In this document: in pieces, positions 1-64,000 of the stretch
How the letters are laid out: every line of letters begins with the position of its first letter
How positions within the stretch are numbered: position 1 is the stretch's first letter
DNA from: a bacterium
GTDB taxonomy: Bacteria; Ratteibacteria; UBA8468; B48-G9; DTJG01
DNA: 64,000 nucleotides
Assembly: GCA_021800535.1 (NCBI GenBank)
Contig: JAJYYV010000001.1
Coordinates: 84,641 to 148,640 of the forward strand
Reading direction: 5' to 3'
The notes under the pieces: generated by a model
The model's input: only the letters and a program-made list of their open reading frames with translations
Database searches by the model: none
Told to the model about the DNA's origin: nothing
Position numbers and translations under genes: made by a program

Positions 1-839
1 TATATGCGGATATTATTTTTCCATATATTAGAGGAAAATATGTAATATTTTGCGATGGAGATGACTATTGGACTGACCCATTTAAAATTTTAAAACAAAT
101 AAATTTCTTAGAAAAAAACAAAGAATATTCAATGTGTTTCCATCCTGTTTATATTAAATTTGAAGAGGATAAATCTAAAACGAATGAAATATTCCCATCA
201 CCTCATTATAGAAAATACAATTTAAGTTTAACAGATTTATTAAATTATAATTTTCCGATGCGTTGTTCCATTGTTTACAGATGGCGGTTTAATAATAAAA
301 CAGAACTGGATATCCTTATTAAAGAATATAAAAATATAAATATTGGTGGAGATTATTTATTGAGTCTATTGCATGCGGAAAAAGGGAACATAGGATTTAT
401 AGATAATGTAATGGTGGTTTATCGTAAACATAAAAATGGATTATGGTATAACCTCAATAATACGAAGACAAATGAATTTTATCTTAAATGGGGTATAAAA
501 TTGATTAATTTGTATCAAATGATGGAGAAACGTTATAATATTGATAAATCAGATGAAATAAATTATATAGTATGTAAATATATATATACATTATTAGATC
601 TCCAAGATTTTACTCGATTAAAAGAGTTTCAAGATTTATATCCGGAATTATATAATTCATTTTTGAGAACAAATTTAGATGTCAATTTTTATCAATTATT
701 AAAACTGTTGTTAAAATATTTTAAATTTATAGACATCTTCTTACCAGAAGATATTAAAAGAAAAAAAACTGTTAGAAGTATAATTAGTCTTTTAAAATTA
801 TTCAAATCCATTAATACCAAAATAACCATTATCACATAA
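1..839 (+). CDS. Glycosyltransferase family 2, C-terminal fragment (N-terminus lies left of the window)
   Basis: The frame is open from base 3 and reads YADIIFPYIRGKYVIFCDGDDYWTDP, a GT2 DxD-type motif, continuous into the 132..839 ORF. Confidence 0.6.
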   Translation, partial: YADIIFPYIRGKYVIFCDGDDYWTDPFKILKQINFLEKNKEYSMCFHPVYIKFEEDKSKTNEIFPSPHYRKYNLSLTDLLNYNFPMRCSIVYRWRFNNKTELDILIKEYKNINIGGDYLLSLLHAEKGNIGFIDNVMVVYRKHKNGLWYNLNNTKTNEFYLKWGIKLINLYQMMEKRYNIDKSDEINYIVCKYIYTLLDLQDFTRLKEFQDLYPELYNSFLRTNLDVNFYQLLKLLLKYFKFIDIFLPEDIKRKKTVRSIISLLKLFKSINTKITIIT

Positions 840-857
840 TAAGAAAAACTTATTAAT

Positions 858-863
858 AGGAGG
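858..863 (+). promoter_or_regulatory. Shine-Dalgarno AGGAGG, 7 nt upstream of the ATG at 871
   Basis: aggagg sits directly before the start codon. Confidence 0.6.
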
Positions 864-870
864 ATTAAAT

Positions 871-1551
871 ATGGATTACTGGAAAGAACACTTTAATGAA
901 AATGTCAAAAAATCCAAAGAATCTTTTTTAAAACAGGTGGATATGACAGTAAATGGTAAAGAGGTTGATAATACTCAGGTAGATTTAAGAACAGATTCTA
1001 TTAGAAAGAACCTAAATCTCCAAACTTCTGATATTTTACTGGATATTTGTTGCGGAAATGGTTTGATAACAAAGAAGTTGGCACAATATGTTTCTTTTAT
1101 ATACGCAATAGATTTTTCTGAAGAGCTTATCAAAGTTGCAAATAATTTTAATATGGCGGCAAATATAATTTATATCCTTGGAGATGCAGTAAATATGAAT
1201 TATAGCAGATTTTCTAAGGTCAATAAAATTTGTCTGCAATCCTGTTGGCAATATCTTAGCAATAAAGAAGTTTCTAAATTCCTTAATAATCTTTCAGTTT
1301 TAAATAATATTATTGTTTATATTTCTAATATTCCGGACAAAGAAAAAATATGGAATTATTATGATACTGATGAAAAAAAATCATTCTACTTACAGAGAGA
1401 AAAAGAAGGAAAACCCCATATTGGAACATGGTGGAAGAAAAAAGAAGTGGAAAAAATAGTAAAAGATAATGGTTTTAAATGTAAATTTTTAACAATTAAT
1501 AAAAATATGAATACAAGTTATTACAGATTTGATGTTCTTTTATCAAAATAA
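871..1551 (+). CDS. Class I SAM-dependent methyltransferase
   Basis: LDICCGNGLIT is a glycine-rich motif I, followed by AIDFSEELI as motif II. Confidence 0.7.
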   Translation: MDYWKEHFNENVKKSKESFLKQVDMTVNGKEVDNTQVDLRTDSIRKNLNLQTSDILLDICCGNGLITKKLAQYVSFIYAIDFSEELIKVANNFNMAANIIYILGDAVNMNYSRFSKVNKICLQSCWQYLSNKEVSKFLNNLSVLNNIIVYISNIPDKEKIWNYYDTDEKKSFYLQREKEGKPHIGTWWKKKEVEKIVKDNGFKCKFLTINKNMNTSYYRFDVLLSK

Positions 1552-1580
1552 TATTCCTATCTATAAATGTATGGGAAATT

Positions 1581-2636
1581 ATGAAAAACTTAATAAAAAT
1601 TTTGGCAGGATATCTTAAAAAAAGGACAAGATATGTTTACACAAGATATGTTACAAAAAGACATTTATATAAAAAACTTGATATTAAAAATTTAGATAAA
1701 AATTTTACGTATATCAAATCTTTGCCTTTAGTAAGTATATGTATACCCACATATAAATATTCATTTTTTGAACCCGCGTTACAAAGTGCATTAAACCAGA
1801 CATATAATAATACAGAAATTATTATTTGCGATGATTCTTCTGATAAATATATTGAAAATATTATTGGAAAATATAAAGATAATAGAATTGTTTATGTAAA
1901 GAATCCCGTAAATATTGGAGCACGTGAAAATTATAAAAAATGTTTAAATTTATCATCCGGTAAATATATAAAGTTTTTAAATGATGATGATTTATTACAT
2001 ATTGATTGTGCCCAAACCATGGTGGAATATTTTGAATGTTATGGAGATAAAGTATCCCTTATTACCAGTAATAAAAATATAATAGATAAAAATGGTAATA
2101 TTATAGAAAATTTATATAATATATTATCTATCACAAAAAATGTATACATAAAAGGACGAAATTTAGGAAATTTTATTTTAAAAAACATTTCAAATGTGAT
2201 TGGAGAACCCACTACAGTAATGTTTAAAAAAAAAGACACCAGTAAAATTCCCCATGGTATTTTTAACTTAAAAGATGGTAAAAGTTATCATTATCTTGGA
2301 AATACTGATATTGTCATGTGGCTTAATTTATTGACTTTAGGTGATGCCATATATATAGCAAAACCGTTAAGTTCTTTTAGACATCATGATGAACAAATTA
2401 CAAATGATATGAATGCCCATATCCGTTGTCTTATTGATTGGTTCCGCATAATAAAAAATGCAAGAGAAATAGGATATTTAACTAAAAATAAAGATTTTAA
2501 ATTATCACTTTTTAATTACCGTAAGCTTTTAAAAAATAATTATAAAAAATTTTTATTGGAAAATAATGATAAAAAATATGAAATAAAAAAAACTATAGAT
2601 GAAGTTGAAACTTTGCTTAATATAGTAAACCAATAA
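1581..2636 (+). CDS. Glycosyltransferase family 2
   Basis: The N-terminal GT-A signature SICIPTYKYSFFEPALQSALNQTY is followed by ICDDSSD. Confidence 0.75.
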   Translation: MKNLIKILAGYLKKRTRYVYTRYVTKRHLYKKLDIKNLDKNFTYIKSLPLVSICIPTYKYSFFEPALQSALNQTYNNTEIIICDDSSDKYIENIIGKYKDNRIVYVKNPVNIGARENYKKCLNLSSGKYIKFLNDDDLLHIDCAQTMVEYFECYGDKVSLITSNKNIIDKNGNIIENLYNILSITKNVYIKGRNLGNFILKNISNVIGEPTTVMFKKKDTSKIPHGIFNLKDGKSYHYLGNTDIVMWLNLLTLGDAIYIAKPLSSFRHHDEQITNDMNAHIRCLIDWFRIIKNAREIGYLTKNKDFKLSLFNYRKLLKNNYKKFLLENNDKKYEIKKTIDEVETLLNIVNQ

Positions 2637-2637
2637 C

Positions 2638-3567
2638 ATGCTAAAATGTAGACAAACCTGGAAAAATTATATTTATACTCTAATTCTTATGTTTTATTAT
2701 TATATCCCTCTGCCATCCTATATTAAAAAATATCTGAAGCGTACAATAAAATCAAAATTTGCCTATAATTATGCAGATATAGTCAAAAATAAAAATTTAA
2801 ATTTACCTATATTTAATAATAAACGCTTTTTATCTGCAAAATATTTTTGTCCTGTTTGTAATTCTATTCAGCCCCATTTTTTACCTTTACCCGATTATTA
2901 TAGAAAACAAAGTGAAAAATATGGATTTGTTCATTTTGGTAAATCTGAAATGACGTCTCTTGATACATATTTATGCCCTTTATGTAAAGCATCTGATAGA
3001 GAACGTTTAATGGCTTTTTGGATTATTAATAATTTGGGGTCTCAAATCTTTTTAGATACACACATTATACATTTTGCTCCTGAAAAGTCCCTTTCTGCTA
3101 TGCTTAAACAGTTAAAATTACTTAATTATAAAACCGCAGATTTTGTTATGCAAGAGGTTGATTTCAAAGTTGATATAACCAAACTTCCATTTTCAGATGA
3201 TTCTTATGATTTTTTTATATGTTCACATATTCTGGAACATGTAATAAATGATGATAAAGCAATAGAAGAACTTTATAGAATTCTAAAACCTGGAGGAAAT
3301 GGAATAATATTAACCCCCATTTCAACAGTAATTAAATCTACAATTGAAGATACTGCAATAAATACCGAAGAAGATAGATGGAAATATTTTGGCCAGAATG
3401 ACCATGTCAGACTTTATTCTCATAATGACTTTGTTATGAAAATAAAACAACATGGATTTATTTTATATGAACTTGGAATAGAGCATTTTGGTAATGAAGT
3501 GTTTTTTCAGCTGGGACTTAAAAAAACCAGTATTTTATATATAGTGGAAAAGCGCAAAAAATTATGA
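2638..3567 (+). CDS. SAM-dependent methyltransferase (Methyltransf_11-like) with an N-terminal CxxC...CxxC zinc ribbon
   Basis: CPVCNS...CPLCKAS cysteine pairs at the N-terminus; FICSHILEHV...LKPGGNGIIL methyltransferase motifs. Confidence 0.65.
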   Translation: MLKCRQTWKNYIYTLILMFYYYIPLPSYIKKYLKRTIKSKFAYNYADIVKNKNLNLPIFNNKRFLSAKYFCPVCNSIQPHFLPLPDYYRKQSEKYGFVHFGKSEMTSLDTYLCPLCKASDRERLMAFWIINNLGSQIFLDTHIIHFAPEKSLSAMLKQLKLLNYKTADFVMQEVDFKVDITKLPFSDDSYDFFICSHILEHVINDDKAIEELYRILKPGGNGIILTPISTVIKSTIEDTAINTEEDRWKYFGQNDHVRLYSHNDFVMKIKQHGFILYELGIEHFGNEVFFQLGLKKTSILYIVEKRKKL

Positions 3568-3725
3568 ATCTTAGTCGGGAACAAGGCCCGGTAATGATAA
3601 CTAAACGGGGACAACCTGTAGATATTATCAGAGGAATAAAAAAAGAAGACCCTGCAGATAATAAGCACTCCTAAAAAATTTTTATTTTTTTACATTTTAA
3701 TGTATACTCTAATTTATATAAAAAA

Positions 3726-6431
3726 ATGGATGAAATAAAAATTTCTATTAATGGAAATGAAATAAAATGCAGACCTGATAGCACAGTCTTTAATGTATGT
3801 AAACAACAAGAAATTGAAATTCCTTCATTGTGCTATCATCCCGAGCTTTCTATCACCGGGGCATGCAGGCTATGTCTTGTAGATATAGAAGGCAAAGGAA
3901 TTACAACATCCTGCACTGAATTTGTCAGAGAAGGAATGAAAGTGGTAACCAGCACAAAGGATGTTATAAATGCAAGAAAAGTTATCTTAAATCTTTTGCT
4001 TTCAGACCATCCCTATGACTGTATGACATGTGAAAAAAGTGGTGATTGCCTTTTGGAAAAATATGCATACGAATATGGTATAAAAAAATCTATTTATAAA
4101 GACTATCATAAATACCAAAAATCCCAGATACAAATAAAAGAAAAAGATGGAACCCCTTTTGTTATAAGGGATTACGAAAAGTGTATATTGTGTGGAAGAT
4201 GCGGTAAAGTCTGTGAAGAGGTAGTAGGAGCCAAAGCACTTGCTGTTGGATATAGAGGGGTTAACTCTCAGGTTATATCCGGTCTTGATGGACCCTTAAA
4301 AAACACAGATTGTGTTTTTTGCGGAAACTGTATAGAAGTATGTCCTGTAGGTGCCTTAAGAGAAATCCAGGCTGAAAAAAAGGGTAGAACCTGGGAATTT
4401 AAAAAAGTTTATAGTGTATGTCCGTATTGCGGTGCAGGTTGTAGTACAGAAGTCTTTGTAAAAGACAATAAAATTGTAAAAATTTCCGGAATGGAAAATG
4501 GTCCTTCCAATAGAGGGTGGCTTTGTGTAAAAGGAAAATTTGCCTTTGATTATGTAAGCAGTCCAGACAGGCTGAAAAAACCTCTCTTAAAGAATAAAAA
4601 GAGTGAGTTTGAAGAAATTGAATGGGATACTGCGCTAAATATAATATTTGAAAATTTTTCTGAACTTAAGAAGAAATATGGTCCTGATTCTATTACAGGA
4701 TTGGGTTCTGCAAGGGCGCCCAATGAGGAAAACTATCTTTTTCAGAAATTTTTCCGGCAGATTATAAAAACAAATAATGTTGACCACTGTGCCAGACTCT
4801 GTCATTCTGCGACAGTTGCCGGGCTATATCATTCATTGGGAACCGCGGGCATGAGTATTTCCCTGGATGAATTAGAGAACATTTCTGATTGTATACTCGT
4901 AACCGGAACAAATCCTACAGAGGCGCAGCCTATTACCTCATATAGAATAGAAAAAGCAGTAAGGCGCGGTGCAAAGCTTATTGTCATTGATCCAAGAAGA
5001 ACTAAACTTGCAGATAAAGCAGACATATACATCCAGCCAAAACCAGGGACAGATGTAATACTTTATAATGCCATTGCAAAAATTATTCTTGATGAAAATC
5101 TCCATAATGAAAAATTTATCAAAGAAAGGGTTGAAGGATTTGAAGAGTATAAAAAATTCATGGAGACGTTTTCTCTTAAAGAGGCGGAAAGGGTAACAGG
5201 TGTTCCCACAGAGAATTTAAGAAAGGTAGCCCTTATTTATACCAGTGCTACATCTGCAGCTATCCTCTGGGCACTGGGAATTACAGAATATGTATGCGGG
5301 ACACATAATGTTTTAACCCTTGCAAACCTTGCTCTTATTACCGGCCAGATTGGAAAACCCGGGGCAGGACCTGCTCCTTTGAGAGGGCAGAACAATGTCC
5401 AGGGTGCCTGTGATATGGGTGCGCTGTACGATTTTTATCCTGGGTACCAAAGACCCGATGCTCCTGAAACTATTAAAAAATTTGAATCCTTGTGGGGAGA
5501 AACAGGATTATCAATGAAAACAGGACTCAGTGTACTTGAGTCCTTTGGAGCAGCTTACGAAGGAAAAATAAAGGGAATGTATATAATGGGCGGTGATTTT
5601 TTAGTTACATGCCCTGATACCAATTATTTGGCAAAAGCTCTTGAAAATTTGGAATTTTTTGTTGTTCAGGATATATTTTTAACAGAAACAGCACAGTATG
5701 CGGATTTGATTCTTCCTGCAGCATGTTCCTATGAAAAAGAGGGAACATTTACAAACACAGAAAGGCGTGTTCAGCCAGCTTTCAAATGTGTTGAGCCACC
5801 GGGAGAAGCAAAAGCTGATTGGGAAATTCTTACCCTGCTGGCTAATAAATTTGGATATAAATGGGACTATAAAAATGTATGGGATATAACCAAAGAAATA
5901 AATAAATGTATACCCTCCTATGCAGGAATAACACCACAACGACTCTTTAAAGGAGAAAGATTGCAATGGCCATGTCCTGATGAAAAACATCCCGGAACTC
6001 CGACACTGCATGTTGGTTCATTTAAAATAGGTAAGGGAAAACTTTCATGCTTACCATACCAGGAGCCTTATGAACTTCCTTCCCCCCAATATCCTTATGT
6101 CCTGACTACTGGACGGATTCTTTCAGAATATCACCTTAGAAGTATGACAGGAAGAACTGATGGGATAAAGGAAATAACAGGTGAGCCCTTTTGTTTCATA
6201 AATCCTAAGGATGCAGAAAAATTAAAAATAGAAGAAGGGGGGCATCTTGAAATTTCCACAAAGCGTGGCAAACTGGTTCTTTCTGCAAAAATAAGTCCTG
6301 ATATTCAGGAAAATATAGTATATCTTCCACTACATTTTGGAGCAAACATACTGACACACCGCAGGATAGACCCGATTGCCAAAATTCCCGAATACAAGTT
6401 TTGCGCCTGTAATATTAAAAAATCAGAATGA
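3726..6431 (+). CDS. fdhA: Formate dehydrogenase alpha subunit (molybdopterin/tungstopterin oxidoreductase), Cys-type, with a NuoG-like 2Fe-2S/4Fe-4S N-terminal extension
   Basis: N-terminal 2Fe-2S Cys pattern; HPYDCMTCEKSGDC; two CxxCxxCxxxCP ferredoxin motifs; CPYCGAGC for the MopB Fe-S cluster; active-site stretch NNVDHCARLCHSATVAGL resembles FdhF around Sec140 but has Cys in that position. Confidence 0.85.
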   Translation: MDEIKISINGNEIKCRPDSTVFNVCKQQEIEIPSLCYHPELSITGACRLCLVDIEGKGITTSCTEFVREGMKVVTSTKDVINARKVILNLLLSDHPYDCMTCEKSGDCLLEKYAYEYGIKKSIYKDYHKYQKSQIQIKEKDGTPFVIRDYEKCILCGRCGKVCEEVVGAKALAVGYRGVNSQVISGLDGPLKNTDCVFCGNCIEVCPVGALREIQAEKKGRTWEFKKVYSVCPYCGAGCSTEVFVKDNKIVKISGMENGPSNRGWLCVKGKFAFDYVSSPDRLKKPLLKNKKSEFEEIEWDTALNIIFENFSELKKKYGPDSITGLGSARAPNEENYLFQKFFRQIIKTNNVDHCARLCHSATVAGLYHSLGTAGMSISLDELENISDCILVTGTNPTEAQPITSYRIEKAVRRGAKLIVIDPRRTKLADKADIYIQPKPGTDVILYNAIAKIILDENLHNEKFIKERVEGFEEYKKFMETFSLKEAERVTGVPTENLRKVALIYTSATSAAILWALGITEYVCGTHNVLTLANLALITGQIGKPGAGPAPLRGQNNVQGACDMGALYDFYPGYQRPDAPETIKKFESLWGETGLSMKTGLSVLESFGAAYEGKIKGMYIMGGDFLVTCPDTNYLAKALENLEFFVVQDIFLTETAQYADLILPAACSYEKEGTFTNTERRVQPAFKCVEPPGEAKADWEILTLLANKFGYKWDYKNVWDITKEINKCIPSYAGITPQRLFKGERLQWPCPDEKHPGTPTLHVGSFKIGKGKLSCLPYQEPYELPSPQYPYVLTTGRILSEYHLRSMTGRTDGIKEITGEPFCFINPKDAEKLKIEEGGHLEISTKRGKLVLSAKISPDIQENIVYLPLHFGANILTHRRIDPIAKIPEYKFCACNIKKSE

Positions 6432-7042
6432 ACTGTATTTTACTGGCAAAAGGAGAAAAAAGTTTAAGGCTTGGCAAAATAAAACCTTTTATTTTGTTTC
6501 ATGAAAAACCATTAATAGAAATAATTCTGGAAAAAACAACAGAACTCTTTGAAAATATTTATATTGTAACAACAAAAAAAGAAAAATTTAAAATGTATGA
6601 AAATGAAAAAGTGTTTTTAATAGAAGACAATATAAAGTGTGGACCTCTTGGAGGAATTTTACTCGGGCTTAAACATTCCAATTCTTACTATAATTTTGTT
6701 TTACCTATAGACCTGTTATTTATCAATAATAATCTTCTTAAATATATGGAAGAAAAAAAGAAAGATTATGATATCCTTTATGTAAAAACGAAAGATTTTA
6801 TACAACCCCTGTGTGGCATTTATTCTAAAAAAGTTTTAAAATATATAGAACAAAATATTAAAAAAGGCCAGTATAAAGTAAAATCTATTTTACAATCTGA
6901 AAGATTTAATATAAAAATCATTACAGAAAAAGAAATAGAAAAATTTGGAAATCCCATGGATATGTTTTTTAATTTAAATACCAAAGAAGACCTAAATTGG
7001 TTAAAGGAGATAGAAAATGGTATCACTTCAGGAAGCAATTAA
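6428..7042 (+). CDS. mobA: Molybdenum cofactor guanylyltransferase MobA-like
   Basis: The N-terminal ILLAKGEKSLRLG matches the MobA LAGGxSxRMG motif; 204 aa; 4-nt overlap with fdh (ATGA). Confidence 0.7.
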   Translation: MNCILLAKGEKSLRLGKIKPFILFHEKPLIEIILEKTTELFENIYIVTTKKEKFKMYENEKVFLIEDNIKCGPLGGILLGLKHSNSYYNFVLPIDLLFINNNLLKYMEEKKKDYDILYVKTKDFIQPLCGIYSKKVLKYIEQNIKKGQYKVKSILQSERFNIKIITEKEIEKFGNPMDMFFNLNTKEDLNWLKEIENGITSGSN

Positions 7043-8249
7043 ATTGGTCAGTGAAAAATCAAAACCATTATCTATAGAAAAATCTGACATTATAGAATCC
7101 TTGCATAAAGTTTTGGCAGAAGATATAAAAGCCGGGTTTAACATCCCTTCTTTTGACAGGGCTGCAATGGACGGTTATGCTATTTATTCTCAAAATACCA
7201 TAAACGCCTCAAAGCAATCTCCTGTAATTTTAGAAGTCAAAGGAGAAATAAAGGCAGGGGATACAAAAATACCAAAATTACAAAAAGGCACTGCTATTTC
7301 TATAATGACAGGAGCGCCTCTTCCCATTGGATGTGATTGTGTAATAAATAAAGAATTAGTTAAACCTCAAGAAGAAAAAATAAAAATTTTTATGCCTGTA
7401 GAATCCGGAAGAAATATCGCCTATACAGCAGAAGATGTTAAAAAAGGACAAACAATTATTAAAAAAGGAACACTGATAGACTCTTGTGTTTTTTCAATGC
7501 TTGCCTATCTTGGAAAATCAAAAGTAAAAGTTTATAAAAAACCTGTTGTTGCTATTTTATCCACAGGAAATGAGATAAAAAAGCCCGGACAGCCGCTTTC
7601 CAAATATTCAGTGTATGACTCCAATACCTACACATTTTATTCTTTAACATTAAAAAATGGTGGAATCCCTAAAATTCTGGGTATTGCCAGTGATGAACAC
7701 GCATCTCTGGATAAATTTATTAAAAAAGGTCTGGGCCATGATATACTTCTTCTTTCCGGAGGTATAAGCGCAGGTAAATATGATTGGGTAGCTGATGTTC
7801 TTATGAAAAATGGAGTAAAAATGATTTTTTGGAAAATAGCCATGAAACCAGGCAAACCCATCTTTTTTGGAATAAAAGGAAAAACACTGGTTTTTGGGCT
7901 GGGTGGCTATCCACTTGCCGCCTATATAGGATTTTTAACTATTGTAAAACCTGCCTTACAAAAAATTTCAGGAATTCAACATGATACAGATATAACAATT
8001 CCTGCATATTTTAAAGGTAATATTGAAAATAAAACAGATAAAGACAATGTAATTTTGGTTAAATTAATTGAAGAAAAAGATAAAATCACAGCTATACCTT
8101 CTGTCCAGGAAGATAGCTGTCCCTCGCATTATTCTCAAAGATCAAGTCTTCTAAGTCTTACTTTAAAATCCAATGGTTTATTTTTTTTAAAAAAGGGGGA
8201 AACCAAAAAAGAAGGAGATATTATCCTGGTTCATCTTTTAGAAAAATAA
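7017..8249 (+). CDS. moeA: Molybdopterin molybdotransferase MoeA
   Basis: FDRAAMDGYAI signature; 410 aa; GGxS motif LLSGGISAG. Confidence 0.85.
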   Translation: MVSLQEAIKLVSEKSKPLSIEKSDIIESLHKVLAEDIKAGFNIPSFDRAAMDGYAIYSQNTINASKQSPVILEVKGEIKAGDTKIPKLQKGTAISIMTGAPLPIGCDCVINKELVKPQEEKIKIFMPVESGRNIAYTAEDVKKGQTIIKKGTLIDSCVFSMLAYLGKSKVKVYKKPVVAILSTGNEIKKPGQPLSKYSVYDSNTYTFYSLTLKNGGIPKILGIASDEHASLDKFIKKGLGHDILLLSGGISAGKYDWVADVLMKNGVKMIFWKIAMKPGKPIFFGIKGKTLVFGLGGYPLAAYIGFLTIVKPALQKISGIQHDTDITIPAYFKGNIENKTDKDNVILVKLIEEKDKITAIPSVQEDSCPSHYSQRSSLLSLTLKSNGLFFLKKGETKKEGDIILVHLLEK

Positions 8250-8271
8250 CAAATAAAACAAGGGGGAAAAA

Positions 8272-9966
8272 ATGTTAAGTGATTTAGAGATTGCCCAAAA
8301 AGCAAAAATAAAACATATAAAGGAAATAGCAGAAAAATCAGGAATTGATGAAAAATATTTGGAACTCTATGGAAATTATAAGGCAAAAGTCAGGACAGAT
8401 ATTCTGGAAACACTTAAGGATAAACCTGATGGCAAATATATAGACATAACTGCCATAACCCCTACACCACTTGGTGAAGGTAAAACTGTTACAACAATAG
8501 GTCTTTCACAGTCCATAGGCCAGATTGGAAAAAAAGTCTTTACATGCATCAGGCAACCTTCTTTAGGCCCTGTGTTTGGTATAAAAGGTGGAGCTGCAGG
8601 AGGTGGATATTCCCAGGTAATCCCTATGGAGGATTTTAATCTTCACTTAACCGGGGATGTTCATGCTGTAGGAATTGCCCATAATCTGCTCTCTGCGTTT
8701 GTAGATAATTGTGCATTAAAGAAAAGAGAGCTAAATATTAATCCCGGTTCTATCACATGGAGAAGAGTTCTTGATGTTTCTGACAGATTTTTAAGGAACA
8801 TAGTAATTGGTCTTGGAGGACCGGAAAATGGTTTTCCCAGAGAAACAGGATTTGATATTACTGTTGCTTCAGAAGTAATGGCAATACTTGCTCTGGCAAC
8901 AGACCTAAAAGATTTAAGGAAAAGACTTTCAAAGATGATTGTTGCGGAAACTTATGATGGTAAACCTATAACAGCAGAAGATATAAAAGGAACCGGAGCA
9001 ATGGCTGTTTTGTTAAAAGACACCATAAATCCAAATCTTATGCAAACCCTTGAATATACCCCTGTATTTGTTCATGCAGGACCTTTTGCCAATATTGCAC
9101 ATGGAAATAATTCAATCATTGCTGATAAAATAGCTCTTAAACTTGCTGACTATGTTGTCACAGAAAGCGGATTTGGTGCAGATTGCGGTATGGAAAAGTT
9201 TATGGATATAAAATGCAGAACAAGCGGTTTAAAACCTGACTGCGTTGTAATAGTGTGTTCTATAAGAGCTTTAAAGATGCATAGTGGAAAATTCAGAATT
9301 GTTCCTGGCAAACCTCTTGATAAAGGACTTACACAGGAAAATATTCAGGCAATAAAAGAAGGAGGAGTAAACCTTGAAAAACAGATAGAAAATGCCAAAT
9401 TATTTGGTATTCCTGTGGTGGTCGCTGTAAATAAGTTCACCACAGACACAGAAAAAGAAATAGAAACAGTAAAAGAAATAGCCCTAAATGCAGGAGCTGA
9501 TGATGTTGCAACAAGTCAGGTATGGGAAAATGGCGGTAAAGGCGGAATAGAACTTGCAGAAAAGGTTGTCCGGGCCTGCGATAAACCAAAGAATTTTAAA
9601 TTTCTCTATGAAACAGACTGGCCCATTAAGAAAAAAATAGAAACAATCGCAACAAAGGTATATGGTGCTGGAAAAGTCCAGTATTTGCCTTTGGCAGAAT
9701 TAAAAATTAAAAGATATACAAGATGGGGATATGATAAAATGCCTATATGTATGGCAAAAACACATCTTTCTCTTTCTCATGACCCTGAATTAAAAGGAAG
9801 ACCCCAGGGTTTTACACTTCCAATCAGGGATATCAGGATTTCAGCCGGTGCCGGATTTTTATATCCTCTATGCGGAGAAATGAAAACAATGCCTGGACTT
9901 CCTTCTGAACCGGCAGGCAATAATATGGATATAGATGATGAAGGCAAAGTAGTCGGTTTATTCTAA
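8272..9966 (+). CDS. fhs: Formate--tetrahydrofolate ligase
   Basis: PTPLGEGKTVTTIGL FTHFS signature; 564 aa. Confidence 0.9.
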   Translation: MLSDLEIAQKAKIKHIKEIAEKSGIDEKYLELYGNYKAKVRTDILETLKDKPDGKYIDITAITPTPLGEGKTVTTIGLSQSIGQIGKKVFTCIRQPSLGPVFGIKGGAAGGGYSQVIPMEDFNLHLTGDVHAVGIAHNLLSAFVDNCALKKRELNINPGSITWRRVLDVSDRFLRNIVIGLGGPENGFPRETGFDITVASEVMAILALATDLKDLRKRLSKMIVAETYDGKPITAEDIKGTGAMAVLLKDTINPNLMQTLEYTPVFVHAGPFANIAHGNNSIIADKIALKLADYVVTESGFGADCGMEKFMDIKCRTSGLKPDCVVIVCSIRALKMHSGKFRIVPGKPLDKGLTQENIQAIKEGGVNLEKQIENAKLFGIPVVVAVNKFTTDTEKEIETVKEIALNAGADDVATSQVWENGGKGGIELAEKVVRACDKPKNFKFLYETDWPIKKKIETIATKVYGAGKVQYLPLAELKIKRYTRWGYDKMPICMAKTHLSLSHDPELKGRPQGFTLPIRDIRISAGAGFLYPLCGEMKTMPGLPSEPAGNNMDIDDEGKVVGLF

Positions 9967-9983
9967 TACAATCCGTATTATAT

Positions 9984-10029
9984 TTTGACAAAATGTATAT
10001 CATTCTGTAAATCCATTTGACAAAATATT
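9984..10029 (+). promoter_or_regulatory. Two TTGACAAAAT direct repeats (promoter -35 or regulator site) upstream of modA
   Basis: The 10-mer ttgacaaaat occurs twice within the fhs-modA intergenic region. Confidence 0.3.
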
Positions 10030-10818
10030 ATGAGATTAAAATTTTTTATAATTACAGGTATACTTTTTAGTATCTTGTTTAATCCAGCATTAGTAAGAGC
10101 TGAAAATTTAAGAATTTTTGCTGCTGATGCTTTACCAAAACCCATTGAAGAAATTGGGCATTTATTTGAAAAAAGTCACCCTGGTATCACCATATATTAT
10201 AGCTTTTTAGGTTCAGGAATTCTAAAAGGGGACATCCAGCAAGGCGCTCCCTGTGATATTTTTTTATGCGCTAATAGAAAATTTCAAAGACAGCTAAAAA
10301 AAACAGGCTTTATAAACAATTATAAAATTTTTGCTTATGATTATCTTGCATTAGCAACCCCTTTTAATAATCCGGGCAATGTCAATTACGCAAATATGAT
10401 TCAGAAATTAATGGATAAAAATATCTCTCTTACCACTTCAACACCACATGCAGACCCTGCTGGAGACTATACATGGAAAATGTTTAAATTAATAAATAAA
10501 AAATACCCAGGAGCATTCAAAAAAATAGTTTCACATGCAAACCATTTGCTTGATGCAGCGCTTATAATTCCTGTTCTTGTAAATAACGACACAGATATAG
10601 GAATTTTATATACCTCTCAGATTCTTGAGGTGGAAAGACAGGGAACAAAACTGAATATGATTCCTATTCCGGCAAAATACAATACAAAAGCTAAGTTTAC
10701 AGCTTCAATTTTAAAAACCTCTAAGCATAAAAAGATTGCTAAACAATTTATAAATTTTTTATTTTCCCCTAAAGGAAAACAAATTTTAAAATTCTGGGGA
10801 TTTACTCCTGTAAAATAA
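10030..10818 (+). CDS. modA: Molybdate/tungstate ABC transporter periplasmic substrate-binding protein (ModA family)
   Basis: Signal peptide followed by LRIFAADAL, matching the ModA LxVFAAASL consensus; 262 aa; lies next to molybdoenzyme and Moco genes. Confidence 0.7.
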   Translation: MRLKFFIITGILFSILFNPALVRAENLRIFAADALPKPIEEIGHLFEKSHPGITIYYSFLGSGILKGDIQQGAPCDIFLCANRKFQRQLKKTGFINNYKIFAYDYLALATPFNNPGNVNYANMIQKLMDKNISLTTSTPHADPAGDYTWKMFKLINKKYPGAFKKIVSHANHLLDAALIIPVLVNNDTDIGILYTSQILEVERQGTKLNMIPIPAKYNTKAKFTASILKTSKHKKIAKQFINFLFSPKGKQILKFWGFTPVK

Positions 10819-10825
10819 TATCTAT

Positions 10826-11638
10826 ATGTTTTCTATAAAAAAATTCAATCAGAATAAAATTTTTGATATAGTAATATTTATAATCCCGTGTATTTTTTTG
10901 ATATGTTTAATTTTATTTTTATCAGGAATTTTTTTCCAGACATCTTTTAGTATTTTTATAAAAGAAATTAAAAACATAAAACTGTGGAAGGCAATACTAT
11001 TAAGTTTTAAAATTTCTATTGTTGTTATACTGATTAATGTATTTATAGGAGTGCCTTTAAGTTATATCCTGTCCTTTAAAAAAAACAGGTTTTCTTTTTT
11101 ACTTGATGTGGTAAGTTCTTTACCCTTAACCTTATCCCCCCTTATTATTGGTTTTGCCGTTTTAATAACAGCAGGGCCATTAAATCCTATAGGAAAATTT
11201 TTCATAAACCATGGAATAAAATTTGTTTTTACTCCCCTGGGAATAATAGTTGTTCAGGTTATAATTTCTTTTCCATTTTTTGTAAACATTCTTAAAGAAT
11301 CTTTTGATTCTATAAATAGAAAAATGCTGAATTTAAGTAAAACACTTGGGGCATCATCCTTTGATATACTTTTTAAGATAATATTACCTGTTTCTTTCAA
11401 TGCTTTGCTGGCAGGTATATCAATGAGCTGGTCAAGGTCTATGGGAGAATTTGCCGCAACCCAGATGGTTTCTGGTGTAATACCAAACATTACAGAAACA
11501 GCACCAATATCAATTTTTATTAAAGCCTCTTATGGAAATTATCCTTATGCAATTGCAATTTCATCTATTTTAATTGTAGTATCTTTTATTTCCCTGGGGT
11601 TTTTTAAATTTTTTTCCTATAAATCCAAACAAAATTAA
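10826..11638 (+). CDS. modB: Molybdate/tungstate ABC transporter permease (ModB family)
   Basis: Six-TM permease with the EAA-type loop SKTLGASSFDILFKIILPV. Confidence 0.7.
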   Translation: MFSIKKFNQNKIFDIVIFIIPCIFLICLILFLSGIFFQTSFSIFIKEIKNIKLWKAILLSFKISIVVILINVFIGVPLSYILSFKKNRFSFLLDVVSSLPLTLSPLIIGFAVLITAGPLNPIGKFFINHGIKFVFTPLGIIVVQVIISFPFFVNILKESFDSINRKMLNLSKTLGASSFDILFKIILPVSFNALLAGISMSWSRSMGEFAATQMVSGVIPNITETAPISIFIKASYGNYPYAIAISSILIVVSFISLGFFKFFSYKSKQN

Positions 11639-11706
11639 ACTAATAATGATAAATGTAATTCATCCATATTCTTTGGGGTAATAAAAAAATATGTTAGAAT
11701 ATTTCT

Positions 11707-11874
11707 ATGAAAACCCGTGAAGATATTTTAAAAATTTTATCTATGGAAAAACCAGCATTGGAAAAGCAATTTAAATTGAAACAAATTGCACTTGTCATCT
11801 GCAAGGTAAAATTCACCCAGGGTTGCAAAGTAAAATCCACCCACTCCAAAGACATTTACAGGTGTTATTAAATG
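11707..11874 (+). pseudogene. Truncated minimal nucleotidyltransferase (MNT) remnant
   Basis: Translation MKTREDILKILSMEKPALEKQFKLKQIAL matches MNT N-termini and stops before the GS..D.D catalytic motif; the ORF runs into the direct repeats. Confidence 0.4.
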
Positions 11875-11900
11875 TAATTGCAAGGTAAAAATAGACCACC
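11800..11900. repeat. Three imperfect about 20-bp direct repeats: TGCAAGGTAAAATTCACCCA / TTGCAAAGTAAAATCCACCCA / TTGCAAGGTAAAAATAGACCACC
   Basis: Copies read directly at 11800-11819, 11823-11843 and 11878-11900; local GC is higher than the surroundings. Confidence 0.6.
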
Positions 11901-12005
11901 TGTAGAGGTTTACATAAGAAAAAAATGCACGCTATTGACAAGGATTTAATGTTCATATAACATAAACATAAAGTTTATAAATCGTAAACTTATTGTTTTT
12001 AAGGC

Positions 12006-12551
12006 ATGAATATGAAAAATATATTTTCAACTGAAGAAAGGATTAAAATCCTCAGGAGTATTGTTTTCAGAACAGGTCCCATAAGTGTTAATGCAACAGC
12101 TATTAATCTCAAACTAAGTAAAGGGCTTATCTCCATATATTTCAACATTCTTGTAAAAGAAGGTATACTGAAAAGAAGCAAAAACAAGTTTATAATGTTA
12201 GACTCTCCTTTAGTGAAAGGAATTAAGATCCTTCTGAACATAGAAAGTTTTCCTTCCAAGATATTCAGGAAATTTCCTTTTGTCGTTTCAGCAGGCTTGT
12301 ATGGCAGTTCTATCAAAGGGGAAAATATAGAGGATTCAGATACAGATATCTGGATAAAAGTTAAAGATGTAGAAGAAGGGAAATTAGCAAGTCTATCATC
12401 CCAATTAAACAAAAAAATCAAGCATGCAAAAATCCTATTCTTGACTGAGAAGAAAATAAAGGAATTACAAAAAGAAGATGAAATGTTTTATCATTCCCTG
12501 ACCTTTGGTTCTATAATCATATACGGAGAAAAAAATGGTATTCAAATATGA
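12006..12551 (+). CDS. wHTH-nucleotidyltransferase (Pol-beta superfamily MNT-like) protein
   Basis: N-terminal winged-helix-like segment; catalytic GLYGSSIKGENIEDSDTDIWI (GS..x..DxD). Confidence 0.6.
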   Translation: MNMKNIFSTEERIKILRSIVFRTGPISVNATAINLKLSKGLISIYFNILVKEGILKRSKNKFIMLDSPLVKGIKILLNIESFPSKIFRKFPFVVSAGLYGSSIKGENIEDSDTDIWIKVKDVEEGKLASLSSQLNKKIKHAKILFLTEKKIKELQKEDEMFYHSLTFGSIIIYGEKNGIQI

Positions 12552-12903
12552 AGACTGTATCAAAAAAGGCTTGCCGAGAAAAATTCTCAAGGACCTTAAT
12601 GACGCATTTGGTACAGACTTTACAGATGATGATAAAGTGTTTTTAAGCAGAGTTAAAGATAATCTATTGGGAAATAAAGATTTAGTTAATAGAATGGAAT
12701 CTAATTCTAAGGAAAATGTAAAAGCTATTTTTGATAAATATTTCAATCAGGAAATGACAAAACTTCTCAATAGCAATATGAAATTTTATAAAAGGTTGGT
12801 AGATAATGAAAAATTAAAAACTCGGCTTAAATCTGCATTATTTGATTTGTTATATCTTGAATTTAATAAAAAACTCATTAAACCCTTAATTTGGTGGGAA
12901 TAA
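12535..12903 (+). CDS. Hypothetical protein overlapping the NTase gene by 17 nt (possible cognate partner)
   Basis: 122 aa, helical, no His and no Rx4-6H motif, so not a canonical HEPN domain; translationally coupled to the NTase. Confidence 0.4.
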   Translation: MVFKYEDCIKKGLPRKILKDLNDAFGTDFTDDDKVFLSRVKDNLLGNKDLVNRMESNSKENVKAIFDKYFNQEMTKLLNSNMKFYKRLVDNEKLKTRLKSALFDLLYLEFNKKLIKPLIWWE

Positions 12904-12919
12904 TATTATCTAAGGAATT

Positions 12920-13915
12920 ATGAAAAAACAAGAATTTAAAAAAGGTGAAATAATTATTTACCAAAATCCACAAGGGTTTGAAATTCAAGTGAAACTTGAA
13001 CAAGATTCTGTATGGTTAAATTCTCATCTTATTGCTAAACTTTTTAATGTTAACAGACCTGCGATTGTTAAGCATATCAATAATATTTATAAAGCCGGGG
13101 AATTAGATAAAAAATTAACCTGTTCTGTTTTGGAACAGGTTGCTGCTGATGAAAAGATACGCAAAATGAATCTTTATAACCTGGATATGATTATTTCTGT
13201 TGGTTACCGTGTTAATTCCAAACAAGCCACTCAATTTCGCATTTGGGCAACCAAAATTTTAAAAGAACATTTAGTTAAAGGATACACTCTTAATGATAAA
13301 CGCCTTTTGCAATTCCAAATTCATCTTAAAGAACTACAAGAAGCAATTTCGTTTTTACAGGAAAAATCTAAATATAAATTGCTTGCAGGACAGGAGCAGG
13401 AAATTTTATACCTTCTTTCTAACTACTCAAAAACACTAACGCTTTTAGAACAATATGACAAGGAAAAATTATCCCTGATTAAAAAAACAAAAGGAAAATT
13501 TATCTTGAAATATGATGAAACAAAAAAAATTATTGATGAGATTAAAAAAGAATTAATTGCTAAAAAAGAAGCCAGTGAACTTTTTGGGCAGGAAAATAAC
13601 AATAAGTTTAAAGGGATATTAGGAAATATTTATCAAACTTTTGGCAATAAGGAACTATACTCATCACTTGAAGAAAAAGCAGCTCATCTTTTATATTTTG
13701 GAATTAAAGACCATCCCTTTGTGGATGGGAACAAACGAATCTCTTCTTTTTTATTTATCTATTTTTTAGATAGGAATAATTATCTGTATAAATATAGCGG
13801 AGAAAAGAAAATTAATGATAATGCTTTAACATCATTGGCACTTTTAATAGCCATAAGCAATCCTGATGAAAAAAATAAACTTATTAAAATTATTACTAAT
13901 TTGTTAATAACTTGA
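12920..13915 (+). CDS. RhuM-like N-terminal domain fused to a Fic/Doc domain
   Basis: N-terminus matches the RhuM family (YQNPQGFEIQV...NLDMIISVGYRVNSKQATQFRIWATKILKEHLVKGY); the C-terminal Fic motif is HPFVDGNKRISSF. Confidence 0.75.
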   Translation: MKKQEFKKGEIIIYQNPQGFEIQVKLEQDSVWLNSHLIAKLFNVNRPAIVKHINNIYKAGELDKKLTCSVLEQVAADEKIRKMNLYNLDMIISVGYRVNSKQATQFRIWATKILKEHLVKGYTLNDKRLLQFQIHLKELQEAISFLQEKSKYKLLAGQEQEILYLLSNYSKTLTLLEQYDKEKLSLIKKTKGKFILKYDETKKIIDEIKKELIAKKEASELFGQENNNKFKGILGNIYQTFGNKELYSSLEEKAAHLLYFGIKDHPFVDGNKRISSFLFIYFLDRNNYLYKYSGEKKINDNALTSLALLIAISNPDEKNKLIKIITNLLIT

Positions 13916-13930
13916 ATCTTTATTTTCAAA

Positions 13931-14683
13931 ATGTCCCTGACAATTCTTAAATGTAAAAATATCCATAAAAGTTTTTATAGCAGAAATATTGAAAAAAAGG
14001 TTCTGGATGGAGTTGATTTTGAAATAAACCAGGGAGAAATTTCTTCTATATTTGGTTATTCTGGCGCAGGCAAAACCACTCTTCTTTCTATTATCGCAGG
14101 TGTTATAAAACAGGATAAAGGAAATATTATTTTTCAGGGGGAAAATATAGATAACTTAGAACCATTTGAAAGACATATTTCGCTTGTAATGGATGAACCT
14201 TTATTATTCCCCAGAATGAATGTTGAAAAAAATATTGCTTTTGGAATGAAACTTTTAAGAAATAAATCAGAAAATACCTATCAAAATATTGAAAAACATA
14301 TCAAGGAACTCATGGAAATGCTTGATATAACCGGGATAGAAAAACGTATGCCAGATGAAATAAGTATGGGACAGGCTCAAAGGGTAAGTATAGCAAGAGC
14401 CCTTGCTATAAAGCCTAAAATTCTTTTAATGGATGAACCCTTTTCCAATCTTGATATTGTATCTAAAAACAGAATTAGAAATTTACTTAAAACAATTCAA
14501 CTAAAAATAAACATCACAATTCTTTTGGTAACACATGATATAGATGATATTATAAATCTTTCCGATACATTATTTATTCTTAAAAATGGTAAAATTTACC
14601 AACAGGGAAATCCTAAAAATATACTAAAGGATTTAAATATGGAACAGATAGATAAACTTTTAAAAGACCAGGATAAAGATTAA
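13931..14683 (+). CDS. ABC transporter ATP-binding protein, probably the ModC-type ATPase partner of modAB (no TOBE domain)
   Basis: Walker A GYSGAGKTT, signature SMGQAQRVSIARAL, Walker B LLMDEPFSNLD; position is downstream of modAB but separated from it by the island. Confidence 0.6.
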   Translation: MSLTILKCKNIHKSFYSRNIEKKVLDGVDFEINQGEISSIFGYSGAGKTTLLSIIAGVIKQDKGNIIFQGENIDNLEPFERHISLVMDEPLLFPRMNVEKNIAFGMKLLRNKSENTYQNIEKHIKELMEMLDITGIEKRMPDEISMGQAQRVSIARALAIKPKILLMDEPFSNLDIVSKNRIRNLLKTIQLKINITILLVTHDIDDIINLSDTLFILKNGKIYQQGNPKNILKDLNMEQIDKLLKDQDKD

Positions 14684-14688
14684 AGATA

Positions 14689-16068
14689 ATGAAAACCAAT
14701 AAATCTGATATAGAAAAAACAATTCTTGAACAAATAAAACAATTTGGTGAAAAAAAGGGTATAGTACCATATCTTGTTGGTGGCTATATAAGAGATAAAT
14801 ATTTAAGAAGAAAAACCCACGATATTGATATAGTTTTTCAATACAATGCCCTTGACTTTGCTAAAGATTTTTCAAAAGAATTTCATTATCCTATTCCTGT
14901 CTTTTATGGCAGATTTGGAACAGCCATGATTCAGATTAATAAAATCAAGATTGAATTTGCCACAGCCAGAAAAGAAAGTTATTCTTCTTCTTCAAGGAAG
15001 CCGGATGTCATACCAGCAGATATATACCAGGACCTTTTAAGACGGGATTTTACAATAAATTCTATTGCACAAAATCTTCTTACCGGAGAAATTTTAGACC
15101 CGTTTGAAGGTAAAAAAGACATAAAAAACAAAATAATAAAAACCCCTATAGACCCTGATAAAACATTTTATGATGACCCTCTAAGAATTTTAAGGGGAAT
15201 AAGGTTTGCCACACTTTTCAGATTTCAAATAGATGAAAAAACAAAACAATATATGGCTAAAAACGGAGAAAGATTATCCATAGTAAGTATGGAAAGAATA
15301 GCAGAAGAAATAATGAAAATACTATCTGCACAAACCCCAAGTATTGGTTTTTATCTCCTTGATGAAATAGATATTCTTAAACTTTTGCTACCTGAAATAG
15401 CAAATCTTAAGGAAAAAAGAACAGAACATCCCTGTAAAGAACTTTTTCCACATACCCTTCAAACACTTGATAATATTTCCAAGAGGACAAAAAATGTTTA
15501 TCTGCGGCTTTCTGCGCTTTTACATGATATAGGCAAACCAAAAACATTAAGAATAGAAAATGGCAAAGTGTCTTTTCACAGGCATGAGTTCTTAGGGGAA
15601 AAAATGTCATATAAGGTGTGTGAAAGGCTTAAAATTTCTTTTGAGAATGCTAAAATGATTGCGCTTTTAATAAGGTATCATTTAAGGCCGCATCTTCTGG
15701 CAAAGGAAAATCCTTCAGATAATGCCTTAATTAGATTTGCAAAAGAGATTGGAAACAATCTAAAAGGCCTTTTTACTCTTGCCAAAAGTGATATTACAAG
15801 CAAGAATGAAAAAAAAGTAAAACACGCCATAGAAAGATTAGATAAACTTTATGAAAGAATTAAAATTTTAAAAAATAAAATGAGACTGGCAAAGTTTAAA
15901 TTAGCTATTGATGGTTTTACAATTATGAAAATTTTAAATATCCCTTCAGGGAAAAAAGTGGGAGAAATAAAAAATATTCTTGAAGAAATGGTTCTTGATG
16001 GTAAAATACCAAATAGAAAAAAATTCCTTTTAGATTATCTTAAAACAATGGATAAAAATGGAATATAA
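14689..16068 (+). CDS. cca: CCA-adding enzyme / poly(A) polymerase-family tRNA nucleotidyltransferase with an HD domain
   Basis: LVGGYIRDKYLRRKTHDIDIVF head domain; HDIGKP HD motif. Confidence 0.8.
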   Translation: MKTNKSDIEKTILEQIKQFGEKKGIVPYLVGGYIRDKYLRRKTHDIDIVFQYNALDFAKDFSKEFHYPIPVFYGRFGTAMIQINKIKIEFATARKESYSSSSRKPDVIPADIYQDLLRRDFTINSIAQNLLTGEILDPFEGKKDIKNKIIKTPIDPDKTFYDDPLRILRGIRFATLFRFQIDEKTKQYMAKNGERLSIVSMERIAEEIMKILSAQTPSIGFYLLDEIDILKLLLPEIANLKEKRTEHPCKELFPHTLQTLDNISKRTKNVYLRLSALLHDIGKPKTLRIENGKVSFHRHEFLGEKMSYKVCERLKISFENAKMIALLIRYHLRPHLLAKENPSDNALIRFAKEIGNNLKGLFTLAKSDITSKNEKKVKHAIERLDKLYERIKILKNKMRLAKFKLAIDGFTIMKILNIPSGKKVGEIKNILEEMVLDGKIPNRKKFLLDYLKTMDKNGI

Positions 16069-16690
16069 AACTGTAATAGCAGGACCTTTTGAAGTAAACA
16101 CTTATATTGTCTGGGATGATAAAAGCCAGGACAAAAAAGGATTTATTATTGACCCGGCAGGAGAAAAAATTCTCATTGAACAGGTAATCAAAGAAAACAA
16201 TATTAAACCCCAGTTTATTCTAAATACCCACTGTCATATAGACCATGTAGCTTTGGATAATTATTTTAAAGACAAATTGCATATCCATTTGTATGCTCAT
16301 AAAGAAGAAAATCTTCTTCTGAAGAATTTAAAAACCCAGGGAGCGTATCTTGGCATAGATTTTAGCGAACAAATTATTATAGATAGATATCTTAAAGAAA
16401 ATGAGATTATTAAGGTTGGCAGTATAAACATTAAGGCTATTTTTACCCCTGGACATTCGCCGGGCAGTATGTCATTTTTGGTTGACAGCACATATCTGTT
16501 TTCAGGTGACACTATTTTTAAGGAATCCATAGGCAGAACGGATTTATTAGGTGGAGATTCAAAAAAAATAATAGACTCTATAAAAAACAAAATTTTTTTA
16601 TTGGATGAAAATATAATTATTCTGCCAGGACATGGGGAAAAATCCACAATAGGGTATGAAAAAACAAACAATTTCTATGTGGCCGCCTAA
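16058..16690 (+). CDS. MBL-fold metallo-hydrolase
   Basis: NTHCHIDHV (HxHxDH); 210 aa. Confidence 0.8.
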   Translation: MEYKTVIAGPFEVNTYIVWDDKSQDKKGFIIDPAGEKILIEQVIKENNIKPQFILNTHCHIDHVALDNYFKDKLHIHLYAHKEENLLLKNLKTQGAYLGIDFSEQIIIDRYLKENEIIKVGSINIKAIFTPGHSPGSMSFLVDSTYLFSGDTIFKESIGRTDLLGGDSKKIIDSIKNKIFLLDENIIILPGHGEKSTIGYEKTNNFYVAA

Positions 16691-17676
16691 GCCTTTCCAA
16701 TTAACAAAAGTTTGTCCCCTTTTTCCAGAATAAAACTTTCACCATCAGGGTTTATTATTGTCTTATCATTTCTCTTTACTCCAACAATTATCTCATCTGC
16801 TGTTTGTTTTAAAAATGATAAACTTTCATAGAATTTTTTCCCCACTAAATTATCAGATACATCTTTTTCTATCAAGCCACTTTTAGAATCTTCCTCCATC
16901 AATTGGGTAAAGAAGTTAGCCACACCTTTTATTTTAATGGATTTTACAAGAAGATTCTTGGAAAAATTTCCCATAGTAAATACTTCATTTATTCCTGTTT
17001 CTTTTAATGCCCTGGAGGCTTCTTTTTTATGCACATAGGCAATAATATATAAATCCCTGTCAAGGGTTCTTGTGGCAATCGCAGACATTAATGTTTTTGA
17101 ATCGTCATTATCTGATATAATACATAGGCTTGCCTGTTGAATTTTTGTTTTTAAGATATCCTTGTCATCAACAATATTTCCTTTTATAAAGATAAAGTTT
17201 TTTTCTTCTGAGGGGGTTTTTTCCAGAGGAGCCAATAAAATAACATTGTGGCCTTCTTTTAAAATATTATCCAGAGAAGCATTAATAATATCACTGTATC
17301 CCAATATTACAATATGTCCTTTTATAAAATAGTTTTCCATGGTTCCCAAAAGCCTTTTTATTTTAACATCAAAAATTATAGAAGAAAAGGTGACAAGAAA
17401 AATACTTAATATGCCAATTCCAAAAAACATTAAGAGTATAGCAATAACTCTACCTATGGTATTATGTGGAACCACATCTCCATATCCAACAGTGGAAGCA
17501 GTTGTAACAGCCCAGTAAAAAGCTTTAAAGAAAGATATTTTCTCATAATGGCTGAAAAGAAAAGCAAAAATTAGAAGTATTGCTACCAACACATAAAAAA
17601 TTCTCATTATGTCTGATTTATGACCGGATGTTAATATATTAAATCTTCTGAACAAACTTAAAAAAACATTTAGCAT
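16687..17676 (-). CDS. Two-TM potassium channel with a C-terminal RCK/TrkA-N domain (MthK-like)
   Basis: Selectivity filter TVGYGDV; Rossmann-like HIVILGYSDI. Confidence 0.8.
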   Translation of the reverse strand: MLNVFLSLFRRFNILTSGHKSDIMRIFYVLVAILLIFAFLFSHYEKISFFKAFYWAVTTASTVGYGDVVPHNTIGRVIAILLMFFGIGILSIFLVTFSSIIFDVKIKRLLGTMENYFIKGHIVILGYSDIINASLDNILKEGHNVILLAPLEKTPSEEKNFIFIKGNIVDDKDILKTKIQQASLCIISDNDDSKTLMSAIATRTLDRDLYIIAYVHKKEASRALKETGINEVFTMGNFSKNLLVKSIKIKGVANFFTQLMEEDSKSGLIEKDVSDNLVGKKFYESLSFLKQTADEIIVGVKRNDKTIINPDGESFILEKGDKLLLIGKA

Positions 17677-17682
17677 ATTTTT

Positions 17683-18261
17683 TTATCTGCTGTTTCCAAT
17701 TATTAAATCCAGGGCTTCTGTCCTGGTTCTTATATCTCTGAGGAATATTCCTCTCATGGCAGAAGTTGTTACCTTTGCCCCTGGTTTTTTAACTCCCCTC
17801 ATTACCATACACATATGTTCAGCCTCAATGACAACCATTGCCCCCTGAGGCTGGAGAATCTTCATAATTGTGTCTACAATCTGACTTGTAAGTCTTTCCT
17901 GAACCTGAAGTCTTTTGGCATAAGCATCAACAAGTCTTGCTAATTTACTTATACCGACAACACGACCTCCATCAGGAAGATATGCAATATGGGCTTTTCC
18001 ATAAAAAGGAAGAAGATGATGTTCACACATGGAATATAATGGAATATTACTAAGAAGTACCAGTTCATTATAGTTCTCCTGAAAAACCTTTCCTAAAATT
18101 TCTTCAGGATTTGATTTAAACCCTGATAATATTTCCTCATACATTCTTGCCACTCTCTCAGGAGTATCCTTAAGCCCTTTTCTGTTTAAATCCTCGCCAA
18201 GCGCTTCTATAATCATTTTTACTGCATCTTCAATTTTATTGGAATCAAACTTTTGGTTCAT
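17683..18261 (-). CDS. folE: GTP cyclohydrolase I
   Basis: CEHHLLPF active-site motif; 192 aa. Confidence 0.9.
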
Positions 18262-20065
18262 TTTTTTCTCCTAAAATTTCATCAATCTCATCAGAATTTA
18301 AAGTCTCTTTTTCAAGAAGAGTTTTAGCTAAAAGGTCTAATTTATCTCTTTTTTTTGTAAGGATTTCTGTCGCTCTTTTTTCTGCATCTTCTAAAATTCT
18401 TTTAATCTCACTTTCTATTTCTCTATTTGTTTCTTCACTAAGATTTCTTGATTGAACAAGATCTCTACCCAAAAATACTGCTTCATTTTCATGAAATGTC
18501 ACTGGCCCTAATTTTTCACTCATACCCCATTCACAGACCATTTTTTTTGCTAATTCTGTTGCAACTCTTAAATCATTTTCACTTCCTGTAAACATTTTCC
18601 CAAAAACAAGTTTTTCTGTTACTCTTCCAGCAAGTAAACCTGTAATTGTATTTTTATAATAGGTATCACTTTCAATAAATTTATCTTTTTCCGGCAAAAC
18701 ATGTGTTACTCCCAATGCCCTTCCTCTTGGAATAATAGTCACCTTATGGACTAAATTTGCATCCGGCAAAGATTTTTGAACTATTGTATGACCGGATTCA
18801 TGATAGGCAATAATTTGTTTTTCTTCAGGGCTTATTACAAGGCTTCTTCTTTCAGAGCCCATTAAAACCTTATCCTTGGCAAATTCAAAGGCTGACATAT
18901 CAATTATGGTCTTATTCCTCCTTGCCGCTATAAGTGCTGCCTCATTAACAATATTTGCTATATCGGCTCCTGATAATCCAGGCGTCCCTCTGGCAAGAAT
19001 ATTTAAATTTACATCATCTGCTAATGGTTTGTTTTTAGTATGGACCTTGAATATTGCCTCTCTTTCATTTAAGTCCGGCAGATGAACAACAATTGTCCTG
19101 TCAAATCTTCCTGGTCTTGTAAGAGCCGGGTCTAAAACATCTGCCCTGTTTGTTGCCGCCATTACAATAACATCTGTTCCTGTCTGAAAGCCATCCATTT
19201 CTACAAGCATCTGATTTAATGTTTGTTCTCTTTCATCATGTCCACCGCCTAAACCAGCAAATCTTTGTCTTCCAACTGCATCAATTTCATCAATAAACAC
19301 AATACTTGGAGCTATTCTTTTGGCTTGTCTGAAAAGGTCACGAACCCTTGATGCCCCAACACCTACAAACATCTCAACAAAATCAGAACCACTCATGCCA
19401 AGAAAAGGAACACCTGCCTCTCCAGATACTGCTTTTGCCAAAAGTGTTTTTCCTGTCCCTGGAGGGCCTATCAAAAGTACACCTTTGGGTATTTTACCAC
19501 CAAGCTTTTGAAATTTCTGGGGGTCTTTTAAAAAATCTATAATCTCCTTCATCTCTTCTTTGGCTTCCTGACTGCCAGCAACATCAGCAAATGTTATCTT
19601 TATTTTCTGGTCAGGAACAACCGGCTTGCTTCTGCCAAATGAAAAAATTCTGTTGCTTTCAGAACTTGCCTGCCTGCTGATAAAATAAAAAAATATAATG
19701 AAAAAAATCACAATGGGAACAACACTAATAAGCAAATTTGACCAGACACTTGAAGAAGGTTCCACCTTAAAAGCCACATTTTTATCCTGTAATAGTTTAT
19801 ACAGAGAAGGGGCTTTGCCGGAATATGTCTGAAATTTCACCCCATTTTTTAAGGTCCCGGAAACATAACCCCCTTTTAACAAAAGCGTCCCTTTGATATT
19901 ATCTTTTTTTACCTGATTAACGAAATCACTATAGCCAATAGTCTTTTGCTGCCCATTAAGGACAGAACTTCCTTTTAACAACATAAACAATGCAATTCCC
20001 ACCAAAATCCATAAAAAGATTCCCTTTATTAAATTGTTCTTTGGTACTTCTGGTTTTCTATCCAT
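18245..20065 (-). CDS. ftsH: ATP-dependent zinc metalloprotease FtsH
   Basis: AAA Walker A GPPGTGKT; HESGH zinc site; N-terminal TM segments. Confidence 0.95.
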
Positions 20066-20124
20066 ATTTTATACCTCAATTATTTTGTAGAATAAAACTT
20101 TTTAGAATTTCAGTCAAAAAATTC

Positions 20125-20526
20125 TTAAAGTTTATCTATTTTTTTTAATATATCCTTTTCTAATTGATATACCTGAAATCTAAATTCCACCCAGATATTT
20201 ATACTATCAGGCTTTATTATTTTACTATATTCTTCTATTACCCTTAAACCTTCCTGAATTCTTCCAAAATTCTGTTTTATGAGATGCAGAATATTTTTGG
20301 TTTCATGGGTTTTTATATCTTTTCCAATATCTTTTTCAGGTTCTCTCCATAAAGGTAAATCATTGCCAAAATTTTCTATAATTTTTTCTGTAAATTTATG
20401 TCTTATTGTTTTTAATCTTTCTGTTAGTTCTTTTTCATCATAATAAAATCTTAAACCATCTTCTATCACCCTAAATCCTTCTTTTATTCTATTAAAATTT
20501 GCATCAATTATCCTTAAGATTTTCAT
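20125..20526 (-). CDS. Hypothetical protein with an internal tandem duplication
   Basis: NFNRIKEGFRVIEDGLRFY and NFGRIQEGLRVIEEYSKII are two repeat units; co-oriented with heptose genes. Confidence 0.4.
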   Translation of the reverse strand: MKILRIIDANFNRIKEGFRVIEDGLRFYYDEKELTERLKTIRHKFTEKIIENFGNDLPLWREPEKDIGKDIKTHETKNILHLIKQNFGRIQEGLRVIEEYSKIIKPDSINIWVEFRFQVYQLEKDILKKIDKL

Positions 20527-20989
20527 TCTTGATTTTTTTTATTATTTCTGTTGTAGAAAACCCTTTTACCAAAGGAAGTAAAACAACTTTTCCTCCATAT
20601 CTTTTAACAAAATCATAACCCACCACCTGTTCTTCTTTATAGTCAGAGCCTTTAATAATAATATCCGGCTTTAAGAATTTTATAATCTTTTCAGGAGTTT
20701 CTTCCTTGAATATAACACAATAATCTACAAATTCTAATGAACAGATTATACTAACTCTTTCCTTCTGGGAAAAAACAGGTCTGTTTTTACCTTTTAATTT
20801 CTTTACAGAGCTATCACTATTTACGCCAACAATCAATATATCCCCGTATTTTTTAGCTTTTCTTAAACTTACAAGGTGCCCATAATGAAACAAATCAAAA
20901 CAGCCATTTGTAAAAACTATTATATTGTTTCGTTTTTTTGCTTGTTTTATAATCTTTGAAAGAGAAGCAAGGGTTTTAATTTTTTTCAT
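20504..20989 (-). CDS. D-glycero-beta-D-manno-heptose 1-phosphate adenylyltransferase (RfaE/HldE domain II-like cytidylyltransferase)
   Basis: FTNGCFDLFHYGHL nucleotidyltransferase motif; 161 aa. Confidence 0.8.
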   Translation of the reverse strand: MKKIKTLASLSKIIKQAKKRNNIIVFTNGCFDLFHYGHLVSLRKAKKYGDILIVGVNSDSSVKKLKGKNRPVFSQKERVSIICSLEFVDYCVIFKEETPEKIIKFLKPDIIIKGSDYKEEQVVGYDFVKRYGGKVVLLPLVKGFSTTEIIKKIKNENLKDN

Positions 20990-21552
20990 AATGCTTCTTC
21001 AATAAACAGACAAATAGTATGGATAAGCAAAATATGAATTTCCTGTATTCTTGGAGTGCTTTTTGAATCCACACCTATACATATATCTGATATATCCCCC
21101 ACTGGATTAGGTAATGTTCCTGTAAATCCTATCACTTTCATTTTTTTATTTTTTGCTGTATAGACAGCATTTATAATATTTTTGGAAGACCCTGATGTAG
21201 AAAAAGATATAAGTATATCCCCCTGACTTCCTATTCCTTCAATTTGCCTGGAAAAAATGTTATCAAAAGAATAATCATTCCCTATACATGTAAGTATAGA
21301 TGTATTGGTTGTAAGAGATATAAAAGGCAGGGATTGTCTTTCTTTTAAAAATCTCCCAATCATTTCCCCGGCAAAATGCTGACAATCTGCAGCACTGCCT
21401 CCATTTCCACATAAAAGCACCTTTTTCCCTTCTTTTATAGCAGAAAGAATTATAGAAACAGTATTTAAAACTTTATCCTGAAAGGCTTTATCAAGGAATT
21501 GTTTTATAAGATTTTTATGTTCAGATACTATTTGTTCAAATATTTTTTCCAT
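20986..21552 (-). CDS. gmhA: Phosphoheptose isomerase (SIS domain)
   Basis: GNGGSAADCQHFAGEM is the GmhA signature. Confidence 0.85.
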   Translation of the reverse strand: MEKIFEQIVSEHKNLIKQFLDKAFQDKVLNTVSIILSAIKEGKKVLLCGNGGSAADCQHFAGEMIGRFLKERQSLPFISLTTNTSILTCIGNDYSFDNIFSRQIEGIGSQGDILISFSTSGSSKNIINAVYTAKNKKMKVIGFTGTLPNPVGDISDICIGVDSKSTPRIQEIHILLIHTICLFIEEAL

Positions 21553-22099
21553 TTTTACCCTCAGATGTCCCGGAAATTATCTGCGGTTCGGATACTATAT
21601 GTTTTATTTCCACCTGAATCTTGGAAACCCTGTCAATTCCAACAACATCCTGAAGATAATTTCTTATCAGGTCCTGTATTTGTGTGGAAATTTCAGGGAT
21701 ATTATATCCGCCAGGAACCTGTAAATAGATTGATGTTTCAAGTCCACGAGGGCTTATAGATGTTTTAACATTTACCGTTTTAATGTTTTTTATATGAGAG
21801 GTTATTTTAGATGAAACAAATTCCTCAATTGCCCGCAAAGAAATCTTTACCTGTCCGTGGGGATTATTGAATATTATATTTTTTGTTATAATTTTATAGT
21901 CAGACCAGTATATAAACCATATTATTCCCAACAAAATAAGTGCAAATCCTCCAATACCAAATCTTAACAGTTCTTTGTAAAGAAAATGTCTGCTTATTGT
22001 TATTATACCAGGTTTTATATAAGATACTGAGAAAAAAAGCATTGTCAGCAAACCCATCAAAATATAAATAAATTCTAAAATTCTTGTAAATATTCTCAT
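21536..22099 (-). CDS. Asp23/Gls24-family envelope stress protein with an N-terminal membrane anchor
   Basis: C-terminal GGYNIPEISTQIQDLIRNYLQDVVGI resembles the Asp23 core; two N-terminal TM helices. Confidence 0.45.
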   Translation of the reverse strand: MRIFTRILEFIYILMGLLTMLFFSVSYIKPGIITISRHFLYKELLRFGIGGFALILLGIIWFIYWSDYKIITKNIIFNNPHGQVKISLRAIEEFVSSKITSHIKNIKTVNVKTSISPRGLETSIYLQVPGGYNIPEISTQIQDLIRNYLQDVVGIDRVSKIQVEIKHIVSEPQIISGTSEGKNGKNI

Positions 22100-22180
22100 A
22101 TTTATTATATTATATATTTATTATTCTATTTTCTCAAATTTTTAGAAAATTCAGATGTGCAGGATAAGTAAAAATTTACC

Positions 22181-22819
22181 ATGAAGAAAATTAATGAAAT
22201 AATAAAATTTCTCACACGACAATATCCGGAAACCAAAACAGCTCTTATTCATTCAAATCCTTTTCAGCTGCTTGTTGCGACAATTCTTTCAGCACAAAGT
22301 ACAGATAAACAAGTAAATAAAATCACTCCGCAACTATTTGAAAAATTTAAAGGACCTGCAGATTTTGCAGGTTCTTCTTTAAAAAAAATTGAACAGATGG
22401 TTTCATCAGTAAATTTTTATAAAAATAAGGCTAAATATATATATCAATTAAGTAAAATTCTTACAGAAAAATACAATAATAAGGTTCCTGATACAATGGA
22501 AGAATTAATAAAGCTTCCCGGGGTGGCAAGAAAAACAGCCAATGTTGTTCTTTCTCAGGGGTTTGGCAAAAATGAAGGTATAGTTGTAGATACACATGTA
22601 AAAAGAGTATCCGCAAGGCTTGGTCTTACCCAGAATACAGACCCTGTAAAAATAGAAGAAGACCTGATGAAGATAATCCCTAAAACCCAATGGAAGGATT
22701 TTGCCTTTCGCTTAATACTTCATGGAAGAAATATATGTATAGCAAAAAAACCCAGATGTCAGTTATGTATAATAGAAAAATTATGTCCTTCAAGTATTTT
22801 AAAAAAAGGGAAAATTTAA
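22181..22819 (+). CDS. nth: Endonuclease III
   Basis: HhH LPGVARKTANVV; C-terminal 4Fe-4S CIAKKPRCQLCIIEKLC. Confidence 0.9.
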   Translation: MKKINEIIKFLTRQYPETKTALIHSNPFQLLVATILSAQSTDKQVNKITPQLFEKFKGPADFAGSSLKKIEQMVSSVNFYKNKAKYIYQLSKILTEKYNNKVPDTMEELIKLPGVARKTANVVLSQGFGKNEGIVVDTHVKRVSARLGLTQNTDPVKIEEDLMKIIPKTQWKDFAFRLILHGRNICIAKKPRCQLCIIEKLCPSSILKKGKI

Positions 22820-23541
22820 GATTTGTCATACTATTTGGTTTAGTAATAATTTTTTCTGGTTGTTCTTTTACTATAGGAACAAAATCCTCCTATCAAAGTA
22901 AAAATTTAAGTTCTTATGGTTGCTATCATATTGTTAGAAAAGGTGAAGATTTATATATGATTTCTTTATATTATGGTGTCCCTGTTCCCAAAATAGAATC
23001 AGCAAATGAATTATCATCCAGTCTTATATATCCAGGAGAAAAACTTTTTATCCCCGGGGTAAATAAAAAACAGCCTTCTTATGCTTTGGTTCCTTCTTAT
23101 GAACCTATGCCAACCAATTACCCCCAACAGGAACAAATAAAACCGGAAACGCATTTTTATGATATTATAAAAAAGAAACCATTTATATGGCCGGTAAAAG
23201 GTAAAATTGTTGGAAGATATGGAGAATTTGGTAATCAAGGTATTGATATAGAGGCAAACAATAACACAAATGTGATTGCTGCAGCAAATGGAAAAGTAGA
23301 ATATAGCGGCTGGACAGAAAAATATGGACCTACAATTGTTATTGTCCACAACAACATATACACCATTTATGGCCATAATATAACAATGGAAGTACATCAG
23401 GGACAAAAAATAAAACAGGGACAGATTATTGCTAAAATAAACAGCAGATATACAAAAGGATATCTGCATTTTGAAATAAGAAAAAAAACAACTTCTGTAA
23501 ATCCTTTAAATTATCTTGCAGAGGAGCAAAATGGCAAATAG
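22783..23541 (+). CDS. LysM-domain M23 family metallopeptidase (lipoprotein/secreted); start moved from 22690 to the in-frame ATG at 22783
   Basis: A signal/lipobox-like VIIFSGCS follows the 22783 start; LysM YHIVRKGEDLYMISLYYGV; M23 HNNIYTIYGHN...GYLHFEI; the upstream extension would run deep into nth. Confidence 0.75.
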   Translation: MSFKYFKKRENLRFVILFGLVIIFSGCSFTIGTKSSYQSKNLSSYGCYHIVRKGEDLYMISLYYGVPVPKIESANELSSSLIYPGEKLFIPGVNKKQPSYALVPSYEPMPTNYPQQEQIKPETHFYDIIKKKPFIWPVKGKIVGRYGEFGNQGIDIEANNNTNVIAAANGKVEYSGWTEKYGPTIVIVHNNIYTIYGHNITMEVHQGQKIKQGQIIAKINSRYTKGYLHFEIRKKTTSVNPLNYLAEEQNGK

Positions 23542-24664
23542 AATGGAATATGAAGCAATAGAAGAAAAAATCTTAAACCCATACGCTGTGTTTAGCGGGA
23601 AAAACAGGGGAAGGCTGTTTAAAGAAAAGGAACATCCCTATAGAACATCTTTTCAAAGAGATAGAGACAGAATAATACATTCTACAGCTTTTAGAAGATT
23701 AGAATACAAGACCCAGGTATTTATTTATTATGAGGGTGATTACTATAGAAACAGGCTTACCCATACAATAGAGGTTCAGCAGATAGCAAGAACCATTGCC
23801 AGAATTTTGGGAATAAATGAGGACATTACAGAAGCCATTTCTCTTGCCCATGATATTGGACATACACCTTTTGGACATAAAGGAGAATCAGTTTTAAATG
23901 AACTCATGAAGGATTTTGGAGGATTTGAACATAACAAACAGGGACTTCGTATTGTAGATAAACTTGAAAAAAGATATAAATCTTTTGATGGACTAAATCT
24001 GACCTATGAAGTAAGGGAAGGAATTATAAAACACTCAACAACCTATGATAAACCAGGGAAAAATGAATTTTCAGAATATCCTTCTTCAAGTCTTGAAAGT
24101 CAGGTGGTAAATTTTGCTGATGAAATAGCATACACCTGCCACGACATTGATGACGGTTTAAAATCCAATATAATAAAGGAAGAAGAATTAGAAAAAGAAA
24201 CAATATGGGGTTTTGTTATAAAAGAAATAAAAAAATCTTTAGATAAAGAATATGAGTTAAAAAGAACAGCAGGAGTCCGATATTTAATAAATTTTTTAGT
24301 GGAAAATCTTATAGAAGAAACAGAAAAAAATATAAAAAAGTATAGTCCTAAAGATGTAGAAGAAATAAGAAAAATGTCTCCTATAGCTGGTTTTAATCCG
24401 GAACTTAATAAATATTTCACTATTCTTAAAAAATTTCTTCTTGACAATATGTATATGCACTATAGAGTCCTCAGAATGGCAGAAAAAGCATTAATGATAA
24501 TTGAAGGGCTTTTTAATAAATATAAAAATGAACCCAAGATTCTCCCCACACATGTATATTCAAGGATATCCTCTGAACAAAAAGAAATAATTATATGCGA
24601 TTATATTGCCGGGATGACTGATAGATTTGCTCAGGAAGAATATAAAAAACTTTTTTACATATAA
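23516..24664 (+). CDS. dgt: dGTP triphosphohydrolase-like HD-domain phosphohydrolase
   Basis: RLTHTIEVQQIARTIA...AHDIGHTPFGH. Confidence 0.8.
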   Translation: MQRSKMANRMEYEAIEEKILNPYAVFSGKNRGRLFKEKEHPYRTSFQRDRDRIIHSTAFRRLEYKTQVFIYYEGDYYRNRLTHTIEVQQIARTIARILGINEDITEAISLAHDIGHTPFGHKGESVLNELMKDFGGFEHNKQGLRIVDKLEKRYKSFDGLNLTYEVREGIIKHSTTYDKPGKNEFSEYPSSSLESQVVNFADEIAYTCHDIDDGLKSNIIKEEELEKETIWGFVIKEIKKSLDKEYELKRTAGVRYLINFLVENLIEETEKNIKKYSPKDVEEIRKMSPIAGFNPELNKYFTILKKFLLDNMYMHYRVLRMAEKALMIIEGLFNKYKNEPKILPTHVYSRISSEQKEIIICDYIAGMTDRFAQEEYKKLFYI

Positions 24665-24667
24665 TTT

Positions 24668-25738
24668 ATGGATAAAAAAACAGTCCTAATAATTCTTAAT
24701 CTGATAAATAATATTGGATATTCAAAGCTTCAACAATTAAAAAACCAGTCTGGCGGCACAGAAAATATTCTTTCTCTTCCACCTGAAATAATTAAAAATA
24801 TTTTACCAGAAACTACAGCATATAAACTAACAAACTGGAAAACTTTGCCATGGGAAAAAGAATTAGAAGAAATAGAAAAAAAGAAAATAAATATTATAAC
24901 CATTGAAGATGAAAATTACCCATATCTTTTAAAACAAATTCCAAGTCCTCCAATAGTTTTATATGTCCAAGGCAGACTATCCCCTGATGATTTATGTCTT
25001 GGCATTGTTGGAACAAGAATGCCTTCAATATATGGAATATCCATGGCAGAAAAATTTTCTTCAGAATTAGCCTGTTATGGTATATGTATTATCAGCGGCA
25101 TGGCAAGAGGAATTGATTCTTTTGCGCATAAAGCATGTCTTAAGGTCAAAGGAAAAACAATTGCCGTAATTGGCGCAGGATTTAATAATATATATCCTGC
25201 TGAAAATATAAAACTTTTTGAAGAAATCGTAAATACCGGCGCGGCTATTTCTGAATTTTCTCTCAATACTTTTCCCTATAAAACAAATTTCCCCAGAAGG
25301 AACAGGATAATATCAGGATTAAGCAAAGCAGTGTTGATTATTGAGGCAGGTATTAAAAGCGGAGCACTCATAACTGCGCATATGGCAGTGGAACAAAACA
25401 GGGATGTCTTTGTTCTTCCTTCAGATGCAAACAGACTAACAGGAAAAGGCAATAACCAGCTGATTAAAGAAGGTGCATTCCTTGTGGAAAATGTCCAGGA
25501 TATCATTGAAAATCTTGGGATTGAAAAAGAACAAAAATCAGTTATTAAGGAGAAAAAACATATAAATCTGACAGAAGAGGAAAAAACAATAACAGATATT
25601 TTAAAAGGGAAATGTCTGCACTTTGAAGAACTCATTCTTTTAACAGGGATGTCAGCCCAAAATCTTATGCAGATTCTGACTTCTCTTGAACTTAAAGGTG
25701 CTGTCACTTCAAAATCCAACAACTTCTTTGAATTATAA
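24668..25738 (+). CDS. dprA: DNA processing protein DprA (Smf)
   Basis: GMARGIDSFAHKA Rossmann-like DprA core. Confidence 0.85.
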   Translation: MDKKTVLIILNLINNIGYSKLQQLKNQSGGTENILSLPPEIIKNILPETTAYKLTNWKTLPWEKELEEIEKKKINIITIEDENYPYLLKQIPSPPIVLYVQGRLSPDDLCLGIVGTRMPSIYGISMAEKFSSELACYGICIISGMARGIDSFAHKACLKVKGKTIAVIGAGFNNIYPAENIKLFEEIVNTGAAISEFSLNTFPYKTNFPRRNRIISGLSKAVLIIEAGIKSGALITAHMAVEQNRDVFVLPSDANRLTGKGNNQLIKEGAFLVENVQDIIENLGIEKEQKSVIKEKKHINLTEEEKTITDILKGKCLHFEELILLTGMSAQNLMQILTSLELKGAVTSKSNNFFEL

Positions 25739-25765
25739 GTTCCTATAAAATTTATTTTTAATGGA

Positions 25766-25794
25766 TTGCAGGTGTTGTATTTTTATCCTATAAT
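25766..25794 (+). promoter_or_regulatory. Sigma70-like promoter upstream of thrS: TTGCAG, 17-nt spacer, TATAAT
   Basis: -35 at 25766-25771 and -10 at 25789-25794, about 30 nt upstream of the thrS ATG. Confidence 0.5.
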
Positions 25795-25823
25795 ATTATC
25801 CAATAATCATAAAAGGTAAAACA

Positions 25824-27566
25824 ATGAATAAAGATGAAATGAAAATATACTGGCATACCAGTTCACATATTCTGGCTCAGGCAGTAAAAAGACTTTATCC
25901 TGAGACAAAACTTGGTATTGGTCCTGCTATTGAAGAAGGGTTTTATTATGATTTCTACAGGGAAATCCCTTTTACTCCACAGGATATTGAAAAAATAACA
26001 ACAGAAATGGAAAAAATCATTAAAGAAAATTTTCCTGTGGAAAAAATAGAATATGATAAACAAAATGCAGAAGAAATACTTAAAGATGAAAAATTTAAAT
26101 TGGAAATTTTAAAAGAAATACCTGATGAAAAGGTGTCTTTTTACAGACAGGGAGAATTTATTGACCTATGTAAAGGACCGCATTTATCTTATACTGGCAA
26201 GATAAAATTTTTTAAATTATTGAGTATATCCTCCTCTTATTGGAAAGGTAATGAAAAAAATCCTTCTATGCAGAGAATCTATGGTATAAGTTTTCCTGAA
26301 AAAAAAGATTTAAATGAATACTTACAAAGAATTGAAGAGGCAAAATCAAGGGACCACAGGATACTCGGACCTAAAATAGGTCTTTTTTCTCTTCAACAGG
26401 AATTTGGCCCGGGATTGGTCTTCTGGCATCCAAAGGGAGCAATAATAAGAAAAATTATAGAAGATTTCTGGAAGGATATACATTTGGAAAATGGATATCA
26501 GCTTTTATATACACCACATATCGCAAACATCAAATTATGGGAAATGTCCGGACATATTGAATTTTATAAAGAAAATATGTACCCTCCCATAGAAATTGAT
26601 GAAAAAATCCTCTATCAGTTAAAACCTATGAACTGCCCATTCCATATACTTATTTACCAGGATACTGTGAGAAGTTATAGGGAATTACCCCTAAGATGGG
26701 CTGAACTTGGAACAGTATACAGACTTGAAAAAATTGGTGTCCTTCATGGACTTTTAAGGGTAAGAGGTTTTACGCAGGATGATGCACATATTTTTTGCAG
26801 GGTGGAACAGATAGAAGAAGAAATTATGAAAATTCTCCAACTTGTTTTGTTCTTTCTGAAAAGTTTTGGATTTGATAAGTATGAAGTCTTTCTTTCCACA
26901 AGACCTGATAAGTTTGTTGGTTCAATTGAAAACTGGGAAAAAGCCACAAATGCCCTTACACAAGCATTAAAAAAGAAAGACTTCCAATATCAGATTGACC
27001 CTGGAGAAGGAGTATTTTACGGTCCCAAAATAGACATAAAAGTAAGAGACTGCCTTAATAGATTATGGCAGTGCACAACTATACAGGTTGATTTTAATAT
27101 TCCTGAAAGATTTAATCTAAGGTTTGTAAATGAAAAAAATGAGTTTGAACAGCCTATAATGATTCACAGGGCAATAATGGGTTCCCTGGAAAGATTTTTT
27201 GGTATTTTGATTGAACATTATAATGGGAATTTTCCGCTCTGGCTTGCTCCTGTTCAGATAAAAATACTTCCTATTTCAGAAACATTCTTTGAATATGGAG
27301 AAAAAATTTTAAAAATATTACAGAAAGAAAAATTCAGGGTCCGGATGGATACTTCCCAGGAAAAGCTAAACAAAAAAATAAAAATTGCAGAAGAAGAAAA
27401 AATATCTTATATTTTTATTGTTGGAGAAAAAGAAGAAAAAGAAAACACTATTGCAGTAAGAAAACATGGAAAAGGAATGCTTGGAACCTTTACAATAGAG
27501 GATATAATAAACATATTAAAAAAAGAAATAAATACCAGAGTTTATTTAGATGAAAACAATCTATAA
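25824..27566 (+). CDS. thrS: Threonine--tRNA ligase lacking the N-terminal TGS (N1) domain
   Basis: Starts at the editing-domain motif HTSSHILAQAV; class II aaRS core; 580 aa against about 640 in typical ThrS. Confidence 0.9.
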   Translation: MNKDEMKIYWHTSSHILAQAVKRLYPETKLGIGPAIEEGFYYDFYREIPFTPQDIEKITTEMEKIIKENFPVEKIEYDKQNAEEILKDEKFKLEILKEIPDEKVSFYRQGEFIDLCKGPHLSYTGKIKFFKLLSISSSYWKGNEKNPSMQRIYGISFPEKKDLNEYLQRIEEAKSRDHRILGPKIGLFSLQQEFGPGLVFWHPKGAIIRKIIEDFWKDIHLENGYQLLYTPHIANIKLWEMSGHIEFYKENMYPPIEIDEKILYQLKPMNCPFHILIYQDTVRSYRELPLRWAELGTVYRLEKIGVLHGLLRVRGFTQDDAHIFCRVEQIEEEIMKILQLVLFFLKSFGFDKYEVFLSTRPDKFVGSIENWEKATNALTQALKKKDFQYQIDPGEGVFYGPKIDIKVRDCLNRLWQCTTIQVDFNIPERFNLRFVNEKNEFEQPIMIHRAIMGSLERFFGILIEHYNGNFPLWLAPVQIKILPISETFFEYGEKILKILQKEKFRVRMDTSQEKLNKKIKIAEEEKISYIFIVGEKEEKENTIAVRKHGKGMLGTFTIEDIINILKKEINTRVYLDENNL

Positions 27567-27667
27567 ATCTTAAAAAAATGGCTATAGTTTTTTCAGTTCT
27601 GTTTCTTATATTTTTATACGGAATAACTGCTTATCTGGTTATAACCAGATACTAAGTTATAAAATTC

Positions 27668-28093
27668 ATGATAGATTTTGGAGTAAGTCCTGAAAAACAA
27701 AAAGAACTTTCCGGGAAAATGCAAAAATTTGGGATAAAAGAATCAGATATTATTGAAAATTTTATCCGCTCAGCCGGGCCTGGAGGTCAAAATGTCAATA
27801 AAACCTCTACGGCTGTTTATCTTAAACACCTGCCTACAGGAATAGAGGTAAAATGTCAAAACACCCGTTCTCAATCTTTAAACAGATATTTTGCAAGAAA
27901 AATATTAGTTCAAAAAATAGAAGACCAGATTCTTGGCCGTCTTTCTTCTGAAAAACAAAAAATAGAAAAAATAAAAAGACAAAAAAGAAAAAGGTCCAAA
28001 AGAGCCAAGGAAAAAACACTCGCATTAAAAAAACAAAAATCGGAAATTAAAAAATCAAGAAAACATATAAAAGAATTGTATAATATTGTATAG
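27668..28093 (+). CDS. arfB: Alternative ribosome-rescue factor ArfB-type peptidyl-tRNA hydrolase
   Basis: GPGGQNVNKTSTAV (GGQ); basic C-terminal tail; 141 aa. Confidence 0.85.
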   Translation: MIDFGVSPEKQKELSGKMQKFGIKESDIIENFIRSAGPGGQNVNKTSTAVYLKHLPTGIEVKCQNTRSQSLNRYFARKILVQKIEDQILGRLSSEKQKIEKIKRQKRKRSKRAKEKTLALKKQKSEIKKSRKHIKELYNIV

Positions 28094-28131
28094 AACCTTC
28101 CTAAAAATGTATATAACAAGGAGAAATATTT

Positions 28132-29253
28132 ATGAAAAAAGATGATAATGGTTTTAAACAATTTGTAACATCTCTTGTAAAAAAACACGGAACACCTCTT
28201 TTTTTAATATCTGAGTTAAAATTAAAAGAAAGGGTTGAATATTTTAAAAAATTATTGCCTGGTGTTGTTCCATATTATGCAGTAAAAGCAAATCCATCCC
28301 TGGAAATTCTGAAAACTTTTGCATCTCTGGGACTATATTTTGATGTGGCATCAGAAAAAGAGATAGAAACTATACTCAAACTCGGTGTATCACCTGATAA
28401 ACTTATCCTTTCCAATTCCGTAAAATCCCCACCTCTTATAAAATTTGCCAAAGAAAAAAATGTTTTACTCTTTACATTTGACTCTGAATACGAAATACAA
28501 AAAATAGCAAAATATGCACCGGGCAGCAGGGTGATAGCAAGAATAAAAGTTCCAAATGTTGGCTCTGTGGTTGAATTATCTCTTAAGTTTGGACTGGAAC
28601 CGGAAGATGTTATTCCATTGCTTGTAAAGGCAAAAAAACTTGGTCTAAAACCTGAAGGTATTAGTTTTCATGTAGGTTCCCAGTGTACAAGGGTGGAAAA
28701 CTATTTAGAATCTTTTGAACTTACATCAATGATTTTAAAAGATGCCCAGGCAAAAAACATATCCTTGAATATTGTAGATATTGGCGGAGGATTTCCCATA
28801 AAACATTTTAATCACGAGGAAGGTATTTTTGAAGAAATGGCTCCTGTTTTAAATAAAGAACTGCACCGTATATTTAATAAATCCATTCAGATAATTGGAG
28901 AACCAGGAAGAGCTCTGGTAGGCCCATGCTGTACTCTGGTAATGAGGGTAATTGGTAAATCCATTAGAAAAAACAAACACTGGTATTATCTGGATGACGG
29001 AGTTTATGGATGTCTTTCAGGAATTATTTATGACCATTGCAAATACCAGTTTAATGTTTTTAAAAAAGGCTCTGTACAAATTTCAACACTTGCAGGCCCA
29101 ACCTGCGACTCTTTTGATATTATATCTGTCAGTGAAGACCTTCCTGAATTAGAAATAGGGGACATCATTTATGTAAAAAACATTGGAGCCTATTCAATAG
29201 CAACTGCAACAAATTTTAACAGCATACCTGTGGCAAAAACTATAGTGATTTAA
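28132..29253 (+). CDS. PLP-dependent Orn/DAP/Arg decarboxylase family 2 protein (ornithine decarboxylase-like)
   Basis: PYYAVKANP PLP-lysine motif; 373 aa. Confidence 0.75.
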   Translation: MKKDDNGFKQFVTSLVKKHGTPLFLISELKLKERVEYFKKLLPGVVPYYAVKANPSLEILKTFASLGLYFDVASEKEIETILKLGVSPDKLILSNSVKSPPLIKFAKEKNVLLFTFDSEYEIQKIAKYAPGSRVIARIKVPNVGSVVELSLKFGLEPEDVIPLLVKAKKLGLKPEGISFHVGSQCTRVENYLESFELTSMILKDAQAKNISLNIVDIGGGFPIKHFNHEEGIFEEMAPVLNKELHRIFNKSIQIIGEPGRALVGPCCTLVMRVIGKSIRKNKHWYYLDDGVYGCLSGIIYDHCKYQFNVFKKGSVQISTLAGPTCDSFDIISVSEDLPELEIGDIIYVKNIGAYSIATATNFNSIPVAKTIVI

Positions 29254-29359
29254 TAAAATATAAACATAACACAATTTTTGGTAATGAGTTACCCTTATGT
29301 TATAATTAAATATATTTTTATTTTAATATCTTAAAATCAATATATTACCTATTATTAAC

Positions 29360-30538
29360 ATGAAAAAAAATTATAGAACAAGGACAGACCTAAAAAATTT
29401 ACCAGACTGGATGAAAAACAAAAAATGCCCGCACAAGGATAAATATCTTTCAGGAAAAAGAATTCTTTCAAAGGGTATAACAGGAAAAGAAAAATTAATT
29501 GATATTATAGATAATACATTTCTTGCTTACAATTCAGCCCGCCTGAAAGAGGCAGCCAAACTTTTTACAGAAAAAATGCTGGAGAACGATGTAACCGTGG
29601 GAATGAGTCTGGCAGGAGCTTTAACACCTGCGGGAATTGGTTGTTCCTGCATTATCCCTCTTATTAATGCAGGATTTGTTGACTGGATTGTAGCAACAGG
29701 CGCAAATCTTTATCATGACCTTCATTTTGCCTTTAATCTTCCTCTTTATAAAGGGTCTTTTGTTGTTGATGATACTGATTTAAGAAAAAATGATGTTGTA
29801 AGAATTTATGATGTTTTTTTAGGTTATACAGATTGTCTTATGAAGACAGATGAAATTCTCAGAAATATACTCATTCAACCTGAATTTCAGAAAGAAATGG
29901 GAACAGGGGAATTTTATCATCTGTTAGGGAAATATGCCTCTGGATGGGAGAAAAAAACCGGATTTAAAAATGTATCTGTTCTTGCTGCTGCATATAATGC
30001 AGGAGTTCCTCTTTACACAAGCTCACCAGGAGATTCAACAATTGGAATGAACATAGCAGGACTTGAACTTGAAGGTTTAAAATTAAGAATAAACTCTTCT
30101 ATTGATGTCAATGAAACAACCTCTTTTGTTCTGGAGGCAAAAAAGTCAGGAGGAAAATCTGCTGTATTATTAATAGGGGGAGGAAGCCCCAAAAATTTTA
30201 TTCTTCAGACAGAACCACAAATTCAGGAAGTATTAAAAATTAAAGAAGTCGGACAGGATTATTTTATTCAGATTACAGATGCCAGACCCGATACAGGCGG
30301 ACTTTCCGGAGCAACACCACATGAAGCGGTTTCCTGGGGAAAGGTAGACCCGGACAAACTTCCGGATGCAATTGTTTGTTATGTGGATTCTACCATTGCC
30401 CTTCCATTAATTACACATTATGCCCTTGCAAAAAGAAAAAAAAGAACATTAAAAAAATTATATTTTAAAAGAAAAGAATTATTTGAAAAATTAAAAAAAG
30501 AATATTTTCTTAATAACTTCTCTAAAAAAAATCAGTAA
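29360..30538 (+). CDS. Deoxyhypusine synthase-like protein (homospermidine synthase-like)
   Basis: MSLAGALTPAGIG and GGGSPKNF resemble the DHS fold; paired with the ODC-like gene. Confidence 0.55.
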   Translation: MKKNYRTRTDLKNLPDWMKNKKCPHKDKYLSGKRILSKGITGKEKLIDIIDNTFLAYNSARLKEAAKLFTEKMLENDVTVGMSLAGALTPAGIGCSCIIPLINAGFVDWIVATGANLYHDLHFAFNLPLYKGSFVVDDTDLRKNDVVRIYDVFLGYTDCLMKTDEILRNILIQPEFQKEMGTGEFYHLLGKYASGWEKKTGFKNVSVLAAAYNAGVPLYTSSPGDSTIGMNIAGLELEGLKLRINSSIDVNETTSFVLEAKKSGGKSAVLLIGGGSPKNFILQTEPQIQEVLKIKEVGQDYFIQITDARPDTGGLSGATPHEAVSWGKVDPDKLPDAIVCYVDSTIALPLITHYALAKRKKRTLKKLYFKRKELFEKLKKEYFLNNFSKKNQ

Positions 30539-30674
30539 TTGATTCATTGGTATACCTATCTTTTTTCAGAAACATCCTCAAGATTTTGACAAAAGGTCTT
30601 ATTTATTATAAATTAATATATATTAATTTAATGAATAATTACCTTGACTGGGATAATTATAAAAGGATTGATTT

Positions 30675-31841
30675 TTGTTGCATAAAATGCCCAGTCTACA
30701 AAATAAATTAAAGAAAGATCCAAAAATAATTTTTATTATTGTTATTTTTGTTTTTGTCTTTATTATTTTGTTGATATCTCACTTAACAGCAACTAAACAG
30801 CAAACACAAAATTCCAATCAAAATACAACAGGATTACTTGGTATATCAGGCATAACAGGTCAAATCTATAACAAAAAAATAGAGGCACAGGTAGGTAATG
30901 TTTCTAATAATATTCAAAATTTTCAGTCCCAATTAAATCTTCTTCAAAAACAAAATCAGGCATTAGAAGACCAGAATAAACTTCTAAATGGAGAAATTAC
31001 ACATCTTAATAGAACCGTAGACAAAAAAGTAGACAGAAAACTTGATGAGGCTATGGGTAAGATAGAAGCAAAAATATCAAACATTATTCCTTCTTCTCAA
31101 CAGGCGCCTGCACCACTTACACCACAACAGGAAAGATTACAGATTATTACTATTCCAAAGAAAAAAATAAAACAAACATCTTTTAATAACAAAGAGATTT
31201 ATTTACCAGCAGGGTCTTTTGTTCAAGGGACTTTGATAAGCGGAGTTTTTGCACCAGAAAATAAAACAACACCTCTGCCAGTGGTATTTTCTGTTAATCA
31301 GGCTTTTGATGGGCCTTCCGGGAGTAAGATACCTGTCAAGGGAATGCTTGGAATAGGAAAAGCACAGGCAGACATAAATTCACAAAGAGCAATCATTCAG
31401 GTTGTCAGACTTGCTTATGTATTTCCAGACGGACATGTATGGGAACAGAAAGTCAATGGCTGGGTATGTGGTTCAGATGATATTCTTGGAGTAAAAGGCA
31501 AACTTATTCAAAATACAGGCAAAGCATTAGCAGGTGCATTTCTATCAGGATTTTTATCAGGGACTTCACAGGCATTATCACAGGCAGAAACATCTACGCA
31601 GGAAACTACATCAGGCACTTATCAGACAAATGTTACAGGTAGCACTACAAAGTATGGTCTGTATTCAGGACTTGCCTCTGCGGCAGGAAATTTATCTAAC
31701 TATTATTCAGGCATGCTTAATCAAATAATAACGGCAATCAAAGTCAAAGCAGGAACACCAATAGAAATAATAATGGAAAAAGGAGTGACAATTGAGACTG
31801 GGAATAATTATAGCCCTTTTAGTAATGGCAATAATCAGTAG
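30675..31841 (+). CDS. VirB10/TraB/TrbI-like type IV secretion protein
   Basis: N-terminal TM helix, coiled coil, Pro-containing linker (QQAPAPLTPQQ), and a C-terminal domain with LPAGSFVQGTLISGVF...IPVKGMLGIG like the TrbI/VirB10 barrel; possible alternative start at 30687. Confidence 0.6.
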   Translation: MLHKMPSLQNKLKKDPKIIFIIVIFVFVFIILLISHLTATKQQTQNSNQNTTGLLGISGITGQIYNKKIEAQVGNVSNNIQNFQSQLNLLQKQNQALEDQNKLLNGEITHLNRTVDKKVDRKLDEAMGKIEAKISNIIPSSQQAPAPLTPQQERLQIITIPKKKIKQTSFNNKEIYLPAGSFVQGTLISGVFAPENKTTPLPVVFSVNQAFDGPSGSKIPVKGMLGIGKAQADINSQRAIIQVVRLAYVFPDGHVWEQKVNGWVCGSDDILGVKGKLIQNTGKALAGAFLSGFLSGTSQALSQAETSTQETTSGTYQTNVTGSTTKYGLYSGLASAAGNLSNYYSGMLNQIITAIKVKAGTPIEIIMEKGVTIETGNNYSPFSNGNNQ

Positions 31842-32193
31842 TGGTTGTGGAATGTCGCGCTCTATAAAAGAACATACCTCTATGGACAGGATTTATAGAA
31901 ACGCAGAAAAACAAGGAAACATTGATACAGCCACAGCAATAGCCCAGCAGTTAAAAATACACAGGGCTTTAGGATATGTCAAGCCGTATGTTCCTGTAAT
32001 CAATCCGCCTGTGGTGAAACGGGCTTGGATTGTCCCTCATGAAACAAAAGGTGGCGCATTGGTTGGCGGATACTGGGTATATGTCATAGTGAAAAAACCT
32101 TCCTGGTATATACATACACCAGAAGAAAATATGCCCTCAATCGTAATACCTTATGCAATAAAAAACACTAACAAGAAAAAGGAGAAGAAATAA
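31792..32193 (+). CDS. Small lipoprotein (VirB7/TraV-like by position)
   Basis: Lipobox AIISSGC; 133 aa; an alternative start at 31825 would reduce the overlap with the upstream gene. Confidence 0.5.
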   Translation: MRLGIIIALLVMAIISSGCGMSRSIKEHTSMDRIYRNAEKQGNIDTATAIAQQLKIHRALGYVKPYVPVINPPVVKRAWIVPHETKGGALVGGYWVYVIVKKPSWYIHTPEENMPSIVIPYAIKNTNKKKEKK

Positions 32194-32196
32194 AAA

Positions 32197-34605
32197 ATGA
32201 TAACAGAAAGCCAATGGAAGAAACTTTTTGATGAAGGAGAAAGCATAATAGATTATCTTCCTTATTATGCCTGGGAAGAAGAATTTTTTACTTTTGTAGA
32301 TGGAAGTATTGGCAAGGCTATGGTTATGCCTCAAATACCAGTGGAACTTAAAACAGACACAGAACTTGATGTTTTATCTTCACAGATAGAAGCCCTTATT
32401 ACAAGATTTAGACCAAATTTCACTTATCAGTTTATACTTCTTTCTACTGCTGACATTACAGATAAAATTGATAAGTATCAATCATACAAAGAAGCAGAAC
32501 CTTATGGCCAATCAAAGATTTTCTCACAGGGTAAGATAGACAACATTATAAAAGGGACAAAAGGATTTTTCAGGGAAGGGCCAACGACTTACTCTGTAAG
32601 GGACTTGCAATTAATTCTTACAATAAGATTTTTCCCGCCACACAGCAAAATGGATATTATTTCAACAGATTTTGTAAATGATGGACACAAACAGGAGCAA
32701 ATTCTTTTAGACCACTATAATGAATTATGTTCTGTCTTACAAAACCTTAATATAAAGTATCAGGAAATACAGGGAGAACAATTAGTAAGAATTTTAAGTC
32801 AGATGGTCGCGCCAAACAGACCACCACGAAATTACAATCCTACAAGACCTATCAGACAACAGGTTTTCCTTACTAATCCGTTAGTAGATGGAGAAGGTTT
32901 TCTTTTAGATGGAGTTAAAACAAACATTATCTCATTGGCAGAACTTCCTTTACAGACATTTACAGGAATGTTTTGTGTGGCAAGAGATAGAACCTCTATC
33001 ATTGACCTATCAAGCAACATAGCCATGGTGGTAAATATTGCATGTAATGACCAGACAGAAGAAGTAGGAAAAGTCAAACAAAAAGGGACTTTTGCTTTCA
33101 TACACAGGGCAAATATCCTTGGAGACAGGTCAGTAGAAGCAGACCTAATCAAACAGGATTCTGACATGGTTATAGAAAAAGTCTTTGGTCAGGGCAAAAA
33201 AATTCTTTCTGTTTCAGTGCATTTTATTATCTGGAAGGATAAAGATACAAACATTGAAAACGAAGTAATCAACACCCTTCATTTTCTTGGTTGTGAAGGA
33301 GTAAAAGAAAATCTAATAGGGGCAAGTCTGTTTTTAACTTGTCTTCCTTTTGGTTATGACTATAAATTTGAGAAGTTTTATCAGAGAAGCCATAAAGTCT
33401 TGTCTGATAATGTTAGTGATATAGTTCCTATATGGGGTTCAGCCACAGGTTCAAGCACACCAGCGACTATTTTCACAAACAGACAAGGCAGAATATTTTT
33501 CTTTGACCCATTTGATAGCAATAGTCCGCATTTCCTTGCCGTAGGAATAACAGGAGCAGGGAAAAGTGTGTTCTGTAATAATCTTATTATGGAAGGACTA
33601 CGGCTTGGTTCACATATTTTTGTTATAGACAGAGGCGGTTCTTACCAAAGAATATGTGAAGTCAATGGCGGGCAATACATAGAAATAGACCCGAATAATC
33701 CTACATGTATAAATCCATTTACTTCTTCTCTTAATCCAGAAAATCTTGCTTTTTTGGTTATGCTTATATCAGAGATGGCAAGCGGTGGTGAAGATTCTGA
33801 AAGATTAAGAAGAGAAGAAAGGTCTATAATCCAGGGCGCAATCCAAAACGCTTATTTAAAGGTGGAAGGAAGGCAGGTAACCTTGTCTGATGTGGTAGAG
33901 CAATTAAACAAAGATGAATTACTTGGGAAAAGAATAAGTTTAAAATTATTACCATTTTTAAAGAAGGGGCATTATGGCGGATTTTTTGATGGTGAAAATC
34001 AACTGGATATAAAAAACAATTTTGTGGTATTTGAGTTAGGAGCACTTGGCGGTTGGAAGGATTTACAAACGGTTCTTTTACTTGCGATTATGTATTTGCT
34101 TACAGGAAAGGTCGCAGGTATGAAAGATGTAAGGAAATACCTCTTGATAGATGAGGCGTGGACGCTTTTAAATACAGAAAACACAGCACAATTTATTGAA
34201 AATGCTTTTAGGACATTTAGAAAATATAGATGTTCTGTTGGAGCAATCTCACAGCAGATACAGGACTTTTTTAATACAAAAGCAGGTAATTCCATTATGG
34301 CAAATGCAGTTAATAGAATTTATCTTGCACAAAACCCGGAAGTGGTTGAGAGTATGAAAGAGCAACTTGGATTAAACAGCATACAGGTAAAAGTCTTAAA
34401 GAGTATAAAAACAATCAAAGGCAGGTATTCAGAAGCACTAATCAAGACAGATGAAACTTCTGGTGTAGTGCGACTAATACTTGACCCTGCCAGTTATTGG
34501 TTATTTACCACAGACCCAAAGGATATTTCAAAACTTAATGAGGCAATAAGACAAACTGGTAATATAGAAAAAGCAATAGAAACACTTACAAGGAGACAAA
34601 CATGA
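32197..34605 (+). CDS. VirB4/TraC/TrbE-family type IV secretion ATPase
   Basis: Walker A GITGAGKSVF; Walker B LLIDEAWTLL (DEAW box); 802 aa; N-terminal region typical of the CagE/TrbE/VirB4 family. Confidence 0.7.
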   Translation: MITESQWKKLFDEGESIIDYLPYYAWEEEFFTFVDGSIGKAMVMPQIPVELKTDTELDVLSSQIEALITRFRPNFTYQFILLSTADITDKIDKYQSYKEAEPYGQSKIFSQGKIDNIIKGTKGFFREGPTTYSVRDLQLILTIRFFPPHSKMDIISTDFVNDGHKQEQILLDHYNELCSVLQNLNIKYQEIQGEQLVRILSQMVAPNRPPRNYNPTRPIRQQVFLTNPLVDGEGFLLDGVKTNIISLAELPLQTFTGMFCVARDRTSIIDLSSNIAMVVNIACNDQTEEVGKVKQKGTFAFIHRANILGDRSVEADLIKQDSDMVIEKVFGQGKKILSVSVHFIIWKDKDTNIENEVINTLHFLGCEGVKENLIGASLFLTCLPFGYDYKFEKFYQRSHKVLSDNVSDIVPIWGSATGSSTPATIFTNRQGRIFFFDPFDSNSPHFLAVGITGAGKSVFCNNLIMEGLRLGSHIFVIDRGGSYQRICEVNGGQYIEIDPNNPTCINPFTSSLNPENLAFLVMLISEMASGGEDSERLRREERSIIQGAIQNAYLKVEGRQVTLSDVVEQLNKDELLGKRISLKLLPFLKKGHYGGFFDGENQLDIKNNFVVFELGALGGWKDLQTVLLLAIMYLLTGKVAGMKDVRKYLLIDEAWTLLNTENTAQFIENAFRTFRKYRCSVGAISQQIQDFFNTKAGNSIMANAVNRIYLAQNPEVVESMKEQLGLNSIQVKVLKSIKTIKGRYSEALIKTDETSGVVRLILDPASYWLFTTDPKDISKLNEAIRQTGNIEKAIETLTRRQT

Positions 34606-35024
34606 AAAAGATAGTTTTAATTGTTTTTCTAACATTAGGAATTTCTTTATGTTATGCAGGCACATACGCAAACACAAATATTTCTTCTAATACAAACACA
34701 GACACGCAAAACCAACACAAGCAGTCAGGAGTTGTAAGGTTTTTTCAGGATTGGTTTTCTCCTATGAGTAGAAAAGAAAAGAAGGCTTATGAGAAAGGAT
34801 ATAAAGCAGGTGTCAGAGAGCAGTTAAAGAAATTCAAAGAAAATTTTGTAGATAATCAGGTTCCTTACTATTACTGGCAGACGCCTATTGTCCAGAAAGT
34901 AAAAGTCCCGGGCCAGATTGTTAATGGTCTTTTTATACCCAGCCATTATGAGTATGTCATTATTATCCCGGGAAAATGGCAAAAAGAATATGGCTATCCA
35001 ATAGCCAAAGGAGATAACCAATGA
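34602..35024 (+). CDS. Small secreted protein of unknown function
   Basis: N-terminal signal peptide; 140 aa; translationally coupled on both sides. Confidence 0.45.
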   Translation: MKKIVLIVFLTLGISLCYAGTYANTNISSNTNTDTQNQHKQSGVVRFFQDWFSPMSRKEKKAYEKGYKAGVREQLKKFKENFVDNQVPYYYWQTPIVQKVKVPGQIVNGLFIPSHYEYVIIIPGKWQKEYGYPIAKGDNQ

Positions 35025-36646
35025 GAAAAATCATTATATCTTTAATACTTGTTTTCTTCACAGGAGCATTCTTGCATGCGCAGGAATTAAGCAATAGCAA
35101 AAAACAGGAAATAGTCAGTCAGGAGTGGAAGGAATTGATGGGACAATACCAACAGGTAGTCAATGAGAAAAAGATACCTTATTCTATTAAAAATGAGGTT
35201 TATAGACAAACAGGACAGGTCATTACAGGGAAGAAATACACTCCAAAGCCATTTTATAGAATAAAAAAGGTGGTATTGCCAGAGCCAGCATATTTAAAAA
35301 ATATCATTTATATGAATATCGGTTCAGCACCTTTACGGATTGTATTATCAGAATTGGCTACACAAATAGGAGTACCTATAATTACAGAAAACGGGGTTAA
35401 GCCAGATATAGAAATACAAGGCAATTTTAATGGCCAGAGTGCAAAAGATGTTTTGGACAATCTATGTAATCTTTTGGATTACTCCTGGGACGCAAGGAAA
35501 GGGAAGATTTATATTAGTCAATATGGTTCAGAAATGTTTGAGTTGTCTATTCCATATATGTCCACACAATTTTCCAATCAGATTTATTTATCTGCAAATG
35601 GGGTAAATGGCGGGAGTAATAATTATGAAAATGGTATGAATAACAATACCACTTCAACAAATACCATGACCACTAATAATAATTATAACAATTCTTCAAG
35701 TTCAAATGGTAATTCAGGACCAAATTCTTATGTTAATATTTATGCTAACAATGTTAATCTATACAAAGAAATAAAAAGCAATCTTAAAAGCCTTATCAGT
35801 AAAAAAGGTAAATATGCTATAAACAAAGACGCAGGGACAATTTTTGTTTATGATAAAGTCAGAAATCTTAAAAGAATTTCAAAGTATTTTAAAAAATTAA
35901 ATGAAGTTCTTTCAGAAGAAATACTTGTAAAAGCAAAGGTTGTAGAGGTAACGCTTAACAATCAATTCCAGGGTGGTGTAAATTGGAATTTACTTACCTC
36001 TGGTTCAAGTTTCCAGACAAATTTCAATGTTGTTTCTTCTGGTCCTGTTTTACTATTTAAGAGTAGACAAGCCTCAACAACAGGGACAACGACAAATGGC
36101 ATGGAAGAAATAATTAATCTTTTAAGTACACAGGGAAAAACCTCTATTCTTTCAGAGCCTCAAATAACGGTTCTTAATGACCAGCCAGCAATAATTCAGA
36201 TGGCAGATATTGAATCATATATAGCGCAATCAAGTCAGTATATAACTCAAACAGGAAGTCAGGTATCTGTAACCCCGGGAGAAGTAATGAATGGTGTAAA
36301 TATGACTATAATTCCTAAAATATCAAAACAGGGAATTTTCTTAAATGTAATGCCTTCTGTTACCATGGTAAATCAGATACAAACTATAAATACCGGTAAT
36401 GGCACAGAAATACAATTACCGCAGGTTGCTTCCCGGGCATTAAACACCTCTATAAGGATAAAAAATGGAGATATTATAGCCATAGGCGGGCTTATATACA
36501 ATCAAAAACAAAAACAAAATCAGGGAATACCTGTTTTATCAGATATACCTCTTATAGGGTGGCTATTTAGACAGCAAAACAATCAGGTAACCAAAGATGA
36601 ATTAATAATCTTCTTAACCGCAAGGAGAATAAAGTGGAGTTCATAA
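35021..36646 (+). CDS. Secretin (T2SS/T4P-type outer membrane channel family)
   Basis: Signal peptide; N/S/T-rich low-complexity linker; C-terminal secretin signature GDIIAIGGLIYNQ...GIPVLSDIPLIGWLFRQQNNQVTKDELIIFLTARRI. Confidence 0.75.
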   Translation: MRKIIISLILVFFTGAFLHAQELSNSKKQEIVSQEWKELMGQYQQVVNEKKIPYSIKNEVYRQTGQVITGKKYTPKPFYRIKKVVLPEPAYLKNIIYMNIGSAPLRIVLSELATQIGVPIITENGVKPDIEIQGNFNGQSAKDVLDNLCNLLDYSWDARKGKIYISQYGSEMFELSIPYMSTQFSNQIYLSANGVNGGSNNYENGMNNNTTSTNTMTTNNNYNNSSSSNGNSGPNSYVNIYANNVNLYKEIKSNLKSLISKKGKYAINKDAGTIFVYDKVRNLKRISKYFKKLNEVLSEEILVKAKVVEVTLNNQFQGGVNWNLLTSGSSFQTNFNVVSSGPVLLFKSRQASTTGTTTNGMEEIINLLSTQGKTSILSEPQITVLNDQPAIIQMADIESYIAQSSQYITQTGSQVSVTPGEVMNGVNMTIIPKISKQGIFLNVMPSVTMVNQIQTINTGNGTEIQLPQVASRALNTSIRIKNGDIIAIGGLIYNQKQKQNQGIPVLSDIPLIGWLFRQQNNQVTKDELIIFLTARRIKWSS

Positions 36647-37650
36647 GACAAAAAAATACATTTTATATTTTCTCTGAAGTGAGAATACAAAAAGAAACAG
36701 AGAAACAGAATTTAGAAAAAATACAGGACCCAAATAATTTCTTTTGTTATGAAGAAATAGGTGAAAGCACATATCAGATTTTTCTTTTACCGGTATCAAT
36801 TATAGAAAAAATCAACCATCAGGTAGAACCTGGTAAGGCAATAATTATTCCGTATCAGGTGGCTATAAGACATTTGATTGGAACAAGCCAGCCTATTTTA
36901 TTTTTGCATGTTATAGACTCAACGCTTTTAATTACAGGAATAGGCATACACGGTAATCAGGTGTCTTTAACCACACAGATAGACCTTTCTCAACCAAACC
37001 TATCAAACCTTAAAGATATTGTTAATATTACTATTACTGATTTAAAAACAATTTTTAGAGTAGATAATTTTGTAGTTGCTATAAATAGTCCGGATATAGC
37101 AGAACAATTAAAAGACATAGAAGTCCAAGTAATAAGATGTCCTCATAACTTACCAACAGGAAATCTTCCAAGATTTATTTTGCCCCAGCATATAGAATTT
37201 CAAAAAGCACAGGAGGAAAAAAAGCAAATAAAAATAGCAGGCGGGGCAGTTGTAATTTTAATGTTGTTGGCAGGGGCATATTTTTACCAGACCAGACAAC
37301 AAGTCAATCAATTATATCAGCAAAGAAATCTATTACAAAAGCAAGTGCAGATAGAGCAGATAGCCTTTATGAACGCGCAACAACAGGATATAGCAAAATA
37401 TTTTACTTCTACAGAGAAAAACAAAGTAATCTCTATCATTTCCCGCTTATCTCTATTACCAGCAGGATATACTTTCAAGAATTTAGTAATAAAACAAATA
37501 CCAAATGGTAATTATCAGGCAGATATTTTTATATCTGTAATAGCACCTGGAATGTCCGCACGGCCCCTGAAAAGTGTATTTCCTGATGGAGTTATTACCC
37601 CTCTTTTCAAGAGCAACGGGCAGGAGTATAGAATTCACTATTCGTTATGA
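36634..37650 (+). CDS. Bitopic inner-membrane protein with GspL/PilM-PilN-like topology
   Basis: About 200 aa cytoplasmic region, one TM (IAGGAVVILMLLAGAYFY), then a periplasmic coiled coil (QVNQLYQQRNLLQKQVQIEQ); assignment is by architecture only. Confidence 0.4.
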   Translation: MEFIRQKNTFYIFSEVRIQKETEKQNLEKIQDPNNFFCYEEIGESTYQIFLLPVSIIEKINHQVEPGKAIIIPYQVAIRHLIGTSQPILFLHVIDSTLLITGIGIHGNQVSLTTQIDLSQPNLSNLKDIVNITITDLKTIFRVDNFVVAINSPDIAEQLKDIEVQVIRCPHNLPTGNLPRFILPQHIEFQKAQEEKKQIKIAGGAVVILMLLAGAYFYQTRQQVNQLYQQRNLLQKQVQIEQIAFMNAQQQDIAKYFTSTEKNKVISIISRLSLLPAGYTFKNLVIKQIPNGNYQADIFISVIAPGMSARPLKSVFPDGVITPLFKSNGQEYRIHYSL

Positions 37651-37651
37651 T

Positions 37652-38323
37652 ATGAATATAAAAATTGGAAAACTGTATAAAATCGGCTCAGATTTTGATG
37701 GTATACTTGGAAATGTTCCTGTAACACTCAAAAAATATAAGGATAGCTTTGTTATATTATTGAATATTTCAAAAATAAAAGATATCACTAAAAAACAATT
37801 TATTTCTTATCCTCTGTTTTATTTTGTTTCGTCAGTATTTATATATGAAGGAAAAGCCCGAATAGATATTTTAGATATAAAAATAAATGGTAATCTTAAA
37901 AAGATTCCGTTTTTTATAGAAAAACTTTGTCAAATCTACATGGATAATCCTGTTCTTTCAACAATAGATGTAATTATACCCTGTCCACATTCCTCTGATA
38001 ATAAAATTGAACTAACAAAAATGTTATGTGTTGGATTAAGCAAAAACATAAACAAACCTGTTCTATTAAATATTTTGCAAAGAGTAAGAAATTTGGAAAA
38101 ACCTCAAGTGTATTTATCCCCAAAAGAAAGACTTGAAAATGTAAAAGGGGCTTTTACCATAGATAAAAAAGAACAGGTAAGAAATAAAATATGTTTACTG
38201 ATAGATGACATAATAACAACAGGGGCGACTGCAAATGAATGTAGTAATCTTTTATTATCCGCCGGAACTAAAAAAATATATCTTATTACAATTGCAAAAC
38301 CTTTAAACTCTGTGTTTATCTAA
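37652..38323 (+). CDS. comFC: ComFC-like competence phosphoribosyltransferase; start moved from 37574 to 37652
   Basis: DVIIPCPHSSDNK and CLLIDDIITTGATANE (PRTase fold, ComF family); the ATG at 37652 follows the upstream stop, and the longer ORF overlaps the previous gene. Confidence 0.7.
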   Translation: MNIKIGKLYKIGSDFDGILGNVPVTLKKYKDSFVILLNISKIKDITKKQFISYPLFYFVSSVFIYEGKARIDILDIKINGNLKKIPFFIEKLCQIYMDNPVLSTIDVIIPCPHSSDNKIELTKMLCVGLSKNINKPVLLNILQRVRNLEKPQVYLSPKERLENVKGAFTIDKKEQVRNKICLLIDDIITTGATANECSNLLLSAGTKKIYLITIAKPLNSVFI

Positions 38324-38624
38324 AAAATTTTATATCCAACAAAGAATATTCTGTTCTTTTTTCTATTGTTTTTTTTATATCCGGTTTTCTTTTTTTTAGT
38401 TCCATTAACCATACAGAACTTTTTACTTTAATTAATAAATTTTTATTTTTAACTCCAAGGACTTCAGTAAAAATAGATTCTTCGGGAAATAATTCTATCC
38501 ATATTTTTTCCCAATCTATAATAGGATTTTTTCTTATATCCTCTTTTTCTATTTTATTACTTATTCTATTTAATACTCTTTTTACAATTTCAGATATCTT
38601 TTCTATATCATTATTATTTTCCAT
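38316..38624 (-). CDS. DUF721-like small protein found in dnaN/recF/gyrB neighbourhoods
   Basis: NLLIKVKSSVWLMELK resembles the DUF721 core; sits directly downstream of dnaN. Confidence 0.45.
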   Translation of the reverse strand: MENNNDIEKISEIVKRVLNRISNKIEKEDIRKNPIIDWEKIWIELFPEESIFTEVLGVKNKNLLIKVKSSVWLMELKKRKPDIKKTIEKRTEYSLLDIKFFR

Positions 38625-38630
38625 TAATAT

Positions 38631-39728
38631 TTATGGTTTTATAGGCATAACAATATATATATAATTAGGATTCCCTTCTGGAATTATCTGCGCCGGTTTA
38701 ATTGATTCGGTAAAAGATAAAATTACATTTTCCTCTTCTACTGTTTTTAAAAAATCTATTATATATATAGGATTAAAAATGATAGTACTATCCGGGCCGG
38801 AATATTCTATCTTTAACTGTTCTTCCCCCAAACCCACTTCAGGGCTTTCCAATTTAAGAACAAGGCTGTTTTTTTTTAAATTCAGATGTAAAGAATTAAA
38901 CTCTCTACTGGTTAAAAGATTTATTCGGGAAAGAGAAGAAAAAAACTCCTTTGTATTTATTTTTGCTGAATACAGTTTTCCTGAAGGGAGAACACTGGTA
39001 TAATTAGGAAAATCTCCTTCTAACAATTGAGATGTTAAAAAAAGCTTGTCAGTATTAAAACTTATCTGATTTTTAGAAACAGATATATTAATATTTTCTT
39101 CTTTTATAATAGATGAGAAAACTTCCAGCAATTTATAAGGAAGTAAAATATTTAAAGATTTATCCGTAATAATTTCTTTTTTCACCAACCCCATTCTTCT
39201 TGTATCTGTTCCGACCATTGTTAAAAATTTAGTATCAGAATTAAATAAGGCTCCTCTGAAGTAAATACGAACTTCCTGGGAATTTATACAATAATATGTT
39301 TTTTTTATCATATCAATAAAGTCTTTGGATGATAAATTAAAAGAGTTTCCTTCTGAAAAAATATCTTTTTCCGGTAATTTAGGAAAATCTTCTGAAGACA
39401 TTGTAAGAAGTTTATATTGAAAATTTTTATTTTCAATTATTAAATAATTATCTTTTGTAAATATTTTTATAGAATCTTCAGGAAGTTCTTTAATTAAAGA
39501 AATAAAATTTTTACCAGGAATAAGAATATTATTTCCTTTATCTTTAACTGAACATTCTAAAAATATTTTTAAAGTTAATTGTAAATCTGTAGTTATAAAA
39601 GATATACCATCTTTTTTTGGTTCCAATAAAATACAACCTAAACTAACAATAGGTGGTTTTACAGGAAGAACTTTACTTAATTTTTCAATAATTTCAGATA
39701 ATTCTTTTTTTTCTAATATTATTTCCAT
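38631..39728 (-). CDS. dnaN: DNA polymerase III beta sliding clamp
   Basis: 365 aa, three-domain clamp composition, directly downstream of dnaA. Confidence 0.85.
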   Translation of the reverse strand: MEIILEKKELSEIIEKLSKVLPVKPPIVSLGCILLEPKKDGISFITTDLQLTLKIFLECSVKDKGNNILIPGKNFISLIKELPEDSIKIFTKDNYLIIENKNFQYKLLTMSSEDFPKLPEKDIFSEGNSFNLSSKDFIDMIKKTYYCINSQEVRIYFRGALFNSDTKFLTMVGTDTRRMGLVKKEIITDKSLNILLPYKLLEVFSSIIKEENINISVSKNQISFNTDKLFLTSQLLEGDFPNYTSVLPSGKLYSAKINTKEFFSSLSRINLLTSREFNSLHLNLKKNSLVLKLESPEVGLGEEQLKIEYSGPDSTIIFNPIYIIDFLKTVEEENVILSFTESIKPAQIIPEGNPNYIYIVMPIKP

Positions 39729-39845
39729 ATATACTCCTTTTTAAAAAATTAATAAACTTAGGTTATTATTAGTCGTTCTTTGTATAAGTTGTAAATTGTT
39801 TATAATAATATACTTACATTGTGAATAACCTGTTAAAAACCACTA

Positions 39846-41132
39846 TTATAAGCTGTTTATTATTTTTTCTACAGATGTTTTTAAGTAAGAATCCTGTTCT
39901 AATTGTTTTTTTAATTTATTATAGGCATACAGAATAGTTGTATGGTCTTTTCCTCCAAATTCTTCAGCTATGAAAGTAAGTGAAGTATTTGTTTTTTCTC
40001 TGGATATATACATTGCTATTTGTCTTGGTATAACAATATTTTTTAATCTTCTGGAACTTTTTAAATCATGTATGCTTATATTAAAATATTGAGCAACTTT
40101 TTCTTGTATTTTTTCTATAGTTATTATTTTATTTTGAGATGATAAAATTTCTTTTAGGTATTCTTTAACTATATTTATATCAAGCTTTTTATTTAAAAGA
40201 GTTGATATTGCAATAAGTTTATTTAGTGCGCCTTCAAGAAGTCTGATATTATCTTTAATATTTTCCGCAATATAAAAAATAACATTATCATCTAAAGAAA
40301 TATGTTTTAATTCACATTTTTTTCTTAGTATTGCAACTCTTGTTTCAAATTCCGGGGGTTGAAGGTCCACCACAAGACCCCATTCAAAACGGGAAACAAG
40401 CCTTTTTTCCAGAGAAAATAATTCTTTTGGTGGTCTATCACTTGTAAGAACTATTTGTTTTTTCTGGCCGTAAAGAGAATTAAAAGTATTAAAAAACTCT
40501 TCCTGGGTTCCTTCTTTTCCTGCTATAAAATGTATATCATCTATCAGAAGAATATCCAGAGAGCGGAAATTGTTTCTAAATGTAGTCATGGTTTTTGTTT
40601 GTATGGATTGTATAAAAAGATTGACAAAAATTTCACAGGGAATATAAGCTACTTTACAATTATTGGTTTTTATTGCCAGGGAACCTATTGCCTGAATAAG
40701 ATGGGTTTTACCTAATCCTACTCCGCCATATACAAAAAAAGGATTGTATGCTATTCCTGGTGATTGTGCAATTGCAATACCGGCAGCATGAGCCAATTGA
40801 TTACATTGACCCCTTACAAAAGTATCAAAAGTATTTGCCGGGTTAAGTTTTTCCCCAAAATAAAAAGATTTGGTATTATTTTTACTTTCCGGATATATCC
40901 ATTTTATTTCCAATGGTGTTCCTATTGTTTTAAAAATAGCCATTTTAAGATTTTCTATAAATATACTTATTCCTTTATAAAACAAGGGATTTGGTATTTC
41001 CAAATAAATAAAATTATCTTCAATTTTAACAGGTTTAATAGGTTTTATCCATGTATCAAAAGTTCTATCATTTTGTATAGAATCTTTTAAATTTGTTAAC
41101 ACTAAATCCCAACTTTTCCACAAGTTATCCAC
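39846..41132 (-). CDS. dnaA: Chromosomal replication initiator DnaA (probable GTG start)
   Basis: AAA+ Walker A GVGLGKTHL; C-terminal DnaA-box binding domain; the start codon read from the reverse complement is GTG. Confidence 0.9.
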   Translation of the reverse strand: MDNLWKSWDLVLTNLKDSIQNDRTFDTWIKPIKPVKIEDNFIYLEIPNPLFYKGISIFIENLKMAIFKTIGTPLEIKWIYPESKNNTKSFYFGEKLNPANTFDTFVRGQCNQLAHAAGIAIAQSPGIAYNPFFVYGGVGLGKTHLIQAIGSLAIKTNNCKVAYIPCEIFVNLFIQSIQTKTMTTFRNNFRSLDILLIDDIHFIAGKEGTQEEFFNTFNSLYGQKKQIVLTSDRPPKELFSLEKRLVSRFEWGLVVDLQPPEFETRVAILRKKCELKHISLDDNVIFYIAENIKDNIRLLEGALNKLIAISTLLNKKLDINIVKEYLKEILSSQNKIITIEKIQEKVAQYFNISIHDLKSSRRLKNIVIPRQIAMYISREKTNTSLTFIAEEFGGKDHTTILYAYNKLKKQLEQDSYLKTSVEKIINSL

Positions 41133-41144
41133 AAGTCCTCCACA
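41115..41144. promoter_or_regulatory. Three tandem DnaA boxes (TTTTCCACA, TTATCCACA, TCCTCCACA) over the dnaA start
   Basis: Perfect TTATCCACA at 41125-41133, flanked by one-mismatch copies at 41115-41123 and 41136-41144. Confidence 0.6.
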
Positions 41145-41161
41145 ATTCTATTTTATAAATA

Positions 41162-44100
41162 TTATACTGTAACATTTTTTCCGCAACAATGTTTATATTT
41201 TTTCCCACTGCCACAAGGACAGGGTTGATTTCTTCCTATTTTTTGTCCAACTTTTATTGGTTGTGTTTCAATTATATTACCTGTTGTTTTAACAGAAAAA
41301 GATTCTGATGGTTGTTGGTCTGTTTCCTGGGTCTGAAGAGTTTCAAACTGTTCAAATTCCTGATGGGTAAACATAGATGGAGCAAGAACTTTTTTAGGGC
41401 TATATATTTGTTCAGAAGGTTCTACTTTTATTTTAAAAATAGTAGAAAGAATCTCTGTTTTAATTGAAGAATACATTTGTTCAAAAAGTAAAAAAGCCTC
41501 CTGTTTATAAGCAACAAGAATATCTCTTTGGGCATAAGAACGAAGATTAATTCCTTCTCTAAGGTCATCTATGGCTCGTAAATGCGATTTCCATTTTTGG
41601 TCTACCTCCTGGAGAAAAATATATTTTATAATTTCATTGAAAGAAGGACCCAGGTGTTGCTTTTTTTGTAAAAATTCTTCATTGATTTTTTTCCTTGTGT
41701 CTTCCAGAGTGGTATCTCTCCAGAATATTTGTTCTTTTATATTTTCTGGTATGGACAGATTAATGTCTGTATCAAAAATATTTTTTAATTGTTTAGAAAG
41801 TTTTTCAGGATGCCATTCTTCAATTTTTGAGCTTTCTTTAAGAAATTCATTAAAAAGATCATCTATTGTTTCGTTTATAAATGGGAACAGATAATGTTCT
41901 ATATCCTGAGTTTCCAAAATGTCTCTTCTTAGTTGATATATTACTTTTCTTTGTTGATTTAAAACATCATCAAAATCTATAAGGTGTTTTCTTATTTCAA
42001 AATTTCTTCCTTCCACCCGTTTTTGAGCCATAGTGATTTGTTTTGTTATTATAGGATGTGTAATTTTTTCACCTTCTGGGAGTTTTCCCATAATTCCGGT
42101 AAGTCTTTCAGACCCAAAAATTCTTAGCAGGTCATCTTCTAAAGAAAGATAAAAACTGGCGGAGCCCGGGTCTCCCTGTCTGCCGGCACGCCCCCTTAAT
42201 TGATTATCAACCCTTCTTGCTTCATGTCTTTCTGTCCCAATTATATGAAGCCCCCCCAAAGAAATAACTTTTTCATGGTCTTTTTCCCATGGTTTTAAAT
42301 TTTTTTCAAGGGTTTCATTATATATAGCTCTAAATTCTTCCGGACTTTTTTCCATTTCTTCCCTGGCAGTTTTCCATTCTTCTTCAATGGCGCTGTGTTT
42401 TTTCTCATATTCTTCCCTGGCAAAGGAAATTTCTTTTTCGTACTGTGAATGAAGATTTTCATAATTTTCACTGGCAGAAAGATATTCTTTCTGTTTTGTT
42501 GAATATTCCTTATCTCCAAGAATAAAAATAATGTCGGATTCCAGAGTATCTAATCCAGAAATAAAATTTTTATATTCAGCCTGGAATTTATCAAGAAAAT
42601 TTTTAATAAATTCTTCATTTTGTTCTATTTTGAGTTCAAATACCTGTTTTTCTGAGATTTCAAGAAAATCTTTTATTTTTTTAGTTCTGCCTGAAAAATC
42701 TTTAAATGAAGCAGAATTTTTCATTTCGTCTGACAAGACAGATGTAATACTATCCTGATATCCTTTGATGCTTACAAATAAATTTTCAATCAGTTGTTCT
42801 AATTCTTTTTTTACATTAGATGCTTGTCCTTGTGCTATTTCACATAAGAGAATAATCTGATTTGCTCTTTCTTCTATATCTTTTCTTATAAATATTCCGT
42901 GTTTTTTTCTTATAAATTCTTTGGTTCCTTCATATTCATGGTATGCCTTACTACGGGATTCTTTAAAATCTTTTAATAGTTCTGGTTTTTTTTGATATTC
43001 ATTCTGGGATTGGGCGTTTTTCAGGGCATTTTCTGTTTCCATGTATCTTTCTTTTAGGATTAAAATTTTAGGTTCTGTTCTGAGAAATTCTTCTTCAGCT
43101 TTAGCAATAAAAATAGTTCTTTCCAATTGTTCTTTTATTTTTGTATCTATCTGGGCGAAAATTTTTTCTTTTTCTGTCAAAGAATCTTTTGCTTGTTCTA
43201 TAGAAGATTTGTATTTTTTATCAATATCTTCCAGAGATTTTTTATAGGCCTCCTCAAGTTCATTTAAGACTTCATGAAATAATTTTTTTTGCGGATGGGT
43301 TTTTGATGAGGATTTTATTTTAGATTTCTGAGACCAGATGATTCTTATTGTTTCTTCTCTGGACAAAACTTCAGGATTACCTCCAAGAATAATATCAACA
43401 CCTCTTCCCGCCATTTGTGTTGCAATGGTAACGGCTCCGGGTTTTCCTGCCTGGGCAATAATTGCTGCTTCTGCTTCATGATTTTTCCCATGAAGAACCT
43501 GGTGAGGTATATTTTTATGCCGTAATATTTTACTTAACTTTTCTGCTTTTTCAATAGAAACAGTACCTACAAGAACTGGCCGGGAATTTTTATACATCTG
43601 TTCTATTTCATTTACTGCAGAATTAAATTTTTCTTTTTCTGTTTTATATATTTCATCATTAAATTCTATTCTCTTTAATGGTTTATTTGTTGGTATAGCA
43701 ATTACATTTAATTTATATATTTCTTTAAACTCTGCGGATTCTGTAAGAGCTGTACCTGTCATTCCTGCAAGTTTTTTATAAAGTCTGAAATAATTTTGAA
43801 AAGAAATAGTTGCAAGAGTTTGATTCTCGCTTTCTATTCGTACACTTTCTTTGGCTTCTATTGCCTGATGAAGTCCATCACTCCATCGTCTCCCGGGCAT
43901 CAGTCTTCCTGTAAATTCATCTACAATGATTACTTCTCCATTTTTAACAACATAGTCTTTATCTCTAACAGAATAAGTATGCGCCCTGAGAGATTGATTG
44001 ATTAAATGGACCATATCAGTGTGGGCTCCATCATAAAGATTTTCCACTCCAAGAAATCTTTCGCATTTTTTCAATCCATCATCTGTAAGGGAAACAATCT

Positions 44101-45004
44101 GGTTTTCTTCGTCTAAAATGTAGTCCATATCTTTATTTAATTTTCTGACGACTTTATCTATATCATAATAAAGATTGACAGATTCTTCAGATGGACCTGA
44201 AATAATTAAAGGAGTTCTCGCTTCATCTATAAGAATACTATCCACTTCATCAACAATTGCGTAATTTAAATCCCTTTGGACAATAGATTCTTTGGTTATG
44301 GCCATATTATCTCTTAGATAATCAAACCCAAATTCACTTCCCACTCCGTAGGTTATATCACAGGCATAAGCTTCTTTTCTGGGTATGGTTCTTAAATAAA
44401 GATATCTTGAATCTGCCGGAAGAAATGCCGGGTCAAAAGTAAAAGCAGACATTTCAGATTGTCCACTGGTCTGAAAATAAGAGACAATACATCCAACAGA
44501 AAGGCCAAGGTTATAATAAATAGGACCCATCCATTGAGTATCTCTTTTGGCTAAATAATCATTAACAGTTACAAGATGACAACCCTGGCCGGTTAATGCA
44601 TTTAAATAAACTGGAAGTGTTGCTACAAGGGTTTTTCCTTCTCCTGTGGACATTTCTGCGATATTTCCATAATGAAGCGCAATTCCTCCAAGAATCTGGA
44701 CATCAAAATGGCGCATATTTACAAACCTTCTTGCAGATTCTCTTACAAGTGCATAAGCTTCCGGCAGAATATCTTCTAAGGTTTCCCCTTTGGAAAGTCT
44801 GTCTTTGAATTCTAAGGTTTTATTTTTCATCTCTTCATTGGAAAATTTTTTTATTTTTTCTTCTAATTCATTAATTTTATGCAGAAGAGAAATCATTTGT
44901 TCCATAAAAGCATATCTATCCCTGTTGAGAAGTCTGTTGATAAAAAGTTTTGTTCCTGGATTTAGTTTTCTTAAAGAAGCAAGAAGGGAGTCGTAATAAT
45001 CCAT
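41162..45004 (-). CDS. secA: Preprotein translocase SecA with a roughly 370 aa charged coiled-coil insertion in the NBD2 variable region; start trimmed from 45082 to 45004
   Basis: Walker A MSTGEGKT; DEVDSILIDEA; insertion lies between GRGVDIILGGNPE and VISLGGLHIIGTERHEARRVDNQLRGRAGRQGD; C-terminal zinc site CPCGSGKKYKHCCG; RBS GGAGGTAAC lies 7 nt upstream of the 45004 ATG; the longer ORF would cover tRNA-Phe. Confidence 0.85.
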   Translation of the reverse strand: MDYYDSLLASLRKLNPGTKLFINRLLNRDRYAFMEQMISLLHKINELEEKIKKFSNEEMKNKTLEFKDRLSKGETLEDILPEAYALVRESARRFVNMRHFDVQILGGIALHYGNIAEMSTGEGKTLVATLPVYLNALTGQGCHLVTVNDYLAKRDTQWMGPIYYNLGLSVGCIVSYFQTSGQSEMSAFTFDPAFLPADSRYLYLRTIPRKEAYACDITYGVGSEFGFDYLRDNMAITKESIVQRDLNYAIVDEVDSILIDEARTPLIISGPSEESVNLYYDIDKVVRKLNKDMDYILDEENQIVSLTDDGLKKCERFLGVENLYDGAHTDMVHLINQSLRAHTYSVRDKDYVVKNGEVIIVDEFTGRLMPGRRWSDGLHQAIEAKESVRIESENQTLATISFQNYFRLYKKLAGMTGTALTESAEFKEIYKLNVIAIPTNKPLKRIEFNDEIYKTEKEKFNSAVNEIEQMYKNSRPVLVGTVSIEKAEKLSKILRHKNIPHQVLHGKNHEAEAAIIAQAGKPGAVTIATQMAGRGVDIILGGNPEVLSREETIRIIWSQKSKIKSSSKTHPQKKLFHEVLNELEEAYKKSLEDIDKKYKSSIEQAKDSLTEKEKIFAQIDTKIKEQLERTIFIAKAEEEFLRTEPKILILKERYMETENALKNAQSQNEYQKKPELLKDFKESRSKAYHEYEGTKEFIRKKHGIFIRKDIEERANQIILLCEIAQGQASNVKKELEQLIENLFVSIKGYQDSITSVLSDEMKNSASFKDFSGRTKKIKDFLEISEKQVFELKIEQNEEFIKNFLDKFQAEYKNFISGLDTLESDIIFILGDKEYSTKQKEYLSASENYENLHSQYEKEISFAREEYEKKHSAIEEEWKTAREEMEKSPEEFRAIYNETLEKNLKPWEKDHEKVISLGGLHIIGTERHEARRVDNQLRGRAGRQGDPGSASFYLSLEDDLLRIFGSERLTGIMGKLPEGEKITHPIITKQITMAQKRVEGRNFEIRKHLIDFDDVLNQQRKVIYQLRRDILETQDIEHYLFPFINETIDDLFNEFLKESSKIEEWHPEKLSKQLKNIFDTDINLSIPENIKEQIFWRDTTLEDTRKKINEEFLQKKQHLGPSFNEIIKYIFLQEVDQKWKSHLRAIDDLREGINLRSYAQRDILVAYKQEAFLLFEQMYSSIKTEILSTIFKIKVEPSEQIYSPKKVLAPSMFTHQEFEQFETLQTQETDQQPSESFSVKTTGNIIETQPIKVGQKIGRNQPCPCGSGKKYKHCCGKNVTV

Positions 45005-45024
45005 AAATTTGTTACCTCCAATAT

Positions 45025-45096
45025 TGCCGGGGGGCAGAATCGAACTGCCCACGCCAGCCTTTTCAGGGCTGCGCTCTACCACTGAGCTACCCCGGC
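45025..45096 (-). tRNA. tRNA-Phe (anticodon GAA)
   Basis: Reverse complement reads GCCGGGGTAGCTCAGTGGTAGAGCGCAGCCCTGAAAAGGCTGGCGTGGGCAGTTCGATTCTGCCCCCCGGCA: 7-bp acceptor stem, D arm GCTC/GAGC, anticodon loop CTGAAAA, T loop TTCGATT; CCA is not encoded. Confidence 0.9.
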
Positions 45097-45204
45097 TTTA
45101 AATAACCATATGGGTTTTTCTATCTTAAAGTATATAATAAACTCTATCTTTGTCAACTTCTGGTATGAAACCAATAGTAATTTTTTTAAAAACCACCTAA
45201 AAAT

Positions 45205-45232
45205 TTGACTTTTCAATATATAATGTTATAAT
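45205..45232 (+). promoter_or_regulatory. Sigma70-like promoter: TTGACT, 16-nt spacer, TATAAT, upstream of the O-methyltransferase gene
   Basis: Hexamers read directly at 45205-45210 and 45227-45232. Confidence 0.45.
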
Positions 45233-45295
45233 TTCTATCAAATCTATAGAATAGATATATATAGATTTTTTATTAACAAATTGGGAGGAGAAATT

Positions 45296-46303
45296 ATGAG
45301 TAAAGATAAAAATGTTTCGCCGGCAAGAATTTTAGATATGGGTTGGGATTTTGCCAGAATAAGAACTCTGGCTACAGGAATTGAATTAAATGTTTTTGGC
45401 CATATAGCCAATGGAGAAAAAACCGTTGAAGAAATTTCAAGTGCCACAAACAGCAGCCAACGGGGAATAGAGATGTTGCTTAATGCACTTGTAGGACTGG
45501 AATTTTTAAGAAAAAACAATGGAAAGTATTCTTTGTCTGAAGATGCTGCTGAATTTCTTGTGCCGGAAAAACCGGGATATTTAGGGGGAATGATTAAACA
45601 CATGCTGGATTTGCATGAAAACTGGACGCATCTTACTGAATGCGTCAAAACAGGTAAGCCATATGAAACTGTGGATGAACAAACAAAAGGTGAAGATTTT
45701 TTCCCAAAATTAGTAAGAGGGCTTTTTAACATGAACTATCATGCCGCTAAATATTGTGGCTCATATCTTAAAAAAAATGTTCATAATATATCCAGTATAT
45801 TGGATGTGGCAGCCGGTTCCGGTGTCTGGGGTATAGGAATTGCAGAGGAAATTGAAACAGCAAAATTAACGGCTTTGGATTTCCCGGAAGTATGTAAAGT
45901 TACAAAGGAATTTATAAATGAGCATCAACTAAACGGTAGATTTCATTGTATAGAAGGGAATTTACAGGATATAAATTTTGGAACAAATATATATGATCTT
46001 ATAATACTTGGTCATATATGCCATAGCGAAGGTAAAATCCGGGCAAACAACCTATTGAAAAAGTCCTTTACTGCATTAAAACCAGAAGGATATCTTCTTA
46101 TAGCAGAATTTTTACCCAATGATGAGAAAACCGGTCCTGCTGTGCCTCTTTTATTTGCTTTGAATATGCTGGTTAATACAAGTGAGGGGGATGTATTTAC
46201 CATTGCAGAATTTAAAAAAATTCTTCCGGAGATTGGTTTTTCACAGATAGATATCCTGGATGAGGTTCCATCTATATCTCCACTAATTTTAGCAAAGAAA
46301 TAA
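45296..46303 (+). CDS. SAM-dependent O-methyltransferase (family 2, with an N-terminal dimerisation/wHTH domain); start moved to the ATG at 45296 after RBS GGGAGGAG
   Basis: LDVAAGSGVWGIGIA motif I. Confidence 0.7.
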   Translation: MSKDKNVSPARILDMGWDFARIRTLATGIELNVFGHIANGEKTVEEISSATNSSQRGIEMLLNALVGLEFLRKNNGKYSLSEDAAEFLVPEKPGYLGGMIKHMLDLHENWTHLTECVKTGKPYETVDEQTKGEDFFPKLVRGLFNMNYHAAKYCGSYLKKNVHNISSILDVAAGSGVWGIGIAEEIETAKLTALDFPEVCKVTKEFINEHQLNGRFHCIEGNLQDINFGTNIYDLIILGHICHSEGKIRANNLLKKSFTALKPEGYLLIAEFLPNDEKTGPAVPLLFALNMLVNTSEGDVFTIAEFKKILPEIGFSQIDILDEVPSISPLILAKK

Positions 46304-46379
46304 ATTTATGTTTGGCTGATATGTTCTATAAAAAAATGTTATAATATGTTTTTGAAAAATTAAAAAGGGGTGAATTATT

Positions 46380-46571
46380 ATGCCACTAATTACAATAGAA
46401 GGCCCTAAAATCAATAATATAGAAAACAAAAGATTATTGGCCAAAAAACTTACTGAGGCTGCAGCTGAAATTTATTCTATGGATAAAAAACATATAGTTG
46501 TTGTTATAAAAGAAAATCCACCAGAAAATGTTGCAACAGCAGGAGAGTTAATATGCGATATTAAAAAATAA
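46380..46571 (+). CDS. 4-oxalocrotonate tautomerase-family protein
   Basis: N-terminal MPLITIEGP with catalytic Pro1; 63 aa; preceded by a GGGGTGA-like RBS. Confidence 0.6.
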   Translation: MPLITIEGPKINNIENKRLLAKKLTEAAAEIYSMDKKHIVVVIKENPPENVATAGELICDIKK

Positions 46572-46611
46572 AATATATATAGAAAAATTAGCTATATGAT
46601 AGGAGAATATT

Positions 46612-47853
46612 ATGGAATATTTTATAAAAGATATTAATCTTGCTGATGAAGGAAAAAGGAAAATTCTATGGGCAGGAAAAGAAATGCCGGTATTAGATAT
46701 TCTTAAACAAACCCAGGCGAAAAATCTTTTTTCCGGAACCACAATAGGTGCCTGTCTTCATGTAACCTCTGAAACAGCTAATTTGGTTATTGCTCTTTCA
46801 GAATGTGGGGCAAATGTATTTCTTACAGCGTCCAACCCTTTAAGTACCCAGGATGAAGTTGCTGCATCTCTGGTGAAAAATTATAACATTCCTGTTTTTG
46901 CCAAAAAAGGGGAAAATGAGTCAGAATATAATCATAATATTCGTATTATCGCAGAAAAAAAACCTCATATTATTATTGATGATGGAGCAGACCTTATTGC
47001 TTATATGCATCAAAATTATTCTTTGGCAGAAAATATACTTGGGGCAACAGAGGAAACAACTACAGGTATAACAAGGATTAAAAGCCTTGAAAAAGACAAA
47101 AAACTTACCTTTCCTGTTATTGCTGTGAATGATGCCATGACAAAGCATCTTTTTGATAATAGATATGGAACAGGACAGTCTACAATAGATGGAATACTTC
47201 GCGCAACAAATATTTTAATTGCAGGAAAAATTATTGTTGTATGTGGATATGGATGGTGTGGGAAAGGGATATCAAAAAATTTTAGAGGGTTAGGGGCAAA
47301 GGTTATTGTTGTTGAAGTTGATCCAATAAAAGCATTAGAGGCTGTGATGGATGGATTTTATGTAATGAAAATAGAAAAAGCAGCAGAAACCGGAGATATT
47401 TTTGTTACATCAACCGGAGATAGAGATGTTATCTCAGCAGATGTTCTTACCAAAATAAAAGATGGGGCAATTATTGCAAACTCAGGGCACTTTAATGTAG
47501 AAATAGATGTAGATTATCTGGAAAAAAATGCAAAAGAAAAAAACCATATTAAACCTATGGTAATAGAATATGTTTTAAAAAATAATAAAAAAGTTTATCT
47601 TTTGGCAGAAGGAAGACTTGTTAATTTAGGTTGTGCTGAGGGACATCCATCTTCTGTTATGGATTTGAGTTTTTCAAATCAGTTTATGGCATCTAAATAT
47701 TTGAAAGAAAATAAAGGTCTTCAATCAAAACTTTATAGTGTCCCAGAAGAGATAGATAGAAAAATAGCAGAATTGAAATTAAAGAGTCTGAATATAGAAA
47801 TAGATACACTTACGGAAAAACAAAAAGAATATCTGTCTTCCTGGGAATTATAA
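46612..47853 (+). CDS. ahcY: Adenosylhomocysteinase
   Basis: NAD-binding GYGWCGKG; 413 aa; typical AhcY domain layout. Confidence 0.85.
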   Translation: MEYFIKDINLADEGKRKILWAGKEMPVLDILKQTQAKNLFSGTTIGACLHVTSETANLVIALSECGANVFLTASNPLSTQDEVAASLVKNYNIPVFAKKGENESEYNHNIRIIAEKKPHIIIDDGADLIAYMHQNYSLAENILGATEETTTGITRIKSLEKDKKLTFPVIAVNDAMTKHLFDNRYGTGQSTIDGILRATNILIAGKIIVVCGYGWCGKGISKNFRGLGAKVIVVEVDPIKALEAVMDGFYVMKIEKAAETGDIFVTSTGDRDVISADVLTKIKDGAIIANSGHFNVEIDVDYLEKNAKEKNHIKPMVIEYVLKNNKKVYLLAEGRLVNLGCAEGHPSSVMDLSFSNQFMASKYLKENKGLQSKLYSVPEEIDRKIAELKLKSLNIEIDTLTEKQKEYLSSWEL

Positions 47854-47892
47854 TTTACTTATTGATTTTTGATAGACCTCCAAAAAAATTAT

Positions 47893-47920
47893 TTGACATA
47901 AAAAAATATAGGGATAAAAT
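47893..47920 (+). promoter_or_regulatory. Candidate promoter for the hydrogenase operon: TTGACA, 16-nt spacer, TAAAAT
   Basis: Hexamers read directly at 47893-47898 and 47915-47920, about 90 nt upstream of the 48004 ATG. Confidence 0.35.
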
Positions 47921-48003
47921 TTAAAATATAATAGGTAAAAAATAAATTTTTTTAATATATAATGTGATTTTATTCACAAAGTTATTAGTTAAAACATAAA
48001 ATA

Positions 48004-49080
48004 ATGGATACATATTTTATTGAAAAGAATATATGGGCTGACTATATAAGAAAAAAAAGTTTGGAAATAAACATATATGCTGCATTTGAAAAATCTGAGC
48101 CTGTATTTTCAAATGAATCTCAATTTATCAGAGCAGATAAAACTCAAAAATCCTCTCTGATGTGGGAAATAGCTAATCCGGATAATATAGACAAAATAAT
48201 TTATGACAGAATGCATCCGGTTGCTCCTTTAAAAATTTTCTTTTTTCCTTTTAAAGAAATAATACTTCCGGAAATAGACAGCATCACGCCATTTTTTATT
48301 ATTGGTGCTACAAACTGTGACCTTCTTGCTCTTGATATAACAGATAAGGTTTTTAAGGATAATAATTATAAAGACCCGTCTTATAGCAGAAGAAGGCAAC
48401 AGGCTACAATTATTTCTATTGATTGCCAAAAACCTGATGAATATTGTTTTTGTGAACTTTGGGGTAACAGAACTTATCCTGAAAAAAACTTTGATTTAAA
48501 CCTTACTTATACTTCTGAAGGTTTTATTGCAGAAATAGGTTCAGAAAAGGGAGTCAGCATAATAAAAGAAATAGATAAAAAGGAAAAGACTTCAGAAGAA
48601 ACGGCATCTCTTAGGGAATCAATAAGAAAACAAACACAAAATATTGTAAAAAATAATAATTCACAATATAAAATATGTGAAATAGGGCACATAAGGAATG
48701 ATGTGCCTTCCTGTCTTGAAAACAAGATTGATTCTCCTGAATGGAAATCTGCTGTTACGGATTGTGTGCAATGTGGAGCATGTAATGCAGCATGTCCTAC
48801 ATGCGTATGTTTTTTACTTGAAGATTTTAGCTCTCAAAAATCTTTTACCAAAGCAAAAATATGGGATTATTGTCTTTATCAGTCTTATGCAAAAATGGCC
48901 TCAGGAGTTTCCCCAAGGCCTCTCTTATGGGAAAGATATGCCAATAGACTGCTTTGTAAATATCAGTATATGGTAAAAAATTTTGGAATAGTTGGTTGTA
49001 CCGGATGTGGAAGATGTATTGCAGGTTGTCCCGGTAAAATAGATAAAAGAAAAATACTACAAGAGGTGGCAAAACAATAA
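48004..49080 (+). CDS. 4Fe-4S dicluster protein of the AsrA / sulfhydrogenase-beta (HydB) type
   Basis: C-terminal CVQCGACNAACPTCVC and CTGCGRCIAGCPG motifs; 358 aa; followed by an AsrB/HydG-like partner. Confidence 0.6.
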   Translation: MDTYFIEKNIWADYIRKKSLEINIYAAFEKSEPVFSNESQFIRADKTQKSSLMWEIANPDNIDKIIYDRMHPVAPLKIFFFPFKEIILPEIDSITPFFIIGATNCDLLALDITDKVFKDNNYKDPSYSRRRQQATIISIDCQKPDEYCFCELWGNRTYPEKNFDLNLTYTSEGFIAEIGSEKGVSIIKEIDKKEKTSEETASLRESIRKQTQNIVKNNNSQYKICEIGHIRNDVPSCLENKIDSPEWKSAVTDCVQCGACNAACPTCVCFLLEDFSSQKSFTKAKIWDYCLYQSYAKMASGVSPRPLLWERYANRLLCKYQYMVKNFGIVGCTGCGRCIAGCPGKIDKRKILQEVAKQ

Positions 49081-49090
49081 TTAATAAAAA

Positions 49091-49924
49091 ATGGAACAAA
49101 ATATATATAAACCAATACAATGTGAAGTAATAGATGTTTTTGAGGAATCTCCTACTATAAAAACTATCAGACTTAAACCTTTGGAGCCATTTTCCTTTTT
49201 GGCCGGACAGTTTATTTCTTTTACTGTTCCTGGCATAGGGGAAGCACCTTTTACCCCTTCATCTTCACCCTTTGAAAAAAATTATATGGAAGTAACTGTT
49301 ATGAAAACCGGTAAAGTGACAGCGGCTATACATCAGATAAAAAAAGCAGATATCGTAGGAATAAGAGGGCCTTATGGCAAACCATATCCTATGGAAAAAT
49401 TTGCTGATAAAAATATTTTACTGGTAGGTGGTGGTGTGGGGCTTGCTCCATTACGGGCTTTATTTTATGCTCTTATTGAAACTCTGGATAATTATAAATC
49501 TATTGTTTTCTGCCTTGGAGCAAGAAGTCCCGTGGATTTTATTTTTAAAAAGGAAGTATTTGAAACCTGGCTTTCAGAATCATGGCTTTCTTCCTATAAA
49601 AAAATTTCATTTCGTATTACAGCGGATAAAAAAGATGAAACATGGAAATATAATGAAGGTGTTGTGACAAAAATATTGGATAATCTTCCTTTTGTTCCGG
49701 AAAATGCTGTGGTATGTGGCCCGCCTGTCATGATGAAATTTACAACCCTGAAATTATTAGATGTGGGATATAAACCAGAAGAAATTTATCTGTCAATGGA
49801 AAGAAAGATGTACTGCGCCATAGGCCAGTGCAGACATTGTCTTCTTGGGGATAAATTTGTTTGTAAGGATGGGCCGGTTTTTACATATGAAGAAATAAAA
49901 AATCAACCGAAAATATGGGCATAA
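49091..49924 (+). CDS. FAD/NAD(P)-binding oxidoreductase with a C-terminal 2Fe-2S cluster (AsrB / HydG / PyrK-like)
   Basis: FNR-like fold with ILLVGGGVGLAPLRA; C-terminal CAIGQCRHC...C cluster. Confidence 0.7.
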   Translation: MEQNIYKPIQCEVIDVFEESPTIKTIRLKPLEPFSFLAGQFISFTVPGIGEAPFTPSSSPFEKNYMEVTVMKTGKVTAAIHQIKKADIVGIRGPYGKPYPMEKFADKNILLVGGGVGLAPLRALFYALIETLDNYKSIVFCLGARSPVDFIFKKEVFETWLSESWLSSYKKISFRITADKKDETWKYNEGVVTKILDNLPFVPENAVVCGPPVMMKFTTLKLLDVGYKPEEIYLSMERKMYCAIGQCRHCLLGDKFVCKDGPVFTYEEIKNQPKIWA

Positions 49925-49933
49925 TATAAATAA

Positions 49934-50425
49934 ATGAAAAAATTATATATAGATTATGAAAAGTGCCAGAGTTGTCCGGTGTGTATTATAGAATGTAGAT
50001 ATCCATATCATCCGGATAATAATGGAATTAAATATCTGCAGGAGCTTATATCATTTGAATTTATATGCAGAAGATGTAAGGACCATCCATGCGTTAATGC
50101 ATGTGTATATAATGCATTGAGAAGAGAAAATGAAATTATAGTCAGAAGCAAAGTTAGGTGTGTGTCATGTAAAAGTTGTGCTATGGCATGCCCTTTTGGA
50201 ACAATATTTTATGATTCTATACCATATATTGTCAGCAATTGCGATTTTTGTATTGAAAACATGGAAAAAGAGCAGATTCCTTTATGCGCTCAGTCCTGTC
50301 CAAAAGGTGCGATAAAGTATGTGGCGGAAGAAGAAATAAAAGATGAGAAATATATTGAAAAATTAGGGCAGCACCTTATTATTAAAACTTTTAACTGGTT
50401 AAAATTTCAGGAGATAAAAAAGTAA
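49934..50425 (+). CDS. Multi-cluster 4Fe-4S ferredoxin (HycB/HyfA-like electron-transfer subunit)
   Basis: Four Cys clusters: CQSCPVCIIEC, CRRCKDHPCVNAC, CVSCKSCAMACP, CDFC...CAQSCP. Confidence 0.75.
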   Translation: MKKLYIDYEKCQSCPVCIIECRYPYHPDNNGIKYLQELISFEFICRRCKDHPCVNACVYNALRRENEIIVRSKVRCVSCKSCAMACPFGTIFYDSIPYIVSNCDFCIENMEKEQIPLCAQSCPKGAIKYVAEEEIKDEKYIEKLGQHLIIKTFNWLKFQEIKK

Positions 50426-50428
50426 AAA

Positions 50429-51334
50429 ATGAATTTGCTGAATATTATTTTATTATTTATTGGCTGGTCTGTTTTTCTTGTTGTAGCCGGGTTATTTGTT
50501 TTAGGTATTGAAAGGAAAATAGCGGCAAGACTGCAATGGAGAGTTGGGCCTCCGATATGGCAAAATTTTACTGATGTGATAAAACTTTCAGGAAAAGAGA
50601 TTCTTATACCTGAAAAAGCGAATAAATTGGTTTTTATTATTGCACCATTTGCTGCATTTTTATCTGCATTGGTTAGCGGAGTTATTATTATATTATCTCT
50701 GCTATATGGAAAAATAATGCCTGGAGACCTTATCCTTCTTATTTATCTTTTAACAGTGCCTTCTTTATGTTTATTTCTTGGAGCAAGTGCTTCAGGTAAT
50801 ATCCTTGCTTCTGTAGGCGCCTCCAGGGAAATAAAATTAGTTCTTGCATATGAATTACCTTTTATTGCTGCTATGATACTTGTTATTTTTAAGTCGGGTT
50901 TTTCAACATCTCTTTATAACATTATAAAAATTCAAAAAGAAACAGGCATTAATTTTTTATCTGTAGCTGGTTTTTTAGGTTTTTTTATTGCTTTTTTGGG
51001 AATTATAGGAAAACTTGGAATAGTGCCCTTTGATATTGCAGAAGCAGAAACAGAAATTGCAGGAGGAGTGCTTGTGGAATATTCCGGCATGCTTCTTGGT
51101 TTTTATAAAATGACAAGAGCTATTTTGTTTATTGTGCTGCCTGTTTTGCTTATGGTATGTTTTCTTGGGGGATTTAATGGCTGGGTTGGTCTTTTAAAAT
51201 ATATTGTGATATTTGTACTATTGGTGCTGATAAAAAATACAAATCCAAGAGTAAGAATAGACCAGGCTCTAAGATTTTACTGGGGGTTTACAACAATAAT
51301 CATATTTATAAGTTTTCTTTTTTTAAGGGTATAG
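50429..51334 (+). CDS. Membrane subunit of group 4 [NiFe] hydrogenase (NuoH/HycD/MbhM-like)
   Basis: Polytopic membrane protein; the ERKIAARLQWRVGP motif is characteristic of NuoH/HycD. Confidence 0.75.
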   Translation: MNLLNIILLFIGWSVFLVVAGLFVLGIERKIAARLQWRVGPPIWQNFTDVIKLSGKEILIPEKANKLVFIIAPFAAFLSALVSGVIIILSLLYGKIMPGDLILLIYLLTVPSLCLFLGASASGNILASVGASREIKLVLAYELPFIAAMILVIFKSGFSTSLYNIIKIQKETGINFLSVAGFLGFFIAFLGIIGKLGIVPFDIAEAETEIAGGVLVEYSGMLLGFYKMTRAILFIVLPVLLMVCFLGGFNGWVGLLKYIVIFVLLVLIKNTNPRVRIDQALRFYWGFTTIIIFISFLFLRV

Positions 51335-51337
51335 AAT

Positions 51338-51757
51338 ATGGATATTAAAACAAAAGCTTTAAAGAAATCTTTATGGGTATTTCATCTTTCTGTAGGTTCG
51401 TGTAATAATTGTGATATAGAAATACTTGACTGTTTAACGCCAAAATTTGATATTGAAAGATTTGGTATGGTTTTAGTGGGAAGTCCAAGGCATGCAGATG
51501 TTCTTCTTGTTACCGGCATTGTCACCAAAAAGAATGTGGAAAGAGTAAAAATACTCTATCAACAGACTGCAAAACCATGTTTTGTTGTAGCCATTGGCAC
51601 ATGTGCCTGCTCGGGTAATATGTTTAGATTTGGATATAATATGGGGGGTCCTTTAAAGAATATTATTCCTGTGGATGTTTTTATACCGGGATGTCCTCCA
51701 ACTCCAGCGGCAATGTTAGCCGGAATAACAAAATTATTAAACAAGGTAAAAGAGTAA
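51338..51757 (+). CDS. [NiFe] hydrogenase small subunit (NuoB/HycG/MbhJ-like)
   Basis: VGSCNNCDIE, GTCACSG and PGCPP are Cys motifs for the proximal 4Fe-4S cluster. Confidence 0.85.
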   Translation: MDIKTKALKKSLWVFHLSVGSCNNCDIEILDCLTPKFDIERFGMVLVGSPRHADVLLVTGIVTKKNVERVKILYQQTAKPCFVVAIGTCACSGNMFRFGYNMGGPLKNIIPVDVFIPGCPPTPAAMLAGITKLLNKVKE

Positions 51758-51759
51758 AT

Positions 51760-52197
51760 ATGGAACTTAAGAATATTTTAATAGAAAAATTAGGAAGTAA
51801 GATAAAGGAATATAAAGAACCTACGAATAGGCGGATTTATATTACAATTGATAAAGATTCATTGGCTGAGTGTGCCAGAATAATTTTTAAGGATATGGAT
51901 GCCAGATATATTGTGGCAAGTGGAGTCCACAATGAGGATAGTTTTGAAGTGCTTTATCATTTTGGTTTTGATAAACAGGGTATAGTAGTCTCTTTAAGGG
52001 TATATTTAGATAAAGATAATCCTGAAATTGAATCTCTGGTCTGGTTAATACCGGGTATTGAATATATAGAAAGAGAAACCTGGGAATTACTTGGAATAAA
52101 ATTTTTAAATAATCCCAATCTTAAACATTTTCTTCTGGCAGAAGACTGGCCGGAAGGTAATTATCCGGTAAGAAAAAATATAAAAGGAAAAAAATGA
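51760..52197 (+). CDS. NuoC-like 30 kDa subunit of the hydrogenase (MbhK-like); start moved from 51691 to 51760
   Basis: NuoC-type fold by composition and position; the ATG at 51760 directly follows the small-subunit stop. Confidence 0.65.
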   Translation: MELKNILIEKLGSKIKEYKEPTNRRIYITIDKDSLAECARIIFKDMDARYIVASGVHNEDSFEVLYHFGFDKQGIVVSLRVYLDKDNPEIESLVWLIPGIEYIERETWELLGIKFLNNPNLKHFLLAEDWPEGNYPVRKNIKGKK

Positions 52198-53381
52198 AAA
52201 AAGTAATTGTTCCCCTGGGACCGTATCATCCTTTGTTTGAAGAGCCGGAATTTTTTGAGCTTTATTGTGATGGAGAAAGGGTTGTAGATGTTGAGTGGCA
52301 TGCAGGCTATAACCATAGAGGAATTGAAAAGATTTCAGAATCAAAACACTGGGACCAGGTAACATTTCTTGTTGAAAGAATTTGTGGTATATGTTCCAAT
52401 TCTCATCCTATGGCTTATTGTAATGCAGTGGAGAATCTCCTGGGGCTTGATATTCCTGAAAGGGCAAAATATATAAGAACAATTATTTCAGAAATGGAGA
52501 GGCTGCATAGTCATTTCTTATGGGTTGGGCTTGCCGGACATTTTCTTGGATATAATACTGTTTTTATGTGGGCATGGAAATATAGAGAACCGCTTCTTGA
52601 TATGTTTGAGGTGATAACAGGCGGGAGAAATAATTATTCTATGATAAAGATTGGCGGGGTCAGAAGAGATATTAATGACCAGCAGATAGAAATGTTAAGG
52701 AAAATGCTGGATGGTATTAGTTCTCAACTTAATATGTTAACCAAAGTATTTTTAGATGACCCTGTTTTACAGGCAAGACTTGTAAATGTAGGTGTTCTGA
52801 CAAAACAGGATGTGAAAAATTATGGAGCCGTAGGACCTGTTGCAAGGGCTTCAGGTGTTGATATTGATATAAGAAGGGATAATCCTTATGCTGCATATAA
52901 TCTTGTTGATTGGAAGGTTATAACAAGAGAAAATGGAGATGTTTTTGATAAGGCTGTTGTACGGCTTCTTGAAGGTTTTGAATCTGTAAAAATTATTAGA
53001 CAATGTCTTGATAGAATAGAACATAAAAAAGGGGAAATTCTTGCTGAGGTAAGGGAAATTCCTGCTGGTGAAGGGATAGGGAGACATGAGGCTTTAAGAG
53101 GAGAAGTATTCCATTATGTCAGAAGTGATGGTTCATCAAGTCCAGTCCGACATAAAATCAGGGCACCCAGCTATGTAAATGTTCCTACATTTAAGAAAAG
53201 TTCTATAGGCCAGACCATTTCAGATGTTGCAATTATTCTTGCCGGAGTTGACCCATGTTATTGTTGTACAGAAAGGGTTGCAATTTATGATGCTAATACT
53301 AAAAAGTCTAGAGATATTACCTGGCCGGAGATTGTTAAAAAAAGCCAGGAAAAAACTGAACAATTGAAAAAACATGGATAA
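52194..53381 (+). CDS. [NiFe] hydrogenase large subunit, group 4 (NuoD/HycE/MbhL-like)
   Basis: N-terminal Ni-binding RICGICSNSHP and C-terminal DPCYCCTERV motifs. Confidence 0.9.
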   Translation: MKKVIVPLGPYHPLFEEPEFFELYCDGERVVDVEWHAGYNHRGIEKISESKHWDQVTFLVERICGICSNSHPMAYCNAVENLLGLDIPERAKYIRTIISEMERLHSHFLWVGLAGHFLGYNTVFMWAWKYREPLLDMFEVITGGRNNYSMIKIGGVRRDINDQQIEMLRKMLDGISSQLNMLTKVFLDDPVLQARLVNVGVLTKQDVKNYGAVGPVARASGVDIDIRRDNPYAAYNLVDWKVITRENGDVFDKAVVRLLEGFESVKIIRQCLDRIEHKKGEILAEVREIPAGEGIGRHEALRGEVFHYVRSDGSSSPVRHKIRAPSYVNVPTFKKSSIGQTISDVAIILAGVDPCYCCTERVAIYDANTKKSRDITWPEIVKKSQEKTEQLKKHG

Positions 53382-55182
53382 TATAATTACATTTTTTATA
53401 GCTGTACCATTTATAGCAGGATTGTTATGTCTTTTTATCAAAAGACCCGCTTTTTACCTAAAAGAAGCTATTTCCCTGCTGATATCTATAGGAATGTTTG
53501 TGTTTGCTATAGGACTTTTTGGATTTAGTCTTGCTATTAAAACATCTGGTTATGCAACTGAACTGTTCTGGATAGATTCTTTAAGTAAGTTTATGTTTCT
53601 TTGTATAACTTTTTTCACCCTGGCTATTATAGTATATAGCATAGGATTTATGAAGAAAGCACCAAAATTAAATCAATTTTATGGCTATATACTTTTAACA
53701 ATGTCTGCAAGTATAGGTGCTGTTTTTTCCAATAATATTATTTTATTTATAGTTTTTTGGGGGTTTCTTGCCATTATGCTTTATCTTCTTATAGGGCTTG
53801 GGGAACATCCGGATACCGCTGAATTTGCCAAAAAGTCTCTTATAATGGTTGGTGGAAGTGATTCCCTGCTTATACTTGGTTCCGTGATTCTAATCTTTTT
53901 AAGTAAAAGTTTCTTTTTTTCAGAAATGAAAATACCTTTATTTTCTACTACAGCCATACTTGGGTTTTTCTGCCTTTTATCTGCAGCATTTGTAAAAGCA
54001 GGGGTGTTTCCAGTACACACATGGATACCTGATATAGCAGAGTCTGCTCCTGTTCCTGCTCTGGCTTTTTTCCCCGCTTCTCTGGATAAACTTCTTGGAA
54101 TATATCTTTTTGCCCGAATATATCTGGATATATTTATGTTTAATCCGGATATTCAGATTATTATTTGTTTTTTTGGTTCTTTAACAATTATTATAGCTGT
54201 GCTAATGGCTCTTAATCAGCATAATATGAAAAAATTACTTTCTTATCATGCAGTAAGCCAGGTGGGATATATGGTTCTTGGGATTGCAAGTGCTACCCCT
54301 ATTGGTATTATAGGCGGACTTTTTCATATGCTAAATAATGCCCTTTATAAAACAGGTCTTTTCTTTGGGGCGGGTTCTGTAGAAAAACAAACAAAAACCG
54401 ACCATATGGATAAATTAGGGGGACTTGCAAAATATATGCCTGTGACATTTTTTTCTTTTTTGTTTGCGGCTCTTGCAATATCAGGGGTTCCTCCTTTTAA
54501 TGGATTTTTTTCTAAATGGTTTATTTATCAGGGTTTAATTACAGAGGCAAAGAACAATCCATCTTTTGTTCTATGGATTGTTGCTGCAATGTTTGGCAGC
54601 GCTTTAACCCTTGCCAGTTTTTTAAAGATAATTCATTCTGTTTTTTTAGGCCATAGCAAACAGGAAAAGGTTAAAGACAGTTCTTTGTGGATGCTTGTTC
54701 CTATGGTTGTAATATCTATAATATGCTTACTATTTGGTGTTTTATGGTGGATTCCGGTAAGAACATTTTTACTTCCTATCATACATACCCGGTTAGGAAT
54801 AATGACAATTTTGGGAGGTATCTCTTTAAATCTTGGCATTATGCTTATAATAATAGCTTTAATTATTGGATTGATTTTATATCTTTTTATGACAGGAAAA
54901 ACTTTTAGAAAGGTTCCTTCTTTTATTGGAGGTGAACAGGTTAATCCTGATATGGAAATGAGTGGAACTGAATTTTATAGAACTATTGAAGAAACAGATT
55001 TTTTTGCTCCGCTATATAGATTTGCCAAAAAGAAGTATTTTGATATCTATGATATAGTCAAAAGTATAATAGAATATTTTGGGAATATTTTGAAAAAAGT
55101 ACAATCAGGTGTTTTAAACACATATATTACCTGGATACTTTTTGGGGTTATTGTTTTATTTTTATTGTTTTTTGGAGTTTGA
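53374..55182 (+). CDS. MrpA/NuoL-like cation/proton antiporter subunit (MbhH-like)
   Basis: 602 aa polytopic; WIPDIAESAPVPALAF is typical of the NuoL/MrpA family. Confidence 0.75.
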   Translation: MDNIITFFIAVPFIAGLLCLFIKRPAFYLKEAISLLISIGMFVFAIGLFGFSLAIKTSGYATELFWIDSLSKFMFLCITFFTLAIIVYSIGFMKKAPKLNQFYGYILLTMSASIGAVFSNNIILFIVFWGFLAIMLYLLIGLGEHPDTAEFAKKSLIMVGGSDSLLILGSVILIFLSKSFFFSEMKIPLFSTTAILGFFCLLSAAFVKAGVFPVHTWIPDIAESAPVPALAFFPASLDKLLGIYLFARIYLDIFMFNPDIQIIICFFGSLTIIIAVLMALNQHNMKKLLSYHAVSQVGYMVLGIASATPIGIIGGLFHMLNNALYKTGLFFGAGSVEKQTKTDHMDKLGGLAKYMPVTFFSFLFAALAISGVPPFNGFFSKWFIYQGLITEAKNNPSFVLWIVAAMFGSALTLASFLKIIHSVFLGHSKQEKVKDSSLWMLVPMVVISIICLLFGVLWWIPVRTFLLPIIHTRLGIMTILGGISLNLGIMLIIIALIIGLILYLFMTGKTFRKVPSFIGGEQVNPDMEMSGTEFYRTIEETDFFAPLYRFAKKKYFDIYDIVKSIIEYFGNILKKVQSGVLNTYITWILFGVIVLFLLFFGV

Positions 55183-55183
55183 T

Positions 55184-55726
55184 ATGATAAGTATAACAAT
55201 AGAGATTTTTTTGATTTTTATGCTGATAGGAGCATTGATAGCTGTAGAAATAACAGACCTGTTATATTCTGTTATTTCAATCGGTGCAATAGGATTTTTT
55301 TCAAGTATAGGATTTTTATTGCTGGGAGCGCCTGATATAGCAATAATCCAGATGGTTGTTGAAACTCTGTCTTTAATTATACTTGTAAGGGCAACTATAA
55401 GAAAAGATATACATACCATTTCCGGAGATAGAGAGTTTTTTGGGCTTCTTTCAACTGTTGCAATACTTTTTTTCTTCTTTTTGTATATATTTAAAGCTAC
55501 ACAAACATATCCTGTTTTTGGTAATCCTGTAATGTCAAGAATTTCAGATTCTGCATCCAATATATATCTTGCTAAAGGATTAAAACAAACAGGAAGTCCG
55601 GATATTGTAAGTGCTATAGTTTTTAATTATAGATTTTTAGATGTTCTTGGAGCAAATGCTGTGATTTTTGCGGCATTTCTTGGCGCCCTTGCAATACTAA
55701 GACAAAAAGCAAAAAAGAAACAATAA
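55184..55726 (+). CDS. MrpB N-terminal-domain-like membrane subunit (MbhD-like); start moved to 55184
   Basis: Small hydrophobic protein; the ATG follows the upstream stop; matches the Mrp-module position. Confidence 0.5.
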   Translation: MISITIEIFLIFMLIGALIAVEITDLLYSVISIGAIGFFSSIGFLLLGAPDIAIIQMVVETLSLIILVRATIRKDIHTISGDREFFGLLSTVAILFFFFLYIFKATQTYPVFGNPVMSRISDSASNIYLAKGLKQTGSPDIVSAIVFNYRFLDVLGANAVIFAAFLGALAILRQKAKKKQ

Positions 55727-55727
55727 A

Positions 55728-56219
55728 ATGGAAAAAGAAAATAAAAAAGCAGGAATGAGCAATATTGTAAAAGTTGTTGCTTCCTGGCAACGAACATTTA
55801 TTTTTATGTTTGGATTATATCTTATTGCCTATGGACAGATAACTATAGGTGGAGGTTTTGCAGGAGGAATTATTATTGCGGGTACATTTATCCTTACTAC
55901 TCTTGCGTTTGGTAAAGAAATTGCATTGGGTAAGCTTGGAAGATTACTTGCTTTTAGATTGGCATCAATTGGTGGGATATTTTTAATACTGACAGCCGTT
56001 ATAAATAATAATTTTAGATTTACACATGTTCTTGTTGAAACCCCTTCAGGAAATTTTGCATTATTTAGTGCTGGTTTTATTCCTATTTATAATTTGGGGC
56101 TTGGTATTATCATCGGGGCTTCATTTTTTATGATTTTTATTATTCTTTCAATGCATAGAATTATAAATATTAATGGAACAAAAAAACTTATAATAACAAA
56201 GAAGTGGGGGCAAAAATGA
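55728..56219 (+). CDS. MrpB C-terminal-domain-like membrane subunit (MbhE-like)
   Basis: 163 aa hydrophobic; position within the Mrp module. Confidence 0.45.
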   Translation: MEKENKKAGMSNIVKVVASWQRTFIFMFGLYLIAYGQITIGGGFAGGIIIAGTFILTTLAFGKEIALGKLGRLLAFRLASIGGIFLILTAVINNNFRFTHVLVETPSGNFALFSAGFIPIYNLGLGIIIGASFFMIFIILSMHRIININGTKKLIITKKWGQK

Positions 56220-56563
56220 TATATGCATTAGCTATCACAGTTTTTATGGTGGGTTTATATGCTGTATGCTGTAAAAAAAATATAATAAAAATTATTCAGG
56301 GGGTAATAATTATGGAATATGCCCTGAATTTTTTTATAATACTTCTTGGTTATAGAAAAGGCGGTATTGCTCCAATTATAAATAAAATAACAGATATGCA
56401 TACCTTTGCTGCACAATCTGTGGACCCTTTACCTCAGGCTATAGTTTTTATATCTATTTTGATAGGGCTTGGCCTTCTTGCTTTGATGGTGGCTCTTGCT
56501 ATAAGGCTTTATGAAAGGTATGGGACCTTTGATATAACTGAAATGAAAAAATTAAAAGGATAA
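56204..56563 (+). CDS. MrpC/NuoK-like subunit
   Basis: 119 aa, three TM helices; NuoK-like. Confidence 0.55.
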   Translation: MGAKMIYALAITVFMVGLYAVCCKKNIIKIIQGVIIMEYALNFFIILLGYRKGGIAPIINKITDMHTFAAQSVDPLPQAIVFISILIGLGLLALMVALAIRLYERYGTFDITEMKKLKG

Positions 56564-56566
56564 AAA

Positions 56567-58060
56567 ATGATAAATCCATTTGTTTTTATTGCTTTGCCGA
56601 TGGGTATGGCATTTTTGATAGCATTGATTGGCCATCAGTATAAAAAATCACCTGATTTTTTGGCTAATCTTACTATGGGAATATTATTTATTTTATCTGC
56701 TATATGTTATGGAAAATCTACAATTTACTATATAGGAAACTGGTCTCCTTCTATTGGAATTCCACTTGTTTTAGATGGTTTGAGCGGGCTTATGCTGATT
56801 ATTATAAATTTTATTGGTTTTATGTCAGCAATATTTTCAATACAATATATAGAAAAATTTTATACATCAAAGCTAAGATACTATGGACTGTTTTTATTAA
56901 CAATTGCAGGATTAAATGGAATAGTTTTAAGCGGAGATATTTTTTCTATATATGTATTCCTGGAATTAGCATCAATTTCTTCCTATGCTCTTGTGGGATT
57001 TGGTTGTGGGGCAGAAGAATTAGAAGCGGCTTTTAAGTACCTTATTATGGGAACAATAGCATCATTCTTTATTCTTTTGGGAATAGCGCTTCTTTATGGA
57101 GCAACGGGAAACCTTAATCTTGCAGCAATAGCAAATGTGGTTCAATCTCAGGGATTTAGCGACCCAATCAAAATTGCTTTTATTTTCCTTATCTCTGGTT
57201 TCTTTATTAAAGCAGCTTCCATCCCATTTCATTCATGGCTTCCTGATGCTCATTCCTCTGCGCCATCTTCTATTTCGGCAATTCTTTCTGGTATTGTTGT
57301 AAAAATCACAGGTATATACTGTATTATCCGGCTTGTATATAATGTATTTGGTGCAACTGTTCTTATCTCTCATATTTTGTTATATATAGGGCTTATATCT
57401 ATAATACTTGCTGGAATTATGGCGTTTATGCAGACAAATATAAAAAGAACCTTTGCATATTCCACAATAAGCCAGCTGGGTTATGTATTTTTTGCTCTTG
57501 GTATTGGTACTCCTCTTGCTATATTTGGAGCTATGTTTCAGTTGTTTAATCATGCAATATTTAAGCCCCTGCTTTTTCTTAATTCCGGCTCTGTGGATTA
57601 TCAGACAGGAGAAAAAGTCATTAATAAAATGGGTAAATTGAATGAGAAAATGCCTGTCACATCAACCTCTACCTTAATTGGTTCTTTATCAATCTCCGGG
57701 ATTCCTCCTTTTAATGGATTCTGGAGTAAGTTAATTATAATAATAGCAGCTGTGCAGGCAAATCTTATTGGTCCTGCAATATGGGCAATAATTGGAAGTA
57801 TATTAACTCTTTCATATTATTCCAAAGTATTGAAATGTTGTTTTTTTGGTAAGGGAGCCCAGTTTAATGAAGAAAAATGGAAATCGTTTAGAGAGGTGCC
57901 TGGTTTAATGCTTATACCTGTGATAACACTTGCTTTTATGTGTATTATTGGCGGAATATTTATTATTCATGGATATAATGGGTTTTTTGGTAGGCCGGTA
58001 AAGGATATTATTAATGGTCCTTTATGGTATATTCAATCTGTATTTGGGAGTTATAAATGA
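56567..58060 (+). CDS. MrpD/NuoM-like antiporter subunit
   Basis: 497 aa; WLPDAHSSAPSSISAILSG matches the NuoM/MrpD consensus. Confidence 0.75.
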   Translation: MINPFVFIALPMGMAFLIALIGHQYKKSPDFLANLTMGILFILSAICYGKSTIYYIGNWSPSIGIPLVLDGLSGLMLIIINFIGFMSAIFSIQYIEKFYTSKLRYYGLFLLTIAGLNGIVLSGDIFSIYVFLELASISSYALVGFGCGAEELEAAFKYLIMGTIASFFILLGIALLYGATGNLNLAAIANVVQSQGFSDPIKIAFIFLISGFFIKAASIPFHSWLPDAHSSAPSSISAILSGIVVKITGIYCIIRLVYNVFGATVLISHILLYIGLISIILAGIMAFMQTNIKRTFAYSTISQLGYVFFALGIGTPLAIFGAMFQLFNHAIFKPLLFLNSGSVDYQTGEKVINKMGKLNEKMPVTSTSTLIGSLSISGIPPFNGFWSKLIIIIAAVQANLIGPAIWAIIGSILTLSYYSKVLKCCFFGKGAQFNEEKWKSFREVPGLMLIPVITLAFMCIIGGIFIIHGYNGFFGRPVKDIINGPLWYIQSVFGSYK

Positions 58061-58557
58061 GAAGACTTATTCTTGGATGTATGGCATTTATTATGTGGCT
58101 GATGTTAACCTGGCCATTTAATTCTTCTGTTGGTTATCAAGGAATTTTTATTGGAATTATTGCATCTTGTTTTGTTGCAATATTTTTCGGAGATTATATT
58201 CCTGGAATATCTGAAAAGTTCCTTGAACCGCAGAGGTGGTTGTGGGCTATATATTATATATTTGTATTTTTATGGTATTGTTTTCTGGGTAACTTAGATG
58301 TAGCTTATAGAGTTCTTCATCCTGATATGCCTATTAAACCAGGTATTGTTAAGGTAAGAACAAAATTAAACAATCTGATTGGACTTACAATTCTTGCAAA
58401 TTCTATCACTCTTACACCAGGAACAACAACAATTGAAGCCACTGATGATGGATATCTTTATGTACACTGGATAAATGTGAAAACCCAGGATGAACAAGAG
58501 GCTACAGAGATAATAGTAAAAAAATTTGAAGAAATTCTTGAGAGGATTTTTGAATGA
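58057..58557 (+). CDS. MrpE-like subunit
   Basis: 166 aa; Mrp operon order. Confidence 0.5.
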   Translation: MRRLILGCMAFIMWLMLTWPFNSSVGYQGIFIGIIASCFVAIFFGDYIPGISEKFLEPQRWLWAIYYIFVFLWYCFLGNLDVAYRVLHPDMPIKPGIVKVRTKLNNLIGLTILANSITLTPGTTTIEATDDGYLYVHWINVKTQDEQEATEIIVKKFEEILERIFE

Positions 58558-58811
58558 TTATATTTGGTTTTATAATTCTGATTATATGTTCAGCTTTATG
58601 TTTATATAGAATAGGAAGAGGCCCAACAGCTTCAGATAGGTCTGTGGCAATTGATATTTTGGGTATTATTGTTGTTGCTTTTTGTGTCCTTTTGTATTTT
58701 AAAACCGGGGATGGGTTTTATTTAATAGTTGCAATAGCATGGGCATTATTAAGTTTTATTGGAGCTCTTGCCCTTGCAAAATTTCTTGAGGATAAAGGTT
58801 TTGATGAATAA
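58554..58811 (+). CDS. MrpF-like subunit
   Basis: 85 aa, three TM helices; follows MrpE. Confidence 0.5.
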   Translation: MIIFGFIILIICSALCLYRIGRGPTASDRSVAIDILGIIVVAFCVLLYFKTGDGFYLIVAIAWALLSFIGALALAKFLEDKGFDE

Positions 58812-58836
58812 AACAAATTATAAGGGGGTTGTATAA

Positions 58837-59181
58837 ATGAAAGAAACAATATCACATATTTTTTTATTTATAGGGCTTTTATTTGATCTTCTTGGGTGTA
58901 TAGGATTGGTAAGATTTCCGGATGTTTATCTTAGACTTATGGCAGCAACAAAAAGTGTTACCCTTGGCACAGGGCTAATACTTCTTAGTGTTGTTATTGC
59001 AGGCAGTGCTCCTGTGGCGGCAAAAGCTGTTTTAGTTTTACTTTTTATTTCTGTAACATCTCCTACGGCGGCACACGCTCTTGCCAGGGCTTCCAGTGTT
59101 TCCGATATAAAAATGTGGGAAGGAACAGTTTGTGATAAATTTACAGAAGACAGGAAAAGGAAAACAAATGAAAAAACCTAA
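58837..59181 (+). CDS. MrpG (MnhG)-like subunit
   Basis: LGCIGLVRFPDVYLRLMAATK matches the MnhG signature. Confidence 0.65.
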   Translation: MKETISHIFLFIGLLFDLLGCIGLVRFPDVYLRLMAATKSVTLGTGLILLSVVIAGSAPVAAKAVLVLLFISVTSPTAAHALARASSVSDIKMWEGTVCDKFTEDRKRKTNEKT

Positions 59182-59791
59182 ACTAAGAGAACTTAATGAA
59201 GCGATAAAAAGTCTTTTTTCAAGGCCGCATACAACAAGGTTTCCCAGAGAACCTTTAAACATGCCTGAAGGGTTCCGCGGCAAACCCCAGTTTTATGAAG
59301 ATGGTTGTGTTGGTTGTGGTGCCTGTGCCCAGGTATGTCCTGCAAAAGCAATTGAGGTGGAAGAAAATTTGGACCCTGCCAATCCAACAAGAAATCTGAC
59401 GCATATTCCTGCGTACTGTATAAACTGCCAGGAATGTGAAAGAAATTGTATAACAGGCCAGGGAATAAAACTAACAAAACAGTTTGATGTTTCTTATTTT
59501 TCAGAAGAAGAGGTTAATCATTCTATCCAGCACCAGCTTGTTCTTTGCAGTCATTGCGGTTCTGTTATTGGGACTAAAAAACATATACTCTGGGTAATAA
59601 ACCGGGTGGGTTCTTTATCCTTTGCACAGGCAAACTATATTGAGTTTATTCAGAAATCTTTGAAAATACAAGCAATTATTCCGGAAAAACAGAACAAAGA
59701 AGAAAAAATTGAAAGAGAGGAAATTTTCAATCTTATCTGTCCAAAATGCAGACGCGCTGTTTACCTTGAGGATGAAAAAATTCACTTCTAA
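59168..59791 (+). CDS. NuoI/HycF/MbhN-like 2x[4Fe-4S] subunit with a C-terminal Cys-pair extension; start moved to 59168
   Basis: CVGCGACAQVCP and CINCQECERNC; extra CSHCGS...CPKCRR pairs. Confidence 0.7.
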   Translation: MKKPKLRELNEAIKSLFSRPHTTRFPREPLNMPEGFRGKPQFYEDGCVGCGACAQVCPAKAIEVEENLDPANPTRNLTHIPAYCINCQECERNCITGQGIKLTKQFDVSYFSEEEVNHSIQHQLVLCSHCGSVIGTKKHILWVINRVGSLSFAQANYIEFIQKSLKIQAIIPEKQNKEEKIEREEIFNLICPKCRRAVYLEDEKIHF

Positions 59792-59821
59792 ATCTCCAGT
59801 TTTTGTTATATAATACTAATT

Positions 59822-60085
59822 ATGCACGAACTATCCATAGCGCAGTACTTATTTGATTTTTGTAAAACAATAGAACAGCAATATAAACCAAAGGAAATTA
59901 CAAAAATAAATCTTTCTGTTAATCCTTTAAGCTGTCTTAATGAAGATATTTTAGGGTTTTTGTTAAAAAATATTGCAGAATCAGAAAAAAATATCGCACT
60001 ACAAAATGTGAAGATACATATAGAGAAAAATAATTCTCCTGATAGCAGAGAGATTACAGTGAAAGATATAGAAATAGAGGAGTGA
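59822..60085 (+). CDS. hypA: HypA-like hydrogenase nickel-insertion protein lacking the CxxC...CxxC zinc site
   Basis: Starts MHELSIAQ as HypA does; only 87 aa and without the two CxxC pairs. Confidence 0.55.
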   Translation: MHELSIAQYLFDFCKTIEQQYKPKEITKINLSVNPLSCLNEDILGFLLKNIAESEKNIALQNVKIHIEKNNSPDSREITVKDIEIEE

Positions 60086-60750
60086 AAATGCCTGTAAAAG
60101 TATTACAAATTAATGAGAATATTCTTGCAGAAAATGATAAAATATCTGAAGAAATTACCAGGATATTAAAAAATTATAATATTATATCTTTTAATTTAAT
60201 GGGAGGTCCGGGAGCAGGAAAAACAAAGGTTCTTGAGCAAATTATATCTCATGTTAATAAACAATTTCCATGTGCAGTTATTGAAGGGGATGTGGCTGGA
60301 AGTTTTGATAGTGAAAGACTAAAGAAATTTGATATACCCATAGTACAGATAAATACAGGTGGAGGTTGTCATCTTGAAGCATTTATGGTTAAAAAGGGCA
60401 TAGAGCAGATACCACTTGAAAAAATAAAAATCCTTTTTGTTGAAAATGTTGGCAACTTAATATGCCCGGCTGAATTTAAGATTGGAATTGAAAAAAATAT
60501 TGTTATAAGTTCCACTACAGAAGGAGAAGACAAACCAGCAAAAAATCCCCTGATGTTTAAAGTTTCACAATTATGTATACTGAATAAAATAGACCTTTTA
60601 GACCCTGAAACATTTAATGATGAAAAATTTACTTCTTATATAAAGGATATAAACCCTTCATTGGAAATTATTAAATTTTCTGCAAAAACAGGACAGAATA
60701 TAGATAAAGTTATAACCAGATTATTCAATTTATATAACAATTCTTTTTAA
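60082..60750 (+). CDS. hypB: Hydrogenase nickel-incorporation GTPase HypB
   Basis: Walker A GGPGAGKT; ENVGNLICP; 222 aa. Confidence 0.85.
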   Translation: MKMPVKVLQINENILAENDKISEEITRILKNYNIISFNLMGGPGAGKTKVLEQIISHVNKQFPCAVIEGDVAGSFDSERLKKFDIPIVQINTGGGCHLEAFMVKKGIEQIPLEKIKILFVENVGNLICPAEFKIGIEKNIVISSTTEGEDKPAKNPLMFKVSQLCILNKIDLLDPETFNDEKFTSYIKDINPSLEIIKFSAKTGQNIDKVITRLFNLYNNSF

Positions 60751-60786
60751 AATAAAAATCACAAATTTTGTTCCTTCTTTATAAAA

Positions 60787-63075
60787 GTGGAAAAAGCTTA
60801 TAGATTAACAATTGAAGGACAGGTTCAGGGGATAGGATTTAGACCATATATATATAGACTTGCCCAAAAATATTTTATTAAGGGATATGTCTTAAATAGC
60901 AAAAAAGGTGTAATTGTTGAAATACAGGGTAAAGAAAAAAATGTAGATAAATTTTTAGCCCATTTACACAAAAATCCTCCTGCTCTTTCTTATATTATAT
61001 CTTTTAAAATAAAACAAATACCATGTAAAAATTTTTCTAATTTTGAAATAAAAAAAAGTCAGGATATAGAAAAAGGATTTATTTTCCCTCCAGCAGATAT
61101 ATCTATCTGTCCAGATTGTCTTAAAGAAATATTTGATAAAACCAGCAGAAGATATCTTTATCCCTTTACAAACTGTACGCAATGCGGTCCTAGATTTTCA
61201 ATAGTGCAGAAACTTCCTTATGATAGACAAAATACAACAATGAGTAAATTTAAAATGTGTCCTGTCTGTGAAAAGGAATATAACCTTGTTTTAGATAGAA
61301 GATATCATGCACAGCCAAACTGTTGTCCTGTATGCGGACCTCAGGTTCAGATGTATACTTTGCCTGAAGGTGCAATATGCCAGGGGAAAGAAGCGCTTTG
61401 TTCTGCTATTAAACTTCTTGAGAAGGGAGAAATAGTTGCCATAAAGGGTATTGGTGGTTTTCATATATGTTGCGATGCTACAAATAAAAAGGCTGTTTCT
61501 TTATTAAGAAGATGGAAAAGGGGGTCAAATAAACCTTTTGCTGTTATGGTAAAAGATATCAAAACAGCAGAAAATATTGTGTATCTAACTAACCCGGATA
61601 AGAAAATTTTGTCAGGGATTGAAAATCCTATACTTATTGTACCTAAAAAAAATAACAGGTTTTTAAGTAAAGAAATAGCTCCTGAAAACAATTATCTTGG
61701 TATAATGCTTGCTTATACAGGACTTCATCATATTTTACTTTCAAAAAGAGTAAAAATTATTATTGCAACAAGTGGTAATATAAAAGAAGAACCAATAATT
61801 ACAGACAATATAGAATCTATAAAAAAACTCAACACTTTGACAAAATATTTTTTAATACATAATAGAGACATTTATCAAAGAGAAGATGATACTGTAATTA
61901 GTAAAACACTTTATGGGTATTTGATGATAAGAAGAAGCAGGGGATATGTGCCCTTTCCTTTTCAGACTTCAGGGGCCATGAATAAAATTTTAGCTGCAGG
62001 TTCTGACTTAAAAAATACCTTTGCTTTAAGCGATAAAAAAGGAATTTTTCTTTCCCAATATATCGGAGACCTTGAAAATAAAGAAACCTTTGAGTTTTAT
62101 AAAAATACTATCAGACATTTTATACAGTTTCTGGAGATAAAACCTGAAGTCATTGCCTGCGACCTTCATCCGCAATATTTTTCAACACAATATGCACAGA
62201 CTTTTTCAAAAGAAGAAAAGGTCTCTTTAGTTAAAATACAACATCATCATGCACATTTAGTTTCATGTATGGCAGATAATAATCTTAAAAATGAACCAGT
62301 AATTGGGGTATGTTTTGATGGGACAGGTTATACAGCAGATGGAACAATATGGGGAGGAGAATTTTTAATAGGAAATTATGATTATTTTGAAAGAAAAGGG
62401 TCTTTTTTACAGTTTGTAATACCAGGTGGAGAAACCGCTATAAAACAGGTATGGAAAACAGGAATTTCTCTTTTGTATAACACTTTTGGTGAAAATATAC
62501 CGGATGTACCATTTATACATAATATAAATAGCAAGGATATAAATACAACAATAAGGATTATTGAAAAAAATATCAATAGTCCTGTTTCCTCTTCTGCGGG
62601 TAGAATCTTTGATGGTATAAGTGCAATCCTTGGAATAAAAAAAGATATCAGTTTTGAAGGAGAAGCCGCAATATTTTTGCAGATGAGAAGTGAAAAAGCA
62701 TCGGAAAAATTAAAATATGAGATGGAATTAACAGAAAACAAAGGACTTCTTGTTCTTGATTATAGAGCCATGATTAAAAAGATTATCAAAGATATAAAAA
62801 ATAAAAAACAAATAGAGGATATTGGATTGGGTTTTCATTTGGCACTTGCAAAAGGAATCAAAAATGTTGTTGAACAAATAAGAAATCAAACCGGAATAAA
62901 AAAAGTCTGTTTTTCCGGGGGCGTATTTCAAAATAATCTGTTAGTAAAATGTATAATTAAAGAATTTAGAATCTCAACATTTACCCTGTATTTTCATAAA
63001 AATTTCCCAGCAAATGATGGGGGAATATCTTTAGGACAGATAATAATAGCAAACAATATAAAAGATATATATTAA
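60787..63075 (+). CDS. hypF: Carbamoyltransferase HypF
   Basis: N-terminal acylphosphatase domain; two CxxC...CxxC zinc fingers (CPDC...CTQCGPRF; CPVCE...CPVCGPQ); YrdC-like and Kae1-like domains; 762 aa. Confidence 0.9.
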   Translation: MEKAYRLTIEGQVQGIGFRPYIYRLAQKYFIKGYVLNSKKGVIVEIQGKEKNVDKFLAHLHKNPPALSYIISFKIKQIPCKNFSNFEIKKSQDIEKGFIFPPADISICPDCLKEIFDKTSRRYLYPFTNCTQCGPRFSIVQKLPYDRQNTTMSKFKMCPVCEKEYNLVLDRRYHAQPNCCPVCGPQVQMYTLPEGAICQGKEALCSAIKLLEKGEIVAIKGIGGFHICCDATNKKAVSLLRRWKRGSNKPFAVMVKDIKTAENIVYLTNPDKKILSGIENPILIVPKKNNRFLSKEIAPENNYLGIMLAYTGLHHILLSKRVKIIIATSGNIKEEPIITDNIESIKKLNTLTKYFLIHNRDIYQREDDTVISKTLYGYLMIRRSRGYVPFPFQTSGAMNKILAAGSDLKNTFALSDKKGIFLSQYIGDLENKETFEFYKNTIRHFIQFLEIKPEVIACDLHPQYFSTQYAQTFSKEEKVSLVKIQHHHAHLVSCMADNNLKNEPVIGVCFDGTGYTADGTIWGGEFLIGNYDYFERKGSFLQFVIPGGETAIKQVWKTGISLLYNTFGENIPDVPFIHNINSKDINTTIRIIEKNINSPVSSSAGRIFDGISAILGIKKDISFEGEAAIFLQMRSEKASEKLKYEMELTENKGLLVLDYRAMIKKIIKDIKNKKQIEDIGLGFHLALAKGIKNVVEQIRNQTGIKKVCFSGGVFQNNLLVKCIIKEFRISTFTLYFHKNFPANDGGISLGQIIIANNIKDIY

Positions 63076-63104
63076 AAATGAGAAACTCTGGAAAATTAGC
63101 CATG

Positions 63105-63150
63105 AACCGCCGGATTACATCCCGCGGTTACTGATGTTTTTACTATTTTA
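63105..63150. terminator. Bidirectional rho-independent terminator between hypF and the convergent minus-strand gene
   Basis: GC-rich hairpin AACCGCCGG-attacatc-CCGCGGTT followed by a T-rich tract (ctgatgtttttactatttta). Confidence 0.55.
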
Positions 63151-63240
63151 TCAATCACTAATGTATTTACCAACTTCCGTTGTGTGGAGTAAATCCCCAG
63201 TTGGTTTGCACCCAGCTCTGATCTGTTCAATTCAGGTAAA

Positions 63241-64000
63241 CTATTGAGAAAGCAATATTATATCCCGGCGGATTTTCTTCCCGGATGCTAATTCTTTAAC
63301 CTGAAGACTCCATTTTCCTGTCATATCATTAATAGCAGGCGTCCATTTAAAAGTTGCTATACCTTTATGGGTTACTTTCACTTCTGATATCACCTGTTTT
63401 CCATGTGGATTTTTCAAGATAAACATTATATCTATTGGATTGAGTATTGGTTTATTTTCTGCTCCTATTACCTCAGTCTGTATCTTTACAGGAATTAATG
63501 GATTAATTTGTTCTGGAGCATTTACCTGTACTTTGGTAATCTTTGAAGGCAGCCATGCTACAAGCATCCCTCCAAACCGTTCCATTGATAGAAACATCTC
63601 ATATTTTCCATCAGATAATTTTTTTGTCTTAATCGGTTTCATACTTACAAGGTCATAAGGAACACCAGGTAATTTATCTAATATAATATCTGCTTTATAA
63701 AAATCTTTTTTTATTTCTTTTTTTTCCCAGTTTTCCACCTCTTTTATCTTTTCTGGTGTTCCAGAACCAGGGAAGCCTGCTCCCATTCGTTCATGACAAA
63801 ATTGATATTCTTTAGCATTCTGAAGGTTTACAAAGTATGTATATGGATATCCATCTGCTTCCATCCACCATGCTCCAATTTTAATATCATTACTTTTAAA
63901 ACTGGGTTTTATATATCTTGAAAGAACTTTTTTAATAACTGCAATACGATTTGCATGCCCGTAATCATTTGGGCCCGGAACTGATGCAACAGCATTATTA
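63241..64000 (-). CDS. C-terminal part of a larger protein of unknown function (N-terminus beyond the right edge)
   Basis: The minus-strand frame has no stop between 63865 and 64000, so the ORF continues past the listed Met at 63864. Confidence 0.5.
   Translation of the reverse strand, partial: NNAVASVPGPNDYGHANRIAVIKKVLSRYIKPSFKSNDIKIGAWWMEADGYPYTYFVNLQNAKEYQFCHERMGAGFPGSGTPEKIKEVENWEKKEIKKDFYKADIILDKLPGVPYDLVSMKPIKTKKLSDGKYEMFLSMERFGGMLVAWLPSKITKVQVNAPEQINPLIPVKIQTEVIGAENKPILNPIDIMFILKNPHGKQVISEVKVTHKGIATFKWTPAINDMTGKWSLQVKELASGKKIRRDIILLSQ

Follow-up and report, generated by a model that had tools for sequence, protein, structure and literature searches.

A lineage-specific insert in a modABC operon, read as a mosaic of defence-gene remnants around an intact RhuM-Fic/Doc gene

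The window analysed here, a 64-kb stretch of bacterial DNA, carries a modA-modB pair and an ABC ATPase gene that are separated by a 2,292 bp insert (Table 1). A sequence-only reading of this DNA had taken the three genes for one transporter operon split by an insertion, and every open reading frame (ORF) that it described was found in its place. ModA scores above the TIGR01256 modA cut-off of 62.5 bits, the best NCBIfam matches of ModB are Mo_ABC_porter and modB_ABC, both below cut-off (157.7 vs 182.6), and ModC falls below the NCBIfam cut-off of its subunit-specific equivalog (169 vs 285). ModC consists of the nucleotide-binding domain only and lacks the C-terminal domain seen in its relatives, which are 381-431 aa long and to which its similarity stops near aa 233. 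The gene order on the 5' side (fdhA-mobA-moeA-fhs-modA-modB) agrees with a molybdate/tungstate uptake system. We compared the locus with metagenome-assembled genomes (MAGs) of the Ca. Acididesulfobacter/Acidulodesulfobacterium clade, 23 of which cover both modB and the ATPase gene. The modA-modB-ATPase arrangement is uninterrupted in all 23, with the orthologous ATPase gene (55-61% identity) directly 3' of modB and a modB-ATPase spacer of 8-321 bp. ModB homologues occur in 24 relatives (66-75% identity), and the ModA orthologues (60-69% identity) adjoin modB in the relatives that cover modA; modA lies upstream of modB on the same strand in all of these except L028, and at a distance of 3.2 kb in L015. 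No trace of the insert was found in the 23 related MAGs by blastn and tblastn, and the longer modB-modC spacers of some relatives (L014, L034 and others), considered as possible remnants, proved to be merely AT-rich non-coding DNA. Gene order and homology thus bear out the earlier proposal that modAB and the ATPase gene form a single predicted transporter operon, which an insert specific to this lineage has divided.

Table 1. Features of the modABC locus and its insert (window positions).
Feature	Position	Strand	Basis or remark
modA	10030-10818	+	Periplasmic molybdate/tungstate-binding protein; SBP_bac_11 E 2.3e-41; TIGR01256 106.4 bits
modB	10826-11638	+	ABC permease; BPD_transp_1 E 9.5e-15
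MNT 5' stub, 29 codons (probable)	11707-11794	+	PADLOC PDC-S09 only
Three 20-nt direct repeats	11800-11819, 11824-11843, 11879-11898	+	Repeat search
NTase promoter/operator	11933-12011	+	Conserved upstream region and promoter scan
wHTH-NTase	12012-12551 (alternative start 12006)	+	179 aa from second ATG
122-aa ORF	12535-12903	+	Overlaps NTase by 17 nt
Segment 1: HEPN (PF05168) codons 1-17	12535-12585	+	Nucleotide match to L047
Segment 2: type I hsdR 3' tail, about 96 codons (18-113)	12586-12870	+	Homologues, tblastn
Segment 3: mod 3' end, last 10 codons (KLIKPLIWWE and stop)	12871-12903	+	DNA similarity to RhuM-Fic loci
RhuM-Fic/Doc	12920-13915	+	331 aa, intact; PADLOC PDC-S23
res (ResIII helicase) head, first 6 codons	13912-13930	+	ATG mutated to TTG
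modC	13931-14683	+	Cognate ABC ATPase; 250 aa; ABC_tran E 7.6e-34

From 5' to 3', the insert holds a stub of a minimal nucleotidyltransferase (MNT) gene, a repeat stretch, a nucleotidyltransferase (NTase) module, the 122-aa ORF, RhuM-Fic/Doc and the res head. The truncated MNT-type fragment described earlier stood in part: the ORF is present and residues 1-29 match positions 1-29 of the 98-position PADLOC profile PDC-S09, but this is a single profile, at E 0.0015. Pfam (including a lenient search), NCBIfam and PDB searches with the stub gave nothing, HMMER run exhaustively over 1.84 billion representatives, together with a word-index search, matched nothing beyond the ORF, and tblastn found no match in any of the fetched loci. 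The segment is probably the 5' end of a minimal nucleotidyltransferase gene, and the 54-aa ORF in which it lies (11707-11871) extends past the MNT-like part, out of homology. The three direct repeats of about 20 bp that had been noted here are all present, within a 138-nt stretch (11795-11932); a pattern search allowing up to three mismatches recovered the first two copies, against 0.01 expected from shuffles. The rest of the window has no further copy, nor do the loci of other organisms, including the homologous NTase modules, and none was found in Rfam, IMG/VR or plasmids; the repeats show no protein similarity and their region no significant fold. Identification as a known RNA, a CRISPR-like element, an operator or a mobile-element end found no supporting match anywhere searched.

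The NTase module is better preserved. Similarity to homologous modules begins at about 11933, and the upstream region is 82% identical in nucleotides to that of loci L047 and L048 and 68-75% to that of L049 and L050. It contains a predicted sigma-70-like promoter (TTGACA-17-TAACAT, 11935-11963) and two operator-like dyads, GTTCATATAACATAAAC (11951-11967) and GTTTATAAATCGTAAAC (11973-11989). The protein matches Polbeta (E 8e-8) and NTP_transf_2 (E 8e-6), with a weak ArsR-type HTH at the N-terminus. It has 281 homologues, nearly all of 179 aa, and it retains every invariant residue (G98, S99, G103, S109, D110 and D112) together with the MNT-fold catalytic motif GS...DxD. No solved structure is related to it by sequence. 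Elsewhere, the gene next to a homologous 179-aa NTase on its 3' side encodes a PF05168 HEPN protein and overlaps it by the identical 17 nt (NTase/HEPN at 1499-2038 / 2022-2366 in L047, and at 5001-5540 / 5524 onwards in L049 and L050), an arrangement of the type VII HEPN/MNT (HepT/MntA) kind, in its wHTH-NTase plus PF05168-HEPN subtype. In these systems MntA neutralises HepT by adenylylation (PMC7641770). The window shares with them the MNT catalytic core and the N-terminal wHTH, and it also keeps the promoter/operator as well as the translationally coupled start of the next gene; its HEPN gene, however, is cut after codon 17, and with no adjacent HEPN toxin bearing an Rx4-6H motif there is no toxin-antitoxin pair. 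Judged by its residues, the wHTH-NTase would be an intact, orphan MntA-like enzyme of the antitoxin type.

The 122-aa ORF, which had been described as overlapping the NTase by 17 nt and as lacking the Rx4-6H motif, does both; it contains no histidine at all and so cannot hold the motif. Its interpretation as the partner in a non-canonical MNT pairing did not survive. Searches of Pfam, NCBIfam and PDB gave no support for a HEPN or KNTase_C identity, and a mosaic reading replaced it. In the first segment, 44 of 51 nt (12535-12585) are identical to the HEPN gene of L047 against 15 of 51 to the hsdR tail, whereas in the following 60 nt (12586-12645) 51 are identical to the hsdR tail against 21 to the HEPN gene. 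The first 17 residues of the L047 HEPN protein match here by tblastn (E 1e-4); in true partners the Pfam HEPN domain begins at residue 26, and what the window keeps is thus the 17 residues before the domain. Residues 17-112 match, in tblastn, the last residues of HsdR from a B. thuringiensis plasmid (E 3e-9; CDS 3304-6291, matched part 6001-6285), and HsdR aa 900-994 of 995 map to 12583-12867. Homologues of this tail are 65-88% identical; in Methanobacterium the homologue, P0010, forms the final part of an hsdR gene that is broken into fragments. Compared with type I HsdR, the roughly 96 residues thus match the extreme C-terminus of annotated proteins, whereas the window lacks the HSDR_N nuclease and SF2 helicase motor domains as well as hsdM and hsdS, leaving a gene remnant. 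The third segment begins where DNA similarity to RhuM-Fic loci sets in (12861-12877), and full-length Mod proteins terminate in DLDYKLIKPLIWWE. Short microhomologies lie at the joins (AAAAT at 12580-12585 and AAA at 12868-12873), and both joins are in frame, which would occur by chance about once in nine cases. On these alignments the 122-aa ORF is an in-frame fusion of a HEPN start, an hsdR C-terminal tail and a mod end; the same fusion was not found in another genome among the homologues.

Downstream lies a gene that matches a candidate defence family over its full length. RhuM-Fic aligns over aa 8-329 with positions 4-323 of the 327-position profile PDC-S23 (E 7.5e-117), carries an N-terminal RhuM domain (Virulence_RhuM PF13310, E 2.5e-23; the PDC-S05 profile also matches) and a C-terminal Fic fold (PF02661, E 9e-11), and scores 43.2 bits against TIGR01550 DOC_P1, above its cut-off of 38.65. 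Doc-type Fic proteins have the motif HxFx[DN][AG]NKR, and the translation contains HPFVDGNKR, in agreement with the earlier description of a possibly Doc-like RhuM-Fic protein; by motif and profile we class the predicted product as a Doc-type Fic protein. The fusion is not new: NCBI routinely annotates "virulence protein RhuM/Fic/DOC family protein", and PADLOC holds the family as PDC-S23, a candidate defence family that no paper found in a literature search names. Among metagenomic sequences 454 relatives were confirmed and 80 were kept (66-80% identical), most of them aligning over about aa 1-329 of 331; no solved structure is related by sequence. The neighbours elsewhere are ResIII downstream in 23 of 67 cases and N6_N4_Mtase upstream in 10 of 61, and the best plasmid match sits within hsdM-hsdS-RhuM/Fic/DOC-hsdR. 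DNA similarity to such loci spans about 12861-12877 to about 13931, from the mod tail through the res head. The latter, TTGAATCTTTATTTTCAAAA, abuts the modC start codon and corresponds to ATGAA(A/T)CT(T/C)TAT(C/T)T(T/A)CAAAAC (MKLYLQN), the start of res genes that encode 936-995 aa.

RhuM/Fic/DOC fusions embedded in restriction-modification (R-M) operons were described by Anantharaman et al. 2013 (PMC3710099). The window gene has the same two domains, length and HxFxDGNKR motif and keeps flanking mod and res stubs, but it lacks the R-M partners and any adjacent antitoxin-like or immunity gene, and it lies inside a metal-transporter operon. With P1 Doc of the Phd-Doc system, a kinase (PMC10728895), it shares the Fic fold, the NKR motif variant and the above-threshold TIGR01550 score; it differs in the fused N-terminal RhuM domain, and its 5' side lacks a Phd-like gene. 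BifA of Streptococcus equi subsp. zooepidemicus also combines RhuM with Fic on a horizontally acquired island and has been studied as a host-cell effector (PMC6529018); a host-cell role of this kind is implausible here, since the window belongs to an environmental, acid-mine-drainage-type bacterium. One could picture the mod-res junction of a type III-like R-M operon family as a cassette-exchange site at which accessory toxins (RhuM-Fic, canonical Fic and others) may be swapped or stacked, possibly with the conserved 3' tail of mod and 5' head of res serving as sites of recombination, and with the window RhuM-Fic as a cassette that landed outside such an operon; we consider this rather unlikely. 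A site-specific boundary was discarded, as the mod tails vary from 9 to 150 codons and the res heads from 6 to 13, and such widely varying stubs favour ordinary recombination and deletion.

Taken by its gene content, the insert appears to be mostly wreckage of toxin-antitoxin and R-M genes in which RhuM-Fic/Doc is still intact. We regard it as most probably a compacted mosaic built from pieces of defence genes that arrived by horizontal transfer, with no working two-module toxin island; the segment identities, the positions of the joins to the nucleotide and the absence from the 23 related genomes are direct observations. A donor region with a type VII-like wHTH-NTase/HEPN pair, a type I R-M system and a mod-RhuM-Fic-res operon would have entered the modB-modC spacer by insertion or recombination, and two in-frame illegitimate joins would have produced the 122-aa ORF. 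Later deletions would then have removed HEPN, hsdR, mod and res, each toxic or costly without its partner, while leaving the antitoxin-type NTase, presumably harmless by itself, and RhuM-Fic, which is self-contained. The ancestral locus (NTase-HEPN...hsdR...mod-RhuM-Fic-res) was not found in intact form, and we therefore infer the order, number and place (this genome or the donor) of these events. L140 (NTase-HEPN-RadC-hsdM-hsdS-hsdR), the sole locus in which NTase-HEPN precedes a type I system, was rejected as the ancestor, its HsdR tail being unrelated to that of the window. For the nearest homologues of the HsdR tail, the contigs are too short to show an ancestral context. All surviving pieces are co-oriented with the operon, and the + strand has no predicted terminator in 11500-14100, so that transcription probably still reaches modC, reading through from the promoter of the mod operon, from that of the NTase, or from both. 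RhuM-Fic would be the only candidate effector of the insert. Its Doc-type motif predicts, by analogy with P1 Doc, that it modifies a translation factor in the manner of a kinase, and the usual place of such genes inside R-M operons suggests a back-up role in abortive defence.

Several other readings were weighed against this mosaic. The 122-aa ORF might have been retained, either as translated filler, which would hold ribosomes on the mRNA between the NTase and RhuM-Fic and so prevent transcriptional polarity on RhuM-Fic and modC, or as a neo-functionalised HsdR-tail adaptor. Its two in-frame joins, the preserved coupled start with the 17-nt overlap and the short spacers (its stop lies 16 nt before RhuM-Fic, whose own stop lies 15 nt before modC) are consistent with such retention, but in-frame joining at both points has a chance of about 0.11 and the fusion is found in no other genome. 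The approximately 20 conspecific contigs are all 100% identical, and this lack of polymorphism precludes dN/dS or a purifying-selection test on the ORFs of the insert; we hold retention to be unlikely.

The insert had also been read as a mobile, still active addiction/defence island, in which a toxin-antitoxin pair of the non-canonical MNT-partner type stands beside a Fic toxin of its own. Activity is suggested by the arrangement of the ORFs with the 17-nt overlap, by the intact NTase and by the full-length match of RhuM-Fic to a defence-candidate family. The supposed partner, however, stops resembling a HEPN protein after 17 residues, before the HEPN domain proper; its remaining 105 or so residues are HsdR and Mod tails, it has neither a histidine nor an Rx4-6H motif, and this reading is highly improbable. 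Both nucleotidyltransferase-type modules lack toxin genes, so nothing looks addictive except possibly RhuM-Fic. The rest of the window holds no further sequence of HEPN, hsdR/M/S, mod or res. Mobility fared no better: domain searches found no integrase or transposase, there is no target duplication or other meaningful repeat flanking the insert, and the only tRNA of the window (45025-45096) lies about 31 kb away. The expected compositional deviation did not appear either, with a GC content of 28.5% against 31.9 +/- 2.8% and a tetranucleotide distance within range. That the intervening genes are instead ancestral to the clade would fit this unexceptional composition and a flanking synteny unlike that of the relatives, but it is very improbable, as it needs loss in all 23 sampled relatives, in several species-level lineages. 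Moreover, the content is made up of truncated R-M and toxin-antitoxin pieces whose closest kin (65-88% identity) belong to taxa unrelated to this clade, among them Methanobacterium and DPANN-like archaea.

These findings leave the current understanding of the systems involved unchanged. They carry a caution for annotation, in that a neat overlapping pair of an NTase and a small partner can be three unrelated gene ends fused; the 122-aa ORF being such a fusion, its missing HEPN motif is no evidence for a new toxin class. The locus also offers a well-resolved case of defence-locus decay, in which the toxins and restriction subunits are gone and an antitoxin-type enzyme and a predicted Fic/Doc effector are retained, and it shows that the operon of an essential-metal transporter can tolerate an insert of 2.3 kb in its own orientation.

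The sequence-only reading had taken the 2,292 bp between modB and the downstream ABC ATPase gene (modC) for an insert into one transporter operon, and related genomes bear this out. Every ORF that it described is present where it was placed, with labels that match domain searches. The stretch directly upstream of modAB (3726-9966) encodes fdhA (molybdopterin formate dehydrogenase), mobA, moeA and fhs, a neighbourhood that suits a Mo/W importer. With each species represented by one genome, a search gave 24 ModB relatives at 66-75% identity; those records that bear a name are MAGs of Ca. Acididesulfobacter or Acidulodesulfobacterium. Both genes are covered in 23 of them, and each of the 23 carries an ATPase orthologue (55-61% identity) 8-321 bp 3' of modB; DNA and protein searches of these modB-ATPase loci found no island sequence, and their longer spacers hold AT-rich non-coding DNA only. 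The island is thus an insertion into a single operon. An identical ModB or ATPase was found in some 20 metagenomic contigs plus two MAGs, all of them with the island and 100% identical over 4.7 kb; these represent one population and are uninformative on selection.

Features of the mod operon and its island, with comparable features of other loci (window positions unless a fetched locus, L, is named)
Feature	Position	Length	Content or match
ModA			SBP_bac_11; TIGR01256 over its cut-off
ModB	10826-11638		BPD_transp_1; Mo-permease models best matches
54-aa ORF	11707-11871	54 aa	
Direct repeats	11800-11898	3 x 20 nt	
NTase	12012-12551	181/179 aa	weak ArsR-type HTH, then Polbeta/NTP_transf_2
122-aa ORF	12535-12903	122 aa	no family match; overlaps NTase by 17 nt
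HEPN residues 1-17	12535-12585		reciprocal tblastn
HsdR residues 900-994 of 995	12583-12867		reciprocal tblastn
RhuM-Fic	12920-13915	331 aa	RhuM + Fic domains
ModC (ATPase)	13931-14683	250 aa	ABC ATPase
Accessory genes bracketed by mod-tail copies, L094	4787-5991	copies 39 nt	82% identity
Accessory genes bracketed by mod-tail copies, L103	2750-4035	copies 29 nt	97% identity
Defence genes, L039	5154-10953		N6_Mtase fragment, RhuM without Fic, PD-(D/E)XK protein, HsdR C-terminal fragment (P0007), two wHTH-NTase + HEPN pairs

ModC of the window comprises the nucleotide-binding domain only, and its orthologues in all 23 relatives (L013-L035) have 381-431 aa with a C-terminal extension. Since homology stops near residue 233 and cca starts 5 nt past the stop, the 3' end of modC has been trimmed by a second rearrangement. 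The operon's neighbourhood differs in this genome, because none of the 23 relatives has a match to fhs or cca within ~7 kb of modABC. Locus L015, from a Ca. Acididesulfobacter MAG, has modA split from modB by 3.2 kb (3823-6973) with two opposite-strand genes (408 and 361 aa); intergenic junctions of the mod operon have been struck by insertions more than once within the clade. NCBI labels the source MAG 'Candidatus Omnitrophica bacterium' and its closest ModABC relatives come from Ca. Acididesulfobacter/Acidulodesulfobacterium MAGs; the taxonomic label may be unreliable.

Next to modC, RhuM-Fic carries the Fic motif HPFVDGNKR, as had been read from the sequence. Its family tests place it in RhuM/Fic/DOC: it scores 43.2 bits with the NCBIfam Doc subfamily model (cut-off 38.65) and aligns over its whole length with PDC-S23 (E 7.5e-117), a candidate-defence family of PADLOC. 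Doc is a kinase (PMC10728895), and a like activity is predicted for RhuM-Fic; from family knowledge and the R-M context we infer a translation factor as its target and a role as back-up abortive effector. We fetched 80 metagenomic relatives (66-80% identity) and found ResIII (23/67), SWI2_SNF2 (20/67) or DEAD (20/67) downstream, several full-length neighbours having 976-995 aa, and N6_N4_Mtase upstream (10/61); RadC and type I subunits likewise occur. These counts point to mod-RhuM-Fic-res, a type III-like R-M operon, as the usual setting; the best plasmid match lies in hsdM-hsdS-RhuM/Fic/DOC-hsdR. The match of the window's DNA to these loci extends past the gene itself, from 12861-12877 to about 13931. 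Its upstream extension encodes the conserved Mod end (...DLDYKLIKPLIWWE, then stop), and its downstream extension, TTGAATCTTTATTTTCAAAA, is the res start (ATGAAACTTTATCTTCAAAAC, MKLYLQN) with the ATG mutated, ending exactly at the A of the modC ATG. RhuM-Fic thus appears to have come with stubs of its usual neighbours.

The wHTH-NTase belongs to a large family, almost uniformly of 179 aa, and keeps every residue invariant in it. At 3 of 3 independent loci examined, a PF05168 HEPN gene follows the NTase, starting exactly 17 nt before its stop. Homology to other NTase modules begins at ~11933, and the conserved upstream region includes a TTGACA-17-TAACAT promoter (promoter scan) and two dyads, GTT(C/T)AT...AT(G/A)AAC, one overlapping the -10, which are presumably wHTH autoregulatory operators. 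Judged by sequence, this is an apparently intact module that has lost its partner. The antitoxin of type VII systems is the MNT protein, which adenylylates HepT and so neutralises it (PMC7641770); decay that takes the toxin and spares the antitoxin does no harm.

The 122-aa ORF had been proposed as partner in a non-canonical MNT pair. Its homologues (65-88% identical) align from residue ~17 onward only; one source names P0001 (the window protein) and P0003, a homologue, 'type I restriction enzyme R subunit', and the Methanobacterium formicicum homologue comes last among the pieces of a broken-up hsdR, after HSDR_N/ResIII, SWI2_SNF2 and T1R_D3-like pieces. By tblastn against annotated plasmids, residues 17-112 map onto the last ~95 residues of HsdR genes, as in a 995-aa B. 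thuringiensis HsdR (CDS 3304-6291; match at 6001-6285, E 3e-9). HEPN starts at three NTase loci read M(A/V/P)(F/Y)xYxxC(I/M)(E/K)(K/Q/E)GLL(R/K)(K/R)IPPS(K/Q)D, and the ORF starts MVFKYEDCIKKGLPRKI. Positions 12535-12585 share 44/51 nt with the HEPN gene of locus L047 versus 15/51 with the hsdR tail, whereas 12586-12645 share 51/60 with the hsdR tail versus 21/60 with the HEPN gene; the join carries shared codons AAA-AT(T/C/A). Reciprocal searches of the whole window with intact proteins gave only the two matches tabulated. HsdR tails have no counterpart to the final ten residues, KLIKPLIWWE, which read as the conserved Mod end, a third source, joined at 12868-12873 on a shared AAA. The supposed partner is thus a mosaic of HEPN start, HsdR tail and Mod tail; without a HEPN domain, it fails the defining test of a HEPN/MNT pair, and the pairing is refuted. 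Both joins are in frame (chance ~1 in 9), and the ORF might conceivably be translated filler that prevents polarity.

At the 5' end, the ORF read as a truncated MNT fragment exists, and its MNT identity is the weakest item: residues 1-29 align to the first 29 positions of one profile, PADLOC PDC-S09 (E 0.0015), with nothing further in Pfam, PDB, whole-database protein searches or tblastn of the fetched loci. The three direct repeats are real and far more than chance would give; the 138 nt that hold them (11795-11932) have no detectable relative in Rfam, IMG/VR, plasmids or other organisms' loci.

The suggestion of a mobile island failed its test: domain searches at the island found no integrase or transposase, there was no nearby tRNA or flanking duplication, and neither GC (28.5% vs 31.9 +/- 2.8%) nor tetranucleotide usage deviates. 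In RhuM-Fic-bearing type III-like R-M operons, accessory genes are stacked between mod and res, bracketed by direct mod 3'-tail copies. At loci L094, L103 and L117 these are a canonical Fic (HPFEDGNGR) and a 377-aa protein; in L117 (3287-3804) a 13-codon res head fused to a 150-aa mod tail lies between RhuM-Fic and the canonical Fic gene. Stub lengths vary, which makes a site-specific mechanism less likely than ordinary recombination of R-M operons with one another. A similar graveyard of defence genes occurs on an archaeal contig (L039), where a frameshift splits the HEPN of the second NTase + HEPN pair.

In our view the island is a graveyard in which a single gene is still alive. Deletions at short microhomologies would have taken out HEPN, hsdR, mod and res, leaving the orphan NTase, junk fusions and RhuM-Fic, and the res stub may have replaced modC's native leader. 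Since all that survives runs in the operon's direction, and terminator prediction gave nothing on the + strand of the island region, modC is probably still expressed, its transcription now possibly from the NTase promoter. Every component comes from a known family, and the island adds one more case to types already described.

Follow-up and report, generated by a model that had tools for sequence, protein, structure and literature searches.

An operon joining F-type secretion genes to a type IVb pilus-like secretin beside the replication genes of an uncultivated Omnitrophota bacterium

What is a secretin gene doing between the genes for a VirB4-type ATPase and a ComF-like protein? The question is raised by an operon of an uncultivated Omnitrophota bacterium, found in a 64-kb stretch of DNA (hereafter, the window), where it adjoins replication genes. 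Its seven tightly spaced, co-directional genes specify, in order, TraB/VirB10, TraV, an F-type TraC/VirB4, a small exported protein (X), a secretin of the BfpB/PilN type, a bitopic protein (Y) and a ComF-like phosphoribosyltransferase (PRT) (Table 1). A previous, sequence-only reading of the locus had seen in this combination a chimeric envelope-spanning machine for DNA translocation, possibly an uptake system analogous to ComB of Helicobacter.

Table 1. Features of the operon and its surroundings, in window coordinates.
Feature	Coordinates	Strand	Size	Evidence
dprA	24668-25738			
Promoter-like site TTGACA-17-TAAATT	30586..30614	+		137-bp gap 5′ of traB; consensus scan, 10/12 matches
Whole operon	30675-38323	+	Seven genes	
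TraB (VirB10-like)	30675..31841	+	388 aa	PF03743 1e-19; NCBIfam F-type TraB 1e-17
TraV lipoprotein (VirB7-like)	31792..32193	+	133 aa	Lipobox ISSGC; PF09676 1e-7, model positions 82-128; family alignment
TraC, F-type VirB4 ATPase	32197..34605	+	802 aa	TIGR02746 5.5e-119; PF19044 1.3e-45; PF11130 5.8e-14
X, exported TraV paralogue	34602..35024	+		Signal peptide, N/T/Q-rich linker, TraV-C-terminal-like domain
Secretin, type IVb pilus kind (BfpB/PilN/MshL-like)	35021..36646	+	541 aa	PF00263 9e-36; MshL 4.5e-59; PilN-IVB (TIGR02520) 8e-39
Y, bitopic inner-membrane protein	36634..37650	+	338 aa	Predicted structure of PilO(R64)/BfpC/PilM/GspL type
ComF-like phosphoribosyltransferase	37652..38323	+		TIGR00201 3.2e-16; GntX 2e-12; alignment with canonical ComF
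DciA/dnaN/dnaA	38316-41132	-		

The seven open reading frames of the earlier description are all present and intact, with conserved motifs. Every junction had been described as an overlap of 4-14 nt, which holds for TraC/X and X/secretin (4 nt each) and for secretin/Y (13 nt), but not for TraB/TraV (a 50-nt overlap), TraV/TraC (a 3-nt gap) or Y/ComF-like (probably a 1-nt gap). No convincing terminator was found on the + strand within the operon. The promoter-like site upstream from traB carries little weight, since such sites are no more frequent in the region than expected from shuffling.

Sensitive profile searches bore out the proposed identities of the first three products: the 388- and 802-residue proteins are homologs of VirB10 and VirB4, respectively, and the small lipoprotein is VirB7/TraV-like. 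The best PDB match of TraB is its pED208/F namesake (7spb/7okn, 5e-15). A transmembrane helix is predicted near its N-terminus (residues 18-36), a coiled coil is present, and residues 176-371 at the C-terminus form the TrbI domain; translation may alternatively start at ATG 30687. TraV possesses the C-terminal TraV domain. In TraC, Walker A (GITGAGKS) and Walker B (LLIDEAW, containing the DEAW box noted previously) are intact and invariant across the clade. TraC aligns over its full length with plasmid TraC proteins at about 25-26% identity and scores 398 bits against TIGR02746, below the 567-bit equivalog cut-off.

Related loci fall into four architectures within a single TraC clade. The commonest, type A, combines a full F-type conjugative set (TraG_N, Replic_Relax, a TraD-like coupling protein, a TrbC-like pilin, TraL, TraE, TraK, TraB, TraV, TraC and TraU) with a type IVb pilus module lodged inside it (secretin, PilO-like protein, PilB, PilC and the PilS pilin). 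It occurs in many Omnitrophota and was seen in 47 retrieved loci, including one in the complete genome of Velamenicoccus archaeovorus LiM, where TraG_N, Replic_Relax and the TraD-like protein are encoded upstream. Type B runs from TrbC to TraC, followed by an X-secretin fusion, Y and, last, a stand-alone z76 domain; type C extends from TrbC to Y and ends in a PRT-z76 fusion. Both keep the secretin and Y while missing PilB, PilC and PilS (no more than about 22 kb examined per contig, the contigs reaching 48 kb), and both have genes for ParA, PDDEXK, methylase and SNase proteins as neighbors. The seven-gene operon studied here constitutes type D. In a neighbor-joining tree of TraC, drawn without support values, A is sister to ((D,B),C). 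The comparison shows that the operon descends from larger conjugative clusters. It is not a chimera assembled de novo; among the clusters of this clade, which unites F-type and type IVb pilus genes, it has undergone the greatest reduction. A complete F-type conjugative set surrounds its type A relatives, but not this locus.

The surroundings of the operon were as described before: a chromosomal site beside dnaN-dnaA, with dprA upstream. The linkage to dprA carries no weight, however, because it is not conserved in the closest relative. On either side, the operon is flanked by more than 25 kb of housekeeping genes. Searching the whole 64 kb by tblastn with TrbC, TraL, TraE, TraK, PilB, PilC, PilS and TraU from related loci gave no match. 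Pfam scans of the open reading frames at 1-49.9 kb and 59-64 kb revealed housekeeping or metabolic genes only, those at 49.9-58.6 kb being covered by tblastn alone. Near the operon, these searches of the window together detected neither an integrase nor a relaxase, a coupling protein or any further tra gene, in agreement with the earlier statement that the window holds no further T4SS, pilus or relaxase gene. TraU was absent by tblastn from the 64 kb, and TraU, TraW, TraF, TraH and TraN were absent from the Pfam-scanned intervals. TraK was missing from the window by tblastn, although types A to C have it. Equivalents of VirB3, VirB6, VirB8 and VirB9 and a pilin were not found in the window; nor were partners of the PilB/PilC/PilS type for Y and the secretin (tblastn with queries from the clade itself, Pfam scans) or a recognizable effector, either in the operon or elsewhere in the window. 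Among T4SS parts, only the equivalents of VirB4, VirB7 and VirB10 are thus kept in the window.

Examination of synteny in related genomes showed that the full type D operon recurs in one other Omnitrophota MAG (L001), where it likewise ends at DciA-dnaN-dnaA. Partial copies comprise the TraB-to-X part (L002), the Y-ComF-DciA end (L168) and the secretin-Y-ComF end (L169), the last two on short contigs. The position next to DciA is common to L001 and L168. No second TraC locus was found in the closest type D MAG, and no relatives were found in IMG/VR. Between the operon and its L001 counterpart, pN ranges from 0.12 to 0.28 with pS saturated; where computable, dN/dS lies between 0.09 and 0.23 (TraB, 73% identical, 0.10; TraV, 0.14; TraC and the secretin, 0.09 each; ComF-like protein, 0.23). 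The corresponding values for DnaA, DnaN and DciA are 0.11-0.18. Non-synonymous divergence of the operon is on par with that of dnaA and dnaN. As judged from these substitution patterns, the operon is under purifying selection.

These data weigh heavily against the operon being simply the Tra module of an integrative conjugative element or the functionless, decaying remnant of one. Such a status would fit the full conjugative-type clusters of type A and the ParA, PDDEXK, methylase and SNase genes that surround types B and C, but it is contradicted by the housekeeping flanks, the lack of integrase, relaxase, coupling protein and other tra genes, the intactness of all seven reading frames and their motifs, the low dN/dS against a relative with saturated synonymous sites and the recurrence of the site next to DciA. 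We regard this explanation, already largely refuted, as highly improbable. The recurrence of type D, its divergence like that of dnaA and dnaN, and its housekeeping flanks indicate instead a domesticated derivative maintained by selection.

The two genes following traC encode X and the secretin. The small secreted protein of the sequence-only reading, X, does carry a signal peptide and can be further identified as a second TraV-like protein: its family matches the TraV family with 97.6% probability (hhalign, E 3.3e-12). A lipobox is present in X of types A and C and is not kept in the type D operon. In five loci (L005, L009, L086, L092, L137), the X domain is fused to the N-terminus of the secretin, and in outgroup T4SS clusters that have no secretin, X-like genes come after traC. 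Both observations indicate that the secretin is physically tied to a T4SS component. The secretin itself is genuine, as had been claimed. It scores 123.4 bits against PF00263 (cut-off 27.5) and stays under the cut-offs of the MshL and TIGR02520 models; its best PDB match is BfpB (9u5s, 1e-21). It comprises a signal peptide with an N-terminal hydrophobic segment (4-22), an N/S-rich linker and a secretin domain (368-535); residues 103-165, possibly an N0 domain, gave weak matches only (FecR_C 0.00095, T3S N0 0.14). The closest plasmid matches, many annotated as PilN-family secretins, reach about 30% identity.

Likeness of the bitopic protein Y to GspL/PilMN proteins could not be confirmed by sequence, there being no match to PF06864 (the bitopic PilO/BfpC family), but emerged from its predicted structure. 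In the model, residues 1 to about 170 form a cytoplasmic actin-like domain, 184-253 a transmembrane helix with coiled coil, and 259-337 an alpha/beta domain in the periplasm; the fold matches PilO2Bp, BfpC and PilM. The modeling thus supports assignment of Y to the PilO(R64)/BfpC/PilM/GspL type of assembly proteins.

The last gene most likely starts at ATG 37652, rather than at the less likely GTG 37574 of the mechanical 249-aa reading frame; the resulting 223-aa product is identical to a deposited protein and agrees with the gene call of the orthologue. The previous identification as ComFC-like was right as to family, the PRT core and hood being those of ComF, but the zinc finger of ComFC is missing and the scores fall far below cut-off (TIGR00201, 59.8 bits versus 233.55; GntX, 47 versus 304). 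Residues 1-49 (37652-37798) make up the z76 domain; the ComF hood comes next, and then a PRT core with LLIDDIITTGAT. Alignment with canonical ComF shows conservation of D185, D186, T189, T190, T193, R160 and N163, among others. No Cys motif of a 4-Cys zinc finger and no PF18912 was found in five type D ComF-like proteins, z76 occupying the position instead. Canonical ComF matches, in contrast, carry PF18912 (P0028, P0029, P0030, P0033, P0034) or show Cys motifs in the alignment (P0031). In H. pylori ComFC, the zinc finger is needed for DNA internalization (PMC9005727). An AF2 model of the ComF-like protein (pLDDT 83) retrieved PurF, H. pylori ComF (7p0h, TMq 0.53) and ShosT in Foldseek searches. 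The protein also resembles the PRTase toxins of defense systems, ShosT and PsyrT.

Does this gene belong to the cluster at all? It might be a housekeeping comFC that happens to sit by DciA-dnaN-dnaA, with six upstream genes unrelated to DNA. ComF homologs are very widespread, the ComF-DciA junction is conserved, and identity to canonical ComF proteins (34-37%) is nearly that to the type C PRT (39%). Yet a related PRT lies downstream from Y in type C, in different, mobile-looking contexts; the zinc ribbon is lost in cluster-linked forms only; and the gene begins 1-3 nt past the Y stop codon. Moreover, z76 (homology by hhalign 92.9%, E 3.8e-7) recurs in changing arrangements: type B has it as a separate protein, type C at the C-terminal end of its PRT and type D at the N-terminal end. 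This ties the ComF-like gene to the cluster. Coincidental proximity is, in our opinion, very unlikely.

In the literature searched, no T4SS with this combination of parts, including a built-in secretin pore, has been described. Consistent with the earlier claim that no established type fits the operon, F-type systems, type IVb pili and ComB each account for it only in part. With F-type (MPF-F) systems (F, pED208; PDB 7spb/7spc), the operon shares homologous TraB, TraV and TraC, encoded in the same order, and the TraV C-terminal domain, which occurs twice, once in TraV and once in X. This domain binds TraK in the outer ring of F (PMC8770708). Unlike these systems, the operon has a full secretin and a protein modeled as PilO-like after traC and no TraK, TraL, TraE, TraG, TraU, TraW, TraF, TraH, TraN, pilin, coupling protein or relaxase in the window. 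Pairings of T4SSs and type IVb pili are known, as in PAPI-1, and a secretin gene followed by one for a bitopic protein is the order also of PilN-PilO and BfpB-BfpC. In comparison with the type IVb pilus modules of conjugative elements (R64 thin pilus pilL-V, PAPI-1) and the EPEC bundle-forming pilus, the secretin most resembles BfpB, PilN and MshL, and the modeled fold of Y is that of PilO2Bp, BfpC and PilM (PMC3984277). The operon differs in having no pilus ATPase, platform, pilins or peptidase in the window, in that the protein before the secretin is a TraV paralogue and no known pilotin, and in that the module sits inside an F-type tra operon rather than alongside an I-type or G-type system.

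Some analogy exists to the assembly and export of filamentous phages (pI ATPase, pXI, pIV), in which an inner-membrane ATPase complex and a secretin, coupled in a minimal machine, move single-stranded DNA. The operon's secretin weakly matches 7ofh, a secretin for virion export. The ATPase of the operon is, however, of VirB4 type, not Zot/pI type, no counterparts of TraB, TraV and X are known from phages, and no phage genes lie nearby. ComB of H. pylori, which is not known to include a secretin, shares with the operon a chromosomal location, derivation from a T4SS, association with a ComF-family protein and the presence of DprA in the organism. The analogy with ComB uptake is nonetheless weak: ComB keeps nearly the whole T4SS (VirB2-4, 6-10 and ComB11; PMC13395361), whereas the operon, with its secretin, keeps TraB, TraV and TraC only, and H. 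pylori ComFC has the 4-Cys zinc finger that the ComF-like protein lacks.

The missing partners might be encoded elsewhere in the genome, the operon contributing secretin, X, TraV, TraB, Y and TraC to a system completed by type IVa/Tad pilus genes or by unlinked TraL, TraE, TraK, TraG and pilin. The usual partner of Y-type proteins is a GspE/PilB ATPase, and what usually passes through a secretin is a pilus; both partners exist in type A and not in the window. H. pylori ComB11 is likewise encoded apart from the comB operons, and type IVa and Tad pilus genes are common in Omnitrophota (PMC10066038). Nevertheless, types B and C retain secretin and Y without PilB, PilC and PilS (within the 22 kb mentioned above), the closest type D MAG showed no second TraC-type cluster, and the X-secretin fusion indicates coupling to a T4SS rather than to a pilus. 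We consider a split system rather unlikely.

The apparatus could also face outward, secreting protein or nucleic acid or contacting a host or prey, with the ComF-like enzyme acting on nucleotides instead of incoming DNA. Most T4SSs and secretins are export machines, the PRT fold, in which the PRPP loop is intact, might have catalytic activity, and the resemblance to ShosT and PsyrT PRTases would suit such a function. A host-dependent lifestyle is predicted for Omnitrophota, and an epibiotic or predatory one has been proposed (PMC10066038). What speaks against export is the absence of a coupling protein, relaxase or recognizable effector from operon and window, the link that ComF-family proteins otherwise have to DNA uptake (PMC9005727) and the location beside dnaA among housekeeping genes, with no hint of a predation island. 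Export or host contact strikes us as quite unlikely.

The explanation we favor, with roughly equal chances of being right or wrong, is that a conjugative cluster specific to Omnitrophota and their elements was domesticated and drastically cut down to give the operon. In that cluster, an F-type T4SS, traC would have been followed immediately by a type IVb pilus secretin module, and this lineage would keep the envelope-spanning subset only. The secretin would form the outer-membrane pore, connected by X and TraV to the periplasm-spanning TraB; Y would provide an inner-membrane platform similar to PilO/BfpC/GspL, and TraC would be the sole motor. The ComF-like protein, its zinc finger replaced by the cluster-specific domain, would sit at the cytoplasmic face. 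The proteins may form one complex, in which Y would dock TraC instead of a PilB-type ATPase, and the substrate would be nucleic acid moved inward, to be received or processed by the ComF-like protein.

Several observations run counter to this proposal, namely the presence of just three T4SS proteins, with VirB3, VirB6, VirB8, VirB9 and pilin not in the window, the lack of a PilB/PilC-type partner there, and a ComF-like protein devoid of a zinc finger and resembling toxins. In the literature examined, no functional T4SS without VirB3, VirB6, VirB8, VirB9 and pilin has been described, and ComB itself depends on almost the full set (PMC13395361).

We infer a role of the operon in DNA translocation, and it may plausibly take part in DNA uptake. 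A tentative and rather doubtful extension of these ideas is that the operon might represent a third kind of DNA-uptake or translocation machine, in which VirB4, not PilB/GspE, would power transport through a secretin, a TraV-like adaptor would bolt the pore to VirB7/VirB10 parts, and a ComF variant without zinc finger but with the cluster-specific domain would take the substrate in the cytoplasm, all with no pilin, VirB3, VirB6, VirB8 or VirB9.

The seven co-directional genes that the sequence-only reading had joined into one operon are borne out by the open reading frames and the profile searches, with hardly any intergenic space between them. TraB and TraV overlap by 50 nt, TraV and TraC are 3 nt apart, X (a small exported protein) overlaps both TraC and the secretin by 4 nt, and the secretin overlaps the bitopic protein Y by 13 nt. 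A single nucleotide separates Y from the ComF-like gene if the latter begins at the ATG at 37652, a choice that we favored because the deposited identical protein and the orthologue have the same start. The 137-bp gap 5′ of traB holds a promoter-like site. PDB sequence matches of TraB are confined to the TraB chains of the F/pED208 core complex, and the Walker A (GITGAGKS) and Walker B (LLIDEAW) motifs of TraC are invariant within its clade. In profile searches the secretin is nearest to MshL and PilN-IVB and, among solved structures, to BfpB. A Candidatus Omnitrophica MAG and a JGI contig of 197 kb encode proteins identical to those of the operon; the nearest TraC, 80% identical, comes from another Omnitrophota MAG.

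Positions of the operon, its parts and the other features discussed (L, related loci; P, database protein)
Feature	Location	Strand	Matches
Seven-gene operon	window 30675-38323	+	
TraB/VirB10-like, 388 aa		+	PF03743 1e-19; NCBIfam F-type TraB 1e-17
TraV lipoprotein, 133 aa		+	PF09676 1e-7; lipobox ISSGC
F-type TraC/VirB4, 802 aa		+	TIGR02746 5.5e-119
X, 140 aa	window 34602-35024	+	
True secretin, 541 aa		+	PF00263 9e-36
Y, 338 aa	window 36634-37650	+	
ComF-family phosphoribosyltransferase, last ORF	window 37652-38323	+	TIGR00201 3e-16
z76 domain	L005:15021-15251		
z76 domain	P0027 residues ~182-231		
z76 domain	L001:5921-6127	-	
z76 domain	window 37652-37798		
Type A cluster, V. archaeovorus (L022)	NZ_CP019384.1:602710-625178		
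Nuclease gene, type C	L164:6157-6678		
Nuclease gene, type B	L005:17461-17979		
X-like gene without secretin	L042:4828-5397		
X-like gene without secretin	L049:5763-6074		
X-like gene without secretin	L034:2206-2628		
Decarboxylase/deoxyhypusine-synthase-like pair	window 28132-30538	+	
SecA	window 41162-45096	-	
tRNA-Phe	window 45025-45096		
Cassette-like insert within ABC transporter genes	window 12006-13915	+	
Molybdoenzyme and Hyp gene set	window 3726-9966 and 60082-63075	+	

The operon is surrounded by housekeeping genes. Upstream lie genes for an endonuclease III-like glycosylase, an M23 peptidase, an HD hydrolase, DprA, ThrS and an ArfB-like protein, as well as an Orn/DAP decarboxylase and a deoxyhypusine-synthase-like gene; DciA, dnaN, dnaA and secA follow downstream in convergent orientation, and the other ORFs scanned are metabolic. 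Searching the 64-kb window by tblastn with clade-specific queries gave no match to TrbC, TraL, TraE, TraK, PilB, PilC, PilS or TraU. The decarboxylase/deoxyhypusine-synthase-like pair, directly 5′ of the operon, probably makes polyamine or homospermidine. The closest relative has QueE/QueC in its place and no dprA within 8.5 kb; the neighborhood is not common to both, and linkage to dprA, considered as evidence of competence, was dropped on this ground. At 1306 aa for the ORF and 1280 aa in the gene call, SecA is of unusual length; large insertions separate its conserved domains, and the mechanical ORF overlaps a tRNA-Phe gene at its 5′ end. Elsewhere in the window, a nucleotidyltransferase (Polbeta/NTP_transf_2), a family-less 122-aa ORF and a RhuM/Fic-domain protein interrupt an ABC transporter between its permease and ATPase genes, and look like an inserted toxin-antitoxin-like cassette. 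A formate-dehydrogenase-like molybdoenzyme, MobA, MoeA, formate-tetrahydrofolate ligase and, further on, HypB and HypF (hydrogenase maturation) are in keeping with reports of acetogenic or hydrogen metabolism in Omnitrophota.

Comparison with the orthologues of L001, the closest full relative, showed synonymous sites to be saturated (pS 0.61-0.75) and non-synonymous divergence to be only 0.12-0.28. The dN/dS ratio is 0.09-0.23 in six genes, dS of Y being too saturated to compute, and 0.11-0.18 in the neighboring DnaA, DnaN and DciA. Purifying selection acts on all seven genes, and their divergence, similar to that of the adjacent housekeeping genes, is consistent with vertical descent. Together with the intact ORFs and the housekeeping context, this makes it very improbable that the operon is an ordinary ICE module or a decaying remnant.

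Scans of genomes and metagenomes, in which every ORF was labelled by BLASTP, yielded four cluster architectures (types A to D), all within one TraC clade. The predominant one, type A, is found in numerous MAGs of Omnitrophota as well as in the complete Ca. Velamenicoccus archaeovorus LiM genome, with the order TrbC-like pilin, TraL, TraE, TraK, TraB, TraV, TraC, X, secretin, Y, three small ORFs, PilB-type ATPase, PilC-type platform, PilS-type IVb pilin, further pilin-like ORFs and TraU; TraG_N, a Replic_Relax protein and a TraD-like coupling protein lie upstream. Type A amounts to a complete F-type conjugation gene set into which a type IVb pilus is embedded. Accessory type IVb pili are already known from conjugative elements (R64, PAPI-1); the type A cluster is unmentioned in the Omnitrophota literature searched. 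It spans about 20 kb and occurs, besides V. archaeovorus, the only described Omnitrophota predator, at some 45 further loci (e.g., L003, L010 and L019). Type B reads DPBB protein, TrbC, TraL, TraE, TraK, TraB, TraV, TraC, an X-secretin fusion, Y and three small ORFs, the last being z76, a small domain protein; the genes flanking it, among them PDDEXK, methylase and SNase, suggest a mobile context. Type C has the order given above from TrbC to Y, with a ComF-like phosphoribosyltransferase (PRT) gene 0.6-2 kb downstream, then SNase, and ParA and MerR upstream. A staphylococcal-nuclease-family gene comes right after the PRT gene in type C (locus L164), and another is found about 2 kb 3′ of the type B cluster at L005. 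Type D is the window's operon, complete again in L001 and partial in three loci, which retain TraB to X (L002), the Y-ComF-DciA end (L168) or the secretin-Y-ComF end (L169).

In an NJ tree of TraC, type A is sister to ((D,B),C), with TraC from Binatia, Planctomycetota and others outside. Types B, C and D keep the secretin and Y adjoining TraC; PilB, PilC and the pilin gene are absent from the contig portions examined. A type B cluster whose TraC is 45% identical (L009, JAVZXS010000008.1) is on a contig assigned to a Candidatus Micrarchaeia archaeon MAG, and Iainarchaeum, Woesearchaeota and other DPANN bins contain more distant TraC-like genes (24-26%; L073-L084). These archaeal assignments could reflect mis-binning or elements shared with archaeal hosts. 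No phage or IMG/VR relatives were found.

X, which had been described as a small secreted protein, is indeed small and exported, and profile-profile comparison now identifies it as a TraV paralogue rather than a pilotin-type protein. The X and TraV families match with a probability of 97.6% (E 3e-12) over 93 columns spanning the TraV C-terminal domain, which in the F system binds TraK within the outer ring (PMC8770708). A BfpG/PilM(R64)-type pilotin, suggested by gene position, was rejected on the strength of this comparison, which shows X to be a TraV paralogue older than the secretin. In four type B loci and a single type A variant, the secretin carries the X domain as a fusion at its N-terminus (hmmsearch E 1e-13 to 1e-17). 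Moreover, an X-like gene directly follows traC, with no secretin, in outgroup clusters of Binatia (L042) and a deltaproteobacterial MAG (L049), which makes X an old T4SS part behind which the secretin-Y pair was inserted. With a third such cluster (L034), these second TraV-like genes belong to Binatia, a deltaproteobacterial MAG and Zixibacteria, indicating that TraV duplication is wider in this F-like T4SS branch.

For Y, the GspL/PilMN-like architecture proposed earlier finds support at the level of fold and not of sequence. Pfam applied to 16 family members, a profile search of the PDB and plasmid tblastn all gave no match; with the family profile, a word-index search retrieved 2 proteins only, and no more than six relatives were present among 1.84 billion representative proteins. 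The AF2 model, built from an alignment of eight database proteins (pLDDT 79.7), has three parts: an N-terminal alpha/beta domain, a long helix with the single clear TM segment and a C-terminal alpha/beta domain. Structure comparison gave figures of 9.9 for PilM, 8.9 for BfpC and 7.9 for GspL. BfpC is, with PilO2Bp, a structural representative of PF06864 (PMC3984277).

The ComF-like gene might be a coincidental neighbor. This appears quite doubtful in the light of the type C PRT gene and of z76, a domain of about 50-60 aa with the motif G.EYF.GY..N.PVLGF. z76 is a stand-alone protein at the end of type B clusters, occurs as a fusion at the C-terminal end of the type C PRT (BLASTP 6e-12) and forms the N-terminus of all five type D ComF proteins (hmmsearch; hhalign 92.9%, E 3.8e-7), where it occupies the place of the canonical ComF double zinc ribbon. 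Its presence in all three forms marks the ComF-like gene as an accessory of the cluster family, not a chance neighbor. L001 has an extra stand-alone copy 2.3 kb upstream of traB. None of the accessory proteins z76, z114, z303, z71, z181 and z144 has a Pfam family. In PADLOC and Foldseek comparisons, the ComF-like protein matches the PRTase toxins of anti-phage systems (ShosT 2e-13, PsyrT 5e-13) about as well as ComF models, and ComF and ShosT PRTases may form one continuum of DNA-associated PRT-fold proteins. A defense-system reading was discarded, PADLOC having given no system-level match, only single domains (the ShosT/PsyrT PRTase and a mad8/HerA P-loop).

The most likely reading is that the operon proteins form one envelope-spanning complex. 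The secretin would be the outer-membrane pore, connected to the periplasm-spanning TraB through X and TraV, both with the TraV C-terminal domain; Y would be the inner-membrane platform. By analogy with PilM, GspL and BfpC, the cytoplasmic domain of Y would correspond to the one that recruits a GspE/PilB ATPase in pilus and type II secretion systems; in the operon, TraC is the sole motor available. The ComF-like protein would sit at the cytoplasmic face, with z76 as a putative docking or substrate-binding module. The cargo, we infer, is nucleic acid, probably imported, since the parent machine moves DNA and ComF-family proteins are linked to ssDNA handling in transformation (PMC9005727). An export or host-contact function seems unlikely. 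Several points count against the proposed mechanism. The ComF-like protein has no zinc finger, a feature needed for DNA internalization by H. pylori ComFC (PMC9005727), and its PRT domain resembles the ShosT/PsyrT toxins. Equivalents of VirB3, VirB6, VirB8 and VirB9 are missing, as is a pilin, and the sole known T4SS co-opted for uptake requires nearly all of these parts (PMC13395361). The operon may instead rely on pilus or Tra parts encoded elsewhere; this has some chance of being right, though a small one, and a search of the closest type D MAG turned up no second TraC locus. That the envelope-spanning complex is a self-sufficient VirB4-powered secretin machine, and as such a new class, is a tentative proposal, on balance improbable.

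Type II and type III secretion systems, type IV pili and filamentous phage export are known to use secretins as their pores in the outer membrane; T4SSs construct a VirB7/9/10 channel of their own. Each operon part belongs to a known family. The literature searched contained no description of an Omnitrophota TraC/secretin cluster or VirB4-secretin-ComF system, of an F-type tra operon with a secretin module inserted after traC, of the TraV-like adaptor and its secretin fusion, of a secretin and PilO-like protein kept with VirB4 after pilus gene loss, or of the chromosomal seven-gene form with its zinc-finger-less, z76-bearing ComF. That a T4SS-derived TraV paralogue precedes or is fused to the secretin, and that the secretin and its PilO-like partner outlast the pilus genes, suggests that the T4SS of this lineage physically recruited a secretin. 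If so, the modular borders that separate the two large families of envelope machinery are less strict than has been assumed. Nature offers a minimal version in the seven-gene form, which is fixed in the chromosome and evolves in the manner of a housekeeping locus, and which would show what parts are enough for the hybrid's function. Abundant and ultra-small, the Omnitrophota are bacteria that probably depend on hosts, and their biology is inferred from genomes; a conserved DNA-transport or cell-contact machine would bear on how they exchange or scavenge nucleic acids.

Follow-up and report, generated by a model that had tools for sequence, protein, structure and literature searches.

A membrane-bound [NiFe] hydrogenase operon predicted to encode an ion pump with a built-in NAD(P)H-oxidising module in a Ratteibacteria genome

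[quoted passage not shown] The question is raised by positions 48004-59791 of the window (the whole 64,000-nucleotide stretch of DNA analysed here), where 16 genes (g1-g16), confirmed as ORFs at the coordinates below, are tightly packed on the + strand with gaps of 1-25 nt or overlaps. The first-pass annotation had described a 15-gene operon; the operon is upheld, and the count becomes 16. The observation of an operon for a membrane-bound, ion-pumping [NiFe] hydrogenase with a built-in NAD(P)H-oxidising module is confirmed as a prediction from gene content. The features are as follows.

47893..47920, + strand: candidate sigma-70-like promoter, TTGACA-16-TAAAAT (11/12 positions match)
47963..47978, no strand assigned: putative Rex-type operator palindrome TGTGATTTTATTCACA (TGTGA-N6-TCACA), 26 nt ahead of the ATG of g1
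48004..49080, + strand: g1, SHI-beta/HydB/AsrA-like Fe-S protein, 358 aa (Pfam Fer4_22, 3e-26)
49091..49924, + strand: g2, SHI-gamma/HydG/AsrB-like FAD, NAD(P)H and [2Fe-2S] flavoprotein, 277 aa
49934..50425, + strand: g3, HycB/CooF/HydN-type polyferredoxin, 163 aa (Fer4_11, 6e-13)
50429..51334, + strand: g4, NuoH/HycD/MbhM-like membrane anchor (NADHdh, 6e-60)
51338..51757, + strand: g5, NuoB-like hydrogenase small subunit (Oxidored_q6, 6e-31)
51760..52197, + strand: g6, NuoC-like (Complex1_30kDa, 2.5e-24)
52194..53381, + strand: g7, group 4 [NiFe] hydrogenase large subunit, 395 aa (Complex1_49kDa, NiFeSe_Hases)
53374..55182, + strand: g8, MrpA/NuoL-like antiporter-like subunit with C-terminal extension, 602 aa (Proton_antipo_M, 9e-52)
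55184..55726, + strand: g9, MbhD/MbhE-like, equivalent of the MrpA C-terminal domain (MbhD, 3e-13)
55728..56219, + strand: g10, MnhB/MrpB-like (MnhB, 4e-13)
56204..56563, + strand: g11, MrpC/NuoK-like (Oxidored_q2, 6e-21)
56567..58060, + strand: g12, MrpD/MbhH-like antiporter-like subunit, 497 aa (Proton_antipo_M, 1e-70)
58057..58557, + strand: g13, MrpE-like (MNHE, 6e-41)
58554..58811, + strand: g14, MrpF-like (MrpF_PhaF, 2e-14)
58837..59181, + strand: g15, MrpG-like (PhaG_MnhG_YufB, 1.5e-23)
59168..59791, + strand: g16, HycF/NuoI-like 2x[4Fe-4S] subunit (NCBIfam NF009053, formate hydrogenlyase Fe-S subunit, 8e-28)
59822-60085, + strand: hypA, short form, 87 aa (Pfam HypA), 30 nt after g16
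60082-60750, + strand: hypB (cobW/HypB), overlapping hypA by 4 nt
60787-63075, + strand: hypF (HypF domains), 36 nt after hypB

Profile searches with Pfam and NCBIfam matched the domain content listed earlier except for the naming of g9: formerly called MrpB(N), it is MbhD-like and the counterpart of the C-terminal part of MrpA (its orthologues match MbhE as well), the MnhB/MrpB-like gene being g10. The true starts are likely 51760 for g6 (an ATG; the ORF opens at 51691, and orthologues measure 140-146 aa), 55184 for g9 and 59168 for g16 (the ORF opens with GTG at 59132). A transcript boundary between 49924 and 49934, envisaged earlier, finds no sign, the g2-g3 gap being 9 nt and devoid of a terminator, and hypA, hypB and hypF are probably transcribed together with g1-g16.

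The opening of the operon by an AsrA/HydB-like, an AsrB/HydG-like and a HycB-like four-cluster protein was borne out by the profile matches of g1, g2 and g3. The best NCBIfam matches of g1 are HydB (4e-43) and ShyB (6e-41), both scoring far under the equivalog cut-offs, as well as AsrA; it also matches the sulfhydrogenase 1 beta subunit (PDB 9nez_B, 4e-41), and its 16 cysteines, invariant among orthologues, each align with a cysteine of that subunit. The g2 product (FAD_binding_6, NAD_binding_1 and DHODB_Fe-S_bind domains; 9nez_C, 3e-51) carries GGGxGxAP, GPP-MM, RGPxG and TPSS motifs and four C-terminal cysteines for a [2Fe-2S] cluster, all invariant in orthologues, the FAD and NAD(P) motifs included. 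The pair is homologous to the beta and gamma subunits of Pyrococcus furiosus sulfhydrogenase I (SHI), with every cofactor ligand retained. In all g2 orthologues the NAD-binding domain has its conserved Pro immediately preceded by a basic residue and then Ser, Thr or Asn, at what we take to be the end of strand beta-2 of the FNR fold; by analogy with the NADPH-using SHI gamma, this weakly hints at the use of NADPH. As read from its translation, g3 has 16 cysteines in four [4Fe-4S] motifs, and it matches HycB4/HycB3 of HDCR (7qv7) and HycB of Escherichia coli formate hydrogenlyase (7z0s_B, 2e-11).

The hydrogenase core keeps its Ni-binding cysteines intact. The large-subunit signature noted earlier is present in g7 as RICGICSNSH and DPCYCCTER, the Ni-binding cysteines (C64, C67, C355, C358) are invariant across orthologues, and the closest structures are MbhL (6cfw_L, 6e-89) and HycE (7z0s_E, 3e-84); a tail of 33 aa follows DPCYCCTER, and HycE likewise has a tail. 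The small subunit g5 scores 142.5 bits against NCBIfam NF005012 (cut-off 116) and has CNNC, GTCACSG and GCPP motifs. The g16 product, with a C-terminal CxxC...CxxC extension, is nearer to the E. coli formate hydrogenlyase subunit HycF (7z0s_F, 1e-15) than to MbhN (6cfw_N, 2e-12). The Mrp-type membrane module (g8-g15) is complete: g12 retains the Glu of TM5 and the Lys of TM7, TM8 and TM12, and g8, NuoL-like over residues 64-599 (NCBIfam), retains the three Lys and has Gly in place of the TM5 Glu.

Loci from Ratteibacteria, Cloacimonadota, Bacteroidales, Desantisbacteria, Clostridia and Margulisiibacteriota share this gene order, and the locus titles name at least seven phylum-level lineages; it is a common design among uncultured anaerobes. 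In every related locus with enough upstream sequence (65/65), the beta/gamma/HycB trio comes first in the operon, and MrpEFG and the NuoI-like gene lie downstream in 45 of 46. Identity to the window copies follows that of the large subunit as closely for the trio (beta, r = 0.88; gamma, 0.93; HycB, 0.88) as for core subunits (NuoH, 0.86; NuoI, 0.91).

Upstream of g1, the promoter proposed earlier at 47.9 kb coincides with the best + strand match, in the 150-nt gap downstream of the AdoHcy hydrolase gene; as promoter-like sites in this AT-rich region are no more numerous than in shuffled sequence, it is a candidate only. In the 64 kb of the window, TGTGA-N6-TCACA matches only once, at 47963-47978, with 0.05 matches expected. 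Across related loci, 43 exact sites fall in the 26.5 kb upstream of the first gene (0.39 expected) and 21 in the other 1.42 Mb, and a rex gene, scoring above NCBIfam cut-offs, adjoins the operon in 36 loci. CRP/FNR-type sites have this palindrome as their core too; Rex itself is a sensor of NADH/NAD+. The operator flanks agree with TTGTGAANNNNTTCACAA, the consensus for Rex (PMC6391272). In C. bescii the ferredoxin-dependent Ech hydrogenase is under Rex repression as well, and Rex control is therefore no proof of NADH as substrate (PMC6391272). The two hints on the nucleotide differ, the gamma-subunit motif pointing to NADPH and Rex to NADH.

Gene content, cofactor ligands, conserved synteny, co-divergence, operator and rex adjacency are established here. 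The pyridine-nucleotide link suggested by the first-pass annotation is supported by comparative evidence, namely the retained ligands, the invariable head position, the co-divergence, and the Rex-type operator with its rex gene. We moderately favour an Mrp-linked group 4 [NiFe] hydrogenase built like formate hydrogenlyase, in which an SHI-beta/gamma-type NAD(P)H dehydrogenase would take the place of formate dehydrogenase and the NAD(P)H/H2 reaction would be coupled to ion translocation. We infer complex assembly, electron path, nucleotide used, direction and ion coupling as follows. A hydride from NAD(P)H would reach the FAD of g2, and single electrons would travel via its [2Fe-2S] centre into the g1 clusters, the four clusters of g3, g16, the proximal cluster of g5 and the Ni-Fe site of g7, where protons would be reduced to H2; turnover at the NuoB/NuoD/NuoH interface would be linked to the passage of H+ or Na+ through the two antiporter-like subunits and the remaining Mrp module. 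Under standard conditions the formation of H2 from NAD(P)H is endergonic, and outward pumping would therefore occur only at low H2. Close to equilibrium, the reaction should be reversible: in syntrophic habitats (1-10 Pa H2, E' about -270 to -300 mV) H2 evolution could pump about one ion, and at high H2 the ion gradient would need to drive the reaction, or the enzyme would act as an H2:NAD(P)+ reductase. A high NADH/NAD+ ratio would probably derepress the operon through Rex, as would suit an H2-evolving redox valve.

Other donors and other partnerships have to be weighed against this NAD(P)H-dependent reading. A formate hydrogenlyase in which g3 docks an FdhA encoded 44 kb upstream is barely credible: HycB-like and HycF-like subunits are encoded and the distant fdhA pointed out earlier is genuine (3726-6431; 827 bits against a TIGR01591 cut-off of 666), but its 901-aa product has an N-terminal NuoG-like 2Fe-2S/4Fe-4S domain of its own and its neighbours are mobA, moeA, formate-THF ligase and a molybdate/tungstate-type ABC transporter, so that it fits a soluble Wood-Ljungdahl-type enzyme and not FdhF. 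Since, in addition, no related locus has an fdhF-type gene in the operon, the formate link via HycB proposed earlier is unsupported and unlikely. It is also highly improbable that g1-g3 make up an independent soluble enzyme, for instance one akin to sulfur, polysulfide or sulfite reductases or an NAD(P)H:polyferredoxin reductase, that is merely co-transcribed with the hydrogenase. AsrA and AsrB are among the top family matches and JGI pipelines name orthologues 'sulfhydrogenase subunit beta (sulfur reductase)', but scores lie far under the AsrA/AsrB, HydB/HydG and ShyB/ShyC equivalog cut-offs, no locus has AsrC, another catalytic partner or a group 3b alpha/delta pair in the operon, and strict synteny and co-divergence tie the pair to the membrane hydrogenase, with which it always occurs in related loci.

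Possible, if doubtful, is a ferredoxin-dependent, proton-reducing pump of the Mbh type, with beta, gamma and HycB as a side arm for electron exchange between ferredoxin and NAD(P)+, serving as a built-in oxidoreductase or for redox overflow. The NuoI-like subunit of Mbh reportedly receives electrons straight from ferredoxin (6CFW work), and MbhL is the closest match to g7; HycF electrons, however, come from a HycB-bound partner and not from free ferredoxin, and g16 resembles HycF more than MbhN. Homologues have been read in this way, HydDB group 4g being 'putative ferredoxin-coupled' (PMC5037454) and the homologue of Ca. Stygibacter australis, whose operon is identical to that of the window, being classed as 4g and ferredoxin-coupled (PMC8542988), and Rex control is shared with the ferredoxin-dependent Ech; those annotations leave the beta/gamma genes unmentioned, however, and a mere accessory would not be expected to head all loci and co-diverge with the core. 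Ferredoxin could still donate electrons to the NuoI-like or HycB-like subunits. Rather improbable is a confurcating or bifurcating enzyme, in which NAD(P)H and reduced ferredoxin would jointly reduce protons, or H2 would reduce both, the membrane module fine-tuning the energetics. It would remove the thermodynamic obstacle to NAD(P)H-driven H2 evolution, but the sole flavin, an FAD, belongs to a subunit of the PyrK/NfnA type, whose FAD is not known to be the site of bifurcation in enzymes such as NfnAB, and SHI itself is non-bifurcating. Bifurcation or confurcation was proposed for group 4b relatives that combine SHI-beta/gamma homologues with an Fdh-like third arm (PMC13582414); a similar truncated molybdopterin protein lies between the gamma-like and HycB-like genes of Margulisiibacteriota locus L081, but such an arm is absent from the window operon and most relatives.

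The architecture itself is on record in genome surveys of 2019, 2020 and 2026, and its implied novelty was overstated: the same layout was described in Saganbacteria (PMC6349859), in Elusimicrobia as 'Mbh-Mrp-oxidoreductase type' (10.1101/765248) and in the group 4b clusters, where the SHI-beta/gamma module was proposed to be the NADPH site (PMC13582414). New here is the putative Rex-type operator ahead of g1, which recurs in relatives.

Sixteen open reading frames follow one another on the + strand at 48004-59791, either separated by 1-25 nt or overlapping by 4-14 nt. Their Pfam and NCBIfam assignments bear out the content proposed by the first-pass annotation, which had described an operon for a group 4 [NiFe] hydrogenase with an Mrp module and an AsrA/AsrB-like pair; the operon stands, while its gene count rises from the 15 given there to 16, or to 19 when the hyp genes are included. 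The genes, numbered g1 to g16 along the + strand, are the following:

g1, Fer4_22 protein, nearest named families HydB, ShyB and AsrA (Pfam, NCBIfam)
g2, flavoprotein with FAD_binding_6, NAD_binding_1 and DHODB_Fe-S_bind domains, nearest named families HydG, ShyC and AsrB
g3, Fer4_11 polyferredoxin with 16 Cys in four cluster motifs
g4, NuoH-like (Pfam, NCBIfam)
g5, NuoB-like (Pfam, NCBIfam)
g6, NuoC-like (Pfam, NCBIfam)
g7, NuoD-like [NiFe] large subunit with RICGICSNSH and DPCYCCTER motifs (Pfam NiFeSe_Hases and Complex1_49kDa)
g8, 53374-55182, MrpA/NuoL-like
g9, MbhD-like
g10, MnhB-like
g11, MrpC/NuoK-like
g12, MrpD-like
g13, MrpE
g14, MrpF
g15, MrpG
g16, 2x[4Fe-4S] subunit, top family match the formate-hydrogenlyase Fe-S subunit NF009053

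The large subunit g7 keeps both CxxC Ni-Fe motifs characteristic of group 4 (RxCGxCxxxH ... DPCxxCxxR), with C64, C67, C355 and C358 invariant in 13 homologues, and the NuoH-, NuoB-, NuoC- and NuoI-like partners of such enzymes are encoded together with it (g4, g5, g6 and g16). The series of MrpA- to MrpG-like genes (g8-g15) is that of the Mrp-linked group 4 hydrogenases in the style of HydDB 4b/4d; within it, g9 had been taken for an N-terminal MrpB and is instead the equivalent of MbhD and of the MrpA C-terminus. Lysines of TM7, TM8 and TM12 are invariant in both antiporter-like subunits, g8 and g12, and g12 retains the TM5 Glu of this protein family. At residues ~128-131 of g8 (FWGF), the conserved TM5 Glu is replaced by Gly in the window as well as in two distant orthologues.

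Directly downstream, with no space for a terminator before them, lie hypA, hypB and hypF (59822-63075), while hypC, hypD, hypE and hycI were not found in the 64-kb window. The window HypA (59822-60085) is just 87 aa long and keeps the N-terminal MHE nickel motif without the C-terminal CxxC...CxxC zinc site; it is similarly short (89 aa) in an Omnitrophica relative (L001), whereas that of a Cloacimonadota locus (L003) reaches 114 aa and has the zinc site. In scans of this ~32% G+C DNA, promoter-like sequences were as numerous as in shuffles and terminator-like matches within genes were weak; the Rfam scan of the window returned one tRNA and nothing else.

For the first two subunits, the only strong structural matches are the beta subunit of the P. 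furiosus sulfhydrogenase I (SHI) for g1 (9nez_B, 4e-41) and its gamma subunit for g2 (9nez_C, 3e-51). Residue-by-residue alignments revealed that every Cys of SHI beta is conserved in g1, and that g2 keeps the RGPYG and GGxGxAP motifs together with the four C-terminal [2Fe-2S] Cys. Orthologues show no change at 16 Cys of the beta-like subunit or in any flavin, nucleotide or cluster motif of its gamma-like partner. In SHI, beta and gamma perform NADPH oxidation, according to work cited in PMC13582414. A weak hint of NADPH use here comes from the NAD-binding domain, where the gamma-like subunit has a basic residue plus Ser/Thr/Asn motif. Both proteins remain far under the NCBIfam equivalog cut-offs of the sulfhydrogenase families (g1, HydB 147.7 vs 750 and ShyB 140.5 vs 690; g2, HydG 182.2 vs 650 and ShyC 180.5 vs 600) and under those of the TIGR02910/TIGR02911-type AsrAB families (g1, 104.3 vs 323; g2, 196.5 vs 288.6). 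SHI (PDB 9NEZ/9NF0; group 3b) thus shares with the window homologous beta/gamma subunits, alike in Cys ligands and in flavin and nucleotide motifs, and differs in their partner, which is a soluble group 3b alpha/delta pair in SHI and a membrane-bound group 4 hydrogenase for g1/g2. Neither a group 3b alpha/delta pair nor a gene for the sirohaem catalytic subunit AsrC was found in the window or in the related loci, where the adjoining hydrogenase genes are of group 4 only, and a hidden soluble partner for g1/g2 was rejected on this ground.

Further subunits were compared with solved structures, among them the E. coli formate hydrogenlyase (FHL) and the P. furiosus Mbh. The large subunit g7 is near-equally matched to MbhL (6cfw_L, 6e-89), the closest among solved structures, and to HycE (7z0s_E, 3e-84). 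The connectors are of FHL type: g3 groups with the HycB-type polyferredoxins (7qv7, 7z0s_B) and g16 is closer to HycF (1e-15) than to MbhN (2e-12). FHL (HycBCDEFG and FdhF; PDB 7Z0S) and the Thermococcus onnurineus Fdh-Mfh-Mnh and CODH-Mch-Mnh enzymes (HydDB 4a / 4b) share with the window a layout in which a HycB-type polyferredoxin and a HycF-type subunit link a soluble substrate-oxidising module to a NuoB/NuoD-type hydrogenase with a NuoH-type anchor; the T. onnurineus enzymes also have an Mrp module, as does the window operon. They differ in their input, a molybdopterin formate dehydrogenase or CODH instead of the NAD(P)H flavoprotein pair, and NuoC and NuoD, separate genes in the window, are fused as HycE in FHL. 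Neither the window operon nor the related loci contain a gene for an FdhF-type or CODH catalytic subunit, with the sole exception of a truncated molybdopterin protein in a Margulisiibacteriota locus (L081). Mbh (PDB 6CFW; HydDB 4d) shares MrpE/F/G-, MbhD/E-, MrpB-, MrpC- and MrpD-like subunits with the operon. This enzyme is said to comprise 14 subunits, only one of them antiporter-like and none HycB-like or flavoprotein, and reportedly receives its electrons from free ferredoxin at MbhN. The window operon exceeds the fourteen-subunit MbhA-N set, which has no extra soluble redox module, by a second antiporter-like subunit (g8 and g12 both being present) and by g1-g3.

The closest large subunits among the matches listed (86-89% identity) belong to Candidatus Omnitrophica MAGs, and thousands more homologues at 63-78% identity are distributed among Ratteibacteria, Cloacimonadota, Bacteroidales/Rikenellaceae/Lentimicrobiaceae, Desantisbacteria, Clostridia and Margulisiibacteriota. 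A scan of GTDB with one genome per species returned at least 600 matching stretches. No cultured carrier appeared among the best 120 large-subunit matches, among the best 80 of these at least 600 stretches, or among the best 120 beta-like matches obtained with a Bacteroidales copy as query, all of which are MAGs or metagenome sequences. Synteny was assessed by tblastn of the window proteins against 86 related loci. The beta-like, gamma-like and HycB-like genes occur in constant order in all 65 loci with enough upstream sequence, with respective offsets of roughly -4.1, -3.1 and -2.3 kb relative to the large-subunit gene, and MrpE/F/G and the NuoI-like gene lie downstream in 45 of the 46 loci with enough downstream sequence. 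Moreover, the closer a locus is to the window in the sequence of its large subunit, the closer it is in beta, gamma and HycB (correlation of identities, r = 0.88, 0.93 and 0.88), and the core subunits NuoH and NuoI give similar values (r = 0.86 and 0.91). Synteny and co-divergence together indicate that the beta/gamma pair is an old and integral part of the operon and not a chance neighbour.

Several relatives depart from the window arrangement in part of their gene content:

L001, 5793-12098, operon of the Omnitrophica MAG GCA_023484085.1, the closest relative, with a large subunit 86% identical
L081, 5516-7012, 498-aa truncated molybdopterin oxidoreductase between the gamma-like and HycB-like genes of a Margulisiibacteriota MAG
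L081, 7493-8182, TPR protein between HycB and NuoH
L046, 7209-7664, 151-aa gene between the gamma-like and HycB-like genes, found in 15 Bacteroidales loci (the other 14 being L040, L042, L045, L055, L062-L064, L066-L070, L079 and L080)

L001 is without the whole Mrp block and keeps beta, gamma, HycB, NuoH/B/C/D, NuoI and hypA, the NuoI-like gene and hypA coming directly after NuoD; its NuoH is only 64% identical to the window copy, NuoB and NuoD being at 81-86%, and another group 4 hydrogenase cluster is found immediately upstream. The same Mrp-less arrangement was observed in L002. In L011, L016 and L017, the NuoI-like gene comes right after NuoD and the Mrp genes follow. The molybdopterin protein of L081 has Fe4S4 and Molybdopterin domains without a Molydop_binding domain, and this locus is the three-armed variant of PMC6349859 and PMC13582414. 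The form without the Fdh-like arm is the majority form among the relatives. The 151-aa Bacteroidales protein gave only weak NCBIfam matches, far below cut-off, to families of cyclic-nucleotide-binding type, and resembles an effector domain of that kind with no DNA-binding domain attached. In the one Bacteroidales HycB-like protein that was read (L046, 7677-8168), the first CxxCxxCxxxC motif is missing and the fourth is incomplete, and the protein probably binds two clusters, compared with four in the window copy. A 2.5-kb insertion separates NuoB from NuoC in a Ratteibacteria MAG (L010, 7034-9562); it has genes for an N-acetylmuramoyl-L-alanine amidase, which is split, and for a PD40 beta-propeller protein. 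It may either truly interrupt the operon or have arisen as an artefact of assembly or insertion.

The palindrome TGTGATTTTATTCACA is located at 47963-47978, 26 nt 5' of the g1 ATG. It is the single match to TGTGA-N6-TCACA in the 64-kb window, where 0.05 would be expected. Upstream of the first gene in the window and related loci, 43 exact matches were found in 26.5 kb against 0.39 expected, an expectation derived from the 21 matches in the remaining 1.42 Mb. The flanks, T-rich and consensus-like, widen the motif to tTTGTGAwnnnnTTCACAw. The core of this palindrome is common to CRP/FNR sites. The widened motif corresponds to the Rex consensus, given as TTGTGAANNNNTTCACAA (Ravcheev et al. 2012, in the form quoted in PMC6391272), and a predicted site of this type stands 5' of the first gene and is conserved in the orthologous operons. 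No rex gene was found in the 64-kb window, and one that passes the NCBIfam Rex cut-offs directly adjoins the operon in 36 related loci, divergently in 31 Bacteroidales loci and co-directionally in Desantisbacteria, Clostridia and Margulisiibacteriota. Rex leaves the DNA when the NADH/NAD+ ratio is high, and the operon is therefore probably on when reducing equivalents accumulate. Such predicted control fits the role of an H2-evolving redox valve; the ferredoxin-dependent Ech hydrogenase of C. bescii is also Rex-repressed (PMC6391272).

The most economical reading of the gene content is an architecture of FHL type in which an NAD(P)H dehydrogenase serves as the substrate module. Electrons from NAD(P)H would enter at the FAD of g2 and pass through its [2Fe-2S] cluster to the clusters of g1, then through the four clusters of g3 to g16, g5 and finally the Ni-Fe site of g7, with ion coupling at the NuoB/D/H interface and via the Mrp module. 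The potentials involved are -320 mV for NAD(P)H, or ~-370 mV for a reduced NADPH pool, and -414 mV for H2 at 1 bar. By our own calculation from standard potentials, H2 formation from NAD(P)H is uphill at 1 bar H2, and at 1-10 Pa H2 (-266 to -296 mV) it yields ~13-19 kJ per mol, which roughly suffices for about one ion; the enzyme could thus conserve energy in habitats where H2 is scavenged. At higher H2, the ion gradient could be spent on the disposal of NAD(P)H, or the enzyme could be reversed.

This NAD(P)H-driven reading has to be weighed against other interpretations. The published assumption is a ferredoxin-dependent Mbh, to which g1/g2 would add a side arm for NAD(P)+; group 4g enzymes were read in this ferredoxin-dependent way by Williams et al. 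2021 (PMC8542988), the SHI-beta/gamma-like genes being unmentioned there. A confurcating or bifurcating enzyme is another candidate, and such a mechanism has been proposed for related clusters, namely those with the extra Fdh-like arm that the window operon does not have. The possibility that g1-g3 form a separate soluble enzyme, just co-transcribed with the hydrogenase, has to accommodate the constant gene order and the shared divergence of the trio with the core.

The weakest alternative is an FHL that would work with the distant FdhA. The HycB-like subunit had led the first-pass annotation to consider a formate link, which did not hold: an fdhF-type gene is absent from all related operons, and the FdhA of the window (3726-6431), 44 kb away, has a different architecture with a NuoG-like N-terminal Fe-S domain and is encoded in another cluster:

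3726-11638, fdhA (901 aa, NuoG-like N-terminus and molybdopterin domain), mobA-like gene, moeA, formate-tetrahydrofolate ligase, ABC solute-binding protein and permease

The content of this cluster points to the initial steps of the Wood-Ljungdahl methyl branch. Similar steps have been described in Ca. Gorgyraea (Omnitrophota), a genus that likewise carries a 4g Mrp-linked hydrogenase (PMC8542988).

In its fullest form, the NAD(P)H-driven reading would make this widespread 'group 4g' enzyme a true ion-translocating NAD(P)H:proton oxidoreductase, in effect an H2-evolving counterpart of complex I with an input module of an origin separate from that of NuoEFG, and switched on by Rex at NADH build-up, a proposal that we advance tentatively and hold to be somewhat less probable than its negation. 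If true, uncultured fermenters and syntrophs among Omnitrophota, Cloacimonadota, Bacteroidales and other phyla could gain energy directly from NAD(P)H oxidation at low H2 and spend the ion gradient to shed NAD(P)H at high H2. For anaerobic bioenergetics, the function of this operon is a question of some weight.

The architecture itself is not new and was already recognised from genomes. An 'enigmatic' group 4 hydrogenase, nearest to Zixibacteria and Omnitrophica sequences, was reported from Saganbacteria (RX5A) by Matheus Carnevali et al. 2019 (PMC6349859); its cluster combines Mrp-like subunits with cooF, asrA and asrB and with a molybdopterin protein that could not be classified. For Elusimicrobia lineages VII-IX, Méheust et al. 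2020 (10.1101/765248) coined the term 'Mbh-Mrp-oxidoreductase type', stating its function as unknown, and a 2026 survey (PMC13582414) tied group 4b clusters to SHI-beta/gamma homologues and proposed NADPH coupling with bifurcation. These clusters share with the window the hydrogenase core, the Mrp subunits, a CooF/HycB-like ferredoxin and the AsrA/AsrB-like pair; the Saganbacteria and group 4b examples add an unclassifiable or catalytically dead Fdh-like molybdopterin subunit that the window and most relatives do not have. Among Cloacimonadota and Omnitrophota, the Mrp-linked hydrogenases of Ca. Stygibacter, Ca. Saelkia and Ca. Gorgyraea were assigned to HydDB group 4g (PMC8542988), a loosely clustered class of undetermined role in HydDB (PMC5037454) and a polyphyletic one according to PMC13582414. 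The large subunit of Ca. Stygibacter australis (P0081) is 67% identical to g7 and is encoded in an identical 16-gene operon with the same order; the Mrp-linked hydrogenase of its genus is the one published as group 4g (PMC8542988), the link to g7 running via this homologue only.

The present analysis adds how broad and strict the synteny is, that the input module diverges together with the core, that all ligands are conserved, that the simpler form without Fdh-like arm is in the majority, and that there is a connection to Rex. Should the NAD(P)H coupling prove real, re-annotation would be needed for a hydrogenase class that occurs in at least 600 GTDB species-level genome stretches and is currently filed as 'putative ferredoxin-coupled, undetermined role', and the modelling of H2 production and of redox balance in anoxic sediments, lakes and digesters would change. 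It would also represent a second, independent pyridine-nucleotide module grafted onto an Mrp/complex-I-type pump, which bears on the evolution of complex I.

Whether or not this coupling is real, the naming of the input subunits deserves attention. JGI pipelines call the beta-like subunit 'sulfhydrogenase subunit beta (sulfur reductase)' in several related proteins (P0130, P0152, P0155 and others), and sulfhydrogenases have been surveyed by ShyC (PMC9324843). Since pipelines label these beta- and gamma-like subunits as sulfhydrogenase, surveys counting from beta- or gamma-type genes (e.g. ShyC-like) may over-count sulfur-reducing potential.

Elsewhere in the window, dnaN (38631-39728) and dnaA (39846-41132), both on the minus strand, adjoin secA (region 38631-45096). 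The secA frame read from its first start codon (1306 aa) overlaps a minus-strand tRNA gene at 45025-45096, which moves the true start inwards. SecA nevertheless remains unusually long, a large gap separating its P-loop from the wing/scaffold domains. Adjoining dnaN, the cluster at 30675-38323 combines type IV secretion-like parts, a TrbI/VirB10-like protein and a TraC/VirB4-like ATPase (802 aa), with a secretin (541 aa) and several ORFs without Pfam matches. A single ORF at 12920-13915 joins a RhuM-family virulence domain to a Fic/DOC domain.
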